DNA of 64,000 nucleotides from an uncultured Acidobacteriota bacterium (GTDB lineage: Bacteria; Acidobacteriota; Thermoanaerobaculia; UBA5066; DATFVB01). The notes under the pieces were generated by a model. The model was not told where the DNA came from. It worked only from the letters and a program-made list of their open reading frames with translations, and made no database searches. The DNA lies in NCBI GenBank assembly GCA_963813155.1, contig CAWEYG010000006.1, forward strand, positions 1 through 64,000, given 5' to 3'. Shown piece by piece: positions 1-64,000 of the stretch (positions are counted from its first letter, which is position 1; each line of letters begins with the position of its first letter). The translations under genes and the position numbers were made by a program.

Positions 1-430
1 CCTCTTCCCTGCTTGTCGAGTTTTCCGGAGAGATCGATTTTCGGGCGGTCGAAGCCGCCTTCCACGAATTCTCGATTCTCGGTGTCACTCCCGTCATCGC
101 GCATCCCGAGCGGTCGGCCATCTTTTCTCTCGAGCCGGAGAGGCTCGCGCGCCTGGTGGAGCTCGGAGCCCGGGTTCAAGTGACGGCGGGCGCGATCGCC
201 GGGGACTTCGGTTCGAGGGCCGGCGCCGGCGTGCCGAGAAGTTCTTCGAGCTCGGCCTCGTCCACCTCGTCGCCTCGGACGCTCACTCCCTCAAGGCCCG
301 TCCTCCGCGTCTCGCGGCCGCCCGCGAGGCCGTCCGGCGGAAGTGGGGCCCGGAAACGGAGGAGGGGATCTTCGAAGCGAATCCGCTCGCGTTGATCGAG
401 GGGCGGCCGCTGCCGTGGGTGAGGGCGTGA
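1..430 (+). CDS. CpsB/CapC/YwqE-type PHP tyrosine phosphatase, 5'-truncated by the window edge, one frameshift near 230
   Basis: Manual translation gives VTPVIAHPER...VQVTAGAIAGDFG, then in another frame LVHLVASDAH...NPLALIEG and TGA at 428-430. AHPER and SDAH are PHP metal-binding motifs of capsule phosphatases. Confidence 0.85.
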   Translation, partial: LFPACRVFRRDRFSGGRSRLPRILDSRCHSRHRASRAVGHLFSRAGEARAPGGARSPGSSDGGRDRRGLRFEGRRRRAEKFFELGLVHLVASDAHSLKARPPRLAAAREAVRRKWGPETEEGIFEANPLALIEGRPLPWVRA

Positions 431-446
431 AGCTGCTGACTTCGTG

Positions 447-538
447 CGTCATTGCGATTTGGAGCGCGGCTTGCCGCGCGACGCGGCAATCTGCCCGAAG
501 TTCCCGGATCAGATTGCTTCGCTGACGCTCGCAATGAC
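447..538. repeat. Palindromic intergenic element, family B (GTCATTGCG...CGCAATGAC)
   Basis: Terminal inverted repeats gtcattgcga / tcgcaatgac. Homologous copies at 30781-30905 and 33063-33558. Confidence 0.8.
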
Positions 539-558
539 AGGCTCGGATTTCGGACGCG

Positions 559-2329
559 ATGAATCCAACCTCCCGCCTCTCCACCCCCCTCTCCCTCCTC
601 TTGGCTTCCGTCTCTCTCTCCCTCGCGTTCGTCTCGATCCGGGTCTATCAGCGCGAGCTGTCGACTCGGCGGCGAACGGAAGAGTTCTTCTCGCGATTCA
701 CGCTCGATGCCCGGCGGCCTCTCGATTGGGAATCGCTTTCGCTCTCCCCGTCGGGGGACTGGACGGCCGGCATCGCGGCGTCGAGCTCGCTCTCCGACGC
801 GACGGAAGACGTCTCTCTCTCGCAGATGAGCCCGCAGATGCGGACGCTCTGGCTCGACAGCGCTTCGAAGGTCGGCGACGAGCTGGCCGCCGCGGAGGTC
901 CTCGTCCGGCAGGCGATCGCGGAGCGGCCCGGCTGGGCCTACTACCGATTTCTGCTCGGTGAGCTCGTCTACGTCCGGATGAACCGCGAGCAGGATCGCG
1001 ATCTCGCCCTGCACCCGGAGAGATGGGCGGTCCCCTTGAGAGAAGCCGCCGTGGGAGCCTCGGGCGACGACTGGATCTGGCGTTTCCTGGCCGGCTCGTA
1101 TCTCGAAACGTGGCAGGTCGTTCCGGAATCCGCGAGACCCGACGCCGCCGAGGTTCTCAAGCGCGGCTTTTTCGACCCCGACTTCGTCTCGTCCGGTCTG
1201 GCGTCGGCGATCCTCCTTCTCGGCCGCGACCGGGCGATCGGCCTCGTCCCGGACGAGGCCGCCTCTCTGAAGACCGCATTTTCGGTGCTTGCGGGCCGAG
1301 GGCGATATCGAGGGCGCCGCTCTTCTCGAGCGGCGGCTCGAGAGCGCCGAGAGGGCGGCGCGGCACTCGGATCTGGCGAAGATCGACGAGCGCTTTCGGC
1401 TCGGAGATTCGGACGGCCTCGGGGCGGCGTGCAATGCCTGGATGTCGAGTCATTCGATCCTCGAGTTCGACGATCCTGCCGGGCGGCAGGACGTCGCTCG
1501 CGTCCTGGAGAGGTGGCCGCAGGACGACCCGGGCTCCTGGACCGCCGATCCCCGGGGCGCGATCGTTCGCTTTTTTCTCGACGGCCGCGAGAGCGACGCG
1601 CCGGCGAAAGGGCTCGAGCGCGCGGTCTCCGCGCTCGCCGGCGTGCCGGACTACGTTCAGGCCCGCGTCCTTCTTCTCTCGGGAGACGAGCCGGGCGCCG
1701 AGAACATGGCTCATCGCTCGCCGACGGCCGGTTCGTTCGAATGGACTCGATACGTGCTCGACCTCGCCCGGGCGTCTCTGCGCCGGGGAGACGCAGCGGC
1801 AGCGCGCCGAGCTCTCGAGCGCCTCCCTTCCGGGGCGCTCGGCGAATGCGGCGCTCTCATCGTGAGGCGGGACGTGGCTCTCGCCGTTGGGGATCGCGAT
1901 GCCGCTTCGTCTTCCGATCGCGACCTGACGGCGGCGACCGGACTCTCGCGCCCGCCCGATCCGAACGCGGGGTCGCGCGTGGTGTCGCCGTCCGAATGGC
2001 TCTCTCCCGGGACTCTCTCCCTCTGCATCGATCCCGTGCGCGCTCGCGGTCGCGTTCTGTCGGTCGACCTGAACATTGGTTCCAATTCGGAAATCCCGCA
2101 ATCCTCCGGGTCTCAAATCGCGCAATCGCGCAATCGCGCAATCGAGAAATCTCCCGCCCTCGCCCTCGTCTCCTACGGCTGGAACCAGGGGCGATCCGGG
2201 TCGCTCCTCGTGTCCGGACACGCGACCCTCACCGTTCCGCTCGACGGGTTCGAAGGAAGGCGCAATTTCTGGGTGCGGGCGACCCTGGGAAGTTCCGTGG
2301 AGGCTTCGGCGAGCCTGATAGCGAAGTGA
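559..2329 (+). CDS. Hypothetical membrane-anchored helical (TPR-like) protein, frameshift near 1290
   Basis: ORF 559 has an N-terminal hydrophobic segment and protein-like sequence to about 1290, then continues in ORF 1289..2329. Confidence 0.6.
2084..2155. repeat. Intragenic 8-bp tandem repeat (AATCGCGC)n
   Basis: Three perfect AATCGCGC units at 2116-2139 plus degenerate flanking units. Confidence 0.85.
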
Positions 2330-2357
2330 TTGGAAATTCAGCGAGATCTGCTAGAAT
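2330..2357 (+). promoter_or_regulatory. Putative sigma70 promoter for the antiterminator gene
   Basis: TTGGAA (2330-2335), 16-bp spacer, extended -10 TGcTAGAAT (hexamer 2352-2357), 10 nt before ATG 2368. Confidence 0.5.
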
Positions 2358-2367
2358 CGTTCATCCA

Positions 2368-2949
2368 ATGGCGATCCTCAAGCGTGAGCCGGAGTTCTTT
2401 CCGGAGGGGCTCTTTGAATTCGACACGGCGGATCACCCGTGGTGGGTCGCCCGGGTCCGATCGCGCCACGAGAAGGCGCTTGCGCGCCATCTGCTCCCGT
2501 TCGGGGTTCCCTTCTATCTCCCTCAATCTGAGCAGCTTGTTCGCCGCGGGAATCGAACCTTCACGTCGTACCTGCCTCTTTTTTCCGGATATGTCTTTTT
2601 TCGCGGAAAACGCGAGGAGAGGATCGTTGCGCTCCAGAGCCAGGTCGTGAGCGAGGTGCTCGCGGTTCGGGATCAGGATCGGCTCGAGGCGGAGTTGCTT
2701 CAGCTGCGCCGGTTGCAGCTTTCCGGCGCGTCGCTCGTCCCTTTGAGGACATTCGCTCCCGGTGAATCCGTCGTCGTGACCGAAGGCCCGTTTCGCGGGT
2801 ATGAAGGGGTGGTCGTTCGCGACAAGGGGAAGAGCCGGCTGATCGTTTCGATCTCGCTTCTGAGAAAGGCGGTTGCCGTGGAGTTGCGCGCCGATGCGCT
2901 CATGTCTTCGGCGGCTCGACGTCTCGGAAGCTCGGCCGCGGTCGCCTAG
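2368..2949 (+). CDS. NusG-paralog transcription antiterminator (UpxY/RfaH-like)
   Basis: MAILKREPE...WWVARVRSRHEK...YLP...PLFSGYVF (NGN domain) and GESVVVTEGPFRGYEGVV (KOW), at the head of a polysaccharide operon. Confidence 0.9.
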   Translation: MAILKREPEFFPEGLFEFDTADHPWWVARVRSRHEKALARHLLPFGVPFYLPQSEQLVRRGNRTFTSYLPLFSGYVFFRGKREERIVALQSQVVSEVLAVRDQDRLEAELLQLRRLQLSGASLVPLRTFAPGESVVVTEGPFRGYEGVVVRDKGKSRLIVSISLLRKAVAVELRADALMSSAARRLGSSAAVA

Positions 2950-3053
2950 AGCGCCCGCGCCGGGGAGTCCCGATCCGGGGAGCGGAGTAGTCGGCGTGTA
3001 CACCGACAGGGGCGGAGCCTGCACAGATGATCACGCGAAGCGTAACCCAATTA

Positions 3054-3173
3054 CCCTCGCCCCGGGCAGCCTTCAGAAGCCGCGATGCGGGAGGGAGGAG
3101 CGCCGAAGGCGCGAAGGGTGAGGGAATCCCCCCTCACCCGCGCTTCGCTTGCCCTCTCCCGCCGGGAGAGGGG
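3054..3173. repeat. Family A hairpin repeat (CCCTCACC / CCCTCTCCC..GGGAGAGGG), composite copy
   Basis: gggtgagggaatccccctcacccg and gccctctcccgccgggagagggg hairpins. Confidence 0.75.
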
Positions 3174-3191
3174 AATTGAATTGACTCGCAA

Positions 3192-4241
3192 TTGAGAACT
3201 CAAAATTCCCCCTACTGGCCCCACCGCCGCGTTCTCGTCACGGGCGGAGCCGGGTTTCTCGGCTCGCACGTCGTGCGAAAGCTGACGGCAGCCGGAGCGG
3301 CGGTCTTTGCGCCGGCGAGAGAAGAGTACGACCTCCGGCACCGCGAGAGCTGCGAAGCCGTCGTTCGAGATCATGATCCCGAGACGATCATTCACCTCGC
3401 GGCCGTCGTCGGGGGGATCGGAGCCAATCGAGCCCGGCCGGGAGCGTTCTTCTACGAGAACGCGATCATGGGCATTCAATTGGTCGAGGAGGCGCGCCGC
3501 CACTGGGAGGCGACGCCGTCCCGATTCGCCGGCAGGAAATTCACGTGCCTGGGAACCGTCTGCGCCTATCCGAAATTCACGCCCGTTCCGTTCCGGGAAG
3601 AAGATCTCTGGAACGGCTACCCGGAGGAGACGAATGCGCCTTACGGCCTCGCGAAGAAAATGCTGCTCGTCCAGCTCCAGGCCTACGCGGAGGAATACGG
3701 CTTCCCGGGTATCTACCTGCTTCCGGTGAATCTGTACGGCCCCGGAGACAACTTCGATCTCGAAACGGGCCACGTCATTCCGGCCATGATCCGCAAGTTT
3801 CTCGAAGCGAAGGGCGCCGCTTCTCCCGAAGTCGTTCTCTGGGGAGACGGCTCGCCGACGCGGGAGTTTCTTTACGTCGAAGACGCCGCGGAAGGAATTC
3901 TGGCCGCGGCCGAACGGCTCGAGAGCCCCGATCCCGTCAATCTCGGATGCTCGAACGAAATCGGAATGAAGGAGCTCGCCGAGACGATCCGGCGGCTGAC
4001 GGCGTACGAGGGTCGGATCCTGTGGGACGCCTCCCGGCCCAACGGTCAGCCCCGGAGAAAACTCGACGTCTCGCGGGCGGAATCTCTCTTCGGGTGGAAG
4101 GCGACGACGCCGTTCGAGGAAGGGCTGAAGAAGACGATCCAGGCGTTCGTGGAGGGACGCGCGTCAAACCATCACCCCCGACTCACGCCACCCCCTCTCC
4201 AGCTGGAGAGGGGGAAGGGGGGTGAGGTAATTCACAGATGA
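3192..4241 (+). CDS. fcl: GDP-L-fucose synthase (Fcl/WcaG family)
   Basis: TGGAGFLG, HLAAVVGGIGAN, GTVCAYPK, YGLAKK, PVNLYGPGDNFD, HVIPAMIRKF, WGDGSPTREFLYV, GQPRR. Confidence 0.92.
   Translation: MRTQNSPYWPHRRVLVTGGAGFLGSHVVRKLTAAGAAVFAPAREEYDLRHRESCEAVVRDHDPETIIHLAAVVGGIGANRARPGAFFYENAIMGIQLVEEARRHWEATPSRFAGRKFTCLGTVCAYPKFTPVPFREEDLWNGYPEETNAPYGLAKKMLLVQLQAYAEEYGFPGIYLLPVNLYGPGDNFDLETGHVIPAMIRKFLEAKGAASPEVVLWGDGSPTREFLYVEDAAEGILAAAERLESPDPVNLGCSNEIGMKELAETIRRLTAYEGRILWDASRPNGQPRRKLDVSRAESLFGWKATTPFEEGLKKTIQAFVEGRASNHHPRLTPPPLQLERGKGGEVIHR
4168..4228. repeat. Family A hairpin repeat overlapping the fcl 3' end
   Basis: CACCCCCGACTCACGCCACCCCCTCTCCAGCTGGAGAGGGGG..GGTGAGG, near-identical to 5539-5597. 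Confidence 0.85.
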
Positions 4242-4248
4242 GCCTGCA

Positions 4249-5532
4249 ATGAAAGACACCGTCGGCGTCATCGGCCTCGGCTACGTGGGGCTCCCGCTCG
4301 CGCTTCTTTTCGAAGAAGGGGGCTGCCGCGTCCTCGGCTTCGACCTCGACGCCGAAAAAGTCGCGTCGCTCGCGGCGGGGCATTCCTACATTCGCCACAT
4401 CGGGAGCAGCCGGATCGCGGGGCCGGTCGGACGCGGAACCTTCCTGCCGACGAGCGATTTCGATCGCCTCGCGGAATGCGACGCGATCCTGATCTGCGTC
4501 CCCACGCCGCTCGGCCGTCATCGCGAGCCCGATCTGTCGTTCGTGCGCTCGACGGCGGACGAGATCGCGCGGCGCCTTCGGCCGGGGCAATTGATCGTGC
4601 TCGAATCGACCACGTACCCGGGAACGACACGCGAGGAGCTCCTCCCTCGATTCGAGGCTCGCGGGCTGCGGTGCGGATCGCGGACTTCTTCGTCGCGTTT
4701 TCGCCGGAGCGGGAAGATCCCGGCAATCAGAAATTTCCGACCCGGAAGCATTCCGAAAGTCGTCGGGGGGATCGACGAGCCGTCGCTGAACGCCGCGGTC
4801 CGGCTCTACTCGGCGGTGATGGAAACGGTCGTGCCGGTCTCGTCTCCCGAGGTCGCGGAGGCATCGAAGCTCCTGGAGAACATCTTCCGGTCGGTGAACA
4901 TCGCTCTCGTCAACGAGCTGAAGACGGTCTTCGCGCGGATGGGGATCGACGTCTGGGAGGTGATCGAGGCCGCGAAAACGAAGCCGTTCGGATTCATGGC
5001 GTTCTATCCGGGCCCGGGTCTCGGCGGGCATTGCATCCCGCTCGACCCGTTCTACATGGCCTGGAAAGCGGCGGAGACCGGAACGTGGGCGCGGTTCATC
5101 GAGCTCGCGGGGGAGATCAACTCCTCCATGCCGCGCTACGTGGCGCAGCGCACCGCGGAGGCGATCAACGCGCAGGGAAAGAGCGTCAAGGGGGCCCGCA
5201 TTCTCGTGCTCGGCCTCTCGTACAAGCCGGAGATCGACGACGACCGCGAATCGCCTTCCTTCGAGATCCTCGAGCTCTTTCGCGAGATGGGCGCGGAGAT
5301 CGCGTACTGCGATCCGCACATCCCGGCGGCCCGAAAAGGGCGACGGCATCGTCTGGATCTGAAATCCGTCCCGTGTTCCGCGGAAGAATTCGGAAAATAC
5401 GACGCGCTCGTGATCTCGACCGCGCACTCGCAATTCCTGGACCCGGAGCTCTATCGGAAGGCGAGTCTCGTCGTGGACACGCGCAACGCCCTGCACCTCG
5501 ACTTCACGCCGCCGGTGGTGGTGAAAGCCTGA
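4249..5532 (+). CDS. UDP-sugar 6-dehydrogenase (WbpA/WecC-like)
   Basis: GLGYVGLP, CVPTP, LESTTYPGTT, KLLENIFRSVNIALVNE, GPGLGGHCIP. FSPEREDPG lies in a neighbouring frame, so there are compensating indels at about 4675-4745. Confidence 0.9.
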   Translation: MKDTVGVIGLGYVGLPLALLFEEGGCRVLGFDLDAEKVASLAAGHSYIRHIGSSRIAGPVGRGTFLPTSDFDRLAECDAILICVPTPLGRHREPDLSFVRSTADEIARRLRPGQLIVLESTTYPGTTREELLPRFEARGLRCGSRTSSSRFRRSGKIPAIRNFRPGSIPKVVGGIDEPSLNAAVRLYSAVMETVVPVSSPEVAEASKLLENIFRSVNIALVNELKTVFARMGIDVWEVIEAAKTKPFGFMAFYPGPGLGGHCIPLDPFYMAWKAAETGTWARFIELAGEINSSMPRYVAQRTAEAINAQGKSVKGARILVLGLSYKPEIDDDRESPSFEILELFREMGAEIAYCDPHIPAARKGRRHRLDLKSVPCSAEEFGKYDALVISTAHSQFLDPELYRKASLVVDTRNALHLDFTPPVVVKA

Positions 5533-5538
5533 CGCGCA

Positions 5539-5597
5539 ACCTCACCCCCGGCTCACGCCACCCCCTCTCCATCTGGAGAGGGGGCCGGGGGAGAGGT
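5539..5597. repeat. Family A hairpin repeat
   Basis: CCTCACCCCCGGCTCACGCCACCCCCTCTCCATCTGGAGAGGGGG. Confidence 0.85.
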
Positions 5598-5651
5598 GAA
5601 GGGTCAACGTCCTGGAACTGGAGTCCTCTTGAGGTCAAGCGAAGGTTCCCC

Positions 5652-6622
5652 ATGACCCAAATCCCCGATTTCGACGGCGTTCCCGTGCTCGTCACCGGCG
5701 GCGCCGGATTCATCGGGTCGCATCTCGTGGACGCCCTCGTGGATCGCGGTGCGCGCGTCCGGGTGCTCGACGATCTCTCGACGGGACGGCGGTCCAATCT
5801 CGCGACGGAGTCCGACCGCATCGAATTCTTCGAGGGCGATATCCGCGATCTGGACGCCTGCCGGCGCGCGTGCGCGGGCGTGAAGTTCGTTTTTCACGAG
5901 GCCGCGCTCGGATCCGTGCCGAGATCGATGAAGGACCCGGCGACGAGCATTGCCGTGAATCTGGCCGGAACCGCGAACGTCTTTTCCGCCGCGCGCGACG
6001 AGTCGGTGAAGTACGGTCGTCTACGCCTCCTCCTCGAGCGTTTACGGCGATTCGGCCGCCCTGCCGAAGAGAGAAGGGGAGGAGGGCCGGCCGCTCTCTC
6101 CCTACGCGCTTTCGAAGAGCATGAACGAGAGTCTCGCGGAGTGCTTCGCGCAGGGTCTTTTCGATGAACGTCGTGGGACTGCGATACTTCAACGTCTACG
6201 GCCCGCGCCAGTCGCCCGACGGGCCGTACGCCGCCGTGATTCCGAGGTTTCTCCAGGCGATCGAGAAGGGCGCTCCGCTGACGATCTTCGGGGACGGCGA
6301 GCAGCGGCGCGACTTCACATTCGTCGCGGACGCGGTGTCGGCGAACCTCCTCGCCGCCGGCGCGCCGCCGACGCTCGCCGGCCGCGCGTTCAACGTCGCG
6401 GCCGGGGGAGAGATCTCCGTCAACGCTCTCGCGGAGCGGCTCTGCGAGCTCTCGGCCGCCCGGCCGGAGATCGTGCACCTGGCGCCGCGGGAAGGGGACG
6501 TGCGCGAGTCGAGAGCCGACCTGACGAAAGCGCGGCGCGATCTCGGGTATGAGCCGGCGGTGACTCTCGAAGAGGGGCTGCGGAGGACGGTGGAAGCGAA
6601 TCGTGAACTTCGAAGTAGTTGA
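5652..6622 (+). CDS. NAD-dependent epimerase, WbpP-like (UDP-GlcNAc/GlcNAcA 4-epimerase), frameshifted
   Basis: VTGGAGFIGSHL, HEAALGSVPRS, SPYALSK in a shifted frame, LRYFNVYGPRQ, YAAVIPRF, GDGEQRRDF. Confidence 0.85.
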
Positions 6623-6630
6623 ACTGTGAA

Positions 6631-6745
6631 TTGAGGGAAAACATTGTCCAGGAAATGAGCTTTCGATTCGCTGTCGAGCGTTGTCGCACTGAGCCGACAG
6701 CTTCACGCCGCCAAAGCATTCATTCTGGCAGATCAGTATTGGATG
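6631..6745 (+). pseudogene. N-terminal relic of a four-helix-bundle (23S rRNA IVS-type) protein
   Basis: Translation (L)RENIVQEMSFRFAV, then after one indel VVALSRQLHAAKAFILADQ. It resembles the family's typical N-terminus. No C-terminal half is present. Confidence 0.5.
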
Positions 6746-6811
6746 ACCAGCACGGCGCGTGTGCAGGGGCTCGCAGACGAGCCGCAATGGGTCATTGAGA
6801 CGCGTCGCGTC

Positions 6812-8846
6812 ATGTGCGGAATCTTTGGCTTCGTCGGCGACCCGGATCGGGCGAGAGCGATCGATCTCGAGGCCGCGCTGCGCTCGCTCCGCCACCGCGG
6901 GCCGGACGACTCCGGCGTGTATCGCAGTTGGGAAATTCCCGCTCTCCCGACGCTTCGGACTTGCCCTCTCCCTCGAGGGAGAGGGCGGGCGCCGAAGGCG
7001 ACCGGGTGAGGGGGCATTCGAGCAATTTCGCTAATCTCAGCAGTCTCAAGACTGTCGTCCTGCGCTTTCGCCCACACCCGGCTCGCCATCATCGACATCT
7101 CGGCGGCCGGGCATCAACCGATGACGACGCCCGACGGGCGGTACACGATCGTCTACAACGGCGAAGTCTTCAACTTCCGCGAGATCCGCGCCGACCTCGA
7201 GAATTCGAGCAATCGCGCAATCGAGCAATCGCGCAATGGTTTCCGTTCCAACTCCGACACCGAGGTCATCCTCCGCGCCTACGAGCGGTGGGGCGCCGAG
7301 TGCGTCGAACGCCTCCGAGGCATGTTCGCGTTCGCGATCTGGGACCGCGATGATCGGTCGCTCTTCCTCGCGAGGGACCGGGTCGGCATCAAACCGCTCT
7401 ATTACGTGGAGACGCCCGCAGGGCTTCGCGTTTTGCTTCCGAGGTACGGACGTTGCTAGGCGACGGGAACGGCCGCGCGGCGGCTCGATCCCGATTCGTT
7501 GCAGGGATACCTCGCGTTCGGCTCGGTGCCGGAGCCCGCGACCATTCTCGAAGGGGTCCGGGCGCTTCCTCCCGGTTCGAGCGCCGTGTTCCGGCGCGCG
7601 CAAATTCACGACTCGCCAGCTACTGGTCGCTGCCGGAGAAACACTCTTCCCTCGCGGCCCCCGATCTCCTGGACCTCCACTCGGCGCTTCGCGAGGCGGT
7701 TCGGCTGCGCCTGATCTCCGACGTTCCGCTCGGCGTCTTTCTCTCCGGCGGGATCGACAGCACGGCGATCGTCGCGCTCGCGGCCGCGGCCTCGGACATT
7801 CCGATCCAGACTTTCACGGTCACGTTCGACGAGGAGTCGTACAGCGAAGAGACGTTCGCGGCCGAGGTGGCGAGCCGATTCGGATGCGATCACCATGAGG
7901 TTCATCTGTCCGCCGACCGGGCAGCGACCGAAATCGACGGGGCGATCCGCGCGCTCGACCAGCCTTCCGCCGACGGCGTCAACACGTATTTCGTCGCGAA
8001 GGCCGCGCGAGAGGCGGGCCTCACGGTCGCGCTGTCCGGGCTCGGAGGGGACGAGCTCTTCGCGGGATATCGGAATTTCCGGAGCTTCGGAGCGATTCTC
8101 AAGGCGGGCGCAGCCGCCCGCGTTCTTCCCTTCGACGACGGCGGCCGCGGCGGAGGCGCGTTCGGCAGAGTTCCGCACCGGCTCCGAAAGCTGCGGGCTC
8201 TTCTCGCCGCCGGGGGCGATCCCGCCCGGTCGTACGCCGTCCTCCGCGGGATGTTCCTGCGCGACGAGCGCGAGTCGATTCTGGCGAGGGAGCTCTGCGC
8301 TTCGCCCGATCGGGGCGACGAAGCGGTTGCCCTGTCGGATTCCTCGCGAGGTTCGCGACTCTCGTGACCATCGCGACGCCGTAAATCTCTATTCGCGACT
8401 GGAGATCTCGAATTACCTTCGGAACACCCTCCTGCGCGACACCGATGCGATGAGCATGGCCAGTTCGTTGGAGGTCCGAGTTCCTTTCCTCGACCATCCG
8501 CTCCTGGAGGCCGTGCTCGCGATCCCGGGGAAGCGAAAAGATCGCCGGGCGGCACAACAAGCCGCTGCTGACGGCGGCGGTTCCGGAGATTCCACAGCAC
8601 ATCGTTCGACGGAAGAAGATGGGCTTCACTCTTCCGATGGACTCGTGGTTCCGGGGTCCCCTCCGGGAGTGGATGAGCGAGAGGCTCTCGGAGGAATCGA
8701 CGCGTTCCGTCGGGTTTCTGCGTCCGGAAGGCGTGTCGCGCCTCTGGAGCTCATTTCTTCGGGGAGAGCGGTATACCTCGTGGTCCCGCGTTTGGTGCGT
8801 GGCGGCCTTGGTTTCCTGGTGCCAGCGCAATGAGGTCCTGATATGA
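6812..8846 (+). CDS. asnB: Asparagine-synthase-like glutamine amidotransferase (polysaccharide amidation), multiple frameshifts
   Basis: MCGIFG, HRGPDD, RLAIID, YNGEVFNF, DTEVIL, GMFAFAIWD, RDRVGIKPLYY, FLSGGIDS, LSGLGGDELFAGY, SLEVRVPFLD, KMGF. Confidence 0.88.
6963..7014. repeat. Family A hairpin repeat inserted inside asnB
   Basis: GCCCTCTCCCTCGAGGGAGAGGGC..CGCCGAAGGCG..GGGTGAGGGG between the HRGPDD and RLAIID motifs. Confidence 0.8.
7203..7240. repeat. Intragenic 8-bp tandem repeat AATCG(C/A)GC
   Basis: attcgagc aatcgcgc aatcgagc aatcgcgc, translated as SSNRAIEQSRN. Confidence 0.8.
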
Positions 8847-9709
8847 GTGACCCGAAACGACTTGCGGCGACTACGCCAGACGCGGTTCAGCGCGGCAACC
8901 GGGAGTGGTGGACTCGCAACACCATGTCGTATGAGTGGGATGTCAAGGTGAAAAGCCGGCGGTTTTCCTTGGAGTGGTACGACGAGATCGACAAAAGATT
9001 TGTCAGCGCGAGTCGACTGTTTGCGACCGAAGAGGTTCCATTCGATCGCGTCATTCCGTTCGAAAGGCTACGGGGCGCCCGCGTGCTGGAGATTGGGTGC
9101 GGTATGGGGTTCCACACTGAATTGATGATCAGATCCGGCGCGATTGTCAGCGCGGTCGATCTGTCGCCGACCTCGATTGATGCCACTCGAAAAAGGCTCG
9201 AGCTCAAGGGTCTCACGGCGGATATTCGTCACTGCGATGCTGAGAGTCTTCCTTTCGAAGACAAGGCCTTCGATTTCGTCTGGTCCTGGGGGGTGATCCA
9301 CCACTCTGCCCACACCGCGAGGATCGTACGCCAGATCGCGCGGGTTCTGTCTCCCGCCGGTGAGGCCCGTGTGATGGTTTACAATCGGGAGGGCGCGGCA
9401 GCTTGGGCCGCGCTGCTCTTCGACTATTTCTTGAGACTTCGGTTTCGCTCGCGTACCTTCGACGAGGTTCTCTGGTCAAAGACCGACGGTTTCTCGGCCC
9501 GATTCTACGTTCGCGAACAGTTTGAAGACCTGCTTAGCGGCTTCTTCGGGGACGTTTCCGCGGAAGTGATGGGGCAGGATGCGGATGCCGTTCCGTTGCC
9601 GAGGCTTTTGCGCCGAGCGATTGTGCCTCTTCTGCCGACAACCAAATTGCGACAATGGCAGAGACAGAGAGGTTCGTTCATTTTTGCCCGAGCAAGTGCT
9701 CCCTTTTAA
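8843..9709 (+). CDS. Class I SAM-dependent methyltransferase
   Basis: VLEIGCGMG, DAESLPFEDKAFDFVWSWGVIHH. Confidence 0.88.
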   Translation: MSDPKRLAATTPDAVQRGNREWWTRNTMSYEWDVKVKSRRFSLEWYDEIDKRFVSASRLFATEEVPFDRVIPFERLRGARVLEIGCGMGFHTELMIRSGAIVSAVDLSPTSIDATRKRLELKGLTADIRHCDAESLPFEDKAFDFVWSWGVIHHSAHTARIVRQIARVLSPAGEARVMVYNREGAAAWAALLFDYFLRLRFRSRTFDEVLWSKTDGFSARFYVREQFEDLLSGFFGDVSAEVMGQDADAVPLPRLLRRAIVPLLPTTKLRQWQRQRGSFIFARASAPF

Positions 9710-9719
9710 AGGCGAAAGA

Positions 9720-10985
9720 GTGAGAAATCGCTTTTCGGGCCTCGCGGAATCCTTGAGCGCACCCGTCGAGAGTCCTCGTCGGAAGCCCAGGGTGTTGATC
9801 GCGACTCTTCTTCCCACTGTCGGAGGCGTGACGGTTATGGGCAACCTCGTGAAGGGGTGGCTCCGGAAACGCGGCTTCGAGCCTGTTGTTGCGTATTATC
9901 AGCCCTATTCGCTGACTCCACGACTTTCCGTCCCGTCCTTCGCACTTTTCTCGCGGAGGCCTGGATGTAGCGAGACGATCTTGGAGGGTGAAGAGTCTCA
10001 TGCGATCGGCGCGTGGCTGCCCGAGTTGGAATTCACCCACTACCTCCCCACGATGCACTGGAGATCGCTGATCGCGAGTTGCGACTTTCATCTTGCGGTG
10101 GTTGGCCATTCGCTTCCCGCACTCGCGCTTTCATTGACGCGCACTCCATTTCTCTCTTGGGCGGCGACATCCTGGGAAGGCGACCGGACGGATCGAGCCG
10201 GCGAGTTTCCTCTGATTCGTCGAGCCGTCGACCGGATGGTGGTCCGCCCGATCGCGGGAAGGTGCGAGAAGCGCGTGCTCAATTCAGGTCGAACGCTAGC
10301 GTTGAGCGACTATGCGCGGAGGGAGCTTGATCGGGCCGCTGGGCGACTGGTGGTCGCCGGTGTTCTCTCGGCGCCGATCGATACGAACTTGTTCGTGCCG
10401 CAGCCCTCGCGGGTAGAGCCGGGGCTCATTGGCCTCATCGGACGTTACGACGATGCGCGCAAGAACGCCCGCCTCTTCATTGAAACGATCGGTGCGTTGC
10501 GTCGGGGAGGCGCCGCCGTTCGCGGAGTCCTGATCGGGGGAAGACCCACCGCAGCCCTCCGACAGTACGCGAGAGAGCTCGGCGTTTCCGACGTCGTGCA
10601 GTTTCTGGAATTCGTGCCCCTGTCCCGGGTCGTGCAGATTCTTTCGACGATCGATGTGTTTCTCATTACCTCCCGGCAGGAGGGCCTCTGTATCGCTGGC
10701 CTCGAGGCGATGAGCGCGGGCACCCCTGTTGTTTCCACGCGGTGTGGCGGCCCCGAGGAATACGTCCTCGACGGAGAAACGGGCTACCTGACCGGGTTTG
10801 ATCCCGAAGAGATGGCTCCCGCGATCCGTCGGGTTGTCGAAAACCGCACGCTTCGGGCGACGCTAGCGACGGGAGCAAGGAGACTCGTCGAGTCCAGGTA
10901 TTCCTTGTCGGCGTCCGAGGCGGTATTCTGGAGAGAGTTCGAGATGACGTTCCGGACTGAAACCGAGGAGCGTCAATCCGGATGA
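9720..10985 (+). CDS. Glycosyltransferase family 4
   Basis: TSRQEGLCIAGLEAMSAGTPVVST (Ex7E motif). Start GTG 9720 is inferred. Confidence 0.85.
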   Translation: MRNRFSGLAESLSAPVESPRRKPRVLIATLLPTVGGVTVMGNLVKGWLRKRGFEPVVAYYQPYSLTPRLSVPSFALFSRRPGCSETILEGEESHAIGAWLPELEFTHYLPTMHWRSLIASCDFHLAVVGHSLPALALSLTRTPFLSWAATSWEGDRTDRAGEFPLIRRAVDRMVVRPIAGRCEKRVLNSGRTLALSDYARRELDRAAGRLVVAGVLSAPIDTNLFVPQPSRVEPGLIGLIGRYDDARKNARLFIETIGALRRGGAAVRGVLIGGRPTAALRQYARELGVSDVVQFLEFVPLSRVVQILSTIDVFLITSRQEGLCIAGLEAMSAGTPVVSTRCGGPEEYVLDGETGYLTGFDPEEMAPAIRRVVENRTLRATLATGARRLVESRYSLSASEAVFWREFEMTFRTETEERQSG

Positions 10986-11037
10986 GAGCCTGCGCCGGCG
11001 CGAGCCGGGAACTTGGCGAGCTCGATCTTGAGGCCCG

Positions 11038-11355
11038 GTGGTGAGATCAAGCGATCTTTTCGTCGAGGCGCTCGTTCTGGCGTCGGAGAGCGACAGCGCA
11101 GAGGTTTTCACCCTGGGTGGAGCGCGCGCGATCAGCCTGACTGACCTCGCGAGCCTTCTCGTTGAGATCAATCGTGGCGGCGAGGTCATCCATCGGTCGT
11201 TCCCGCCCGACCGAAAGCGAATCGACATCGGTGACTATTACGCGGATTTCGGCCGCGCGAAGAGCCTGCTCGGCTGGGAACCGCGCATATCCCTTCGCGA
11301 CGGCCTCTCGCGAACGCTCGAGTACTATCGGACGAATCTCGGGGAATACCTGTGA
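11038..11355 (+). pseudogene. C-terminal fragment of an NAD-dependent epimerase/dehydratase
   Basis: Only the C-terminal part is present (IDIGDYYADF..AKSLLGWEPRISLRDGL), with no Rossmann GxxGxxG upstream. Confidence 0.7.
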
Positions 11356-11368
11356 GAGAAAGCGAACG

Positions 11369-12103
11369 ATGATTCTCCTCAGGAAACCGGAATCCAGGGA
11401 AACACACTATCGGGGCCTTCGCATCTACGCGGCAGGCGATGTCCATCGGGGGTGTATGAAGATTGTCGAGGGGCTCGGGTTGCCGAAAGGTGCGCATGTG
11501 CTCGATCTCGGAGCGGGGGAGGGCGCTTTCTCCCAGCGGCTTGTGGACAACGGTTTTCGTGTCACCGCCGTCGACATCGCCCCGGAGCGCTTCCGGGCCG
11601 CTTGCCCGGTTCGGGCTCTCGACCTGAACGGAGATTTTCACGTTCATCTCGACGAGAAGCCGGATGCGATCACGGCAATCGAGCTCGTCGAACACCTCCA
11701 GAGCCCCAGACACTTCATCCGGGAGTGCTTGAGCCTTCTGGGAACGGGCGGGACGCTGCTGTTCACGTCGCCAAACCTGGAGTCCTGGGTCTCGCGAATT
11801 CGCTTTCTTCGATCCGGCAGGCCGGCGTAGTTCGATGAAAACGATTACGTGGAGTCCGGGCACATTTCCCCGGTTTTCACCTGGCAGGTCTCACAAGTTT
11901 GTCGAGAGGAGCAGGCCAGCGTGCGAGTGACGAATACGAAGAATGCCTCGCTCTGGAGAGGGCCCGGCGACAGCATTGCTCAACGGCTGAAGAACAAGAC
12001 CGCCTGGATGGGGCTCCTGTACCCGCTTATGCAGGGACACAAGAAGGGTAAGATCAACATGTTTCTGATTCAGAAGCGGCCGCCGGAAAGAACGGATCGA
12101 TGA
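11369..12103 (+). pseudogene. SAM-dependent methyltransferase interrupted by an in-frame TAG at 11828-11830
   Basis: VLDLGAGEG, IELVEHL, TSPN. The frame stays open after TAG (FDENDYVESGHISP) to TGA 12103, which overlaps the wzm start. Confidence 0.7.
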
Positions 12104-12944
12104 CTGCCCGGACCCAGAATGTTCCTACGATCCTCGAGATCAAGGCGTCTTCGACGGTTGGCGCGCCATCGACTTTCGGGAGCTCTGGCGCTTCCGCGAG
12201 CTCTTCTACACTCTCGTCTGGCGCGACCTGAAGGTTCGCTATCGTCAGACGCTGCTCGGCGTTCTGTGGGTCGTTGCGCAACCCGTCACGGCCATGGTCA
12301 TCTACACATTCCTGTTCAACCGCGTGGCGCATTTCCAGGCGGCCGGAGGCCTTCCCTATTCGGTGTACGTCTTTGCAGCGCTCCTGCCCTGGAACTTCTT
12401 CAACGCCGGCGTGTCGAACTCCGGCAACAGCCTGCTCGGAAGCTCGCATCTCATCTCGAAGGTCTATTTTCCGAGGCTCATCGTCCCGATCGCGGCGGTC
12501 CTGACGGGAATTGCGGACATGCTCGTGGCGGGCGGGCTTCTGGCGGTCCTCATGGTCTACCACCGGATTGTCCCGGGCCCGGCGGTGGCTCTCCTCGTGC
12601 TGCCGATCGCGATTGCGCTCGCGCTGGCGGCCGGTATGGGGCTGTGGTTGTCCGCGCTCAACGTGGAGTACCGGGACTTTCGCGTGGTCGTCCCGTTCGT
12701 GCTGCAGATCTGGACCTACGCGACGCCGGTCGCCTACCCTCTCTCGGTTCTGCCGGAGCGATTCCGTCGCGTTGCGGCCTGGAACCCCATGACCGGTGTC
12801 GTGGAGGCCTTTCGGGCTTGCGTGTTTGGTCTTTCGATTCCGTGGGGTCTGCTGGCGATTTCGGCGGCCGAGGCTGCGGCGGTGCTCGTTTCGGGGGCTT
12901 TTTATTTCCGGCGCATGGAACGCCAGTTCGCGGACGTGATTTGA
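12100..12944 (+). CDS. wzm: ABC-2 polysaccharide exporter permease (Wzm), frameshift near the 5' end
   Basis: ELWRFRELFYTLVWRDLKVRYRQTLLG, LISKVYFPR, YATPVAYP, NPMTGVVEAFR, FADVI. Confidence 0.9.
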
Positions 12945-12945
12945 C

Positions 12946-14217
12946 ATGAACGCGATCGAAGTCCAAGGTCTCTCGAAGCGTTATCGCATTACCGAAGCGA
13001 GGGAACGCGGCTACAAGACCCTCCGCGACAGCGTAGCGGCGCTCTTCTCGCGGCGGGCGTGGAAACGCGAACGGAAAGAGGACGTGTGGGCGCTTCGCGA
13101 TGTGTCTTTCGATGTCAAGGAGGGCGAGGCTTTCGGAATCATCGGCGCGAACGGGGCAGGCAAATCGACGCTTCTCAAGATCCTGTCCCGGATCACGGAA
13201 CCGACATCCGGACGGGCGCAAATTCGTGGCCGTGTCGCCTCCCTTCTCGAGGTCGGCACCGGGTTCCACCCGGAGCTGACCGGAAGGGAGAACGTGTTCT
13301 TGAACGGGGCCATCCTCGGGATGCCGCGCTCCGAGATCCGGCGGAAGTTCGATGAAATCGTTGCCTTTGCGGAAGTCGAGAAGTTCATCGACACGCCCGT
13401 CAAGCGCTACTCGTCTGGAATGTACGTCCGGCTCGCTTTTGCGGTCGCAGCTCACCTCGACCCCGAGATCCTGCTCGTAGACGAAGTGCTGGCGGTCGGC
13501 GACGTCGGCTTTCAGCGCAAGTGCTTGGAAAAAATGGGCGAAGAGTCCCGAGAGGGCCGTACTGTGCTTTTCGTCTCGCACAACATGCAGGCGATCCGCT
13601 CTTTGTGCCGTGAAGCGATGTGGATCGATCGAGGGGGCGTGACTCTGCGTGGCGCGGGCGGCGAGGTCGTCGACTCGTATCTCGTGTCGCAGCGGGACGC
13701 GGCGAGCGGGGCGGAGATTGCTTCGCAGATCACCGAGCTCGCCGAGGATCCCGTGTTCCGGCTTATGGGTGCGCAGATCGTTCAAGGCGAGGAATCTACT
13801 TTGTCGGTCTTCAACGGGACTCCGATCGGCTTTGAGATGACCTACGAGGTCTCTTCCAGAACGTACGGTCTACACGTTTACATAAGAGTCTACGATTCCG
13901 ACGGCGTTCTGTTGTTCGAGAGCTTACACAACGGTGACTCGGAAGAAGCCCCTGTGGTGGAAACGGGCGCCTACGTGTCAAGGGTTGTCGTCCCCGCAGA
14001 TTTTCTTGTTCCCGGAGACTACGTCACCGAATTCAACGCGGGAACGATGGGGGGTCGGTTCCTGATGTCGAAAGCCGTTCGTGTGAGAATGCACGTGGCT
14101 GCAAATGGTCGAGTGAATCAGGCGTACACAGGCTACGGATTCCGCGGGAAGGTCGCGCCGCTGCTCCGCTGGGAGACCGAGCTCCTTGGTAGCCCGGCGG
14201 CGGTTGGAGAGAAGTGA
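12946..14217 (+). CDS. wzt: ABC exporter ATP-binding protein (Wzt) with C-terminal extension
   Basis: GANGAGKST, LEVGTGFHPELTGREN, YSSGM, DEVLAVGD, VSH, plus about 170 aa of C-terminal domain. Confidence 0.92.
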   Translation: MNAIEVQGLSKRYRITEARERGYKTLRDSVAALFSRRAWKRERKEDVWALRDVSFDVKEGEAFGIIGANGAGKSTLLKILSRITEPTSGRAQIRGRVASLLEVGTGFHPELTGRENVFLNGAILGMPRSEIRRKFDEIVAFAEVEKFIDTPVKRYSSGMYVRLAFAVAAHLDPEILLVDEVLAVGDVGFQRKCLEKMGEESREGRTVLFVSHNMQAIRSLCREAMWIDRGGVTLRGAGGEVVDSYLVSQRDAASGAEIASQITELAEDPVFRLMGAQIVQGEESTLSVFNGTPIGFEMTYEVSSRTYGLHVYIRVYDSDGVLLFESLHNGDSEEAPVVETGAYVSRVVVPADFLVPGDYVTEFNAGTMGGRFLMSKAVRVRMHVAANGRVNQAYTGYGFRGKVAPLLRWETELLGSPAAVGEK

Positions 14218-15446
14218 TGGCAATCGCCTGCCGGATGTGCAAGAGCCGAAAGCTGACGGAATTCCTGAACCTTGGCTTCACGCCGCCCGCGGACTCCTTC
14301 CTCCGGCCCGATCAGCTTCAGGAGCCCGAGACCTACTACCCGCTGAACGTTCTTCTCTGCGAGGAGTGCGGCCTCGCGCAGCTCGGACATGTCGTGTCGC
14401 CGGAGGTTCTCTACCGCCACGACTATCCCTACGAGGCCTCGATTACGGCCACCGGTCACCGGCACTGGGCGGAATTTGCGGAGACTGTCGCAAAGAGATT
14501 CCCGGCGAAGGGTGGCCTCGCCGTGGATATCGGGAGCAATGTCGGCGTGCTGCTTCGCGAGTTTCAAAAGCAGGGGTTCCGGATCCTCGGAATCGATCCC
14601 GCGAGCAATATCGTGCGTATCGCGGAACGGAACGGCATCGAGACGCTGGACGAGCTTTTCAGCCCGGACGTTGCGCGACGCGTCGCCTCCGCAAAAGGGC
14701 GGGCGAGCGTCATCACGGCGACGAACGTCTTCGCGCACGTCGATGATCTGGACCGTTTCATGGAGGGCATCGATCAACTCCTCGATGAGGACGGGGCCTT
14801 CGTCATCGAGGCGCCATATTTCGTCAACCTCCTGGAGGCGTGCGAGTTCGATACGATCTACCACGAGCATCTTTCGTACCTCTCGGTCTCCCCTCTGGAA
14901 CGGTATTTCCGGGGAATGGGGTTCGAGCTGTTCGACGTTCTCCAGCGCGACATTCACGGAGGATCGATCCGACTCTTCGTCAGCCGGGCTGCTCGCCGCG
15001 AAATCTCGCCCTCCGTCAATCTCGCGGTCGAAAGCGAAAAGAAGGCGGGAGCCCGAAGTCTCGAGCGTCTGGGAAGATTTGCCGAGGAAGTCGCCCGAAC
15101 CCGCCGCGAACTCAACTGGCTTCTCGCGGAGCTGAAGCACGATGGCCGGCGCGTGGCGGGAATCGGTGCGCCAGCGAAGGGGATGTCTCTGCTGAACTAT
15201 TGTCGAATCGGGCCGGACGTATTGGAATTCGTCACGGAGAAGTCCACGCTCAAGATCGGGCGCGTCACGCCGGGTACACACATTCCGGTGTTGCCGGACA
15301 GCGAGCTCGTCAGCCAGGGGATTGAATTCGGTCTCTTGCTCGCCTGGAATTTTGCGGACGAGATCATGGGAAATCTCGGCGACTTTCGACGCGCGGGCGG
15401 AAAGTTCATCGTTCCCATCCCGCACCCGACAATCATTGGCGGCTGA
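14214..15446 (+). CDS. NDP-sugar C-methyltransferase-like protein (Zn-binding N-terminus)
   Basis: CRMC...YPLNVLLCEECGLAQL, DIGSN, NVFAHVDD, FDTIYHEHLSY, HGGSIR, GAPAKG, LLAWNF. Confidence 0.88.
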   Translation: MMAIACRMCKSRKLTEFLNLGFTPPADSFLRPDQLQEPETYYPLNVLLCEECGLAQLGHVVSPEVLYRHDYPYEASITATGHRHWAEFAETVAKRFPAKGGLAVDIGSNVGVLLREFQKQGFRILGIDPASNIVRIAERNGIETLDELFSPDVARRVASAKGRASVITATNVFAHVDDLDRFMEGIDQLLDEDGAFVIEAPYFVNLLEACEFDTIYHEHLSYLSVSPLERYFRGMGFELFDVLQRDIHGGSIRLFVSRAARREISPSVNLAVESEKKAGARSLERLGRFAEEVARTRRELNWLLAELKHDGRRVAGIGAPAKGMSLLNYCRIGPDVLEFVTEKSTLKIGRVTPGTHIPVLPDSELVSQGIEFGLLLAWNFADEIMGNLGDFRRAGGKFIVPIPHPTIIGG

Positions 15447-15483
15447 CGTGGGCAAAACCCCCGAATAACGAAAGGAGACACGA

Positions 15484-15876
15484 GTGGAAGTGACCAGGAT
15501 CGCGGCGGCGTTCGCGGACGCTCGCGGCAGTATCAAGGACATCCTCATGAGAGAGCCGATCGACGCGGTGACGATCATTGAAAACGCTGCGGGCGCGGTT
15601 CGCGGAAATCATTACCACAAGGATACGACCCAGTGGCTCTATCTCCTCTCGGGTCGCATCATTGTTGCAGCGCAGCGTCCCGGGGGACCGAAGGAAGAGC
15701 GAGAAATGACGGCTGGCGAAATGGTGCGCCACGATCCGCTAGAGGCTCATTCGACTCGCGCGGTGGAGCCCTCGGTATTCCTGGTGCTGACCCGCGGACC
15801 GCGATCGGGCGACGAATACGAGTCGGACGTGTATCGACTGACAATTCCGCTGCTCGCTTCTTCAGGCAAGGCGTGA
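15484..15876 (+). CDS. Cupin-fold protein (sugar isomerase/epimerase-like)
   Basis: FADARG..VRGNHYHK..H cupin motif. Confidence 0.75.
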   Translation: MEVTRIAAAFADARGSIKDILMREPIDAVTIIENAAGAVRGNHYHKDTTQWLYLLSGRIIVAAQRPGGPKEEREMTAGEMVRHDPLEAHSTRAVEPSVFLVLTRGPRSGDEYESDVYRLTIPLLASSGKA

Positions 15877-17000
15877 ATACAAACGGACTGCATCTCGTTC
15901 CGGTCAATGAGCCTCTTCTTGGAGGGAACGTCGAAAAATATGTACAAGAGTGTCTGGCTTCCGGTTGGATCTCTTCCGAAGGGAAGTTCCTTTCCGAGTT
16001 CGAACAGCGATGGGCCGAATATTGTGGGGCGAAGTTCGGCGTCGCGGTGTCGAGCGGCACGGCGGCGCTGGAAATCACCCTTCGAGCCCTCGAGCTGAAG
16101 CCCGGCGACGAAGTCATCCTTCCGTCCTTCACGATCATTTCATGCGTCCTGGCGATTCTGGAGGCGGGGGCGACTCCCGTCCTCGTCGACAGCGATCCAT
16201 CGACGTGGTGTCTCGACGTTGACCAAGTGCGATCGCGGATCACGAACCGAACCCGCGCGATCATGCCGGTCCACATGTACGGGCACCCGGCGGAGATGAG
16301 CCCACTACTGGAAATGGCGTCGAGGTTTGGCCTGGACATCGTGGAGGACGCAGCGGAGGCGCACGGCGCCGAGTACCGCGGCCGGCGCGTCGGGGGGTTA
16401 GGTCGGTTTGGGTGCTTTAGCTTCTACGCAAACAAGATCATCACCACCGGGGAGGGCGGCATGGTGCTCTGTTCTACCGAGGCTGACGCCGAACGCCTTC
16501 GGACCTTCAGGAACCTGTGTTTCCGCAAGGAGCGCCGGTTCTGGCATACCGAGCTCGGACACAATTTCCGAATGACGAACCTTCAGGCGGCTGTCGGTCT
16601 GGCGCAGAGCGAACAGGTCGAGGAACACCTGCGCAGGAAGCGGACGATGGCCGGGTTCTACTCCGATCGCCTGAGCGGGCTACCGGGATTGAAACTTCCC
16701 GTCGAGCTGCCACACGTGCGAAACGTCTACTGGATGTATGGCCTCGTTCTGGCCGATTCTGTCCCGTTCGACGCTGTCGAGGCTGCGAGTCGCCTTCGCA
16801 AGCTTGGAGTGGAGACGAGGCCGTTCTTTCTCGGGATGCACGAGCAGCCCGTTCTTCTCGAGAGAGGGCTTTTTCGCGGGGAGCAGTATCCGGTCGCGGA
16901 ACAGCTGGCTCGGCGCGGGTTCTACCTTCCGAGCGGCCTGGCGCTCACGGAAGGTCAGATGGCGCGTGTCTGCGATGCCGTTCAGAAAGTCTTTCAGTGA
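15873..17000 (+). CDS. DegT/DnrJ-family PLP aminotransferase (perosamine-synthase-like)
   Basis: GWISSEG, SSGTAAL, PVHMYGHP, EDAAEAHG, SFYANKIITTGEGGM, NFRMTNLQAA, YLPSG. Confidence 0.92.
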   Translation: MNTNGLHLVPVNEPLLGGNVEKYVQECLASGWISSEGKFLSEFEQRWAEYCGAKFGVAVSSGTAALEITLRALELKPGDEVILPSFTIISCVLAILEAGATPVLVDSDPSTWCLDVDQVRSRITNRTRAIMPVHMYGHPAEMSPLLEMASRFGLDIVEDAAEAHGAEYRGRRVGGLGRFGCFSFYANKIITTGEGGMVLCSTEADAERLRTFRNLCFRKERRFWHTELGHNFRMTNLQAAVGLAQSEQVEEHLRRKRTMAGFYSDRLSGLPGLKLPVELPHVRNVYWMYGLVLADSVPFDAVEAASRLRKLGVETRPFFLGMHEQPVLLERGLFRGEQYPVAEQLARRGFYLPSGLALTEGQMARVCDAVQKVFQ

Positions 17001-17764
17001 GCTCTCCGCTGTTTTCGGGCGTGTATGCGTCGGCCTATGACTCGCTCTACGAAGTGAAGGACTATCCGGCGGAGTGCGACCTGCTCGAAGAGGCGTTTCG
17101 CCGGCACGGTGACTCGGGTGTTCATTCCGTCGTGGATCTCGGGTGCGGGACCGGGTCGCACGCAATCCTGCTCGCCGAACGGGGCTACCGGGTGGTCGGA
17201 GTGGACCAGTCTCCGGAGATGCTCCGAATCGCGGATTCGAAATCGAGGTCGCGTGGCTTCGAGATCGAATGGGTGACAGGCGACCTGAAGACCGTGAACC
17301 TCGGAGAGGTCTTCGACGCCGCGATCTTGATGTTTGCGGTTCTCGGCTACTTCACATCCGACGATAAGGCGGCGGCGGCCTTTGCTAACGTCGCGCGGCA
17401 CGTCCGGCCCGGCGGCATGTTGTGTTTCGACGTGTGGCACGGTCCTGCGGTCCAGGCGCAGGGTGTGCACGTTCGATCCAGGACGGTCACGGGGGCGGAC
17501 GGCCCACTGACGCGCACGACCTCGGCGCGTCTTTTAGCCAAAGAGAACGTCTGCGAGGTTCACTTCGATGTGACCTCCGAGGCTTCGAACTCGTTGGCGT
17601 CCCGCGAGACCCATCGGGTGCGCTATTTCTTTCGCGACGAAATCGAGCGGTTGCTGGCCGGTGCCGGGTTCGAGATGGTTTCCTTCAGTGCGTTCCCGGA
17701 GCTCGACCGGCAGCCGCAGCCTTCCGATTGGTACGCGTTCTGCGTCGGACAACGGATGGCATGA
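16997..17764 (+). CDS. Class I SAM-dependent methyltransferase
   Basis: YDSLYEVKDY..E, VDLGCGTGSHA, FDVWHGPAV. Confidence 0.85.
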   Translation: MSSPLFSGVYASAYDSLYEVKDYPAECDLLEEAFRRHGDSGVHSVVDLGCGTGSHAILLAERGYRVVGVDQSPEMLRIADSKSRSRGFEIEWVTGDLKTVNLGEVFDAAILMFAVLGYFTSDDKAAAAFANVARHVRPGGMLCFDVWHGPAVQAQGVHVRSRTVTGADGPLTRTTSARLLAKENVCEVHFDVTSEASNSLASRETHRVRYFFRDEIERLLAGAGFEMVSFSAFPELDRQPQPSDWYAFCVGQRMA

Positions 17765-18978
17765 AATTGACATTCAGACCTCCCGCAACCCAAAGTAAGC
17801 GCCTTCGGCTGATCATTGGTCCCGAAAACCAGGATTGGATTTTGGGTAAGTTCGCTCGAAAATTGCAAGAATTCCTGCCGGAACATGGCTTTTCTTGTGA
17901 AATCGGGACGGAGCCCGATCCGGACGCCGCGGTCAACTACTGGCTTTTGTTTTCCGAGGCGTGGGGCGCTCACTTTCGCGCACCCGGGTTCTATTCGGGC
18001 GGATACCGAATCGGATCCTCCGAAAGCCGACATTGTGTTCTTGTTACTCATATCGACGACTCCCTCAAGGAGAAGGTGACACGTGAACTGTTCGACAGGG
18101 GGCTTGACCTGGCGATATGCCTTTCGCGCCAAACTGCGGAGTGGCTCGCCACGAAGGGTCTCGACCGGGAGCGGCTGTGTTTCGTTGTTCCAGGGGTCGA
18201 TGATAGTGCCGGTCCGCGACGCGTCGTCATTGGAATCACCTCTCGGGTTTATGCGGACGGGCGGAAGCGTGAAAGCCTCCTTGTGGACTTAGCGCACCGC
18301 GTCCGGTTGGACGATTTTCACTTTGAAATTTACGGGAGCGGGTGGGAACGGATCGTTCCGGTCCTGGAAACCGCCGGTGCGACGGTCCGGTACGAGGGGG
18401 ACAGCGGCGATGCGTCGAGAGACTACCCAGTGCTCGCGGAGCGCGTCAAGCATTTCGATTACTACCTTTACACCGGTCTCGACGAGGGGTCAATGGGGAC
18501 CCTCGATGCCTGGGCTGCTGGGGTAAAAACGATAGTCACGCCTCAGGGATTTCACCTCGATATCCCGGGAGGCATCACTCATCCTTTCGAATCTGCGAAG
18601 GAATTGGAGGCGATTGTCCGGCGCATCGCACGGGAGAGGCAAGGACTTGTCGCAAGAGCCCGGGAGCGCTCCTGGGATCGTTACGCCGCTGAACACGCAG
18701 AGATCTGGCGCTCACGCATCGAAGGCAACGCAACGCCCGCGCGATACGCAACTCGTGACGGCGTGCCGCCCGACGGTATCCTGCCCGATCGGGGTGTGCG
18801 GCGGCGAGCATCGTTCGTGCTCCAGTCGCTGCGGAGCAATAGCCTGCCGACGTATCGTGAAAGTCTGCGCTTTCGATTGCGCGGAATTTATTCCCGAATC
18901 AAGCAGGCATTCGTCGGAGGCCCGGCGCCGACGAGTGCCGAGTCAGCAGATAGCTGCCCGCCAGAGCGAGCCGACTGA
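17761..18978 (+). CDS. Putative GT-B glycosyltransferase-like protein
   Basis: Long intact ORF with ITSRVYADGRK..E and DEGSMGTLDAWAAG (divergent GT4-like C-terminal motif). Confidence 0.55.
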   Translation: MKLTFRPPATQSKRLRLIIGPENQDWILGKFARKLQEFLPEHGFSCEIGTEPDPDAAVNYWLLFSEAWGAHFRAPGFYSGGYRIGSSESRHCVLVTHIDDSLKEKVTRELFDRGLDLAICLSRQTAEWLATKGLDRERLCFVVPGVDDSAGPRRVVIGITSRVYADGRKRESLLVDLAHRVRLDDFHFEIYGSGWERIVPVLETAGATVRYEGDSGDASRDYPVLAERVKHFDYYLYTGLDEGSMGTLDAWAAGVKTIVTPQGFHLDIPGGITHPFESAKELEAIVRRIARERQGLVARARERSWDRYAAEHAEIWRSRIEGNATPARYATRDGVPPDGILPDRGVRRRASFVLQSLRSNSLPTYRESLRFRLRGIYSRIKQAFVGGPAPTSAESADSCPPERAD

Positions 18979-19835
18979 TGCCGAGCGCTAAGGCGGTGAT
19001 CAAGAAAGTATTGGCGATGCTTGGATACGAGCTCCGACGCCTTTCCGGCCAGCCGGCGATGCTGCCGGTGCAAACAGAAAACTTTGCCAACTTGGCGCTA
19101 GCCTATGAGATGCGCCTGAACGACGATGAAAACCTCATCTGTGAGAACGCCAATCGGCCACGATTGCTCGCGCGTTTGTCGGGCACGCCGCCCTCGGAAG
19201 CGTACTTCCTCATCCAGGCTCTGCTCAGGACGAGAGATATCCCGGGCGACGTGTGCGAATTTGGCGTGGCCCAGGGGGAGACTTCGGCGCTTATCGCGAA
19301 TGAGATCGCGTCCTCGGGGAGCAAGCGCCTGCATTTGTTCGACTCGTTCGAGGGTTTGCCAAAGCCATCGGAAAAAGACCGGTTGAAGGACGATCTCTTC
19401 GACTTGGGGAGCATCGAGGCGTATGCGGGCACGATGTCATTTCCGGAGGCCTGGGTCCGTGGTCGCCTGGACGCGCTTGGGTTTCCGGCATCGCGGTACG
19501 AGATTCACAAGGGTTGGATCGAGAGGGTGCTCGACGAAGACAAGGTCGTCCCGAAGTCGGTGAGTTTCGCTTACGTCGATTTCGACTTTTACGAGCCAAT
19601 CCGGGCCGCGCTGCGGTTTATCCATGATACGGCGTCGAGAGGCGCAGTTATCATCGTGGACGATTACGATTTTTTTTCAACCGGGGCAAAAAGCGCGGTC
19701 GACGAATTTCTCGAGGAGACCGGAGGGCACGGAGCCGCATACGATATTTTCGTGCCTGATCCCCGTTATGGCCATTTCGCGGTGCTTACGCGAAAGGGTA
19801 GTTTTGGAGCGTTCGCTGGAATCAGCGTGAAATGA
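18978..19835 (+). CDS. TylF/MycF-family O-methyltransferase
   Basis: PGDVCEFGVAQG, LFDSFEGLP, HKGW, VDFDFYEP, IIVDDY. Confidence 0.88.
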   Translation: MPSAKAVIKKVLAMLGYELRRLSGQPAMLPVQTENFANLALAYEMRLNDDENLICENANRPRLLARLSGTPPSEAYFLIQALLRTRDIPGDVCEFGVAQGETSALIANEIASSGSKRLHLFDSFEGLPKPSEKDRLKDDLFDLGSIEAYAGTMSFPEAWVRGRLDALGFPASRYEIHKGWIERVLDEDKVVPKSVSFAYVDFDFYEPIRAALRFIHDTASRGAVIIVDDYDFFSTGAKSAVDEFLEETGGHGAAYDIFVPDPRYGHFAVLTRKGSFGAFAGISVK

Positions 19836-21169
19836 AAACGGTATTCGTTCCAACGTCGCCGGCCCCGTTCGGCGGCTCCCTTCGATGGCTGGATACCCTC
19901 TGCCAATTTCTTCCGAAGCGCGGCTGGAGGGTAATTCTCGGTGTCCCAAACGAATCGCGGTGGGATCGATCTGCGTTTGTCGCGATGCGACAGCAAGTGG
20001 ACGTGATCGAGCTGAATGCGAGCACTCGTACCTCCGAGGGACGACGTCGGAGCATTCGAAATGCAATTCGGCAGGTCAAGCCTGACGTTGTGGTTCCGCA
20101 TTTGCTGGTCGATGCCATTCCCGCTGCAGCTGCGATGAAGCGCGAAATGGATTCTCTTCGCCTCGTCGTGAGATGCCAAGAGGTCTATCCGCCGATGCTG
20201 GCTGATACGATCGCGTGGTCGCCAATGATCGACGCCGTTGTCGTCGTAAGCAGGCTTCTCGAGAAAATCGTCGCGACGATGACCGATCTCCCGGGCGATC
20301 GCATTCTTCAAGCTCCCGGCGGCGTGAAGCCCGCACTCGCGCGATCTCCGAACGGAACGCGCCGCGAGGAGGGCACGATTCGAATCGGTTATGCGGGGCG
20401 GCTCGATGACGACAAGCGCGTCATGGACCTCGTTCCGTTTTGTGAGGCTCTCGACTCCGGAGGGGTTTCGTATCGCTTGGATATCGTCGGAGGAGGAAGT
20501 CGTGAGCCAGAGCTTCGGAACGCCCTTGCCGGGCAGATCGCCGACGGAAAGGTCCGCATGGCAGGTTTCCGGAATCAGGAGGAACTTTACTCCGAGTTCT
20601 ATCCGAATTGGGAGATGTTTATTCTATTTTCGCCAGCAGAGGGCGTGCCAGTTGCCGTCCTGGAGGCCCTGACCCATGGAGTCGTTCCGGTCGTGTCAGA
20701 TTTTCGCGGCCGACAATCGGAAGCCTTGCTTCGCCATGGCGAAACCGGTTTGGTCTTCCCGGTCGGCGGAGCTGGCACAGCCGCGAGTCTCGTCGCCGAG
20801 CTGTCTCAGAAGAAAGAATGGTTGCGCTCCTTGGGTGAAAAGGGGCGGCAGGAAGTCGATGGACGGTACACTGAGGAACTTGTCGTGAGCTCCTGGGCGG
20901 AGCTGCTTGATTTCATTACGACGAGGCCGTCCCGTAGTGGTGAAACGCCGGCCGCCCCGCCCGCCAGCGGTCGTCTTGACAGGTGGCTCGGTGTCGCAAG
21001 AGGCGACACTGTCCGGACGATGCTCCAACCCCGCGAGACTCGCCAGCCCTGGCCAATGGCTACAAATGCGGATATTCGGCTGACCGCTCGAGTCGAGGAA
21101 GTGATCGGTAATATCGAGCAGCCAGAAGCGGCTGTTGATTCATCGTGCCCAGTGATTGTTGTTCCATAA
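19832..21169 (+). CDS. Glycosyltransferase family 4
   Basis: GYAGRL..KRV, EGVPVAVLEALTHGVVPVVS. Confidence 0.85.
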   Translation: MKTVFVPTSPAPFGGSLRWLDTLCQFLPKRGWRVILGVPNESRWDRSAFVAMRQQVDVIELNASTRTSEGRRRSIRNAIRQVKPDVVVPHLLVDAIPAAAAMKREMDSLRLVVRCQEVYPPMLADTIAWSPMIDAVVVVSRLLEKIVATMTDLPGDRILQAPGGVKPALARSPNGTRREEGTIRIGYAGRLDDDKRVMDLVPFCEALDSGGVSYRLDIVGGGSREPELRNALAGQIADGKVRMAGFRNQEELYSEFYPNWEMFILFSPAEGVPVAVLEALTHGVVPVVSDFRGRQSEALLRHGETGLVFPVGGAGTAASLVAELSQKKEWLRSLGEKGRQEVDGRYTEELVVSSWAELLDFITTRPSRSGETPAAPPASGRLDRWLGVARGDTVRTMLQPRETRQPWPMATNADIRLTARVEEVIGNIEQPEAAVDSSCPVIVVP

Positions 21170-21170
21170 C

Positions 21171-22532
21171 GTGAAACTATCCACCTCCTCTTCGTCGAGG
21201 CTGTTAATCCTCACGCCGACTGCGATCGTCCATGGTGGTGTGGAGCGGATCATCGAGGCGTTGAACGAGGGGCTTCCGAAGAGGGGCTTCGACGTCACTG
21301 TCGGTCTTGCGAAAGGAGCCATGTTTCACGATCCGGAGAGATATCGGCGAGCATATCCGACGCTTAGGGCGATCGAATTAGACGCAAACACCGGAACCGC
21401 AGAAGGCCGGCGCCGCGCCGTGCGAATAGCACTCGACCGTGTCCGGCCGGCCGTCGTATTAGTCGCCCGCATGGCGAGTGCGTTCGAAGTCCTGGCGGAG
21501 CGTAAGGTCGCGGGAAGCGACGTGAGAGCGGTGATGGCGATCCGGACGTACGAGTCGGACTACTTTGTGGATCTTGCCCGGGTTGGCTCCTTCGTGGATT
21601 TCTGCGTTGCAGACGGCGAACTGATATCGGATGCTGCAGCTCAACTGTGCGATTTTCCTCAGGAACGCATTCGGAGTGTTCCGGGTGGCGTCCTGCCGGC
21701 GGCGGCATTTGTCGAACGGCACTCGGTGGCGCCTCTCCGGCTAGGCTACGTCGGGCGCCTCGAAAGGGAACAAAAGAGAGTTCTGGACTTGCCCGAAATT
21801 CTCAAAAAGCTGCGAAAGCGAGGCGTAGCGTTTACCTGCGTCATTGCTGGCGATGGTCCGGCTGAATCTGAACTTCGCGAAAAAGTGCGAACAATGGGAC
21901 TTTCGGACTGTGTCCGGTTTGTCGGAGCCTGCGATCACGACATGCTTTATAGCGAAATCTTCCCGAATATCGAGATCTTTCTTCACTGCGCTGCGTGGGA
22001 GGGTGTCACGATCGCGCCTCGGGAGGCGATGGCCCACGGTGCGGTGCCCGTGGTCTCCCGGTTCACAGGACTCGTGCACGAAAACATATTTGTTGACGGA
22101 GTCAATTGCCGCACCTTTCCTGTTGCGGATATAGAGAAGGCAGCGGAGATTGTCGCTGAGCTGACTCGCGATTGTGAACAGTGGAACAAGCTCTCGCACG
22201 CCGCTCGCCGGTCGCAGGAAGGTATCCACTCGTACGAAGGCGCGCTGGATTCCTGGGCCGCGTGTTTTCGACAGGCTCTGGCGCTTCCGCAGCGCCGAGG
22301 GGCTGCAGTGCCCGCGGTTGACCGCCGGCCGGCCGGCCGATTGGATCGGTTTTTTGGAGAGAAGAACGCCGAGACGGTTCGCCGTGTCCTCGGCTGGAAA
22401 TACCGGCACGCTGAGCAGGGAGGCGAGTGGCCGCACTGGACCGGTACGGACGATCCCGATCTCCGGCGGAGGGTTGAAGAGTTTGCGCGACGGGCCGAGG
22501 ATCAGCCGACCCGCGCGGAAGCCACGTCGTGA
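21171..22532 (+). CDS. Glycosyltransferase family 4, paralog of the preceding gene
   Basis: GGVER, GYVGRLEREQKRV, EGVTIAPREAMAHGAVPVVS. Confidence 0.85.
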   Translation: MKLSTSSSSRLLILTPTAIVHGGVERIIEALNEGLPKRGFDVTVGLAKGAMFHDPERYRRAYPTLRAIELDANTGTAEGRRRAVRIALDRVRPAVVLVARMASAFEVLAERKVAGSDVRAVMAIRTYESDYFVDLARVGSFVDFCVADGELISDAAAQLCDFPQERIRSVPGGVLPAAAFVERHSVAPLRLGYVGRLEREQKRVLDLPEILKKLRKRGVAFTCVIAGDGPAESELREKVRTMGLSDCVRFVGACDHDMLYSEIFPNIEIFLHCAAWEGVTIAPREAMAHGAVPVVSRFTGLVHENIFVDGVNCRTFPVADIEKAAEIVAELTRDCEQWNKLSHAARRSQEGIHSYEGALDSWAACFRQALALPQRRGAAVPAVDRRPAGRLDRFFGEKNAETVRRVLGWKYRHAEQGGEWPHWTGTDDPDLRRRVEEFARRAEDQPTRAEATS

Positions 22533-23498
22533 CTCCGAGAGTGTCGGTTCTGCTTCCGGCATACGGCGCCGAGCATTTGGTGGATACGGCCGTCGAAAGC
22601 GTGCGGGCCCAAACGTTCCAGGATTGGGAAATCATCGCGGTGGACGACGCCTCGCTGACGGGACGTTCGAATAGCCTGCAGGCGTGGGCTGCGCGAGACG
22701 CGCGGATCCGGGTCTGGCGCAATCCCTCGAACCGGGGCGTCACCGGCAACTGGAACGAATGCCTGCGACGCGCTCGGGGGGACCTCGTCGTCAAGATCGA
22801 CGCCGACGACGCGTGGCGCCCGCGGACGCTCGAAGAGCTGACGACGGAGATGGGCGATCCCTCGGTGATTGGTAGTGGCGTTCGAGCACATTGATCTGCG
22901 ATCCGGATCTTCAGCCGTTCGGGGTGTTTCGGGGCGACTTCGGGATGATGGAGGCCAATCTCGATCCCTATCGGGATGCCGTCCGGCCGAACCCCGACTG
23001 GCTCCGGATTGCTGCGGCCGGGCACCAGCTGTGGAACGGCGATGCATTCCTCGTGAGACGAGCGGTTGCGGAAAAAATCGGCGGGCTCGACGAGCGTTTC
23101 GGATGCGCTTCGGATACGGCTTTCCTTGCGAGGGTTTTGGAAGAGCAGGGGAAGTTCGCTCACCGGGGCTACGCGGGGTTCTCTACCGCAAGATCGAAGG
23201 ATCGATCAGCCAGGAGTCGCGCAAGCAAGGCTGGCTGAAATGGGAGGGGACCGTCCTGCAGCTCCGGACGCTTTCCCGACTCTCCGGAAAAGGACGGATG
23301 TCCAGAGCCCTCCGCATGCAGTACGTGAATCACTGGCATCGTTGGCGGCAGTTGTCGTCGAACGGCGCTGCCGCTTCCGATCTGCCGGAAGGAATGCAAG
23401 AAAACCTTCGCGCCGCCATGACGGAGGTCTCTTCGCCGCCGGTTTCCTATCGTGCAGCAAAATGGCTTCGCGATCGGCTGGGCAGGTTGCCGTTATGA
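22529..23498 (+). CDS. Glycosyltransferase family 2, frameshifted
   Basis: PRVSVLLPAY, QTFQDWEIIAVDDAS, NRGV, KIDADD, IGGLDERF. Confidence 0.78.
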
Positions 23499-24400
23499 GC
23501 TCGCGTTCTTCTTTGGGGGTTCCCGTCCACCACGTCTTTCGCTACGACGATTTTTCCGAGACGAGCGGTTCGAGGGCGGAAAACTGGTTCTTCGAGCGGC
23601 TGACGGATCTCGGTATTCCTTGCACGATCGCCGTCGTGCCGGCCGAGGCGGATATCCGCTCCGGGACCGCTGATGCCGCTCGCCGTCTCGCCTCTGTCGC
23701 GCTCTCGCGTTGCCGGCATTCGAGCCTCAGGTCGAGCGCGGACTTTTCGAGATCGCGCTTCACGGCTATGCGCATCTGGCGACGTCCCACGTGCGGGGTT
23801 CGTCGGAGTTCGGGACCGGCATGGAGCGGGAACGGCAGCGCGAGCTCATCCGGTGGGGCCGGAAGTTCCTGGAGGACCTCTTCGGTGTCGCCATCACGAC
23901 GTTCGTTCCGCCCTGGAACGCGTATTCACCGGACACGCTGGCCGTGTTGGAGGAGGAGGGATTCCGAGCGATCTCCGCGGCGCTCTACGGGCCTGCGCGG
24001 GGCGGCGCCCTTCGCTACGTTCCCGGAACCGTCGGACCGGAAGGCACGTGCGCGCGCTCCGAATCGCCCGAAGTCGGCCCGGAAGTCTCGTGACGACGAT
24101 CGTTCATGACTACGACCTGCTGGACGCGGGGCACGAGCGGGGGATCACGCGCCCCGGTTGGGAGCGGGTGTTCTCCGGCGTTCTCTCCGAGCCGAACGTC
24201 CGTATGTCGACGATTGCCGGGCTCGCGGAGAGCTTCGGAGCCGAATACGGGCCCGCGCGTTACACAGCGAACATGCGCCGGATCGCGAGCCTGCGGCGCA
24301 GGCCTTCCCGAATCTTCGATCGCGGACGCTCGTCCGTCTATGTGCCGGCGCCCGATTCGCCGGCCGCCGGCGACTCCCGTTCCGCTCGCCGAGTCTCTCG
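23495..24400 (+). CDS. DUF2334-like polysaccharide deacetylase, frameshifted, 3' end approximate
   Basis: FRYDD, AVVP, EIALHGYAH, TFVPPWN across frames. Confidence 0.7.
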
Positions 24401-25435
24401 ACCTTTCACAAAGGCAGCCGGCCGTGCCCGGCCTCGTCTCGGTGATTCTCCCCGTCTACAACCGGCCCGAGATGCTCCGGGAGGCCGTCGCGTCGGTGCT
24501 GGCCCAGACCCATCGTTCCTTCGAAATCGTGATCGTGGACGACGGCTCGACGGACTCGACTCCTGCCGTGGCGGCCGAGCTCGAGCGCGAGCACTTGGAG
24601 ATCGTGAGAGTCATCCGGCAGCCGCGGAACAGCGGGCCGGGACCCTGCCGAAACCGGGGCCTGGAGCAGGCGCGCGGGGAGTTCATCCAGTTTCTCGACT
24701 CGGACGACCTCCTGCGACCCGAGAAATTTCAGAGACAGGTCGAGGCTTTGCGCCGCCATCCGGAAGCCGGCGTCGCCTACGGTCTTTCGATTGCGACGCG
24801 GGCCCGACGGTGCGGAGCGGGTCGCGCACCGTACCAACAAGGAGTTCCGTTCGATCTTGCCGCATTTTCTGTGGAACAGGGGATGGCCAACGCTCGCCCC
24901 GCTGTGGCGCCGAAGCGTGTGCGACCGGGTCGGGGGTTTCGCGCCTCTCCGCGCCATGGAGGACTGGCATTACGACTGCCGGGCGGGAATGCTGGACGTT
25001 CGAGTCGCAAGCTCGCCGGGTGTTTGCTGCGATGTTCGAGACCATACCGGCGACCGGGCGAGCTTTGGGCCGGGGGCCCCAAAGACGGCGATTCAGTGGC
25101 AGGATCACCTGTCGGCCTGCGAAAGCGTCGCAGCGGATCTCTGGGCGAAGGGCCGTGCGCAGGACCTTCAGGATCCCCGATTTTTCAAGGAGGTCTTTCG
25201 GGCCGCCCGCCAGTGCGGCGCCGAAGGATTCTCCAGGGAAGCCCGGCGAGCCCTGAAACTCGCCGCATCGCTCGCGCAGACGGGGCCGCGCCGATTCCAG
25301 GTCCGCATCGCAGGAATTCTCGCGAGCCTCGTCGGGTGGCGGATGCTCTGGAATTTCGTCAATCTCGCGAACCGTACCCGGATGGTCTTCTTCCGCAGAT
25401 TCAGTCTCGATCCGCTGGAAGGGACTGTCCGCTGA
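24340..25435 (+). CDS. Glycosyltransferase family 2, frameshifted
   Basis: VSVILPVYNR, EIVIVDDGSTD, NSGPG..RNRG, QFLDSDD, EDW. Confidence 0.82.
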
Positions 25436-26404
25436 ATTCAGTTTCGGATCTCGTTTCCACGATCATTCCGGTCTTCAATCGTTCCGGAATGCTGCGCGAA
25501 GCGGTCGACAGCGTGCTCGCCCAGACTCATCGCCCGATCGAGATCATCCTCGTGGACGACGGGTCGACCGACGAGACGGCCGCAGTTTGCGACGAGCTCG
25601 CGGCGGCGCATCCGAGATCCAGGTGCGTTCATCAGGCCAACGCCGGTCCAGGCGCGGCTCGGGAGGCCGGGCGGCTTCTTGCGGACGGCGCATTCCTCCA
25701 GTATCTCGACAGCGACGATCTGCTCCTGCCTCGAAAAACCGAAGTCGAGTTGAAAGCGCTGAGCGACCACCCCGAGGCCGACATCGCCTTTTGCGCGATT
25801 CGGCATCGTTTTCTCGATCGTCCCGGCGAGATGAAGACTTCCGGCTGGGACGGCGAGACGGTTGCGAGGGTGTTTCCCGCTCTTCTCAAAGGCCGAATCT
25901 GGCTCACCCCGACATTCCTCGTGCGCAAGGAGGCGAGTGATCGGGGCGGTCCGTGGTCGAAGCTCAGGCAGTACGAGGACTGGGAATATGACGTCCGTTT
26001 GGCCGCGCGCGGAGCTCTTGCCGTTTGGTGCCCCGACGTTCTCGCCGAAGTGCGTCACCACGCGCTTCCCCGTGCCGGCGCCTGGGAGCGCGTGACGCCG
26101 GAACAGCTGCGAGATCGCGCCCGAGCGCATGCCTTGATCTACCGCGATGCGCGGGAGGCCGGGGTCGGCGTCGACGTCGAAGAAATGCGCCATCTCGCGC
26201 GGGCTCTTTTTTCCTACGCGCGGTGGTGCGGTGCGGCCGGTTTCAGCGAAGATTCGCGCGCGTTGTTCGATCTGGCGCGCGAAGCGTCGGGCCGTTCCCG
26301 CTCGCGAGGCCTCGACTTTCGGTTCTATCGGTCCCTCGCGGCCCTTGTCGGCTGGCGCTCGGCCGGACGGCTTTCCCGTCCTCGCGGATCGGTTGCGGCC
26401 GTGA
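25432..26404 (+). CDS. Glycosyltransferase family 2, paralog of the preceding gene
   Basis: VSTIIPVFNR, IILVDDGSTD, NAGPGAAR, QYLDSDD, YEDWEY. The probable CTG start overlaps the upstream stop. Confidence 0.82.
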
Positions 26405-27568
26405 GCCTCCACGTGGCGGAAATCTACTGGGATCCCTTCACGCCCGGCGGAGTTCAGGCCCAGGTGGCAGGCCGGATCGAAAATCTCGGAAAGGGCCGGC
26501 GGTCCCGTGCGCTTCACGCTTTTCTCGGCTCGGCCCGCTCCCGCGGGCGCGTGGCCGGGAACCCGGATCGTGCAGTTCGGCGGATGGGAACGGTTCTCGA
26601 TCGCGCTCTGGGAAGCGACGGCCGGCCGTCGGGTCGCGGCCGAGTTGGATCGGATCCACCGGTCCGATCCTTTCGACCTGGTCGAGCTCCATGCCATCGG
26701 CGCGGGACCGTTTGTGACTCGCTGGGCGAAAAAGCGGGGCGTTCCTGTCCTCGCGGTGTGCCATTCGCTGCGGTTCTTTTCGACTCCGGAGCACGGACAC
26801 CGGTGGGAAGTCGCCCGCTACTACCGGTGGGCAAATCGCCGCACGTTCCGGGAGGCGGACCGAGTTCTCGCGGTCAGCGGCGCGATCCGCAAGGAGCTCG
26901 TCGAATTCGGTGTCCCGGAATCGAAGATCTGCGTGCTCCACACGGCCGCTCCCGCCGCAGCTCCGGGGAGTGCCCCCGATCGCGACTCCAGTCGCTGCGA
27001 ATTCGTCTTCATCGGCCGCACCTCCCGCGACAAAGGTCTCGACGTGCTCGTCGATGCCGTCGCCCGGCTGGCCGGAGAACCCGGGGTGCGGTCGTTCCGG
27101 CTGAACGTCATCGGTCAGCTCGCCGAGGATTCGCCGATTCGGCGTCGCGCGCGCGGAGTCGCTTCCAATTCGATTCCTGGGATCACTGCCGAATCGCGAC
27201 GCCCGGGCCTGGATGGCTGCGGCGGACGCTGTGGTCGTTCCCTCCCGCTACGATCCTTGCCCCGTCGTTTGCGCCGAGGCCTGATCGAGGGGGCGCTGAT
27301 CGTGGCTTCGCAGACGGGCGGAATAGTGGAGATCATCGAACATGATCGAACCGGGCTTTTGGTGCCTCCCGAGGACGCTGTGGCGCTGGCCGGCGCTTTG
27401 AAGGAAGTTGCGACGGGGCCGGAAAAATACGCCGCGACGCGTCAGCGCGCGAGGGAAGCGGGGAAGGAACAATTGTGGACAGCGCGCGGGCCGCAACTGC
27501 TCGACCTTTATCTTGAATTGACGTCAACAAGGCCGCGTATGGCATCGTCCCCGGACCGACCCGCATGA
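26401..27568 (+). CDS. Glycosyltransferase family 4, frameshifted
   Basis: PGGVQ, AVSGAIR, FIGR..KGLDVL, TGGIVEII..TGLLVPPED. Confidence 0.8.
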
Positions 27569-27623
27569 CGGAAGAGATCTCCGAATTAACAGGTCGCGGG
27601 CTCTGCCGACGGAGCAAGGCCAA

Positions 27624-29237
27624 TTGACGAAGGTTAAATTTAGAGTCGACGGTCTCTCTCGCGAGAAGAGTGTTTGGCTGGTGGGTCTGATGCTGGCCTT
27701 GCTCCTACCGGTGATCGTGAGACTGCCCTGGTTCGGCGGACCGTTCTCCCGAGACGAAGCGTCCGCCATGACGGTGGCCGCGGAGCTCACGCACGGAAAC
27801 CTTCCGCATGAGACCGCCTGGCAGCAAAGACAACCGTTTACTTACCTGTTCTACGGTGCAGCTGCTATTCTCCCCGCCGGTCCGGACACGGAGCTCGATA
27901 TACTTTCAACCTTCCTTGCCTCTGGCGCAACCCTCGGGATCTTTCTCGCGGTGTGGCCTTTGTTCCCGCCGTTTATTGCGATTGCGGGTACGGTGACATA
28001 CGCCCTGCTTTCCGCCGACTGTTCAATGCAAGGCCAGACGGCGAATACGGAGCTGATCATCAACGCGCTTCTCGTCTGTTCCATGCTCTTCACCCTTGCA
28101 TTTCTCCGTGGAGGTCGACCTTGGGCCCTCTTCGCGGCGGGGGGACTCGTCGGAATTGCAAGCGGAGTAAAGGAAATCGGGGCGTTATTCCTTACCGTCC
28201 TCCTTGCCGGGGTGATCATGAGCCAAGGCCCGAGGCTGCGCTCCATAGCGGCCGTGATGACGAGCTTCCTTTTGCCATGGCTCCTTCTCCTCATCGTCTA
28301 CTACGCGAGAGGTCATTTAAGCATCTTTGTCGACACTTTTCTGTTCAATTCTCGCCATGGAACATTGCTGACGCGTGAATGGCTCGCCCCGCCCGTACTC
28401 TTGATGAAGACGGCGTCAGCCTTTTGGGGTTCTTGGCCTCTATGGGTTGTGGCATTGGCGGTGGCGTTCTCTCGTCCATGGATCAACCGTCTTCACGTTC
28501 TGGGCGTCGTGTACTTCGTGGCCGCCTTGGTGATGATCATGTTGCCGGGCCGATACTTTGCGCACTACTACTATCTAGCGTTACCACCGCTGATCATCCT
28601 CGCATGTTGTTTCGTGGAGGAGCGTCGGCAGCGCGGTATGCCGAGGGGTCGATCTTTGAGGCTTGGCATCCTGGCAGTCATCTGTTTTCTTGCTGCTATT
28701 CAAGCCAGCTTTGCGGCAAGACACATTCCGCTGAGTATTCGCGAGAACTGGCCAACGGCGGCACCGGAGCGGCAACACGCGTCGATTCGCGACCTCGCAT
28801 TTCGGCTTCGCGCAGGCCTCCCAGGAACTTCGACGTTGCTTCTTTATGGCATCGACAACGAACTGTATTTCTACACGCAGTGGAGACCGGCCGAGCCGAT
28901 TCTCTGGCTCAGCTACTACGATCAAACATACTTTCGCCGAGCAACGCCTGTGATGAACAGATTCATCGATCGAGTCGAGAGTGCGTTGACGAAGAAGGTT
29001 CCCGACGTTGTAATTCTTGAGGAGCGGCTCGATGCGTCGCCGTCGGGCGCGCCCATCGAACGGTTCGTCGCGCGTTTACTCAATGAACATTTCGTGCCGC
29101 TCAGGCCAGAGAATATTGGGCTGAGTTCGGCGTCGCCGAGTGAGGTCTGGGGCTTCGGAGTGGAGGGAGTCTACGTCCGGGGGGCCGCGAATGCCACAAA
29201 CAGGCGTCAGAATCCGTCCGCAGAGGCCCCAAGGTGA
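27624..29237 (+). CDS. Polytopic GT-C (ArnT/PMT-like) membrane glycosyltransferase
   Basis: N-terminal RDE motif after TM1, ANTE, K, many TM segments, YFAHYY, and a soluble C-terminus. Confidence 0.65.
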   Translation: MTKVKFRVDGLSREKSVWLVGLMLALLLPVIVRLPWFGGPFSRDEASAMTVAAELTHGNLPHETAWQQRQPFTYLFYGAAAILPAGPDTELDILSTFLASGATLGIFLAVWPLFPPFIAIAGTVTYALLSADCSMQGQTANTELIINALLVCSMLFTLAFLRGGRPWALFAAGGLVGIASGVKEIGALFLTVLLAGVIMSQGPRLRSIAAVMTSFLLPWLLLLIVYYARGHLSIFVDTFLFNSRHGTLLTREWLAPPVLLMKTASAFWGSWPLWVVALAVAFSRPWINRLHVLGVVYFVAALVMIMLPGRYFAHYYYLALPPLIILACCFVEERRQRGMPRGRSLRLGILAVICFLAAIQASFAARHIPLSIRENWPTAAPERQHASIRDLAFRLRAGLPGTSTLLLYGIDNELYFYTQWRPAEPILWLSYYDQTYFRRATPVMNRFIDRVESALTKKVPDVVILEERLDASPSGAPIERFVARLLNEHFVPLRPENIGLSSASPSEVWGFGVEGVYVRGAANATNRRQNPSAEAPR

Positions 29238-30760
29238 ACTCCTCAATGCCAATTCGCCGCGATGTCTCGATCGTGCTTATCGCGCTCTCTCCCGTACTCG
29301 TAGGATGGTTTGTCAAAGTATTCGTCTTTCCGCGCCCGTTCTGGGCGCACTTCTTCGATCCAGAGATGATTTTCTGGTATGGGGGTGCCGCTCTCCTCGG
29401 CGGCAGGCTTCCGGCGAATGTGGACCAACCCGGTTTTGCCGTTCACTATCTGAGTGCCTTGTTTGTGAAGGCCTCGGGTTCCAGCCCGCTTCCCGAGATG
29501 GTCGATCGATTCCGTGTGATGGGGTACTGCGCGACGATCCTTCTCATCTTTCTCGGAGCTGTTCTTCTTACGCGGACCTGTCTCCGCGATATGCCGCTCC
29601 CGCTCAAGGGCGCCGCACTGGCCGGTTATTTTCTAGCTCCCACAGCCCTCCAGTGGACGACGGTTTGGACATCCGAGGCCTTCTATTTCCCTCTGGGGTG
29701 CCTCGTGCTTGCGGCAGCCTGGAACGACTTTCAGCGGCAACGCCTGCGCAGCGCCTTTTTCTTCGGTGCGTCGCTGGGGCTCGCCGTCTCGCTGAAATTT
29801 CTGTTTCTCTCCTGGATCCCTGGTTTGTTACTCGCATTATCGGTCGTCAGCCCGAAGGGCATTGTGGCCCGAACGCGGCGCGTCGTAGCCGGAGTTGGGG
29901 GAATACTCGTCGCCTTTTTCGTGATGACCGGCTTCGCCGCGAGCCGGTATCCGTACATGACGCGCTGGATCATCGGCCTCGCGAGCCACAGCGGCGATTA
30001 CGGGAAAGGGACGACGGAGATTCTGGGGCCTGCGGAGGCTCTGAAGGGGCTCGTGCGCTGGATCTCATCGGCCAGGGGGTGGTGGCTCTGGATCGCGGCG
30101 TTTTCCGTCGTGGTCGTCGTCGGATTCTGGAAATCGTCGAAGGAACTGCGGCGTGATCCAATCGCGCTCGGGTTCACCGGCTTCGCGATCCCGGCGTTTC
30201 TCTTCGGCGCGTGGGGCGGATGCCGGCACACGGATCAACTTCGCTATCTGCTGCCGCCCGCTCTCCTCAGCATCGTGTTGCCTCTCATCGCCTGGCAATA
30301 TGTCCGCTTTCGAAGCGGCGCCCGGTTTCTCGAGGGCGCAGGGGGCGCGATCCTGGTCGTGACGCTCGCGATTCTCGCGAAGGCCGCAGTGCTCGACGTT
30401 CGGGTCCACCGGTCCTGGACGGCGGACGCCGCCGGGAAGAACGCCAGCCTCACCGCGATCCTCCAGAGAGAGTGGAAGAGCGCGACACCCCCGGTATTGC
30501 TGATTGGTTGGCGATTTCCGGCGCCGTCATTTGCGCTCAGAATTTTTGCGGAAACGGCTGAGCAATTTGATTCGATCGAGTCCAGGTTTCCACGCGAGGG
30601 GCACTACAACCCGTTTCGGCGGCAGATTCTCCTTCCGGCTGGCTCACAAAGTTGGGATGTCGCAATCCTACGTGAGGATGAAGTCAAGGGATTCCCGACG
30701 AAGCTGCCGCCGCCGGTCGGGTATATCGGGGAGTTCTCGGTATTCGAGGCATCTCAATGA
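29234..30760 (+). CDS. Polytopic GT-C-like membrane protein
   Basis: DPE..DQPG N-terminal loop, AVSLK, RYLLP, multiple TM segments. Confidence 0.6.
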   Translation: MNSSMPIRRDVSIVLIALSPVLVGWFVKVFVFPRPFWAHFFDPEMIFWYGGAALLGGRLPANVDQPGFAVHYLSALFVKASGSSPLPEMVDRFRVMGYCATILLIFLGAVLLTRTCLRDMPLPLKGAALAGYFLAPTALQWTTVWTSEAFYFPLGCLVLAAAWNDFQRQRLRSAFFFGASLGLAVSLKFLFLSWIPGLLLALSVVSPKGIVARTRRVVAGVGGILVAFFVMTGFAASRYPYMTRWIIGLASHSGDYGKGTTEILGPAEALKGLVRWISSARGWWLWIAAFSVVVVVGFWKSSKELRRDPIALGFTGFAIPAFLFGAWGGCRHTDQLRYLLPPALLSIVLPLIAWQYVRFRSGARFLEGAGGAILVVTLAILAKAAVLDVRVHRSWTADAAGKNASLTAILQREWKSATPPVLLIGWRFPAPSFALRIFAETAEQFDSIESRFPREGHYNPFRRQILLPAGSQSWDVAILREDEVKGFPTKLPPPVGYIGEFSVFEASQ

Positions 30761-30780
30761 AGGCGGAGTTCACGATCGAT

Positions 30781-30905
30781 GTCATCGCGAGGCGCGCGTG
30801 GCGACGCGCGACGCGGCGATCTGCCCGGGGCGCTCCCGGGGTAGACTGCTTCGCGGAGCCTGCCGCGAGTGCCGGGGTAGATTGCTTCGCTTCGCTCGCA
30901 ATGAC
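30781..30905. repeat. Palindromic element, family B
   Basis: gtcatcgcga...gcgcgacgcggcgatctgccc...gattgcttcgcttcgctcgcaatgac, homologous to 447-538. Confidence 0.85.
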
Positions 30906-30938
30906 AGGGAGCGTGGCGGCCAGGAACGACAAGGGGCG

Positions 30939-31867
30939 ATGACATCCCCTCTCGTCTCCGTCGTCACCAGCGTCTACAACGGTGAACGCTACCTCAGCGA
31001 ATCGATCGAAAGCGTTCTCGCTCAGCAGGGAGTCGAGCCGGAGTTGATCGTCGTCGACGACGGCTCGACGGATCAAACCGGCGCGATCCTGGATGAAATG
31101 GCGCGCGGCAGCTCCCGGCTGCGGGTGATTCGCCAGGCGAACGCCGGACTCACGAAGGCCCTGATTCGAGGGTGCGATGAGGCAAGCGGGAAAGTACCTC
31201 GCGCGCCACGACGCCGACGATTTGAGCTTGCCGGGGCGCCTCGCCGCCCAGGCCGCTCTGCTCGACCGCGAGCCGGGAGTGTCCTTCGTCTCGAGCTGGG
31301 CGAAAGTCCTTGGTCCCAACGGGGAGCTACTCGACGAAATCGTTCGGAAGAACCCCGTCCCCTCGAGTCTCCGGGAGGGAGAAGGCCCCTGCGGCCATGG
31401 ATCGGTGATGATGCGCCGCGAGGCCTACGTTCGAGCCGGCGGGTACAGGTCCGCAGTTTCGATTCGCCCAGGACTGGGACCTGTGGTGGAGACTGGCGGA
31501 GCAGGGAGCATTTTCCGTCATTCCCGAGTTCCTCTACGCGTACCGGTTCGACGACTCCGGCATGTCGGCTGCCCACCGGGATCTCCAGCGCCGTTTCGGG
31601 TCGATCGCGGCCGGATGCGCGGCGGCCCGGTCGGAACGACGGCCCGAAGACGCGCTCCTGGCCGAGGCGGAGAGCTTGTCGCGACAACGCCCGAGGGCGC
31701 GCGTCTCGCCGGCGGCGGCGGACTATTTCATCGGGAGATCCCTCGTGCTTCGCGGCGATCCCGCCGCCCGGGCGTACCTTTGGAAAACCGTTCGCCGTGA
31801 GCCGTGGAGGATCCGGGCGTGGGTCTCGTTGCTGCAATCCCGGGCGCGGCAGGGTTTTCTCCGTTGA
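30939..31867 (+). CDS. Glycosyltransferase family 2, frameshifted
   Basis: PLVSVVTSVYNGE, VVDDGSTD, NAGLTKAL, ARHDADD, HGSVM, QDWDLW. Confidence 0.82.
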
Positions 31868-33060
31868 CGCTTCGCCTCGCCATGGTGGTGAGCCATCCGA
31901 TCCAGCACTACGCGCCGATGTATCGCGAGATCGCGGCGCTGGCGGAAGTCGACCTTCGGGTCTTTTTCGCCTGCCGGTGGGGAGTCGACAGCTACCATGA
32001 CCCGGAGTTCGGCCGCGCGGTCCAGTGGGACGTGCCCCTGACGGAGGGCTACGACCACGAATTCTTGCCGATCGAGTCGGCCGCCAGCCCAAATCAGCTT
32101 TTGGCAGATCGACAATCCCGCAATCGGGAACGCTCTGTCGAAATTCGATCCCGACGTCGTCTGCGTTCACGGCTACGCGCAGCGCACGCTCTGGCGGGCG
32201 ATCGGCTGGGCTCGGCGCAACCGGCGGCCCGTTCTGCTTTACGGCGACTCCAGCGCATCGACTCGCACCCCATGGCACAAGCGAGTTCTCAAGAGCGTGG
32301 TGGTCACCGAGATTTATCGCCGGATCGACGGGGCGATGGCCGTCGGCGACCGGAATCGCGAATACCACCGGCGGTTCGGCATGCCGGAGGAGCGGCTCTT
32401 CCCGGGGGTTCTGCCCGTTGATGCGAAGCGAATTCTCGCGGCCGTGCCGGACCGCGAGTCCGCGCGGATGGAAATCCGGCGCAGCTTCGGCATCTCTCCC
32501 GAAGCTTTCGTCGTGTTTTTCGCCGGAAAATACGTGCCCTGGAAGCGGCCTCTCGACCTTTCGGGAGCAGTCTCGCTTCTGACTAGTCGCGGCCGCGACG
32601 TCGTCGGGTTATTCGCGGGGGACGGCCCGCTGGCGCCCGAAATCGAGGCCGCGGCGCGGGCGATCGGAGGCAACCGAATCGTTCTTGCGGGTTTCGTGAA
32701 TCAGGCGGAGATTCCGCGGCTGTACGCGGCGGCGGACGTTCTCGCGGTGCCGTCGGAGCGGGACTCCCATCCGCTCGCGGTCAGCGAGGCAGCGACGCTC
32801 GGCGTTCCGTCCATTCTCAGCGAGCGATGCGGCTGCATCGGCGAGAACGACGTGGCGCGCCCCGGTGAAACGGCCTGGTGCACGAATGCGGCGACGTCGA
32901 AGGGTTGGCGGCGGCGATCGAACGGCTGGCCGCGGATCGCGAGCTCCTCGGCCGCCTGGGCTCCCGTGCACGCGAGGTCGCGGCGACCCAGGACGTCAAA
33001 CCCGCGGCAAAGCTCTTCACCGAGGCCGCGAAGAAACTGGCGGAGATGGGGCCAAGGTGA
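31864..33060 (+). CDS. Glycosyltransferase family 4, frameshifted
   Basis: SHPIQHYAP, FAGK..KRPLD, GFVNQ, PS..DSHPLAVSEA. Confidence 0.8.
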
Positions 33061-33062
33061 GA

Positions 33063-33558
33063 CGTCATCGCGAGCGGCCTTCCCCCTCTCCAGGTGGAGA
33101 GGGGGCGGCCAGGTTCAGGCCCGAGCGATCCTGGCGCGGACCGAGGCAATGGAGTCATGAATTTCGTCGTTTGAGAAACGCAAGACCTGAATTCCCCGTG
33201 AGAGAAGATAGCGGTCTCGCTCGGCGTCCCGCTCACGGCTGGAATGGCGGATCGGGCCGTCTACTTCGACAGCGACATTTGCGATCTATCGCAACAGTCA
33301 GCGAACATCTAGAATGAAGGGGCCAACCGGCGTGCTGACGTGTCGGAATCGAAGGTCCCATGAAACTCTTCACCTCTGAGCTCCTCCCAGAGGGTTGCCT
33401 CAGCCGATCGTTCGGGCGAGACCGAAAATCAAGGCAGGATCACGTCGAGCTGGTCCCCAATGATCACCGGCGATGAACCCCACCTGGGAGCTCTTTCCGA
33501 TCCACGTCACGATTAGCACGATTGCCGCGGTCGGCCTTCGGCCTCCCTCGCAATGACA
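33063..33558. mobile_element. Composite relic: family B ends enclosing a family A hairpin and a degenerate GIY-YIG nuclease fragment
   Basis: Left end gtcatcgcgag at 33064, family A hairpin 33082-33106, KIKAGSRR / MNPTWELF at 33425-33496, right end ctcgcaatgac at 33547-33557. Confidence 0.55.
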
Positions 33559-33565
33559 GCGAGTG

Positions 33566-34463
33566 ATGGGGCTGAGCTTCTCCATCGTCATCCCCACCTA
33601 TCGGCGCGAAGCGGTCCTCGTTGCGACGCTCGACGCGCTGCTTCGCCTGCGCGAGCCGGCGGACGAAGTGCTGATTGTCGATCAGACCCCCGTGCACGAA
33701 GAAGCAACCGAGAGGGAGCTCGCGGCGTGGGAAGGAAACGGACGCATCCGTCGGATACGTCTGCCGCGACCCTCAATTCCCAAAGCGATGAACGAGGGTC
33801 TGCGCGAGGCGCGGGGAGAGATCGCTCTTTTCCTGGACGACGACATCATCCCCGGCGAGGAGCTCGTCTCCGCTCATCGCGACGCCCACGCCGCAAGCGG
33901 AAACACGATCGTGGCCGGACAGGTCCTTCAGCCGGGAGAGGAGGCAATCGGCGGCCGGGAGCGACGACGCATTCCGGTTCTGCCACAGCGGACCTCGATG
34001 GCTCGAGGAGTTCATGGGGGGAAATTTCTCGATCGACAGGAAAGCCGCGTTGAGCCTCGGGGGTTTCGACGAAAACTTCGTCGGCGGAGGATATCGATTC
34101 GAGCGCGATTTCGCCCGAAGGTCGCTCGGGGCGGGCGTCCGGATCTACTTCGAGCCGAGGGCGAGCATCCGTCACTTGCGGGCTTCCGTGGGTGGAACGC
34201 GGGCATATGGGAACCATCTGCGGTCGGCGAGCCCCGCGCACTCCGTCGGCGAGTACTACGATTTTCTCAAGTGGTCGTCGCCCGGCAGGCTTTTTCCGAA
34301 TATTCTGGGGCGCATGTTTCGTTCGATCCGGACTCGCCATCACGCGCGGCATCCCTGGTGGATTCCGGTGACGCTCGCCGCAGAGCTCGGCGGACTCGGC
34401 TGGGCGGCTGCGCTCCGCTTGCGCGGATCGCGAAACATTCAAAGTCCCGGAGCTCGCCCATGA
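33566..34463 (+). CDS. Glycosyltransferase family 2, frameshifted
   Basis: SIVIPTYRR, VDQT, FLDDD, GGNFS, GGFDENF, EPRA..H..GGTR. Confidence 0.82.
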
Positions 34464-35911
34464 TGGAGATGGTCATCCTCCTGGGGGTGTTTGGGCTGCT
34501 GATTTGTTTCGCGAGCCCGCCAATCGGGATGTTCATCACCCTGGCAGTGGGATTTCTCGCCGATCCCCTGCGAAAGACGTTGCCCGGCGAACCGGTCTTT
34601 CTCGTGGCCGTCGTGGCGATCTTCGCGGGAGTGACCTTTTTCGGGGCCGTGGTCCGAGGCGTCTTGCCTCCGCCAAAGGTGCTGCTGGCCCGCACGGGCC
34701 GGATGCGTCGGCCGATCCTCTTCTTTCTGGCGCTCGTCCTCGCCCAGAGCGCGATTTCTTTGGTCAGAACCGGAAGCCCGGTCATCGCGGGGATCGGAGT
34801 TCTCGCCTATACGGCGCCCATTCCCGCGGTCCTTCTTGGCTACGCGGCCGGCAGTTCCCAGCGCTCAATGATCCGGATCATCTCCTTCTACGTTTTGGTC
34901 GTCGCGATTTTCGCGTCCGGAATCTATCTGGACGTGGCGGGCTGGCACAATCGGCTCTTCTACGGAGTGGGGGAAGAGTTGATGGTGTATTCGCCCACGA
35001 CCGGGGAGGCGATGCAGCTCTTCTGCGGCCTTTTTCGCACCTCGGAGATCGCCGCGTGGCACTGCGCGACCGCTGCCTGCTTTCTGATCATTTTGGCCGC
35101 GGCCTACCGGCGGAAACCGCAGATGGTTGCGCTGGCCGGCCTGGGAAGCGTCTATTTGTTCGTCGCGATCGTGTTCACCGGGAGGCGAAAGGCCTTTGCG
35201 GCGGTCGTCCTGTTCGGCCTGCTCTTCGGTCTGTTCCTCCTCCGCCATCGCCGCAGCCCGCGCACCCTGATCGCAGTCTTCGTCGTCGCGATCACGGGAG
35301 CCGCCCTTTTCGGAGAAACAGCCATCTTTTCGGAGAACTTCGCGACCCGATATCAGATGTACTTCGAGAGAGAGCAGACAACGACGCCCACGTCGGCCGT
35401 CGAGAGACTGAAAGACATGACGGTCGATTCGGTCGGCTACACGGTTCGCCAGAACGGTTTCTTCGGCGTCGGCGCGGGAGTCGGCAGCCAGGGCGCCCAG
35501 CACTTCGGCGGCGGAGCGGAGGTCGTCGGCGGCTCTGCCGAAGGAGGACTGGGAAAGATTCTTGCCGAGCTCGGCGTTCCCGGGTTCGCCCTCATCCTGT
35601 GGATCGGATATCTGACATTTCGCCGTTTGATGAGAGAAATCCGCCGATTCGGCAGGACCGAATCGGTGCCGGCGGTTCTCAGCCTCGGATTGATAGCGCT
35701 GATCGCGACAAATGCGATCGAGTTCGTCACTGCCCATCAAGCCTTTGGCGATCCCTTCGTTCTGCTCATGCTCGGGTGGATGCTGGGCATTCTTCTCGGC
35801 CTTCTCCGCCGGGAGCGGGCCGCGCGCCGGCCCGCCCCGAGGTTGCCGCAGGCCCGGAAAGGGCCGTCGGCCATTCTCCCGAAGCCGATTCTCGGAATCG
35901 AGGGGTTCTGA
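34460..35911 (+). CDS. Wzy/WaaL-like polytopic membrane protein (putative polymerase or ligase)
   Basis: About 12 TM segments, DPLRK, TGRRK, GVGAGVGSQG, ELGVPG. Confidence 0.6.
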   Translation: MMEMVILLGVFGLLICFASPPIGMFITLAVGFLADPLRKTLPGEPVFLVAVVAIFAGVTFFGAVVRGVLPPPKVLLARTGRMRRPILFFLALVLAQSAISLVRTGSPVIAGIGVLAYTAPIPAVLLGYAAGSSQRSMIRIISFYVLVVAIFASGIYLDVAGWHNRLFYGVGEELMVYSPTTGEAMQLFCGLFRTSEIAAWHCATAACFLIILAAAYRRKPQMVALAGLGSVYLFVAIVFTGRRKAFAAVVLFGLLFGLFLLRHRRSPRTLIAVFVVAITGAALFGETAIFSENFATRYQMYFEREQTTTPTSAVERLKDMTVDSVGYTVRQNGFFGVGAGVGSQGAQHFGGGAEVVGGSAEGGLGKILAELGVPGFALILWIGYLTFRRLMREIRRFGRTESVPAVLSLGLIALIATNAIEFVTAHQAFGDPFVLLMLGWMLGILLGLLRRERAARRPAPRLPQARKGPSAILPKPILGIEGF

Positions 35912-37289
35912 AGATCCTCCACGTGATCCCGTCGACTGCGGCGAGAGACGGTGGGCCCAGCATGGTCGTCTTGAAGATGTCCGCGGAGCTTCGGCGCTGC
36001 GGCGCCGACGCTGCAATTGCGACAACGGACGCCGACGGCCCGGGCCGGCTGCCGGTTCGTTGCGGCACGATGCGCGAGCACGAAGGCATTCCGATGATCT
36101 TTTTCCACCGGCGGTTCTCGGAATCGTTCAAGTATTCGAGGCCGTTCGCGACGTGGCTGGGAAAGCATGTCGCGGAATTCGACGCCGTTCACATCCACGG
36201 CGTTTTCTCGCATTCGTGTCTGGCCGCGGCGCGAGCCTGCCGGCGAGGCTCCGTTCCCTACATTGTCCGCCCGCTCGGAGCGCTCGAGCGGTGGAGCCTT
36301 CGCCAGAAGCCCGTCCGCAAGCGAATCGCTCTTGCCCTGGGAGCGCGAAAGATGCTGGCGGAGGCCGCGGCGGTCCACTACACGACGGAGCGAGAGCGCA
36401 GGGAATCGGAGCGGATGCTCGAGCTGTCGAACGGGGTCGTGATTCCGTTGGGGGTGGACCCGCCTTCGCTCTCACCGAGCTTCGGCGCGGTTCCTCCCCA
36501 AAATCGAGCAATCGAGCAATCCAGCAATCGAGCAATGAATATTCTTTTTCTTTCGCGCTTGCATCCGAAGAAGGGGATCGAGCTGTTGTTGGAGGCGTTT
36601 GCGACGGTCGGACCGTCACCCCGCGAAGGGGGGCGCGGGGGAAGTCGCGAGGCCACCCCGTGATCGCCGGCTCGGGCGAGCCGGCCTACGAGGAGGAGCT
36701 TCGTCGTCTCGCGGAATCGCTGGGAATCGCCGAACGAGTGTCGTTCTCCGGATGGCTCGACGGCGAGGCGAAGGCCACCGCGCTCGCGGGGGCGGACCTC
36801 TACGTTCTGCCCTCCGCGCAGGAGAATTTCGGCCTGTCGGTTCTGGAAGCGATGGCCGCCGGCGTGCCGGTGGCCGTGAGCCGCGAGGTCGATCTGTCGG
36901 ACGACATCGAATTGGCCGGAGCCGGATGGGTATTCGAGCGAACCCCTTCATCGCTCACGGCCGTTCTTCGGGAAGCGCTTTCCGGGGAAGAAGAGCGCCG
37001 CTCCCGGGGGAGCCGCGGCCGGGAGCTCGTCGAACAGCGATATCAGTGGCCGGGAATCACGATGGAGTTGCAGAGCCTCTATCGGTCGATAACCGACGCC
37101 AGACCGCCCGTCCTCACCCCCCCGGCCCCCTCTCCAGCATCTGGAGAGGGGGAGAGATCCTATCCCTCTCCACTTGGTGGAGAGGGGGGACCGCCGCAGC
37201 GGTGGGTGAGGCCGTGGCCACCTCCGTCTCCGCGATCGTCCTCACTTTCAACGAGGAAAAGAATCTTCCCGATTGCCTGGAGAGCTTGA
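35908..37289 (+). CDS. Glycosyltransferase family 4, frameshifted, 3' end uncertain (runs into a repeat)
   Basis: KILHVIP..GGP, HIHGVF, FLSRLHPKKG, PSAQENFGLSVLEAMAAGVPV. Confidence 0.82.
36502..36540. repeat. Intragenic 8-bp tandem repeat AATC(G/C)AGC
   Basis: Four units, aatcgagc aatcgagc aatccagc aatcgagc, in the GT4 interdomain linker. Confidence 0.85.
37112..37211. repeat. Family A hairpin repeat, double copy
   Basis: CCTCACCCC..CCCCCTCTCCAGCATCTGGAGAGGGGG..CCCTCTCCACTTGGTGGAGAGGG..GGTGAGG. Confidence 0.85.
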
Positions 37290-38098
37290 AGGGCGTCGCG
37301 GACGAAGTCTTCGTCGTCGATTCCGGCAGCACCGACGCGACCCGCGAGATCGCGGTCCGGTACGGCGCGAGGGTGGTCGAGCACGCTTTCGAGAACTATG
37401 CGTTGCAGCGGAACTGGGCGATCGACAATCTTCCGCTTTCAGGCGCCTGGATCCTTCACCTCGACGCCGACGAGAGACTCACTCCCGGATCTGTGCAGCG
37501 AGATGCCTGGAGCATCTTCCCGGAGCCAGGATGGCGTGACGGGTTTCTCTTTCGGAAACGTCCGATTTTCATGGGGCGGTGGATCCGGCATGGCGGCCAT
37601 TACCCGTCGTTCCATCTGCGGCTCATTCGAAAGGCGAAGGGGACGGTGCGAGGATCGTCTTTATGACCAGCATTTCCGTCGTCGGCGGCGAGGTGCGCGG
37701 CTCTTCGACACGACTATCTGGACGTGATCGCTTCTGATCTGGACACCTGGACGGAACGCCACCTTCGCTGGGCGAAGCTCGAAGCGGAAGAAATTCAGTC
37801 GAGCGCTTCAAATAAGGCGTTGCGTGTGCGAGCCGAGTTCTCTGGCGATCCCATCCAGAGGCGTCGATGGCTTCGCGACAAGGCCTATCTTCGCGGCCCG
37901 TTATTTTTTCGGGCGTTTGCTTACTTCTTCTATCGGTACGTCATCCGCCTTGGCTTTCTGGACGGGAAGGAAGGCTTGATTTTTCATTTTCTTCAGGGGT
38001 GCTGGTACCGGTTCCTCGTGGACGTGACTATTGACCAGCAGCGGAGATTCTCGAAGGTCTCGAAGGTCTCGAAGGTTTCGAAGGGGAGACGCGGGTGA
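37214..38098 (+). CDS. Glycosyltransferase family 2, frameshifted
   Basis: SAIVLTFNEEKN, VVDSGSTD, QRNWA, LDADE, RLGFLDGKEG. The C-terminus contains a 9-bp tandem repeat (SKV)n at 38051-38086. Confidence 0.85.
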
Positions 38099-38667
38099 AG
38101 ACTTTCCTCTTCATTCTCCTTCTTCCCAGTCTCGTCGTCATCTTTCTCGTCACGCCCGCCGGGCACACCGTGCTGATGAGGGCAGGCCAGTGGCTTGTCG
38201 TCACGACGCCTGTTCACCGCGCCGACGTCATCGTGGCCCTCGGCGGGGACCGCGCGCGCCAGGAAAAAGCCGCCGAGCTCTATCGGCAGGGGTTGGCGCC
38301 ATTCGTCCTCTTCACGGGCGCGGATGCCCGCAATCGCGACTACGGGTGTCTCGGAATTCCGCCGGAAGCAGCGCTCGCCGTTCCGCGGCCGGTCTTCACG
38401 ACGAACGCCGAAGGGGATACCGTCCGCGAGATCGTGGACAAGAACCGGTACCGCTCGATCCTCCTCGTCACCTCGCCGTACCATTCGCGGCGTGCGCTGG
38501 CCGTCTTCCAGAAGGAATTCCGAGGCAAGCCCGTCGAGGTGCTGCTGACGACCTGCGATCCGCCCGCCTTTCTGGATCATGTCTGGTGGAGATCGCATAT
38601 GGGAGTGAAGACGATTCTTACGGAGTATTTCGGGATGAGCTATTACTGGCTTAAGGGATTCGTGTGA
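38095..38667 (+). CDS. YdcF/DUF218 (ElyC/SanA-like) protein
   Basis: ADVIVALGG..R, LFTG, TT..E, LLVTSPYHSRRA. Confidence 0.85.
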   Translation: MKTFLFILLLPSLVVIFLVTPAGHTVLMRAGQWLVVTTPVHRADVIVALGGDRARQEKAAELYRQGLAPFVLFTGADARNRDYGCLGIPPEAALAVPRPVFTTNAEGDTVREIVDKNRYRSILLVTSPYHSRRALAVFQKEFRGKPVEVLLTTCDPPAFLDHVWWRSHMGVKTILTEYFGMSYYWLKGFV

Positions 38668-38713
38668 GAAACGACCGCGAGCACCTGGGCTGGATTCGTC
38701 GGACTGGTGATTC

Positions 38714-39439
38714 TTGAGGACACCGATTCGAGAGTGGATTGTACAGAGGCTGGGTGAGCAGCGAGTGGGGTTGGCTCAGTTTCTGATTCAGACACTTCGC
38801 GGTGAGGTGTCCCGAAGAACTGGGTTCAACGGCCAGCCCGGGCGGCAGGCCCTGTTTCGCGGGCTAGTGACCGCAATTGCATTCGACGAGATCATCGAAA
38901 CTGGCACCTTCCGCGGTGACACTACAGCTTTCATGACGCGGATCTCTAGCCTACCAGTGCAGAGCAGCGAAACGTCCGCGCGCCACTATAGCTACTCGCG
39001 GTCCCGGTTTCTCTTCAACAGCAACGTTAGCGTTTATCGATCAGATTCGAGGGCGTTTCTCAGCAAATATTTCGCTGACTGCCGGAACTCAAAAAAAGCA
39101 GTATTCGTCTATCTCGACGCGCATTGGAATTCCGATTTACCGTTGTTTGATGAAACCAGAATCCTGTTCGCGAGTTCTGCCGATATCGTGGTAATGATCG
39201 ATGACTTTCAAGTGCCTGGCGATTCAGGTTATCGGTATGACAGCTATGGGGCGAGCGCAACTCTTAATCTCGAATACCTACGGCTCGAGGAGATGCCTGC
39301 GGTTCGCGTGTTTTTTCCGACGCTCCCGTCGAAAGAGGAAGGGGGCGCCCGTAGGGGATGCGTGGTCCTCGCGAGTTCCGGGCAACTGGTCGAAAAGCTT
39401 CAATCGATGAATGCTCTTCATTTGTGGTGCCAGAAGTGA
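38714..39439 (+). CDS. Hypothetical methyltransferase-like protein
   Basis: FNGQ, IIETGTFRGDTT, YLDAHW..LPL..E, IDDF. Confidence 0.55.
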   Translation: MRTPIREWIVQRLGEQRVGLAQFLIQTLRGEVSRRTGFNGQPGRQALFRGLVTAIAFDEIIETGTFRGDTTAFMTRISSLPVQSSETSARHYSYSRSRFLFNSNVSVYRSDSRAFLSKYFADCRNSKKAVFVYLDAHWNSDLPLFDETRILFASSADIVVMIDDFQVPGDSGYRYDSYGASATLNLEYLRLEEMPAVRVFFPTLPSKEEGGARRGCVVLASSGQLVEKLQSMNALHLWCQK

Positions 39440-40368
39440 ATCGTGCCGGCGTGGCTCCCGCCGAACTCAGGGGCGGGTACCAGAAGCTCAACGAATCCTT
39501 TTCCAGATCGTTCGCATTTCGATGTGGAAGAGGGGTCGGGTTTTGCGCAGAGATCGGGGGTCTTATCAAATGTATGATGCGGTGCCTCCATGGCAGGATT
39601 CGGCTCTGCGCAAGTCACGGCGGTCGCCCGACGGGGATCGCTACCGCACGGGGCCTGACGGACTACTTCGTGCCTCTTTTCCCGGAAGTAGAGATTGGCA
39701 TTCTGAACCTGTTGAACAGGCCGACCTATCCCGGAGCAGGTCGGTTCCGATGGGCTCGGCAAGCGGCTTCCCGAGTATTGCATACAACGACGGGTATCGA
39801 CTTGTTCATGATGGATGATCTTGGGCCCCTACCGGATGGTTTCACGATTCCGGAACTTGGAATCGACCTCCGATACTGGGACGCCTGCGCATACCTATCA
39901 AGGCTTCTCTGGACGTACCGCCCGGAAATCCGCGACGATGTGTTTGCGACGGTGTCTCGACTGGGCCTTCCAGATTCGTATGTGTCGGTTCACTTGCGAC
40001 GTGGCGACAAGAAAACCGAGAGCCCCTACGCTAGCGTCGAGGCCTATGCCGCAGCCTTGATTCGCGCACGGCCAGGGGGGTGTGTCTTGGCTGTTGCCTC
40101 GGATGATGGAGATGCTATTCGTAGGCTGGCAAGTTGTCTGCCAGCCGTTTTCGAGGTGATTTCTTGCTCCGATCCCAACGCGAAGGGCTATGTTCAGGGC
40201 GATTTCAATTCGTTGTCCGCTACCGTCCGATTTGCGCTAGTCAAACGATTTCTCGCCGAGTTTGAAGCGCTTCGAGGCGGAGAAGTCTTCGTGGGCTCTG
40301 CGACTTCCAACGTGACCTATCTTGTCCAGATGATGAGGGCCGGGCAGAGAGTTCTTCGAATCGACTGA
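39436..40368 (+). CDS. GT23-like (FUT8/NodZ superfamily) fucosyltransferase
   Basis: SVHLRRGDK (motif I), LAVASDD (motif II), FVGSATSNV (motif III). Confidence 0.65.
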   Translation: MNRAGVAPAELRGGYQKLNESFSRSFAFRCGRGVGFCAEIGGLIKCMMRCLHGRIRLCASHGGRPTGIATARGLTDYFVPLFPEVEIGILNLLNRPTYPGAGRFRWARQAASRVLHTTTGIDLFMMDDLGPLPDGFTIPELGIDLRYWDACAYLSRLLWTYRPEIRDDVFATVSRLGLPDSYVSVHLRRGDKKTESPYASVEAYAAALIRARPGGCVLAVASDDGDAIRRLASCLPAVFEVISCSDPNAKGYVQGDFNSLSATVRFALVKRFLAEFEALRGGEVFVGSATSNVTYLVQMMRAGQRVLRID

Positions 40369-40430
40369 CGGCCCGGAGTTGATCTGGAGGAAAAGCGCAT
40401 AACTTCGACTACTTTGGAAGGTGACTAGAA

Positions 40431-42191
40431 GTGGGATCTGTGATCCTCGGCATCAACGCTTTCCACGGCGATTCTGCCGCCGCGCTGCTCGACGAAGGCA
40501 TTTTCAAGTGCGGGGTCGAAGAGGAGCGGCTCAACAGAATCAAGCACTGGGCCGGGTTTCCCGGGCTCGCGATCCAGGCGGTGCTGGCGGATTCCGGGGC
40601 GATGCTCGCCGACGTCGAGCACGTCGCGATCTCTCGCGACCCGGCCGCGCATCTCCTCAGCAAGGTGATGTTCGCGCTTCGAAAGCGCCCCGGCCTCGAA
40701 GCGATCCGGTCGCGGCTCGCGAACCAGGGGAAGGTCCGGAACATGGGGGAGCTGCTGAACAACCTCACCTCCGCCCCTTTCCGCGGCACCATCCACAACG
40801 TCGAGCATCACCGCGCGCACCTCGCTTCGGCGTTCTTCTGTTCTCCCTTCGACCAGGCCGCCTGCCTGACGGTCGACGGCTTCGGGGACTTTCTCTCTTC
40901 GATGAGCGCCGTCGGGAAGGGGAACCGCCTGGAAAAGATCGACGACGTGATGTTTCCGCATTCGCTCGGCATTTTCTACACGGCGGTGACGCAGTATCTC
41001 GGCTTCCCGAAATACGGAGACGAGTACAAGGTGATGGGGCTCGCGTCCTATGGAAGGCCCTCGTTTCTCCCGGAGATGCGCCGGATCGTGCATCTCGAGA
41101 ACGAGGGCCAGTTCACCGTCGATCTCGACTATTTCGTCCACGCCAGCGAGGGAGCGACGATGTCGTGGGACAACGGCGAGCCGGTCATCGGCCCGCTCTG
41201 GTCGAAGAAATTCGTGGAGCTCCTCGGCGCCGCCCGGGATCCCGGAAGCGAGTTGACCGAGCGCCACCACGACCTGGCCGCGTCGCTGCAGGCGATGTAC
41301 GAGGAGACATTCTTTCACCGGGTCAACTGGCTTCAAAAAAAGACGGGTCTCACGGCGCTCTGCCTCGCCGGCGGGTGCGCAATGAATTCCGTCGCGAACG
41401 GCAAGCTCTTCGCGAAGACCGATTTTCGGGACGTCTATATCCAGAGCGCGGCCGGCGACGCCGGGACCGCCCTGGGCGCCGCGCTTTCCGTCTGGCACGA
41501 GGTTCTCGGCAAGCCGCGCGGGTTCGTGATGGAGCACTCTTACTGGGGGCCGGAGTTCGGCGATGCCGACGTTCGTCAGGCGTTGGAGGCGAGTCGGGAG
41601 GAGTTGGAGAAACAGGGCTGCCGGGTGCGAAGGATCGAAGACGTGGACACGCTGTGCCGGAGCACCGCCGAAAAGATCGCCAACGGGAAGATCGTCGGGT
41701 GGTACCAGGGGAGAAGCGAGTGGGGCCCGCGCGCGCTCGGGAATCGCTCGATCGTCGTCGATCCCCGCCGCGCCGAGATGAAAGACGTGCTGAACTCGCG
41801 CATCAAGCGGCGCGAGCCGTTTCGCCCGTTCGCGCCGTCGATTCTCGAAGAGCGTGTCGGCGACTACTTCGAGGAGTCGTACCCCGATCCCTTCATGATC
41901 AAGGTCTACCCGGTTCGTCCGGAGAAGCGTTCGGAGATTCCGGCCGTAACGCACGTCGACGGCACCGGGCGGCTTCAGACGGTGTCCCGGGCGCAGAACC
42001 CCCGATACTGGGCGCTGATCAAGGCGTTCGAGGCGCAGACGGGAGTTCCCGTCGTCCTGAACACGTCGTTCAACGAGAACGAGCCAATCGTCAACACGCC
42101 CGCCGAGGCGTTGGCGTGTTTCCTGAGAACGAAGATGGACGTGCTCGTGATGGGGGATTGGGTCGTGGAGCGGGCAAGTAGAGAGTCGTGA
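40431..42191 (+). CDS. Carbamoyltransferase, NodU/CmcH family
   Basis: HGDSAAA, EEERLNRIKH, EHHRAH, DGFGD, EYKVMGLA, AGGCAMN, GPRALGNRS, KRREPFRPFAP, HVDGTGRLQTV, LNTSFN. Confidence 0.93.
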   Translation: MGSVILGINAFHGDSAAALLDEGIFKCGVEEERLNRIKHWAGFPGLAIQAVLADSGAMLADVEHVAISRDPAAHLLSKVMFALRKRPGLEAIRSRLANQGKVRNMGELLNNLTSAPFRGTIHNVEHHRAHLASAFFCSPFDQAACLTVDGFGDFLSSMSAVGKGNRLEKIDDVMFPHSLGIFYTAVTQYLGFPKYGDEYKVMGLASYGRPSFLPEMRRIVHLENEGQFTVDLDYFVHASEGATMSWDNGEPVIGPLWSKKFVELLGAARDPGSELTERHHDLAASLQAMYEETFFHRVNWLQKKTGLTALCLAGGCAMNSVANGKLFAKTDFRDVYIQSAAGDAGTALGAALSVWHEVLGKPRGFVMEHSYWGPEFGDADVRQALEASREELEKQGCRVRRIEDVDTLCRSTAEKIANGKIVGWYQGRSEWGPRALGNRSIVVDPRRAEMKDVLNSRIKRREPFRPFAPSILEERVGDYFEESYPDPFMIKVYPVRPEKRSEIPAVTHVDGTGRLQTVSRAQNPRYWALIKAFEAQTGVPVVLNTSFNENEPIVNTPAEALACFLRTKMDVLVMGDWVVERASRES

Positions 42192-42207
42192 GTGACAGGT
42201 TCGCCTC

Positions 42208-43362
42208 GTGACGACTGATTCTCTCGACGAATGTCTCCCTCCGGAGCTGGCCACGGCTCCGGTTTCCTCGTCCCGCCGAATTCACCTGCCCGCTCTCGAC
42301 GGCCTTCGGGGGTTCGGGATTCTCGGGGTCATGATCATGCATTTCTCAAATCATGACCCGGGCCTCCGCGCGCTCGGCCGTTCGGCCATCCTGCTGGACC
42401 TGTCGGCATGGGGAATGCCGATGTTCTTCCTTCTGTCGGGCTTTCTCATCACCGGGATTCTCCTTGAGGCTCGCGATAAGCCTCACTATTTCCGCAATTT
42501 CTTCGTCCGCCGGATCCTGCGGATCTTTCCGCTCTATTACGGGGTCCTCCTGCTCCTCTTCGTGATCCATCCCGCCTGGGGACACGCGATCGGAGGCACC
42601 TCGAGTCCCCGCTGGCTGTGGCTGTACGCCTCGAATATCGAAATGGCCCGGAAGGACAGCTGGACCTACGACTTCGTTTCCCATTTCTGGTCGCTCGCGG
42701 TCGAGGAGCAGTACTACCTCTTCTGGCCGTTCATCGTTCTGGCATTCAAGCCCCGCCGGCTCCTCGTCGTCTGCGCGGCGCTCGGCGCGTTCTCGGTCGC
42801 ACTTCGGATCACGATGACGGCCGGATGGAGTCACCTGACCGGCGCGTATATCCTGATGCCCGCTCAGCTCGATCCGCTGGCGATGGGAGGCGTGCTCGCC
42901 GTTCTCGTGCGGCGGCGGCCGCCAGAGAGCTATCGGACCCTCGCCCGCTGGGCCGTCATCGCTTCTCTGGCGGTCTTCTTTTCTCTCGGCTGGTATAAGA
43001 AGCCGATGATGAGCCGGCCGCTGATCGTGGGCCGGCCGCTGCTTTCCTGTTCCCTGTTCGGCGGAATCCTGCTGCTCGCGATCGGAGAATCGGGGTTCTT
43101 TCGCCGTGTCCTGAGTTTGAGAGTTCTGACGTTTCTCGGCAAATACAGCTACGGGCTCTACGTTTTCCACTTTCCCCTTTTGCCGGTTTTCTCGCTCTGT
43201 TTCCCTCGTGAGGCGATCGGGCGCATTTTCAGTTCCCCCCTCGCGAGCCTGGTTCTCGCCGTGCTGTTGTCGATTGCCGCGACGCTAGTCCTCGCCATCG
43301 CGAGCTACGAGCTCTACGAGAAGCGATTCCTGCGGCTTAAGAGCCGGTTCGGATCGACGTGA
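42208..43362 (+). CDS. Acyltransferase 3 (OafA/YrhL) family O-acyltransferase, copy 1
   Basis: LDGLRG, FFLLSGFLIT, RRILRIFPLY, HFWSLAVEEQYY, SYGLYVFH, EKRFL. Confidence 0.9.
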   Translation: MTTDSLDECLPPELATAPVSSSRRIHLPALDGLRGFGILGVMIMHFSNHDPGLRALGRSAILLDLSAWGMPMFFLLSGFLITGILLEARDKPHYFRNFFVRRILRIFPLYYGVLLLLFVIHPAWGHAIGGTSSPRWLWLYASNIEMARKDSWTYDFVSHFWSLAVEEQYYLFWPFIVLAFKPRRLLVVCAALGAFSVALRITMTAGWSHLTGAYILMPAQLDPLAMGGVLAVLVRRRPPESYRTLARWAVIASLAVFFSLGWYKKPMMSRPLIVGRPLLSCSLFGGILLLAIGESGFFRRVLSLRVLTFLGKYSYGLYVFHFPLLPVFSLCFPREAIGRIFSSPLASLVLAVLLSIAATLVLAIASYELYEKRFLRLKSRFGST

Positions 43363-43381
43363 GAGCGTGAAACGTGAGCAA

Positions 43382-44545
43382 GTGAGCCAGGACTCACGAC
43401 TCACGGCTGACGAGGCGTCGCTTGCGGCCGCCCCCATCCGATCGGCGCGAAGGATCCACCTCCCGGCGCTCGACGGGATTCGCGGCGTTGCCATTCTCTC
43501 GGTCCTCGTCGTGCACTTCGCCGGCGACAATCCGACCGCGCGGGGGGGCCTCGAGGGCGACTCGCCATTTCTCGATCTGCTGACATTCGTCCTCGGGACT
43601 CCGGTATTCTTCGTTCTGTCGGGCTTCCTGATCACCGGCATTCTTCTGCGAGCGCGCGAGAAGCCGCACTACTTTCGAAACTTCTACGTTCGCCGGGTGC
43701 TTCGGATTTTTCCTCTCTACTTCGCGGTGCTCGCGGTTCTCTTCGTGATTCATCCGGTGTGGGGTCGGTCCGTCGGCGGAACATCGAGCCCGGGCTGGCT
43801 CTGGGTGTTTCTGGAAAACGTCGAGCTCGCGAGGAAGAACCACTGGACCTTCGGGTTCCTCAATCACTTCTGGTCGCTCGCCGTCGAAGAGCAGTACTAC
43901 CTCGTTTGGCCGCTCATCGTCCTGGCTCTTCGGCCGAAGCGCCTCCTGGTCGCGTGCGTCGGGTTCGCGGCTTTCTCTTTTCTGCTGCGTCTCGTCCTGA
44001 CGTCGGGGTGGTCGCACCTCGTCGGCGCCTACGTACTCACGCCGTGCCAGCTCGACCCGCTCTGCACGGGTGGCGCCCTCGCGATTCTCGTGAGTCATTG
44101 GCCGGCCTCGCGGTTTCGCGTCCCCGCGCGATTGGCGATTGTCGTCGCTCTCGCATCGTATTTTCTCCTGGGCTGGCAGCGGGAGGACTGGATGACGCGG
44201 CCGAAGATCGTCGGCAAGCCGCTCCTCTCCGCACTCCTGTCCGGAGGCGTCCTCCTTCTCGCAGTCGGAGAGACGGGGTTCTTTCGCCGCATCCTCGGAT
44301 CCCGCCCCTTGACGTTCGTCGGGAAGTACAGTTACGGCCTGTACGCCTTTCATTTCCCGCTTCTGCCGTTCCTGGCCCGTCGATTTTCGCCCGCCGCGAT
44401 TGGCGCCAAGCTGGGTTCGCCCCTCGCGGGCCTCTCGGTGAGTGTCGCGCTGTCGATAACGACCTGTCTGCTGATCTCGATTGCGAGCTACGAGCTCTTC
44501 GAGAAGCGAATCCTGCGGCTCAAGAGCCGGTTCGGATCGACGTGA
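43382..44545 (+). CDS. Acyltransferase 3 family O-acyltransferase, copy 2
   Basis: Same motifs as copy 1. Start assigned by analogy with copy 3 (MSQDSRLTADE). Confidence 0.9.
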   Translation: MSQDSRLTADEASLAAAPIRSARRIHLPALDGIRGVAILSVLVVHFAGDNPTARGGLEGDSPFLDLLTFVLGTPVFFVLSGFLITGILLRAREKPHYFRNFYVRRVLRIFPLYFAVLAVLFVIHPVWGRSVGGTSSPGWLWVFLENVELARKNHWTFGFLNHFWSLAVEEQYYLVWPLIVLALRPKRLLVACVGFAAFSFLLRLVLTSGWSHLVGAYVLTPCQLDPLCTGGALAILVSHWPASRFRVPARLAIVVALASYFLLGWQREDWMTRPKIVGKPLLSALLSGGVLLLAVGETGFFRRILGSRPLTFVGKYSYGLYAFHFPLLPFLARRFSPAAIGAKLGSPLAGLSVSVALSITTCLLISIASYELFEKRILRLKSRFGST

Positions 44546-44588
44546 GAGCGTGAAGGCGTGAGAACGTGAGCAAGTGAGCGCGTGAGCC
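44541..44588. repeat. Intergenic 8-bp tandem repeat (CGTGAGNN)
   Basis: Six units here and about four at 43358-43388. Confidence 0.75.
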
Positions 44589-45742
44589 AGGACTCTCGAC
44601 TCACGGCTGACGAGGCGTCGCTTGCGGCCGCCCCGATCCGATCGTCGCGAAGGGTCCACCTGCCGGCGCTCGACGGGATCCGCGGATTTGGAGTGATGCT
44701 CGTCCTCCTGATCCACTTCGTCGGTTATGGCCCGGCCGCCCCGACGGACCAGGGGAAGGCCGTGCCGTTTCTCAACTTCCTCTCATTCGCGTTCGGCATC
44801 CCGGTGTTCTTCGTTCTCTCGGGCTTCCTGATCACCGGAATCCTTCTGGAGGCGCGCGAAAAGCCTCACTACTTCCGGAACTTCTATACGCGCCGCGTTC
44901 TTCGGATCTTTCCCCTGTATTACGGAGTGCTGGCCGTTCTTTTCGTGGTTCACCCGGCGTGGGGGCGCGCGATCGCGGGAAACTCGAGCCCGGGCTGGCT
45001 CTGGGCCTACATGTCGAACGTCGAACAGGCCCGTCAGAATAATATGACCTACCACTATCTGGGGCATTTCTGGTCGCTCGCGGTCGAAGAGCAGTACTAC
45101 CTCGTCTGGCCTTTCATCGTCCTGGCCTTTCGTCCCCGATATCTGTTCGCGGTCTGCGTCGCGTTGGGTGGTTTCTCGGTAGGCCTGCGATTTTTTCTGA
45201 CGGCGGGATGGGGTCATCTCGTCTCGACCTACGTGTTGACGCCGTGTCAGCTCGACCCGCTCTGCACGGGAGGCGCGCTGGCGATCCTCGTGCGGAAATG
45301 GCCGCTGCGGCGACTTCAGGTTTTCGCCCGTTTCGCCGTGTTCGGTTCCCTTGCGGCCTACTTTCTCCTGGGCTGGCAGAGCGAGCCCAGGGCGTCGCGG
45401 CAGCAGGTCGTGGGCCGGCCGCTTCTTTCCTGTTTTCTGTTCGGCGGAGTCGTTTTGCTCGCGATCGGGGAAACGGGGTTCTTTCGCCGCGTGCTGGGTG
45501 CCCGGCCAGTGACATTCCTCGGCAAGTACAGTTACGGTCTTTATGTCTTTCACTACATGCTCATGCCATTCTTCGCAGTCTGTTTCCCGAGACAGGAGCT
45601 CGGTCGCGAGCTCGGTTCGCCGCTCGCGGGGATCGCAAGCTCGATAGCGCTTTCGGCGGCCGCCGTTGTCCTCGTGTCGATCGCGAGCTACGAGCTCTAC
45701 GAGAAGCGATTCCTGCGGCTGAAAGCCCGGTTTTCGGCGTGA
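44582..45742 (+). CDS. Acyltransferase 3 family O-acyltransferase, copy 3
   Basis: Same motifs as copies 1 and 2. Confidence 0.9.
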   Translation: MSQDSRLTADEASLAAAPIRSSRRVHLPALDGIRGFGVMLVLLIHFVGYGPAAPTDQGKAVPFLNFLSFAFGIPVFFVLSGFLITGILLEAREKPHYFRNFYTRRVLRIFPLYYGVLAVLFVVHPAWGRAIAGNSSPGWLWAYMSNVEQARQNNMTYHYLGHFWSLAVEEQYYLVWPFIVLAFRPRYLFAVCVALGGFSVGLRFFLTAGWGHLVSTYVLTPCQLDPLCTGGALAILVRKWPLRRLQVFARFAVFGSLAAYFLLGWQSEPRASRQQVVGRPLLSCFLFGGVVLLAIGETGFFRRVLGARPVTFLGKYSYGLYVFHYMLMPFFAVCFPRQELGRELGSPLAGIASSIALSAAAVVLVSIASYELYEKRFLRLKARFSA

Positions 45743-46950
45743 AAGTTCTTTTTGTGAACCAGGTTTATACGCCGGATGTCGCGGCGACCGCCGGCCAGCT
45801 TGCGGATCTCGCGGAGGCAATGGCCGCTCGGGGAGACGAGGTCCGGGTGATCGCGTCGCGTCGCGGATATTCGGAAGCCGGGCGAAGTTTTCCTCGCCGG
45901 TCGGCGGTAAAGGGCGTACGGGTCGAGAGGGTCTGGGAGCCTCGTCTCGAGAAGCGCGGCTTCTGGCGGCGGATCGTTCGGGCGGCAGCTTTTTTCGCAG
46001 GAGCGGGCGTTCGCGCGCTTGCCGGCCCGCGGCCCGACGCGATCGTCGTCCTGACCTCGCCGCCGCTGCTTCCCGTTCTCGGCCGAACCGTCGCTGCGCT
46101 TCGGCGGCGGCCGTATGCGATCTGGCTGATGGATCTGAATCCGGACGAGGCGATTGCCGCCGGCGCCGTGCGGCCGGGTGGGGCGACCGCGAAGCTCCTC
46201 GCGGGGCTGACCCGCTTCAGTCTTCGAGGGGCGGCGAGGGTCGTCGTGCTCGACCGATTCATGAGGGAAAGGGTGGAACGTTACGGCGTGCAGCCGGACC
46301 GGACCGTGATAATCGCTCCCTGGTCGCACGATGCGGACGTGCGCGACGACGAAGCTGGAAGGAATCAGTTCCGGAAACGGCACGCCCTCGAGGGGCGAAT
46401 CGTCGTGATGTATGCGGGCAACTTCAGCCTCTGCCATCCTCTCGACACTCTTCTCGAGACGGCGCGAAGATTGAAAGACGAGCCCGATTTCCTCTTCCTC
46501 TTCGTCGGGGGCGGCGAAGGAGCTCGTCAGGTCCGGGCGGCCGCCGAGTCGGGAACGCTTCCGAACGTCCGGCTGCTCTCTTATCAGCCCCGGGAAGGAC
46601 TCGCGGCCTCGCTCTCGGCTGCCGACGTGCACGTCGTCGTCATGGGAAACGCGTACGTCGGGATTCTCCATCCTTCGAAGGTGTACAACGCGCTTCGCGT
46701 CAACCGGCCCGTGCTCTACATCGGTCCGGAAGAGAGCCCCGTCGCGGACGTCCTCGAGGCTGCCGGCAAGGGCGCCGTCTGGCGCTCCGTTCGGCATGGC
46801 GACGTCGACGGCGCGGTCCGCGCGCTTCGCGAGTTGCAAGACGAGCGGGGAGAGGGCGCCGGTCTGGAGGAGAGCTCCGCGGAGCGATCCGTTCCGCGTA
46901 TGATCACGGAGTTGGATCGGGTCGCGCGAAAGGAGAGCGGAAGATCGTGA
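45739..46950 (+). CDS. Glycosyltransferase family 4 (WcaI/WbuB-like)
   Basis: FVNQVYTPDVAAT, TSPP, MDLNPD, MYAGN, PSKVY. Confidence 0.85.
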   Translation: MKVLFVNQVYTPDVAATAGQLADLAEAMAARGDEVRVIASRRGYSEAGRSFPRRSAVKGVRVERVWEPRLEKRGFWRRIVRAAAFFAGAGVRALAGPRPDAIVVLTSPPLLPVLGRTVAALRRRPYAIWLMDLNPDEAIAAGAVRPGGATAKLLAGLTRFSLRGAARVVVLDRFMRERVERYGVQPDRTVIIAPWSHDADVRDDEAGRNQFRKRHALEGRIVVMYAGNFSLCHPLDTLLETARRLKDEPDFLFLFVGGGEGARQVRAAAESGTLPNVRLLSYQPREGLAASLSAADVHVVVMGNAYVGILHPSKVYNALRVNRPVLYIGPEESPVADVLEAAGKGAVWRSVRHGDVDGAVRALRELQDERGEGAGLEESSAERSVPRMITELDRVARKESGRS

Positions 46951-47942
46951 CAGCAGCTACGAGAGTCCTCGTGACGGGCGCCGGGGGGTTCATCGGCCAG
47001 CATCTCGCCACTTACCTCAAGAGCAAGGGTTACTGGGTGCGGGGCGCGGACCTGAAATTCCCCGAATACTCGCCGAGCGCCGCGGACGAATTTTCGATCC
47101 TGGACCTGCGCCGCTGGGAAAACTGCCTCGAGGCCACGAAGGACGTCGACGAAGTCTACGCGCTCGCGGCGGACATGGGTGGAATGGGGTTCATTTCGGC
47201 CAATCACGCCCAGGTGCTGCACAACAACGCTCTGATCAATCTCCATACGATCGAGGCGGCTCGCCAGAACGGCGTGAAGCGCTACGTTTACTCGTCCTCC
47301 GCGTGTGTTTATCCGCAGTATCGCCAGCGCGAGGCGAGCGTCACGCCGCTCAAGGAAGAGGATGCGATGCCGGCGGACCCGGAGGACGGATACGGCTGGG
47401 AGAAGCTCGTCACCGAGAAGCTCTGCGGGTACTACCGCCACGATTTCGGGCTTGCGACTCACGTCGTCCGGTTCCACAACATCTACGGGCCGAAAGGAAC
47501 GTGGGACGGGGGGCGGGAAAAGGCTCCCGCCGCGCTGTGCCGCAAGATCGCCGCCGCAAAGCTCGCCGGAAGCCGCGAGATCGAGATCTGGGGCGACGGC
47601 GAGCAGACTCGCTCTTTCTGCTACATCGACGACTGCACGACGGGTCTCGAAAAGCTGATGCGCAGCGACTACGGCGAGCCTCTCAACCTGGGCCAGGACC
47701 GGCTGATCTCGATCAACGCGCTGGCGGACCTGATCGCCTCGATCGCGGGGGTCTCGGTCGTCCGGAAGCACGTGGAAGGGCCGCAGGGCGTGCGCGGAAG
47801 AAATTCCGACAACTCGCGCCTTCGCCAGGTCCTGAAGTGGGAGCCGACCGTCTCGCTCGAGGACGGTCTGGCGAAGACCTACGCGTGGATCGAAGACCAG
47901 GTGAAGAAGCGGGCAACCGAAACTGTGAGCAGTGAAAAGTGA
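46947..47942 (+). CDS. GDP-mannose 3,5-epimerase-like SDR
   Basis: GAGGFIG, LAADMGGMGFI, SSACVYP, YGWEK, RFHNIYGP, REKAPAALCRK, GPQGVRGRNSDN (GME hallmark motifs). Confidence 0.85.
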   Translation: MTAATRVLVTGAGGFIGQHLATYLKSKGYWVRGADLKFPEYSPSAADEFSILDLRRWENCLEATKDVDEVYALAADMGGMGFISANHAQVLHNNALINLHTIEAARQNGVKRYVYSSSACVYPQYRQREASVTPLKEEDAMPADPEDGYGWEKLVTEKLCGYYRHDFGLATHVVRFHNIYGPKGTWDGGREKAPAALCRKIAAAKLAGSREIEIWGDGEQTRSFCYIDDCTTGLEKLMRSDYGEPLNLGQDRLISINALADLIASIAGVSVVRKHVEGPQGVRGRNSDNSRLRQVLKWEPTVSLEDGLAKTYAWIEDQVKKRATETVSSEK

Positions 47943-48089
47943 CTCGCAGACCCCCTTTTGCCGCTCGCGGCGCGAAGTCGTCGCAAAGGCCTTAGAACGC
48001 AGCGAGCGGAAAAGCGGGGCGAGTCCCATGACAGGACCCTCGCCGGCCGAGCAGTCTCTCCGAGGTGGCATGCCTAGGAAACTCGAGTA

Positions 48090-49931
48090 ATGCCGATCAT
48101 CTTTTTCGTCCTCCCGGCGATTCTGGCCGCCGCCATCAGTTTTTCCCTGACCCCGTTTGCGCGCCGTCTCGCCCTGCGGGTCGGCGCCGTGGACCAGCCG
48201 GGCCCGCGAAAGATGCACGCGCAGCCGACTCCGCGCCTGGGCGGTCTCGCGGTCGTCGCGTCGGTCTTCCTCGTGACCCTCCTGGTTCAGGCGGTCAACA
48301 ACCCGGGCATTCACAAGATCGAGCCCAGGCTTTTGACCGGGCTCGCGCTCGGAGTTCTGCCGGTGCTCGTCGTCTCGATCCGGGACGACATCCGCCCGCT
48401 GCGCGTCTTTCCGCGATTCCTCGCGCAGTTTGCGGGCGCGGGGATCGCGATGATGTACGGCATCCAGCTCGGAACGCGGATTCACCTCTTCGCCCTCGAC
48501 CTGTCGATCGGCTGGCTCTCGGTCCCGATTTCGCTTCTCTGGATCGTCGGGGTGACGAACGCGTTCAACATCGTCGACGGCCTCGACGGTCTCTCCGCCG
48601 GGCTCGCGCTCATCGCGGCCTTTTCCCTCGTCGGGGTGGGGTTGATGACGGGGCGTGTCGCGCTCGCGTCGATCTCGATGATCCTCGGTGGAGCGCTCGT
48701 GGGGTTCCTTCCGTACAACCTGTTCCCCGCGAGGATCTTTCTCGGGGACACGGGCTCGACCGCGATCGGCTTCTGGCTCGCGTGTCTTGCTCTTCGCGGC
48801 GGATCGACGCTGTCGGCGGGGATGGCCATTCTCGTTCCGATCCTCGTGATCGGCGTTCCGCTGACGGAAACTCTCGTTTCGATGATCCGTCGCTTCGTGC
48901 GCCGGATCGAGAAGAAGGGCGGGGGAGTGTTCTCCGCCGATCGCGAGCACATGCACCACCGCCTCGTCGCGAGCGGCATCACTCAGCGCCGGGCGGTCAT
49001 TCTTCTCTACAGCGCGGGAGTCGTCGCGGCCGCGGCGGCGCTCCTGTCGCTCTTTTTGACGGCTCAGGCCGCGGCGGTCCTCGTCGTTACCGTGCTCGCC
49101 GCGGCGGTGATCGGAATCACGCGCCTCAACTACGACGAGTTCGCTCTCGTTCGCCGCGGGTTCGTGCTGAAGATTTACGACGCCCCGGTGTTGAAGCGCG
49201 CGTTCTTCCCGGTCTTTTTCGACATCGCCCTGGTCGCGATCTCGATTTACGGGGCGATCGTGCTGAAGTCCGACGACTGGGGCCTCGTCTCGAGGCGCGC
49301 CCTGGCGCTCGAGCTGCTCGAGATCCTCCCGATCGTGACGATCGTCGTCTTCTGGTTTTTTCGGCTGTACAGGGGATCGTGGAGGAACGCGAGCATCGCC
49401 GACTTCATCCGGTCGAGCTCGGCGGTCGTGGCTTCTGCCGTTTTCGGCGCTCTCGTTTGCCTCGTGGTCCTGCGCAACCCGCCGAGAATCACCCTTTTCG
49501 TGATCGAGGCGCTGCTCCTTCTGCTCCTCGTCAACGGATCGAGGGCGTCTTACCGGCTGCTCTCCCACTGGAATCTCCGGTCCGTCCGGGAAGGGGAGCG
49601 CGTGCTCCTTTACGGGGCGGGACTCGCCGGGACGCTCGCGCTGCGGGAGATCCTGTCGAACCCCTCGTGGGGCATGCGACCCGTCGGGTTCATCGACGAC
49701 GATCCGGAGCGGATCGGCCGGGAGGTCAACGGATATCCGGTGATCGGGACACTCGCGTCGCTTCCCGAGGCGATCGGCGAGCGCCAGATCCGTTCGGTGA
49801 TCGTGGCCTCTCCCAAGATCGACCGGGAGCATCTCGCCGAGCTCGAGAAAATCGGCCGCGCGACAGGCATTCGGGTGAGCCGGTTCCGGATCGAATTCGT
49901 CGACATGGAGCCGGTGAAGACGCTTCCTTGA
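48090..49931 (+). CDS. WecA/MraY-family polyprenyl-phosphate sugar-1-phosphate transferase with extra TM segments and a C-terminal Rossmann-like domain
   Basis: DQPGPRKMH..PRLGG, DD, NAFNIVDGLDG, IFLGDTGS, DREHMHHRL, then VLLYGAG..GFIDDD. Confidence 0.85.
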   Translation: MPIIFFVLPAILAAAISFSLTPFARRLALRVGAVDQPGPRKMHAQPTPRLGGLAVVASVFLVTLLVQAVNNPGIHKIEPRLLTGLALGVLPVLVVSIRDDIRPLRVFPRFLAQFAGAGIAMMYGIQLGTRIHLFALDLSIGWLSVPISLLWIVGVTNAFNIVDGLDGLSAGLALIAAFSLVGVGLMTGRVALASISMILGGALVGFLPYNLFPARIFLGDTGSTAIGFWLACLALRGGSTLSAGMAILVPILVIGVPLTETLVSMIRRFVRRIEKKGGGVFSADREHMHHRLVASGITQRRAVILLYSAGVVAAAAALLSLFLTAQAAAVLVVTVLAAAVIGITRLNYDEFALVRRGFVLKIYDAPVLKRAFFPVFFDIALVAISIYGAIVLKSDDWGLVSRRALALELLEILPIVTIVVFWFFRLYRGSWRNASIADFIRSSSAVVASAVFGALVCLVVLRNPPRITLFVIEALLLLLLVNGSRASYRLLSHWNLRSVREGERVLLYGAGLAGTLALREILSNPSWGMRPVGFIDDDPERIGREVNGYPVIGTLASLPEAIGERQIRSVIVASPKIDREHLAELEKIGRATGIRVSRFRIEFVDMEPVKTLP

Positions 49932-49940
49932 CGCCAGGGT

Positions 49941-49988
49941 CCTCACCCCGACCTCTCGGTCACCCCTCTCCACCATGTGGAGAGGGGG
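49941..49988. repeat. Family A hairpin repeat, left flank of the DUF559 gene
   Basis: CCTCACCCCG..CCCCTCTCCACCATGTGGAGAGGGG. Confidence 0.85.
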
Positions 49989-50018
49989 AAAAACTTGAAT
50001 AGACTGTCGATCAAGCTG

Positions 50019-50402
50019 ATGAATTGGCCGCTCACAAAGCAGATCGTCAAACGGTTGCGGCGTCAACCAACTCCGGCGGAAGCGATCCTTTGGGAGCGGC
50101 TGCGAGGTGGCGGCGTCCACGGGCTAAAGTTTCGTCGTCAGCACGCGATCGGTTCGTTCATCGCAGATTTCTACTGCGCGCGACCGCTTCTCGTCATCGA
50201 GCTCGACGGGGGGATTCACGAGTTTCAGAAAGTGAGAGACCGTGAACGTCAGATATATCTTGAGCGGCGGGGCCGAGCGGTGCTGAGGTTCTCGAATGAA
50301 GAGGTCCTCGCTGACCTTGAGGGAGTTGTTTCCCGAATTGTCGAGGCAGCCGCGCTCCGCACCCCCTCTCCAGATGCTGGCAGCCTTCAGATCGAGAAGT
50401 GA
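50019..50402 (+). CDS. DUF559 (Vsr-like) endonuclease
   Basis: LRRQPTPAEAILWERLR, KFRRQH, FIADFYC, IELDGGIH, D..R, VLRFSN. Confidence 0.9.
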   Translation: MNWPLTKQIVKRLRRQPTPAEAILWERLRGGGVHGLKFRRQHAIGSFIADFYCARPLLVIELDGGIHEFQKVRDRERQIYLERRGRAVLRFSNEEVLADLEGVVSRIVEAAALRTPSPDAGSLQIEK

Positions 50403-50428
50403 ACGCGGGAGGGGGCGGGGGGGTGAGG
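50362..50428. repeat. Family A hairpin repeat, right flank of the DUF559 gene, interrupted
   Basis: CCCCCTCTCCAGATGCTGG, then CAGCCTTCAGA.., then GGAGGGGG..GGTGAGG. Confidence 0.75.
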
Positions 50429-50453
50429 CGCGGCTGGCAGAGCCCCAGGTCCC

Positions 50454-50482
50454 TTGCGGTCTCTTTCCCCTCGACTTAGAAT
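50454..50482 (+). promoter_or_regulatory. Putative sigma70 promoter of the PqqD/rSAM operon
   Basis: TTGCGG (50454-50459), 17-bp spacer, TAGAAT (50477-50482), 13 nt upstream of ATG 50496. Confidence 0.55.
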
Positions 50483-50495
50483 GGCCCTCGGGAAA

Positions 50496-50799
50496 ATGTC
50501 TCAAAACGAACGAATGGTGCGCGCGGATGGATTTGCGACCCGAAATGTCGCGGGTGAGACGATCCTCGTGCCGATTCGCAAGGGCGTCGCCGACCTCGAG
50601 TGCGTCTTCACGCTCGACGAGGTCGGCTACGGTCGTCTGGCGCGCTCTCGAGTCGCCGAAGAGCGCCGAGGAAGTCGCCGGCGAAATCGCCCGGGAGTTC
50701 GACGTGGACGAATCGGAGGCCCGGCGGGATGTTGCCGAGTTTCTCGGCGTCCTCCGGGAATCGCGTCTCGTTCGCGACGCGGGCGAGGCCGCGCCTTGA
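50496..50799 (+). CDS. PqqD-family RiPP recognition element (RRE) protein, one frameshift near 50628
   Basis: RNVAGETILVPI..FTLDEVG joined to VVWRALE..EEVAGEIAREFDVDESEARRDVAEFL..L..SRLV. About 100 aa with the PqqD pattern. Confidence 0.88.
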
Positions 50800-52074
50800 G
50801 CGCCGAAGTCGGGCGGTATCTCGACTTCAGCGCTGCGCTGAATTCGCGCGTTCTGCAGACCCGAATTCCGTCCGTCGTCTCGATCGAGGTCACCCGGCGG
50901 TGCTCTCTCAATTGCTCGCATTGCTACAACAACCTTCCGATGGCCGACATGGAGACGGCCCGGAAGGAGCTTCAGTTCGAAGACTACTGCCGGGTCCTGG
51001 ACGAGCTCGCCGAGATGGGAACGCTCTGGCTGCTGTTCACCGGCGGCGAGATCTTCGCGCGGCGCGACTTCCTGGACATCTATACGTACGCGAAAAAGAA
51101 GGGCTTCATCATCACGCTCTTCACGAACGGAACGCTGATCACGCCGAAGGTCGCCGACTACCTCGCGGAGTGGCCCCCGTTCTCGATCGAGATCACGCTG
51201 TACGGCCGGACGAAAGAAACTTACGAGCGGCTGACGCGCATCCCCGGATCCTACGAGAGGTGCATCCGCGGAATCGAGCTCCTGAAGGAGCGCGGTCTCC
51301 CGCTGACTCTCAAGACCGTCGCGGTGACCGTCAACAAGCACGAGATCTGGGACATGAAGAAGTTCGTGGAGGACGACCTCGGGCTGCCGTTCAAGTTCGA
51401 TCGCGATGATCAATGCGCGCATCGACTGCTCCCTGTCGCCGCTGGAAGTGCGGCTGACGCCGGAAGAGATCGTGGATCTCGATCTTCGGGACCCCGAGCG
51501 CCAGGAGGAGTGGAAGCGGTTCTCGACGAAATTCATCGCGCCGATGCATCCCGAAGGAAAAGAGGACGAGGTCTACCACTGCGGCGGAGGAGCGAACACC
51601 TTCGCGCTCGATCCACTGGGGAAAATGACGATCTGCGTCCTTTCGCACTTCGACGAATACGACGTGCGGGCCGGGACCGTCCGCGAGGGCTGGGAGCATT
51701 TTCTGCTTCGGGTTCGCGCGAAGAAGACGACGCGCATCACGAAGTGCACGGCCTGCCAGCTGAAGGCCGTTTGCGGAATGTGCGCCGCGAACGCGGAGCT
51801 GGAGAACGGCGACGCCGAGGCCCCGGTGGATTTCCTCTGCCACACGGCGCACCTGCGGGCTCACACCCTCGGTTGGGAAATCCCGGCGCACGGCGAGTGC
51901 GAGTACTGCGAGGGCGCCGGTTACGCGACGGTGCGGGAAGAGGCGGGTCGTTTGATGGCGGGGCAGGCCCCGCGTGCGCGTCCGGCCATGTTGCCCTCGC
52001 TTTCCCCGGCGGGAGAATCGATGTCGTCGCTTCCCTCCGCGGGGGGCGGATGCGGCGGATGCGGAAGCCACTGA
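50796..52074 (+). CDS. Radical SAM/SPASM-domain peptide maturase, frameshift near 51400
   Basis: CSLNCSHC, FTGGE, FTNG. SPASM-type CGGG..C..CTACQLKAVCGMC..C. Confidence 0.9.
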
Positions 52075-52106
52075 AAAGGACGATTCGAATCGGATGGAGG
52101 TGAGAG

Positions 52107-52292
52107 ATGGAACGGACCTCGGATAGAAACTCGAACGGCAAGAAAAAATATCGGAAACCGTCCGTGAGGATGATTCCCCTGCGGCCCGAAGAGGCGATTC
52201 TCGGTTCGTGCAAGAGCGCGACGACGGGAGCCTTGAATGGCGGCGGCGGCCACTGCAACATTCCCACGAATTGCTCCACGATCGGGTCCTGA
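52107..52292 (+). CDS. Putative RiPP precursor peptide (61 aa)
   Basis: Strong RBS GGAGGT, leader KKKYRKPSVRMIPLRPEEAILG, Gly/Ser/Thr-rich core with 3 Cys, directly after the rSAM gene. Confidence 0.8.
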   Translation: MERTSDRNSNGKKKYRKPSVRMIPLRPEEAILGSCKSATTGALNGGGGHCNIPTNCSTIGS

Positions 52293-53290
52293 GCGAGCCG
52301 GGCTCTCTCCCGGCCTTCTTCTCGGTCGCCCGCGAGGGATTCGTTCTCCATCCCCGGGGTTCCCTGAACATTCGCCTGGATCGCGCGAGCCGTCTCTTTT
52401 CGGGCGAGACCCCGGAAGACACCGTCGAATTCGACGTGCGATGGGGAGACCTGAGCGGCGTGGACCGCGGAGCGGCCGCATTCGACTCGGGCGGCTGCTG
52501 GGCGCTGCGCCGCGATCCGGACGCCCTCGTTTTCGACGTCTATTCGCCCCTTTTCGGGGCGACCCCCATCCATTCGCTCCGTCTCGACGGCGACCGGCGA
52601 AGGGGAGAGATCGTCCTGGAGCGTTCCCACTTCCGCGACGGGGAGGGCGTCGATCCGCTCGGATTTCCGCTCGCGGAGCTGCTCACCAACCAGCGCCTCG
52701 CGCGCGCCGGCGGAGTCGAATTCCACGGGTGCGGAATCCGGACGCCGGAAGGAGGCGGCCTCCTGTTCGTCGGCCATTCGGGCGACGGAAAGACGACGAC
52801 CGCGAAGCTGTGGGACGGCCGGCCGGGAGTCACGATCCTGAGCGACGACCGGATCATCGTGCGAGCCGAGGAGGGTGAGGAGGGCGTGCCTCACCGGCTG
52901 CGCCGCCCTTCGAGCATCTCGAGGGGAAGCGAGCTGCTCTCCGGGGGTGAGAAGGGTGGCGCGTCCGAGCGCCCGACAGCTCGTACCGCATCTACGGCAC
53001 TCCCTGGCACGGCGAGGGGCAGTTCGCGGCGAACGCCGACGCGCCCCTCACGGCGATCTTCATTCTGGAGCGCGGGAAAGCAACTCGCGCCGTCCCCGTC
53101 AACGGCGCGGAGGCCGTTTCGCTCCTCTTCGCGCGGGCTTTTCCGCCCTTCTACGACGCGGCGGCCGTCGAGGCTGTGCTCGAAACGATCGACAGGATCG
53201 TCGAACGCGTTCCCGTGTATCGATTCGCATTCGTTCCGGATGCCACCGCGATCGAGGCCGCGCTCGAGATCCGCCGGGGAGGCGCCGTGA
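52289..53290 (+). CDS. HPr-kinase-like P-loop protein, frameshifted
   Basis: FHGCG..LFVGHSGDGKTT..LSDDR..IYGTPWHG..FPPFYD..PVYRFAFVPD. Confidence 0.75.
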   Translation: MSEPGSLPAFFSVAREGFVLHPRGSLNIRLDRASRLFSGETPEDTVEFDVRWGDLSGVDRGAAAFDSGGCWALRRDPDALVFDVYSPLFGATPIHSLRLDGDRRRGEIVLERSHFRDGEGVDPLGFPLAELLTNQRLARAGGVEFHGCGIRTPEGGGLLFVGHSGDGKTTTAKLWDGRPGVTILSDDRIIVRAEEGEEGVPHRLRRPSSISRGSELLSGGEKGGASERPTARTASTALPGTARGSSRRTPTRPSRRSSFWSAGKQLAPSPSTARRPFRSSSRGLFRPSTTRRPSRLCSKRSTGSSNAFPCIDSHSFRMPPRSRPRSRSAGEAP

Positions 53291-53794
53291 GCACGAACGG
53301 TTTTTCGGAGCTGTGCGGCGACCTGCTTTCCGACGGAACGCCGATTCGTTTCCGGGCGACGCGGGGCGAGCATGGCTCCGGCGATCCGGGACGGCGACCT
53401 GTTGACGGTCGAGCCTGTCGCCAATCGCGCCCTTTCCGAAGGCGACATCGTGCTCTATCCGGTCGGAACTGGCTTTCGCGCCCATCGGGTGAGGAGCTTC
53501 GATCGGCACTGCAAAGAGTTGATCTGTCAGGGGGATAGCTGGTTCTGCCGTCCGGAGGTCGTTTCGGCCGGGGCGGTAATCGGGGTCGTGACGGGCCTCG
53601 GGTCGGGGGCGACCGCGGCTCCGCCCCGGCGGCCGTTGGTCATCTGGGGGAAGGCGCTCCGGGGACGTCTGGGGAGGGTGCTCCGGGCAGGCCTCAGGAT
53701 GGGATCTGGATTTCGGAGGGGAAAAATGGTAATCTCTCGACAGGCGTCGGAAGAGGGCCGACAAGGCTCCACGGGAAAGGGTTCACAAAAATGA
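53287..53794 (+). CDS. S24/S26-family peptidase (Ser-His type), frameshift near 53365
   Basis: IRFRA.G.SMAPAIRDGDLL, GDIVLY, AHRV, QGD. Confidence 0.8.
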
Positions 53795-56700
53795 AATTCA
53801 CTAGAACTTGTGTAGCCTGGAAGAGCTTTGCTCTTTTCGGGGCGTTGGTCTTCGCTGCGCTCGCTTTTTCGAGCACGGCATCGGCAGCCCTCGCCGTCGA
53901 TAGCACGAGCAATGCGAGCAGCGCCGGCGCAGTCAATTCGCTGAGCTGGGTTCACACGACGAACACCTCGACGACCGGGCAAAACACGCTGCTCGTCGTC
54001 GGCGTCTCGATCAACGGCACGAGCACCGTCTCGAGCGTCACGATGGGAGCGACTCTCGGTTCCATCGGCTCGAGTATTCCGAGCGACGACCTGCCCTCGA
54101 ACCTGACTCTCGCCACGAGCAAGAACAGCACGAACAACCTGACACGAATGGAGATCTGGTATCTCCTGGCCCCGCCGGTCAAAGGCACGACGGCGGGGGC
54201 TTCGGGCTCCGAGCCGACGCTTCAGATCACGGTGACGCTCTCGGGCGGGGCGACGAAGTCGATGGTCGCGGGCGCCGTCTTCTTCACGGGCGCGATGCAG
54301 GTCGCGCCGACGGCCTGGACCGCGACGACCGCGGCGACTGGGAATGCTTCGATCACCGGAACATCGAATGCGACCGACATCGTCGTGGACACGATCGCGA
54401 CGATCGGGACCGCGACCTCGGTGACGGTCGACGGGGCCAGACCTCTCGGTGGAACGTCGCGACGGGCGGACCGCCACGAACGCGATCGGCGGCGGATCGA
54501 CGAAGGCGAACGCAACGTCCATGTCGTGGACGATCGGGACCGACGCACGACTGGGCGATGGGCGCTGTCGTCGTGCAGGCCTCGGCAAACACCCGTTTCA
54601 CGGCACCCGCATCAACATGGACGACCTCTACGGCATCGACTCGAACAATCCGGCGAACCCGGCCGTACCTCTCGCCGATCGGCATTCACCTGACGAACAC
54701 CGGTGCGCAGTTGACGGACGTGTCGGTCACGATCACGCTTTTCGACACCCCGAACAGCTGCGGCAGCGGCGGCACGACGGCGTGCGTCACGCTCAACAAC
54801 ACGACGTTCACGTCGCAGACGATCCCGGCCAGCGGGTAGCTTCGACTATTACTTCATTCTGAACGAGAGCAACCTGTTCGCGAAGAACAACGCGAAGACG
54901 TCGATCAACAAGGCCTTCAGCTATGTGATCACGGTTCACAGCGCGACCGTGCCCGCGACGGACGACCGACACCTTTCCTCCGGAATGGAGATGGCGATCG
55001 ATCTCGTCTCGCAGAACCGGAACACGACGGATTTCACGTCGTGCAACGGTATCTCGAGCGGTGACCGGCACCAGCCCCCGGAACAGATCGCCGTCATCGG
55101 TTCACGCAGGGTCTCCGAATTCCAGTGCACGATCACGTCCACCTCGACCGGAAGCGGCGCGTTCAACACGATGCGTATCTGGCAGGACTGGGACGGACAA
55201 CACTTTCGTGATCGACAAGGTCGACACGAACTACCCGACGGCGCACTTAGTACAGCCCTGACGAGCCCGGACTGCTTCAACAACGGCTGCGGCGGCTCGG
55301 GCGTACCCGTACACCCAGGTTACGTCACGCTTCGCGCGCGTCGGCTCCCTGGATCGCCTGACCGACTCCGAACGGGGTCGTGCGTGACGCCCTTCATCCT
55401 GGATCGATTCGGGCGGAACCTTCCATTACAACCAGACGTCGCCGGCGTCACGGCGTCGATCACGATCACGACCCCCACGGCCGTGAAGCTCCGCAGTCTC
55501 GATGTCGCGCGGCAAGGCGAGGACAACGTGGTCTCCTGGCGAACGGGACACGAGGTGAACAACCTCGGATTCCGGATCTATCGGGAGGACGCCAACGGCG
55601 GGCGGGTTCCCGTCACCAACGGGCTCGTCGCCGGGAACGTGCTCTTCAGCGGACCGTCGATTGCTCTCACTTCCGGCCGCAGCTACAGCTACAGGGATCA
55701 AAACGCTCCCGCCGGAGCGGCGTACTGGCTCGAAGACGTGGATATTTCCGGACCGTCGACGATGAACGGTCCCGCGATCGCGCGCGAGGAGGAAGAAGCT
55801 TCGAGGCTCTTCCCGGCGAGCGGCCAGAGCGAGACGATGAAGGCCGGCGGCAACTCTCCGCTGCTCGATTCGAGCTCGTTTGTCGGCAAAGGCGGGCATG
55901 GAAGTTCGAGCTCTCCCGGTTTCGACTCGAAGCCCCACGGGAAAGTTCAATCGGGAACGGCCAGCACGACTTCGGCCAGCCAGAACAGGCAGTTTTCGCT
56001 CGCTTCGAGCGCGGGAGTGAAGGCCCTCGTGAATCAGGAGGGGTGGTACCACGTGAGCCATCAGGACCTGATCAACGCGGGTTGGAACCCCGGCAACTCG
56101 CCGGCGAATTTGCAGCTCTTCGTCGAGGCGCAGCCGATCCCCATGCTCGTGAGCGACTCGGGCGGCGGCAACTACTCGATGGAGTTCTACGCGACGGGAC
56201 TCAACACGGTGGCGACCGACACGCGCGTCTATTGGATCGGTCTCAACTCCACGCCCGGCTCGCGTCTGGCGAACAAGAGCTCGGCTTCCGGCAGCTCGCC
56301 GGGCGCCGACTTTCCGTTCACCGTCTCGCGAAGAGATCGGGTCGTGTACGTTCCGGGAATTTTGAACGGCGACGCGGAGAGCTGGTACGGACCCATCGTC
56401 GGCGGAACTTCGTTCGGACCGGCCGATCAGTCGGTCACGGTCACCCACCTCGACACCTCCAACAGCGGATCCGCCAACCTCGAGTTCGCGATCGAAACGG
56501 CCACGCCGTCGGTCGGTCACGCGATCGACGTGACGGTCAACGGCAATTTCGCGGGCACGGTGACGCACTTCGACCAGGGCTATTTCGATTCCAACCTTTC
56601 GATCCCGGTTTCATGGCTCGTCGAGGGCACGAACTCGATTCTTCTTCAGGAGGAAGGCGATTCGAACTTCGCGATCATGGACTACGTCGCGCTGACGTAT

Positions 56701-58053
56701 CCTCACGTCTTCACGGCGGATTCCGATGCCCTCGAATTCACGACATCCGGCTCGAAACACGTCTCGATCGGGGGCTTCACCGTTCCGGGCGTTCGGGTGT
56801 TCGACGTGACGAACCCGTCGGCCGTCGCGGCCCTCTCCGCATCCGTCGGGCCTGACGGGAGCGGCGGATATGCGGTCACGGTCAACACGCCGTCCGCCGT
56901 CGGGGCGCTTCGCATACTGGCGGTCGGCAGCGATCGGGTTTCCGCGCCGGCAGGTCTCGCAAACAACACGCCGTCGGACCTGAACAAGAAGAACAATTCC
57001 GCGGACTTCGCGATGATCGCGTACCCGTCGTTCGTTTCGGCGCTCGCGCCGCTGCAGGCGCTCCGGCAGTCGCAGGGGTTGGCGACGCAGGTCGTCGACG
57101 TCACCGACATCTACGACGAATTCAGCTTCGGCGAGAAGGATCCCGCCGCGATCAAGGCGTTCCTGCAGTGGACACAGGCGAACTGGAAGAAAGCGCCGAG
57201 GTACGTGCTTCTCGCCGGCGACGGGTCGTACGACCCGCGCGACTATTTCGGAATCGGGACGACGGACTTCATTCCCGCGAAGCTCGTCCAGACCGTGTAT
57301 CTCAAGACCGCTTCGGACGACTGGTACGTCGATTTCAACAACGACGGGCTTCCCGACATGGCGATCGGGCGCCTTCCGGCGGAGAGCCTGTCGGATGCGT
57401 CCACCATGGTTTCGAAGATCGTGGGCTACGACTCAGCGGCGCCGAGCTCGAGCGTCCTTCTCGTCGGGGACACCGAGGACGAGAACGACTTCCACGGCGC
57501 GATCTCGGCCCTCAAGACGCTCGTTGCCGGAAAGACGGCCCAGGCGATCTGTATCGACCCCGATCCGGTCGACGCGAGCTACCCGAACATCGGGCCCTGC
57601 GTGAGCGCTTCGACGGCGCACGGCCAGATCCTGAACGCCTTCAATAGCGGCCAGTCGGTCGTGAACTGGGTGGGACACGGCGAGCCGACGTCCTGGAGCA
57701 AGAGCGACGTCTTCGACACGTCCGACGTTCCGTCCCTCGCGAATTCCGCGCACCTGCCCCTTGCGCTCACGATGGACTGCCTGAACGGGTACTTCCATGA
57801 CCCGAACACCGAATCCTTCGCCGAGGCTCTCCTGCGCGCTCCGAACGGCGGCGCGGTGGCGGTGTGGGCGTCGTCTTCTCTGACTCTCTTCGAATCGCAG
57901 GTCCCGGTGAACCAGACGCTCTTCCAGCTTCTGTTCACGACGCCCGCCCCCCGGCTGGGCGACGCCGTGAAGACGGCGAAGGGCGTGACGACGGACTCCG
58001 ACGTTCGCAGGACCTGGAACTTCTTCGGCGATCCGACCATGAAACTGAAGTAA
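53791..58053 (+). CDS. Large secreted protein with a C-terminal C25 (gingipain-family) cysteine peptidase domain, N-terminal third frameshifted
   Basis: Signal peptide, Thr/Ser-rich beta domains, PTAVKL..W.TGHEVNNLGFRIYR module, DIYDEFSFG, YVLLAGD, SDDWY, AIGRLP, VGHG, MDCLNG, FGDP. Confidence 0.88.
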
Positions 58054-58084
58054 CGGCCAGTCGAGCTAGGCGTAGCCCCCTGGA

Positions 58085-58114
58085 AAGCCCCCGGAAACGG
58101 GGGCTTCTTTTTTT
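58085..58114 (+). terminator. Rho-independent terminator
   Basis: Perfect stem AAGCCCCCG-GAAA-CGGGGGCTT followed by C and T7, about 30 nt after the C25 stop. Confidence 0.9.
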
Positions 58115-58308
58115 GCGGATCGCCGGAGATTTCGTCTCACGCCATATTGAGAGTGCAACGCATGGGCCGCCTCCTAGTCTGGGCGGCAGCATGCGTAAGT
58201 TGCGTGTTTCAAGATAGTTTGAAGACTGCGATCTCGCTGGCCTCGCCGGGCGAGTCTCGATTCCGGATTTCGATTCTGGAAATTGGAGAGCGGTGAACTC
58301 ACCAGTCG

Positions 58309-58347
58309 TCTGAAGGCTGCCAGCTGGAGAGGGGGACGGGGGTGAGG
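58309..58347. repeat. Half family A repeat joined to the CAGCCTTCAGA motif (minus orientation)
   Basis: TCTGAAGGCTG CCAGCTGGAGAGGGGG..GGTGAGG. Confidence 0.7.
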
Positions 58348-58693
58348 TCGGTACGTCAACACCTGGATTGCTGGTGCGGGTGACGAACACCCTCCGTGAC
58401 CCTTTCCCGATTTCAAGAGGACGAATCTCTTCGCACTCCCCTTAGAGGACTCGCGCGAGACGCGACGGTTTTGAGCGACCTCGGCGACGAGCGTTCTCCC
58501 CTCCCTTCTCCAGAATTCCTTTCTCAGTTTCGGAAACCTCTTCCGCCCCGCCTTTCCCTCTCTCTTCTCAACCGATTCGTTTCTCGCAGGTTGACTCCGA
58601 TGGGTCGTGTCCGGCACGGCTGGTCCCGACATTGCGATCTCCCTTCGCCGAGTGGCAACGGAAACGAAACGAAAGAACGAAAGGGAGACGACA

Positions 58694-60883
58694 ATGAAAA
58701 CCACGACGAACCGGATCTCGACCCTGATTCTCGGAACGACTCTTCTTCTCTCCATCGGCAAGACCCGCCTGCGGCCGGCAAGGGCGGCGGCGGTGGCTCC
58801 ACCGGCGGCACGACGACGACGATCACGACGAATCCTCTGGCGGGCCAGGCCGGCGCGAAGATCTTCGTGCAGCAGGAAGGCTGGTACAGCGTCTCGCGTC
58901 AGAACCTGATCGACGCGGGATGGGATTGCGGAACTTCGGCCACGTACCTTCAGTTGTGGGCGGAGGGAACGCAGCAGTCCGATCCTGGTCAACGCGGGCA
59001 CGAACGGGACCCTGGACCCGACCGACACGATCGAGTTCTACGCGACGGGGATCGACACGCCGTCGACGGGCACGCGCGTCTACTGGCTCGTCCAGGGCAC
59101 GTCCCCCGGGCTTCGAATTGCGACTACGGCCGCTCCCAAGGGAAAGCTTGGGTCCACGCCGTCGAACTTCAATTCTTCGGTGAGCATCAATCCCAAAGAG
59201 TATTACGCGCCCGGAATCGCGAACGGCAGCCCGGACGGTTTCTACGGCGACATGGTGACTTCGACGCCGATCACGGAGTCGATCACGGTCATCGACCCGG
59301 CGTCCTCGACGGCAAGCGCGACTCTCACGGTGACTCTGACCAGGCGCCTACTGGTGGAGCCACAACGTCAACGTCAGCCTGAACGGCAACCTGGCGGGCT
59401 CGATGAACTTCAACGGCGAGCTCGTGCAGACGACGAGCTTCACCGTTCCGAGCTCCTGGATCGTTCCCGGCGCGAACTCGGTGACGTTCGTCGCCCCGGA
59501 CGGCGGCAACGACGTCAGCCTCGTCACGTCGATCTCTCTCACCTACCCGCGGCTCTACAAGGCCCTGAACAACTCGCTCAAGTCGACGGCGACCGGCAGC
59601 GTCTCGCTGCTCGGTCGACGGATTCTCGAATTCTTCGATCCGCGCCTTCGACATCACGACTCCGGCGACTCCGCAACAGCTCGTTGGTGACGATCTCGGC
59701 AGGGGGAGGGGGTTACTCGGCGACGCTTACGACGCCTAGCTCGACCGGGAACCGAACAGTGTTGGCAATTGCGACCGACCAGATCCTCTCTCCCGCCGGG
59801 ATCGTCCCCAACGTTTCCTCGAATCTGAGCGCGACCACGAACTCAGGCGAACTTCGTGATCATCGCGTACCCGACGATGATGTCGGCGGCTTCCGCCCTC
59901 GCCGCGCTCCGCCAGTCGCAGGGAATGCAGGTCTCCGTCGTCAACGTCACCGACGTTTACGACGAGTTCAACTTCGGCGAAAAGGACCCCTCGGCCATCA
60001 AGAACTTCCTTCAGTACACCCAGACCAAGTGGGCGAAGCCGCGCCTCGCTACGTGCTGCTCCTCGGTGGCGCGTCGTCGACACGCGGAACTACCTCGGCT
60101 ACGGCAACCTGGACCTCGTTCCGACGCGATTACATCGCGACGAGCGCTCAGCCGGACCGCCTCGGATGACTGGTTCGTCGATTTCAACAACGACGGGCTA
60201 CCGGACATGGCGATCGGACGGATTCCGGTGCTGACCGCCGCCGACGCTGCGACAGTGATCTCGAAGATCACGAGCTACGGCCAGACGACGGGCGCCTGGA
60301 CGAAGAACGTCCTGATGGCCGCCGACGCGAACGACGCGAACAATGATTTCGAAGGCGCGTCGGCCAACGTCGCCGCGCAGATCCCCATCGGCTATTCCGT
60401 CAGAACGTCTCTGACCGGGCAGATCGGCGGCTCAGCGGCTCGGACCGCGATCCCGGACGGCATCAACGTCAGGGGCAGCTCATCGTCAACTACAACGGGC
60501 CACGGTTTTGAGCAGGCGTGGAGCAGCTCGAGAATCTTCTACGATCGACGACATGTCCAACCTGACGAATGCATCACAGCTCCCCTTCGTCGTGTCGATC
60601 GGCTTGCCTGACCGGCTACTTCCAGGACCCGTCGACGGTTTCCTTCGCGGCTGCGGCGCTCTCAGCGCCGAATGCGGAGCCGTTGCCGTTTGGGCGTCCT
60701 CGGGGTTGCCCGGTCTTCCGGGTGAAGCGCTGGTAAACCAAGCGCTCTTCAGCGAGCCTGCTCGGCGGGAGCCGCCCGTCTCTCGGCGACGCGGTCATGC
60801 AGGCCAAGGCCGCAACGACCGACCAGGACGTTCGGCGAACCTGGATCTTGTTCGGCGATCCGACGATGAAGCTGGCGCAGTAA
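58694..60883 (+). CDS. Second secreted C25-family peptidase, shorter paralog, many frameshifts
   Basis: RBS AGGGAG, signal-like N-terminus, QEGWYSVS, DVYDEFNFGEKDP, ASDDWFVDFNNDGLPDMAIGRIP, GHG, C-LTGYFQDP, FGDPTMKL. Confidence 0.8.
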
Positions 60884-60926
60884 CGCCGGCTCCTTCGTCT
60901 TCGATTCGTTGTCCTCCCTCCACTCC

Positions 60927-60957
60927 GGCCCCTCTCCAGCGAACCTGGAGGGGGGCC
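60927..60957. repeat. Family A hairpin between convergent genes (possible terminator)
   Basis: GGCCCCTCTCCAG-CGAAC-CTGGAGGGGGGCC. Confidence 0.65.
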
Positions 60958-60992
60958 GTCCCTTTTGTGGAGCGGAAGAGTGTCGTGTTGCG

Positions 60993-62866
60993 TTAGCGGC
61001 GCCGGACGGTTGTGCTCTTCGGCGCGCACTGCAAGTTACCAGGGCTCAGCCGGAAAATTTGCGCCTGGATGTCGGGTGACCGCTTGAAGGGATTGCGCGT
61101 CGCCGATCGAAAGATCCGGACCGGCGAGTCGGGGACGGCGCAGGGGGCGAGCGTGGATGTCAGATTGCGCTCCACCGGAAGAACGAGAACCGTGGCACCC
61201 GACGATCGAGCGAGAGAGAAGATGTTCTTCGGGAAGGGCTCGGCCGAGTAGTTCGCGGCGTCGCTTCCGACGAAAGGGCGGGGAATCAGGGCCGAGGACC
61301 GGAAGACGGCGAGGACGACATCCGAGTCCCGAAGAGTCCGGTCGAGCCATCGGGCTTCGGCGTAGCCATTCGCGTGGGCAGTCATCACTCGGTCGCGCCA
61401 GCCGTTTGAAAACGCGCCGGGAATCAGAATTACCGCCATCCCGACGGCGACGATTGCCGTGGCCGCGCCTTGAAGCGAGAGGGCTTTGAACAGGAGGGCC
61501 TTTCGGGGACCTGGCGATGCGGCGACGGCGGCCGCCCCTGCCCAGAGATACGGTTCGAGAAAAAACCTCGCCGACAGCTGGCCGAAAGCCACGATCAGGA
61601 TCGTCGACATGAAGGCGGCGGCGAGAAAGAGTCTGGACTTGCCTCGGGTTCCGAACGCGGTAACGCCCGCGAAGACGCCGAGGCCGAGCATCGTCGAAAA
61701 GTCCGCGGGATGGATCGTTGCGGTCAGATCGAGGGGCAGGCGAATCAACCGGCCGAAGGATCGCGGGCCCGCATAGTCCCGCAGGTATTCCGCGAATCGG
61801 ATCACGGCGGGATCGGGCTGGCCGCGAAGCCTCTCGAGCAGGGGAGAGAGCGGATCGCCGTAGAAAGCGAAACTTCGGGCGTAGACCGGGAGTGCGAAGA
61901 ACGAGAAAGCTGCGGCGGTGATTCCCGCGGCCGTGACGAGCCGGCCGCAGCGGCGAGCAGCCGTCGAGCGCGAGAGCCAGCACGACGAGTCCTGAGAGGA
62001 GAAACGAATACTTGCAGGCGATCGCGAACATGGTTGCTCCGATTGCGAGCGTGAGGATCCCGGCGTCGAGGTTGTTCCCGGAGCGCACGATCAGGGCCAG
62101 AGCCAACGTCAGTGCGGCGGCGGGCAGAAGCTGCGGTTTCTGATTCGGAACCAGGAAGAGCATCAGGGGACAGGCCACGACGAGCAGCGCCGCGAGGATT
62201 CGTCCCCGGCGATCACTCGCGCCGGCCGAGAGAGCGATCACGGCGGCGACGAGCCCCGAGAATTGAAAGACCGCGCTCAGGACATCAGTCCCCGCCGCAA
62301 GTCCCAGGAGGTTCAGCCCTTCCCCGAGTCCTGTCAGCCGAGCGCAGAACCAGTCAGGCCTCGGGTAGGCGGCTCCATGGCGAATCCAATCCAGAGGGAC
62401 GCCGAGGTGGTAGTCGAGTGAGTCGGCGTCGGTAGGGGGGGCAAGGGCCGCCGCGCCGAGGGCGCAGGTCGTTACCGCCAGCGCCGACGAGTGCGATCCG
62501 CTCGAAGGACCGGGACCTCGCAGACGCGGCTCCGAAGCGACGTGACATCTTGCTCGTGTCCGGCGAGCCAGCCGGGGAATTTCGAAGGCTCCGGCGACGG
62601 CCAGCGCTCGCCCGAGCCAGCGCAGACCCGATGGGAAATGCGAATCCGGACCATGCGGCGGCGAGCGAGACACGAGGCGAGTCCAGCCGCAGCGAGGATG
62701 AAGCCGGCCGCCCGGTCGAGGCGATCGTCACTTCCGGGTCGAATCCTGGACGCGATCGAGCGCCCGACACCGGCGGTAGCCGAGAACGATCAGATACCGC
62801 GAGCACGGCGGGAAGAGGCTCCGCGAGCACGAGATCGGCGAGCTGGAGAAAGTGCGTTTGCGTCAT
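60993..62866 (-). CDS. DUF1420-like polytopic membrane protein (GT-C-like), frameshifted
   Basis: PPTDADSLDYHLGVP, NQKPQL, ACKYSF, GQLSARFFLEPY, many TM segments. Confidence 0.65.
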
Positions 62867-62911
62867 CGGGAGAGAAGAATTCTACAGCCCGTGCGCTCGC
62901 GAGTTTTCGGA

Positions 62912-62917
62912 TACAAT
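62912..62917 (+). promoter_or_regulatory. Putative -10 element of prs
   Basis: TACAAT 9 nt before ATG 62927, with no obvious SD sequence. Confidence 0.45.
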
Positions 62918-62926
62918 TCCCGCGCA

Positions 62927-63883
62927 ATGGAACACCTGTTCCGATACGGCGACCTGAAAATCTTCTCCGGCCGGGCGCACCCGAGCCTGGCCGCGGAGAT
63001 CTGCGCGTACCTCGGCGTGGAGCTGGGGAGAGTCAAGCTCTTCAACTTCTCCGACGGCGAGAACAACTGCCAGATCGAAGAGAACGTGCGCGGCGCCGAC
63101 GTGTTCATCATCCAGCCGACCTCGACGCCCGTCAACGACCACCTGATGGAGCTTCTGATCCTGCTCGACGCGTTCAAACGGTCGTCGGCGACGCGCATCA
63201 CGGCCGTGATCCCGTACTACGGCTACGCCCGCCAGGACCGAAAGGACCGCCCGCGCGTCCCGATCACTTCGAAGCTCGTCGCCGATCTCCTGACGGCCGG
63301 CGGCGCGGACCGGATCCTCACGATGGACCTGCACGCCGCGCAGATCCAGGGCTTCTTCAACATCCCGGTGGACCACCTGTTCGCCGCTCCGGTGATCCTC
63401 GAATCGGTCCGAAAGATGGAAATCGAGGACCTGACGATCATTTCTCCGGATGTCGGCGGGGTCGAGCGGGCGAGGGCGTTCGCGAAGAGGCTCGGCGCCT
63501 CGCTCGCGATCGTCGACAAGCGTCGCACGGGCCCGAACGAGGCGGAGGTCCTGAACGTCATCGGCGACGTGCAGGGGCGCTCGGCCCTGATTCTCGACGA
63601 CATCATCGACACGGCGGGGACGCTCATCAAGGCGACCGAAGCGCTCGAGGCGTACGGCGCGCGGGAGATCTTCGCGGCCGGGGTCCACGCGGTCCTCTCG
63701 GGGCCCGCGATCGACCGGATCAACGCGTCCCGGCTGAAGTCGGTCCTCGTCACGAACACGATTCCCGTGACCGCGTCCGAGGCCCGTTGCCCCCGGATTC
63801 GGTCGTTTTCGGTTGCGCCGCTTCTCGGCGAGGCGATCCAGCGGATCCACGACGGGGCCTCGGTTTCCTCGCTTTTCGTGTAG
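62927..63883 (+). CDS. prs: Ribose-phosphate pyrophosphokinase
   Basis: FSDGE, ENVRG, PYYGYARQDRK, MDLHAAQIQGFF, SPDVGGVERA, DDIIDTAGT, SVSSLF. Confidence 0.97.
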   Translation: MEHLFRYGDLKIFSGRAHPSLAAEICAYLGVELGRVKLFNFSDGENNCQIEENVRGADVFIIQPTSTPVNDHLMELLILLDAFKRSSATRITAVIPYYGYARQDRKDRPRVPITSKLVADLLTAGGADRILTMDLHAAQIQGFFNIPVDHLFAAPVILESVRKMEIEDLTIISPDVGGVERARAFAKRLGASLAIVDKRRTGPNEAEVLNVIGDVQGRSALILDDIIDTAGTLIKATEALEAYGAREIFAAGVHAVLSGPAIDRINASRLKSVLVTNTIPVTASEARCPRIRSFSVAPLLGEAIQRIHDGASVSSLFV

Positions 63884-63928
63884 AGGCCGGACCAGCAGGC
63901 GCGACTCCCGGCCCGGAGCAGGCATGCG

Positions 63929-63991
63929 ACCTCACCCTCCGAGCCCCTCTCCAGCTGGAGAGAGGGTGGCGCGGAGCGCCGGGGGTGAGGT
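63929..63991. repeat. Family A hairpin repeat
   Basis: ACCTCACCC..CCCCTCTCCAGCTGGAGAGAGGG..GGGGTGAGGT. Confidence 0.85.
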
Positions 63992-64000
63992 AGGCGCTCG

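Follow-up and report, generated by a model that had tools for sequence, protein, structure and literature searches.

The closest characterized system to the locus described here is found in Bacillota, namely the clusters for linear polyphosphorylated peptides (LPP), which encode LppA/LppB/LppK/LppS (Popov et al., Nat Commun 2026, PMC13381572). In the portions of that paper available to us, LppK polyphosphorylates a Ser located at core residue 3 rather than at the C terminus, and cleavage of the leader by LppS, a cytoplasmic peptidase homologous to archaeal/ER-type signal peptidase I, depends on the RRE LppB (PMC13381572). Phosphorylated lasso peptides such as paeninodin and pseudomycoidin provide a second point of reference: according to the part of the literature source available, the HPrK-like kinases that tailor lasso peptides carry a His-Lys-Asp-Asp motif and phosphorylate the C-terminal Ser of the precursor (PMC9266682). 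A third is the SynChlorMet cassette of NCBIfam (TIGR04248-TIGR04251), which is defined bioinformatically only; no paper on it was found in the literature searched. To our knowledge, S26 and C25 partners are not part of SynChlorMet. In the maturation of quinohemoprotein amine dehydrogenase, the SPASM enzyme QhpD crosslinks the peptide QhpC, which sets a precedent for a small Cys-containing peptide that, once crosslinked, serves an enzyme and is not a free compound. Among C25 peptidases, PorU is the C-terminal signal peptidase/sortase of type IX secretion. Here, we describe a cassette that joins parts of these kinds to a secreted C25 peptidase, and for which no characterized pathway or published product was found in the literature searched, as the sequence-only reading of this DNA had supposed.

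Organization of the cassette

We analyzed a stretch of DNA of 64,000 nucleotides from a soil bacterium, hereafter the window. The six co-directional genes proposed from the sequence alone were borne out by HMM searches and by intact orthologues in relatives (Table 1). The proposed terminator was likewise confirmed: a hairpin at 58085-58106, with a 9-bp stem containing 7 GC pairs and a loop of 4, is followed by the T-run CTTTTTTTGC. In contrast, the sigma70-like promoter placed at 50454-50482 was not recovered, as a scan of 49900-61200 returned no sigma-70-like site; the -35 hexamer proposed there, read from the sequence, matches TTGACA at three of six positions. The suggestion that four of the five junctions are 4-nt overlaps held for two of them, PqqD/rSAM (TTGA, 50796-50799) and S26/C25 (the ATGA at 53791-53794), both of which are clean. 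The rSAM and peptide genes are instead separated by a 32-nt gap that contains a GGAGG ribosome-binding site, and the peptide and kinase genes overlap by 22 nt, provided that TTG 52271 is the start. At the kinase/S26 junction, an overlap (GTGA, 53287-53290) requires the assumption of an indel, since the C terminus of the kinase is in another frame there. As had been stated, the unit contains neither an ABC exporter nor a lasso cyclase.

Table 1. Coordinates of the cassette genes and neighboring features in the window
Feature	Position	Strand	Remarks
PqqD-type RRE gene	about 50481-50799	+	HMM and intact orthologues in relatives
rSAM/SPASM gene	50796-52074	+	TTG start overlapping PqqD stop (TTGA)
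Precursor peptide gene	52107-52292	+	61 aa; intact; GGAGG ribosome-binding site upstream
HPrK-like kinase gene	about 52271-53290	+	HPr-kinase/PEPCK fold, ScmC-like
S26 (S24-like) peptidase gene	about 53287-53794	+	Stop overlaps C25 start (ATGA)
C25 peptidase gene	53791-58053	+	Secreted, PorU/gingipain-like
Intrinsic-terminator-like hairpin and T-run	58085-58114	+	Closes the six-gene unit
Second tandem C25 paralogue	58396-60880	+	tblastn pieces in three frames; heavily fragmented

Conservation across related loci

We compared 18 loci selected by rSAM identity (35% or higher). They came mostly from Acidobacteriota (Thermoanaerobaculia, Holophagales, Bryobacterales, Pyrinomonadaceae, Terriglobales, and Acidobacteriaceae) and further from Anaerolineales, Sandaracinaceae, Kiritimatiellae, and Desulfobacterales. 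PqqD and the kinase were present in all 18 loci and S26 in 13. The peptide was kept in 17, so that the rSAM homologues do not lack a conserved peptide, an outcome that would have spoken against the sequence-only reading. C25 was found in 12 of the 18 loci within the available sequence, which supports the proposed linkage to the rSAM neighborhood; it was missing from the available sequence of the other 6, of which three (L050, L052, and L054) extend 6 kb or more past the cassette in both directions. No exporter was conserved among the recurrent families of the 18 loci and the ORFs scanned in 38-64 kb, and no lasso cyclase or B2 cysteine protease was detected in the unit, the scanned flanks, or these recurring families.

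Frameshifts in the assembled copy

In this assembly, the peptide gene is the only intact gene among the six. Frame changes in the other five number about 8 in 7.6 kb. They comprise a +1 shift near 50625-50629 in the RRE gene, for which ATG 50481, 50496, or 50514 is the candidate start; one extra base at about 51401-51403 that splits the rSAM gene; an ∼85-nt insertion (about 52877-52962) plus a frame change in the kinase gene, whose C-terminal part lies in a different frame and continues into the S26 N terminus; a shift near 53358 in the S26 gene; and three changes in the N-terminal third of the C25 gene (about 54420, 54550, and 54790 by frame plot), of which the C-terminal 1042 codons are open. 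The second C25 paralogue, matched by PF01364 at 59853-60536 and at 60464-60874 (the latter with 3 stops), carries at least five frame changes together with in-frame stops and is followed by a terminator-like hairpin at 60926-60958.

Such a pattern raises the possibility that the locus from about 50.5 to 61 kb is a decaying pseudogene island and not a working operon. Besides the frame changes in the six genes and in the second C25, this explanation draws on the intact state of rpoB and the 10 kb upstream, on the patchy distribution of the cassette (6 of 40 relatives), and on the ∼85-nt kinase insertion, which is unique within the genome, absent from five homologues, and no simple read error. 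The density of frameshifts at the locus is about 1 per kb, versus about 0.1 per kb elsewhere. Nevertheless, we regard decay as unlikely. Elsewhere in the genome, 13 or more of 98 conserved long genes are likewise broken across neighboring frames, in some cases at 80-93% protein identity, which makes assembly error likelier than decay. Nearly all shifts at the locus are +1, as are most of the clear ones elsewhere (by reading); premature in-frame stops have not accumulated in the long open parts, and GC3 periodicity remains strong. Close soil relatives show the corrected frame at both covered sites: one base is missing at 50629 of the RRE gene in a soil contig that is about 95% identical, and at 51401 of the rSAM gene in contigs of two soil runs. 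The frameshifts most likely stem from long-read insertion errors, and the cassette copy as assembled may be nonfunctional.

The RRE and the precursor peptide

The RRE's C-terminal portion matches PF05402 (E 2.6e-12). Its best NCBIfam matches are lasso PqqD chaperones, below cut-off, and a profile built from 18 orthologues matches the lasso RRE TbiB1 at 5.6e-13 as well as PDB 9x8z/9x90. Identity with ScmD (TIGR04248) was considered and rejected, since an orthologue scores 19.9 bits against a cut-off of 100 and the lasso PqqD models score best.

From N to C terminus, the peptide consists of a K/R-rich stretch, a YxxPxV leader motif, the segment PLRPEEAILG, Cys-Lys, another two Cys, and Gly-Ser at the end, and no Pfam or NCBIfam model matches it. 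In an alignment of 18 peptides, the residues Y15, P18, L25, E29, C35, K36, C50, C56, and S61 do not vary, whereas position 20 holds V, L, I, or A. All 18 end in Ser, 17 of them in Gly-Ser; a further variant (L054) ends in Ala.

The rSAM/SPASM enzyme and the kinase

The rSAM protein matches PF04055 (1.2e-23, 84.5 bits) and exceeds the cut-off of the SPASM model TIGR04085 (31.9 versus 27 bits). The CxxxCxxC core and the SPASM Cys motifs are visible in the alignment, and an RRE partner is encoded directly upstream, as in a generic rSAM/SPASM maturase; a search with NCBIfam profiles found no RRE fused to the protein itself. The enzyme aligns end to end with intact orthologues at 52-76% identity. 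A weak match of the SPASM part to TIGR03906 (0.0027) reaches 16 bits against a cut-off of 453. Assignment to characterized ranthipeptide or sactipeptide maturases failed for PapB (66 versus 340 bits), StsB (85 versus 625), AlbA (61 versus 850), and SCIFF (15 versus 425). Since no characterized maturase family reached its cut-off, the chemistry of this enzyme could differ from thioether formation. The three invariant Cys of the peptide could instead form disulfides or bind metal.

The kinase matches TIGR04355 and TIGR04249 weakly. A structure model of an orthologue (pLDDT 91) resembles the PEPCK and HPrK/P folds. In 17 orthologues, H158, K180, D198, and R200 are invariant and D199 nearly so, and the corresponding motifs (H, GxSGxGK[ST], and SDD) also occur in the window's own translation. 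An assignment as ScmC (TIGR04249) was not upheld: the fragments encoded in the window give no match, and for intact orthologues the scores are 25.5 and 20.1 bits, the cut-off being 125. At E ≤1e-30, the kinase-like component comprises 2,502 cluster representatives in a library of 1.84 billion representatives, from which we conclude that the cassette is common in uncultured soil and sediment bacteria. By analogy with the lasso kinases, phosphorylation is made more plausible by the C-terminal Ser of all 18 aligned peptides together with the conserved His, Lys, and Asp-Asp of the kinase.

The S26 peptidase

The S26 protein matches TIGR02228 (4.7e-4) and PF00717 (3.5e-3). In the family alignment, the Ser of SMxP is nearly invariant and the His of HR and the Asp of GD are invariant; the best PDB profile matches of the family are SEC11C and SEC11A. 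A sequence scan found no hydrophobic segment in the protein. Structure prediction placed RRE, peptide, and S26 in a three-chain complex with an ipSAE of 0.62 (best control, 0.00), partner pLDDT of at least 78, and at least 64% of contacts common to runs. In benchmarking, 116 of 157 solved complexes attained this mark, as did 2 of 215 mismatched pairs; part of the model's pass may reflect likeness to RRE-leader complexes that have already been solved, although these include no RRE/leader/S26 complex. The leader residues just before x-C-K sit in the peptidase interface of the model. The S26 protein, a soluble serine peptidase of the Sec11/SipW type, is probably an RRE-dependent leader peptidase.

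The C25 peptidase and its tie to the cassette

The C25 protein belongs to family C25 by its match to PF01364 (1.9e-80, 271 bits). The His of GHG and the Cys of DCLNG are invariant in nine family members and align with the catalytic dyad of RgpB, His211/Cys244. The position aligned with Asp163, the S1 aspartate of RgpB, falls in a poorly aligned stretch, with no conserved acidic residue in the window. A hydrophobic segment at residues 6-37 forms an N-terminal signal or anchor. The C25 domain stands at the extreme C terminus and is not followed by a C-terminal sorting domain.

The family profile has PorU (6za2) as its best PDB match at 2.8e-36, followed by RgpB at 2e-29. The protein likewise resembles PorU and the gingipains in its GHG and DCLNG motifs; it differs from them in being coupled to a RiPP cassette. 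It was rejected as a PorU equivalog, since it scores 245 bits over about 730 model positions of NF033707 (orthologues, 208 and 249) against a cut-off of 420. Models for SprA/Sov and GldM/PorM (TIGR04189 and TIGR03517) found no match in this 90.8%-complete genome; none was found in the control genomes either.

Genomic distribution ties this peptidase to the cassette. All three PF01364 matches of this genome fall at this locus, and the 6 of 40 relatives with a strong C25 (E <1e-60) coincide precisely with the 6 that carry an rSAM homologue at E ≤1e-28. Several of these C25 genes share contig and strand with rSAM paralogues, at a distance of 3-10 kb. Moreover, S26, a hydrophobic segment, and C25 are fused as single ORFs in three loci (L046, L049, and L053). 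Basic residues ahead of the hydrophobic segment of the fusion indicate that S26 is cytoplasmic and C25 outside. Kinase-S24 (S26) fusions were also detected (P0013, P0091, and P0099).

Proposed pathway

On the basis of conservation and of analogy with studied systems, we think it somewhat probable that the cassette is one member of a large, uncharacterized RiPP-type family with the following pathway, and it probably crosslinks, phosphorylates, and trims a small Cys-containing peptide. The discrete PqqD-type RRE would bind the 61-aa peptide by its YxxPx(V/L) leader and present it to three enzymes. The rSAM/SPASM enzyme would introduce at least one crosslink at the three invariant Cys, with thioethers the likeliest. 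The HPrK/PEPCK-fold kinase would phosphorylate a Ser, most likely the C-terminal one, as in precursors of paeninodin-type lasso peptides. The cytoplasmic S26 peptidase would then remove the leader in an RRE-dependent manner, as LppS does, cutting at or near ...A-V/I-L-G / x-C-K (the slash marks the cut), and the modified peptide would work with the co-encoded secreted C25. These data lend support to the earlier proposal of a crosslinked and possibly phosphorylated peptide functionally tied to a gingipain-like protease, with the crosslink and the phosphate as predicted modifications.

How peptide and protease work together can be read in several ways. Our preferred reading, held tentatively, is that C25 may be a dedicated extracytoplasmic protease that processes or activates the exported peptide in a second step. 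Alternatively, the peptide could be a dedicated partner of C25, serving as a substrate-like inhibitor or regulator, a crosslinked subunit, or an acceptor or anchor for PorU-like transpeptidation. The restriction of strong C25 genes to cassette-bearing genomes among the 40 relatives, next to the cassette, is consistent with such a partnership, as are the S26-TM-C25 and kinase-S26 fusions, the nearer match of the C25 profile to PorU than to gingipains, the invariant or nearly invariant Lys beside the first Cys and C-terminal Gly-Ser, and the lack of a conserved exporter of the kind typical of secreted RiPPs. However, some cassettes have no nearby C25, the peptide must still cross the membrane, and the position aligned (poorly) with RgpB Asp163 is not conserved as acidic in the window, so that we consider this alternative unlikely. 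The model for the subunit reading is the gamma subunit QhpC, matured by QhpD. This precedent differs in its partner enzymes and shows no membership at the sequence level (TIGR03906, 16 bits versus 453); the kinase and S26 peptidase are present only here.

A bolder hypothesis, which we regard as quite unlikely, is that the crosslinked, C-terminally phosphorylated peptide is an obligate part of a PorU-like surface transpeptidase of bacteria that lack type IX secretion, and not an antibiotic-like secreted RiPP. If this were true, the peptide would be the acceptor or anchor for ligation of C25 cargo, or the trans-acting regulator or subunit of C25, and the fusion of S26, membrane span, and C25 would mark the hand-over point. 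Depending on the nature of the link to C25, the cassette could represent a new RiPP class whose maturation follows a new logic, the leader being removed in two steps, first by S26 and later by C25; alternatively, a RiPP-like peptide could be a component of a surface protease/transpeptidase system. The predicted pathway brings together three modules, namely radical-SAM crosslinking, phosphorylation of the lasso/LPP type, and a leader protease of the signal-peptidase type, in a cassette whose genetic bond with a large secreted clan-CD cysteine peptidase shows in co-occurrence, adjacency, and gene fusion. Intact orthologues provide directly testable constructs.

Comparison with known systems

The likeness to SynChlorMet that had been noted from the sequence holds at the superfamily level, in that a PqqD-like protein, an rSAM/SPASM enzyme, and a kinase with a ScmC-like fold occur in one cassette, with weak reciprocal HMM matches. 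In addition, PF27840 (ScmC) is carried by 17-51% of members among the Atlas neighbors of the kinase. The likeness does not extend to the curated models, all of which remain far under their cut-offs: to the ScmC and ScmD scores given above are added ScmE (82 and 73 bits) and ScmF (60 and 69 bits), each against 400. SynChlorMet has the ScmE/ScmF pair, whereas the cassette has one rSAM gene, which was therefore rejected as such a pair. Since these scores fall short of the curated cut-offs, we conclude that the cassette lies outside SynChlorMet. The Methanoregula loci (L058-L061), in which two rSAMs occur in tandem, appear to be of the genuine SynChlorMet type.

More is held in common with LPP: an RRE of the discrete PqqD type, a YxxPx(V/L) leader on the precursor, and, as judged by fold and motifs, a predicted HprK-like kinase and SpI (SipW/Sec11-type) peptidase. 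The S26/RRE/leader model also resembles the AlphaFold3 picture in the available portion of the LPP paper, in which the N-terminal helix of the peptidase lies against the RRE-leader sheet (PMC13381572). Acidobacteriota SpI/RRE pairs of the type found here occur in that paper as far as it was available, solely in supplementary SSN cluster 3, where they are not analyzed (PMC13381572). In the same portions, however, the LPP core includes an NTP transferase and an MsbA-type exporter and lacks rSAM and C25, LPP is called restricted to Bacillota, and the main text does not mention radical SAM, SPASM, C25, or Acidobacteria (PMC13381572). Neither the transferase nor the MsbA-like exporter was found in the six genes, the ORFs of 38-64 kb, or the families recurring in the 18 loci. 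Unlike LPP, the cassette has an rSAM/SPASM enzyme, C25, three invariant Cys, and a conserved C-terminal Ser; the remainder of the LPP motif, VLxHQxIxFETxxS, is absent from its peptides, and its hosts are Acidobacteriota and other Gram-negative phyla. We therefore consider it highly improbable that the cassette belongs to either already defined system, SynChlorMet or LPP.

Phosphorylated lasso peptides share with the cassette a lasso-type RRE (TbiB1 being the best PDB match here) and a YxxP leader. Like the lasso kinases PadeK, ThcoK, SyanK, and PsmK, the HPrK-like kinase has conserved His, Lys, Asp, and Asp, and it occurs together with a precursor C-terminal Ser, as in the paeninodin type. The cassette differs in having no cyclase or B2 protease, in its rSAM/SPASM enzyme, which is class defining, and in its leader peptidase, which is a serine peptidase of family S26.

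Polysaccharide genes adjoin the cassette in this window. Such genes also adjoin the studied LPP example in the available part of its description (PMC13381572).

Gene content and operon signals of the cassette

HMM scans of reading-frame pieces detected six codirectional genes on the + strand between 50.4 and 58.1 kb of the window, of the types that the sequence-only reading had assigned to them. The PqqD-type gene matched PF05402 (2.6e-12); its in-frame N-terminal piece matched no Pfam family because it is only 37 aa long. Radical SAM (rSAM) and SPASM domains were both recognized (PF04055, 1.2e-23; TIGR04085, 31.9 bits, above the cutoff of 27). The kinase-like gene gave a weak HprK-related match (TIGR04355, 1.1e-3), and the S26 gene gave weak archaeal-type signal peptidase I and S24 matches (TIGR02228, 4.7e-4; PF00717, 3.5e-3). 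The C25 gene encodes a strong peptidase domain (PF01364, 1.9e-80), for which the best NCBIfam model was the type IX secretion (T9SS) sortase PorU, at 245 bits versus a cutoff of 420. An intact ORF of 61 codons, preceded by GGAGG and located between the rSAM and kinase genes, encodes the candidate precursor peptide, with no family match in these scans.

The terminator proposed for the end of the unit is real, consisting of a hairpin followed by a T-run. In contrast, the proposed sigma70-like promoter was unsupported: scanning that region returned 0 sites, with 0.7 expected by chance. Four of the five gene junctions had been read as 4-nt start/stop overlaps; those at PqqD/rSAM and S26/C25 were clean, and no other junction was. 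A GC-rich hairpin lies directly 3' of the peptide stop codon. It was rejected as a conserved attenuator because a comparable structure, clearly better than shuffled sequences (z below -2), was found in only 4 of 18 related loci.

Table. Positions of cassette features, gene breaks, and flanking elements in the window
Feature	Position	Strand	Detail
Polysaccharide-modification block	40431-50402		Intact; directly upstream of the cassette
PqqD N-terminal piece	50514-50624	+	In frame
PqqD break	~50625-50629	+	+1 shift
PqqD/rSAM overlap	50796	+	TTGA
rSAM break	~51401-51403	+	One extra base
Peptide ORF	52107-52292	+	Intact
Hairpin 3' of peptide stop codon	52297-52314		GC-rich
Kinase gene break	~52877-52962	+	~85-nt insertion, unique in genome, absent from five homologues
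S26 break	near 53358	+	Shift
S26/C25 overlap	53791	+	ATGA
C25 breaks	N-terminal third	+	Three shifts
Terminator-like hairpin	58085-58106		T-run follows; closes the unit
Second C25 paralogue	58396-60880	+	Tandem, behind terminator; at least 5 frame changes, in-frame stops
Second terminator-like hairpin	60926-60958		Belongs to second C25 paralogue
Partial DUF1420 ORF	60993-61805	-	270 aa

The copy in the window is damaged or misassembled

The cassette is a real observation in a damaged or misassembled copy: of the six genes, only that for the peptide is intact, and the other five are interrupted. Breaks were placed from a GC3 frame plot together with alignments to intact orthologues. The insertion in the kinase gene alters the frame and introduces stops in two frames, and an X2 soil contig of a relative diverges from the window after position 52860, just ahead of it. 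The second C25 paralogue is more fragmented than the first.

To place these breaks against the rest of the genome, 226 long ORFs of a complete genome of the same family were compared with the assembly. Of these, 98 had clear orthologues, and at least 13 of the 98 conserved long genes were broken across adjacent frames, in some cases at a protein identity of 80-93%. Indel errors are therefore a feature of the whole assembly. Splits elsewhere were mostly +1 (e.g., C1:49077-51849 and C3:700091-703832), a pattern suggestive of an unpolished long-read assembly biased toward insertions. Parts of the locus are covered by short-read soil contigs from close relatives (~90-99% identical): the extra base at position 50629 was missing in one run and that at 51401 in two. 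Given the genome-wide split genes and these contigs, we favor assembly error as the probable source of the breaks. Real decay of this copy is possible as well, because break density is roughly tenfold higher here than in the rest of the genome and the kinase insertion is no simple read error. rpoB is open in the same assembly, and the ten kilobases upstream of the locus hold intact genes. On the opposite strand, the ORF next to the second C25 paralogue aligns with the 672-position DUF1420 model at positions 421-588 only; it probably represents a further truncated or frameshifted gene, at the margin of the damaged region.

Conservation of the gene set across genomes

An rSAM homologue (E ≤1e-28) was present in 6 of 40 relatives of the same order; one of these six, the unpublished same-genus genome G002, has S26 and two C25 genes along with the cassette. 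A scan with one genome per species yielded 44 related loci, 18 of them with rSAM identity of at least 35%; three of these 18 are identical with three loci of the 40-relative set, which most likely places the window's organism in Thermoanaerobaculia (Acidobacteriota). The 18 loci span Thermoanaerobaculia, Holophagales, Bryobacterales, Pyrinomonadaceae, Terriglobales, Acidobacteriaceae, Anaerolineales, Sandaracinaceae, Kiritimatiellae, and Desulfobacterales. PqqD and the kinase-like gene were found in all 18, the precursor peptide in 17 (none in L051), the S26-like gene in 13, and the C25 gene in 12, so that the peptide and C25 linkage proposed from the window recurs in the neighborhoods of rSAM homologues. 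Intact loci of the L048 or L049 type are ordered PqqD-rSAM-peptide-kinase-S26-C25. Among the loci without C25, L042 and L047 lie on contigs shorter than 5 kb, and the DNA flanking the cassette in L051 is under 3 kb in either direction; in L050, L052, and L054 both flanks are 6 kb or longer. Among the neighbors of the 18 loci, neither a transporter nor any other family recurred in more than three related loci. Ser/Thr kinases and a phosphoesterase, each at 3 loci of related taxa, were judged incidental. The kinase-like family comprises 2,502 cluster representatives at E ≤1e-30.

Two further loci deserve mention. The rSAM orthologue of genome G025 (L016:2190-2358) has an open frame with no ATG, GTG, or TTG at the expected start, which may reflect an unusual start codon or a local error. 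A Bdellovibrio MAG contig (L062, 4892-10903) carries a distant rSAM gene (23% identity) and a PqqD gene, with a C25 gene a few kilobases away, hinting that the rSAM-C25 pairing is wider than the family defined here.

Coupling to C25 peptidases

All three PF01364 matches in the genome lie at the cassette locus. Among the 40 relatives, strong C25 matches occurred in exactly the six genomes with an rSAM homologue; two others held marginal fragments and 32 held none. The relatives are not independent, which makes this co-occurrence a descriptive finding. Several additional C25 genes in the six genomes share a contig and strand with rSAM paralogues, at distances of 3-10 kb.

The coupling extends to gene fusion. 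Loci L046, L049, and L053, from different orders, encode S26-TM-C25 proteins as single ORFs of 1,232-1,579 aa, with one hydrophobic segment between the two domains. Basic residues precede this segment, an orientation that puts S26 on the cytoplasmic side and C25 on the outside. Fusions of the kinase to S24 are present as well. In the Sandaracinaceae MAG fusion (L053:9890-14626), the membrane span and C25 are separated by a subtilase (S8) domain.

The C25 domain retains His and Cys aligned with the catalytic dyad of RgpB, and the family profile is nearest PorU (2.8e-36 versus 2e-29 for RgpB). We make no claim of Lys/Arg S1 specificity: the comparison, centered on Asp163 of RgpB, falls in a poorly aligned stretch where the window has His. 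Searches for SprA and GldM homologues, run without a positive control, gave no matches in the genome. Of the functional assignments proposed here, the role of C25 is the most inferential.

Precursor peptide and its putative maturation

Alignment of 18 peptides, including that of the window, showed Y15, P18, L25, E29, C35, K36, C50, C56, and C-terminal S61 to be invariant and G60 nearly so. The N-terminal part forms a YxxPx(V/L/I) leader of the lasso/LPP (linear polyphosphorylated peptide) type, and three Cys fall within the C-terminal 25-30 residues. A divergent peptide, from Kiritimatiellae, has two Cys and a C-terminal Ala.

The best solved relatives of the RRE profile were the lasso RRE TbiB1 (5.6e-13), 9x8z and 9x90 (2026 PqqD-family entries), TfuB1, and PqqD. 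The rSAM protein has no fused RRE, retains the full SPASM cysteine set, and scored below every equivalog cutoff in the HMM scans; it would be the enzyme to crosslink the peptide. The predicted fold of a kinase-like orthologue (pLDDT 91) matched ATP-dependent PEPCK (E ~3e-7) and HPrK/P structures (E ~1e-4). H158, the P-loop Lys180, D198, and R200 are invariant in this family and D199 nearly so; the window gene retains the equivalents, upstream of its insertion. Lasso-tailoring HPrK-like kinases are described in a review (PMC9266682) as using a His-Lys-Asp-Asp motif, which we infer to occupy the same positions, and as phosphorylating the linear precursor at its C-terminal Ser. By analogy, the C-terminal Ser of the present peptide may be phosphorylated.

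The S26-like family is invariant at the HR His and GD Asp and nearly so at the SMxP Ser; the best solved relatives were SEC11C and SEC11A, and no hydrophobic segment was found in the protein. We modeled the RRE, peptide, and S26 protein of the intact locus L048 as a complex, each with its own family alignment. The model scored 0.62 versus 0.00 for the best control, with partner pLDDT of at least 78 and at least 64% of contacts agreeing between runs. Of solved complexes, 116 of 157 reach this score mark, as do 2 of 215 mismatches; these counts hold only roughly here because our own alignments and three chains were used. Leader residues directly before x-Cys-Lys contact the modeled peptidase near the Ser, His, and Asp regions, and the S26 N-terminal helix packs on the RRE, in parallel with the description of LppS-LppB-LppA by Popov et al. 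(PMC13381572). The model supports a predicted RRE-dependent leader cut near the Leu-Gly/x-Cys-Lys junction.

Taking these results together, the gene set, its conservation, and its coupling to C25 are direct observations, and the earlier interpretation of a crosslinked and possibly phosphorylated peptide tied to a C25 protease holds to the limit of sequence analysis.

Comparison with known systems

The closest experimentally studied system is the LPP cluster of Bacillota (PMC13381572). LPP clusters combine an RRE and an RRE-dependent SpI-type leader peptidase with an HprK-like kinase that polyphosphorylates core Ser3, an NTP transferase, and an MsbA exporter; they lie within capsule loci and encode precursors with a YxxPxVL leader. 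The paper calls LPP restricted to Bacillota, and its main text mentions no radical SAM, SPASM, C25, or Acidobacteria. Its supplementary table places Acidobacteriota SpI/RRE pairs of the present type in SSN cluster 3, unanalyzed there. The capsule setting, as described there, resembles the polysaccharide-modification block upstream of our cassette, a setting not conserved in the 18 related loci. This block encodes a carbamoyltransferase, three tandem Acyl_transf_3 paralogues, an epimerase, and a GT4 polyprenyl-phosphate transferase fused to a CoA-binding domain, and is followed by a DUF559 endonuclease-like gene.

The SynChlorMet cassette is alike only at the superfamily level. No relevant publication on the present architecture, and no paper on SynChlorMet, was found in the literature searched, which lies outside subscription journals and bioRxiv supplements. 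Methanoregula MAG contigs (L058-L061) carry two tandem rSAM/SPASM genes with 25-31% identity to the query and are probably genuine SynChlorMet-type cassettes (ScmE/ScmF).
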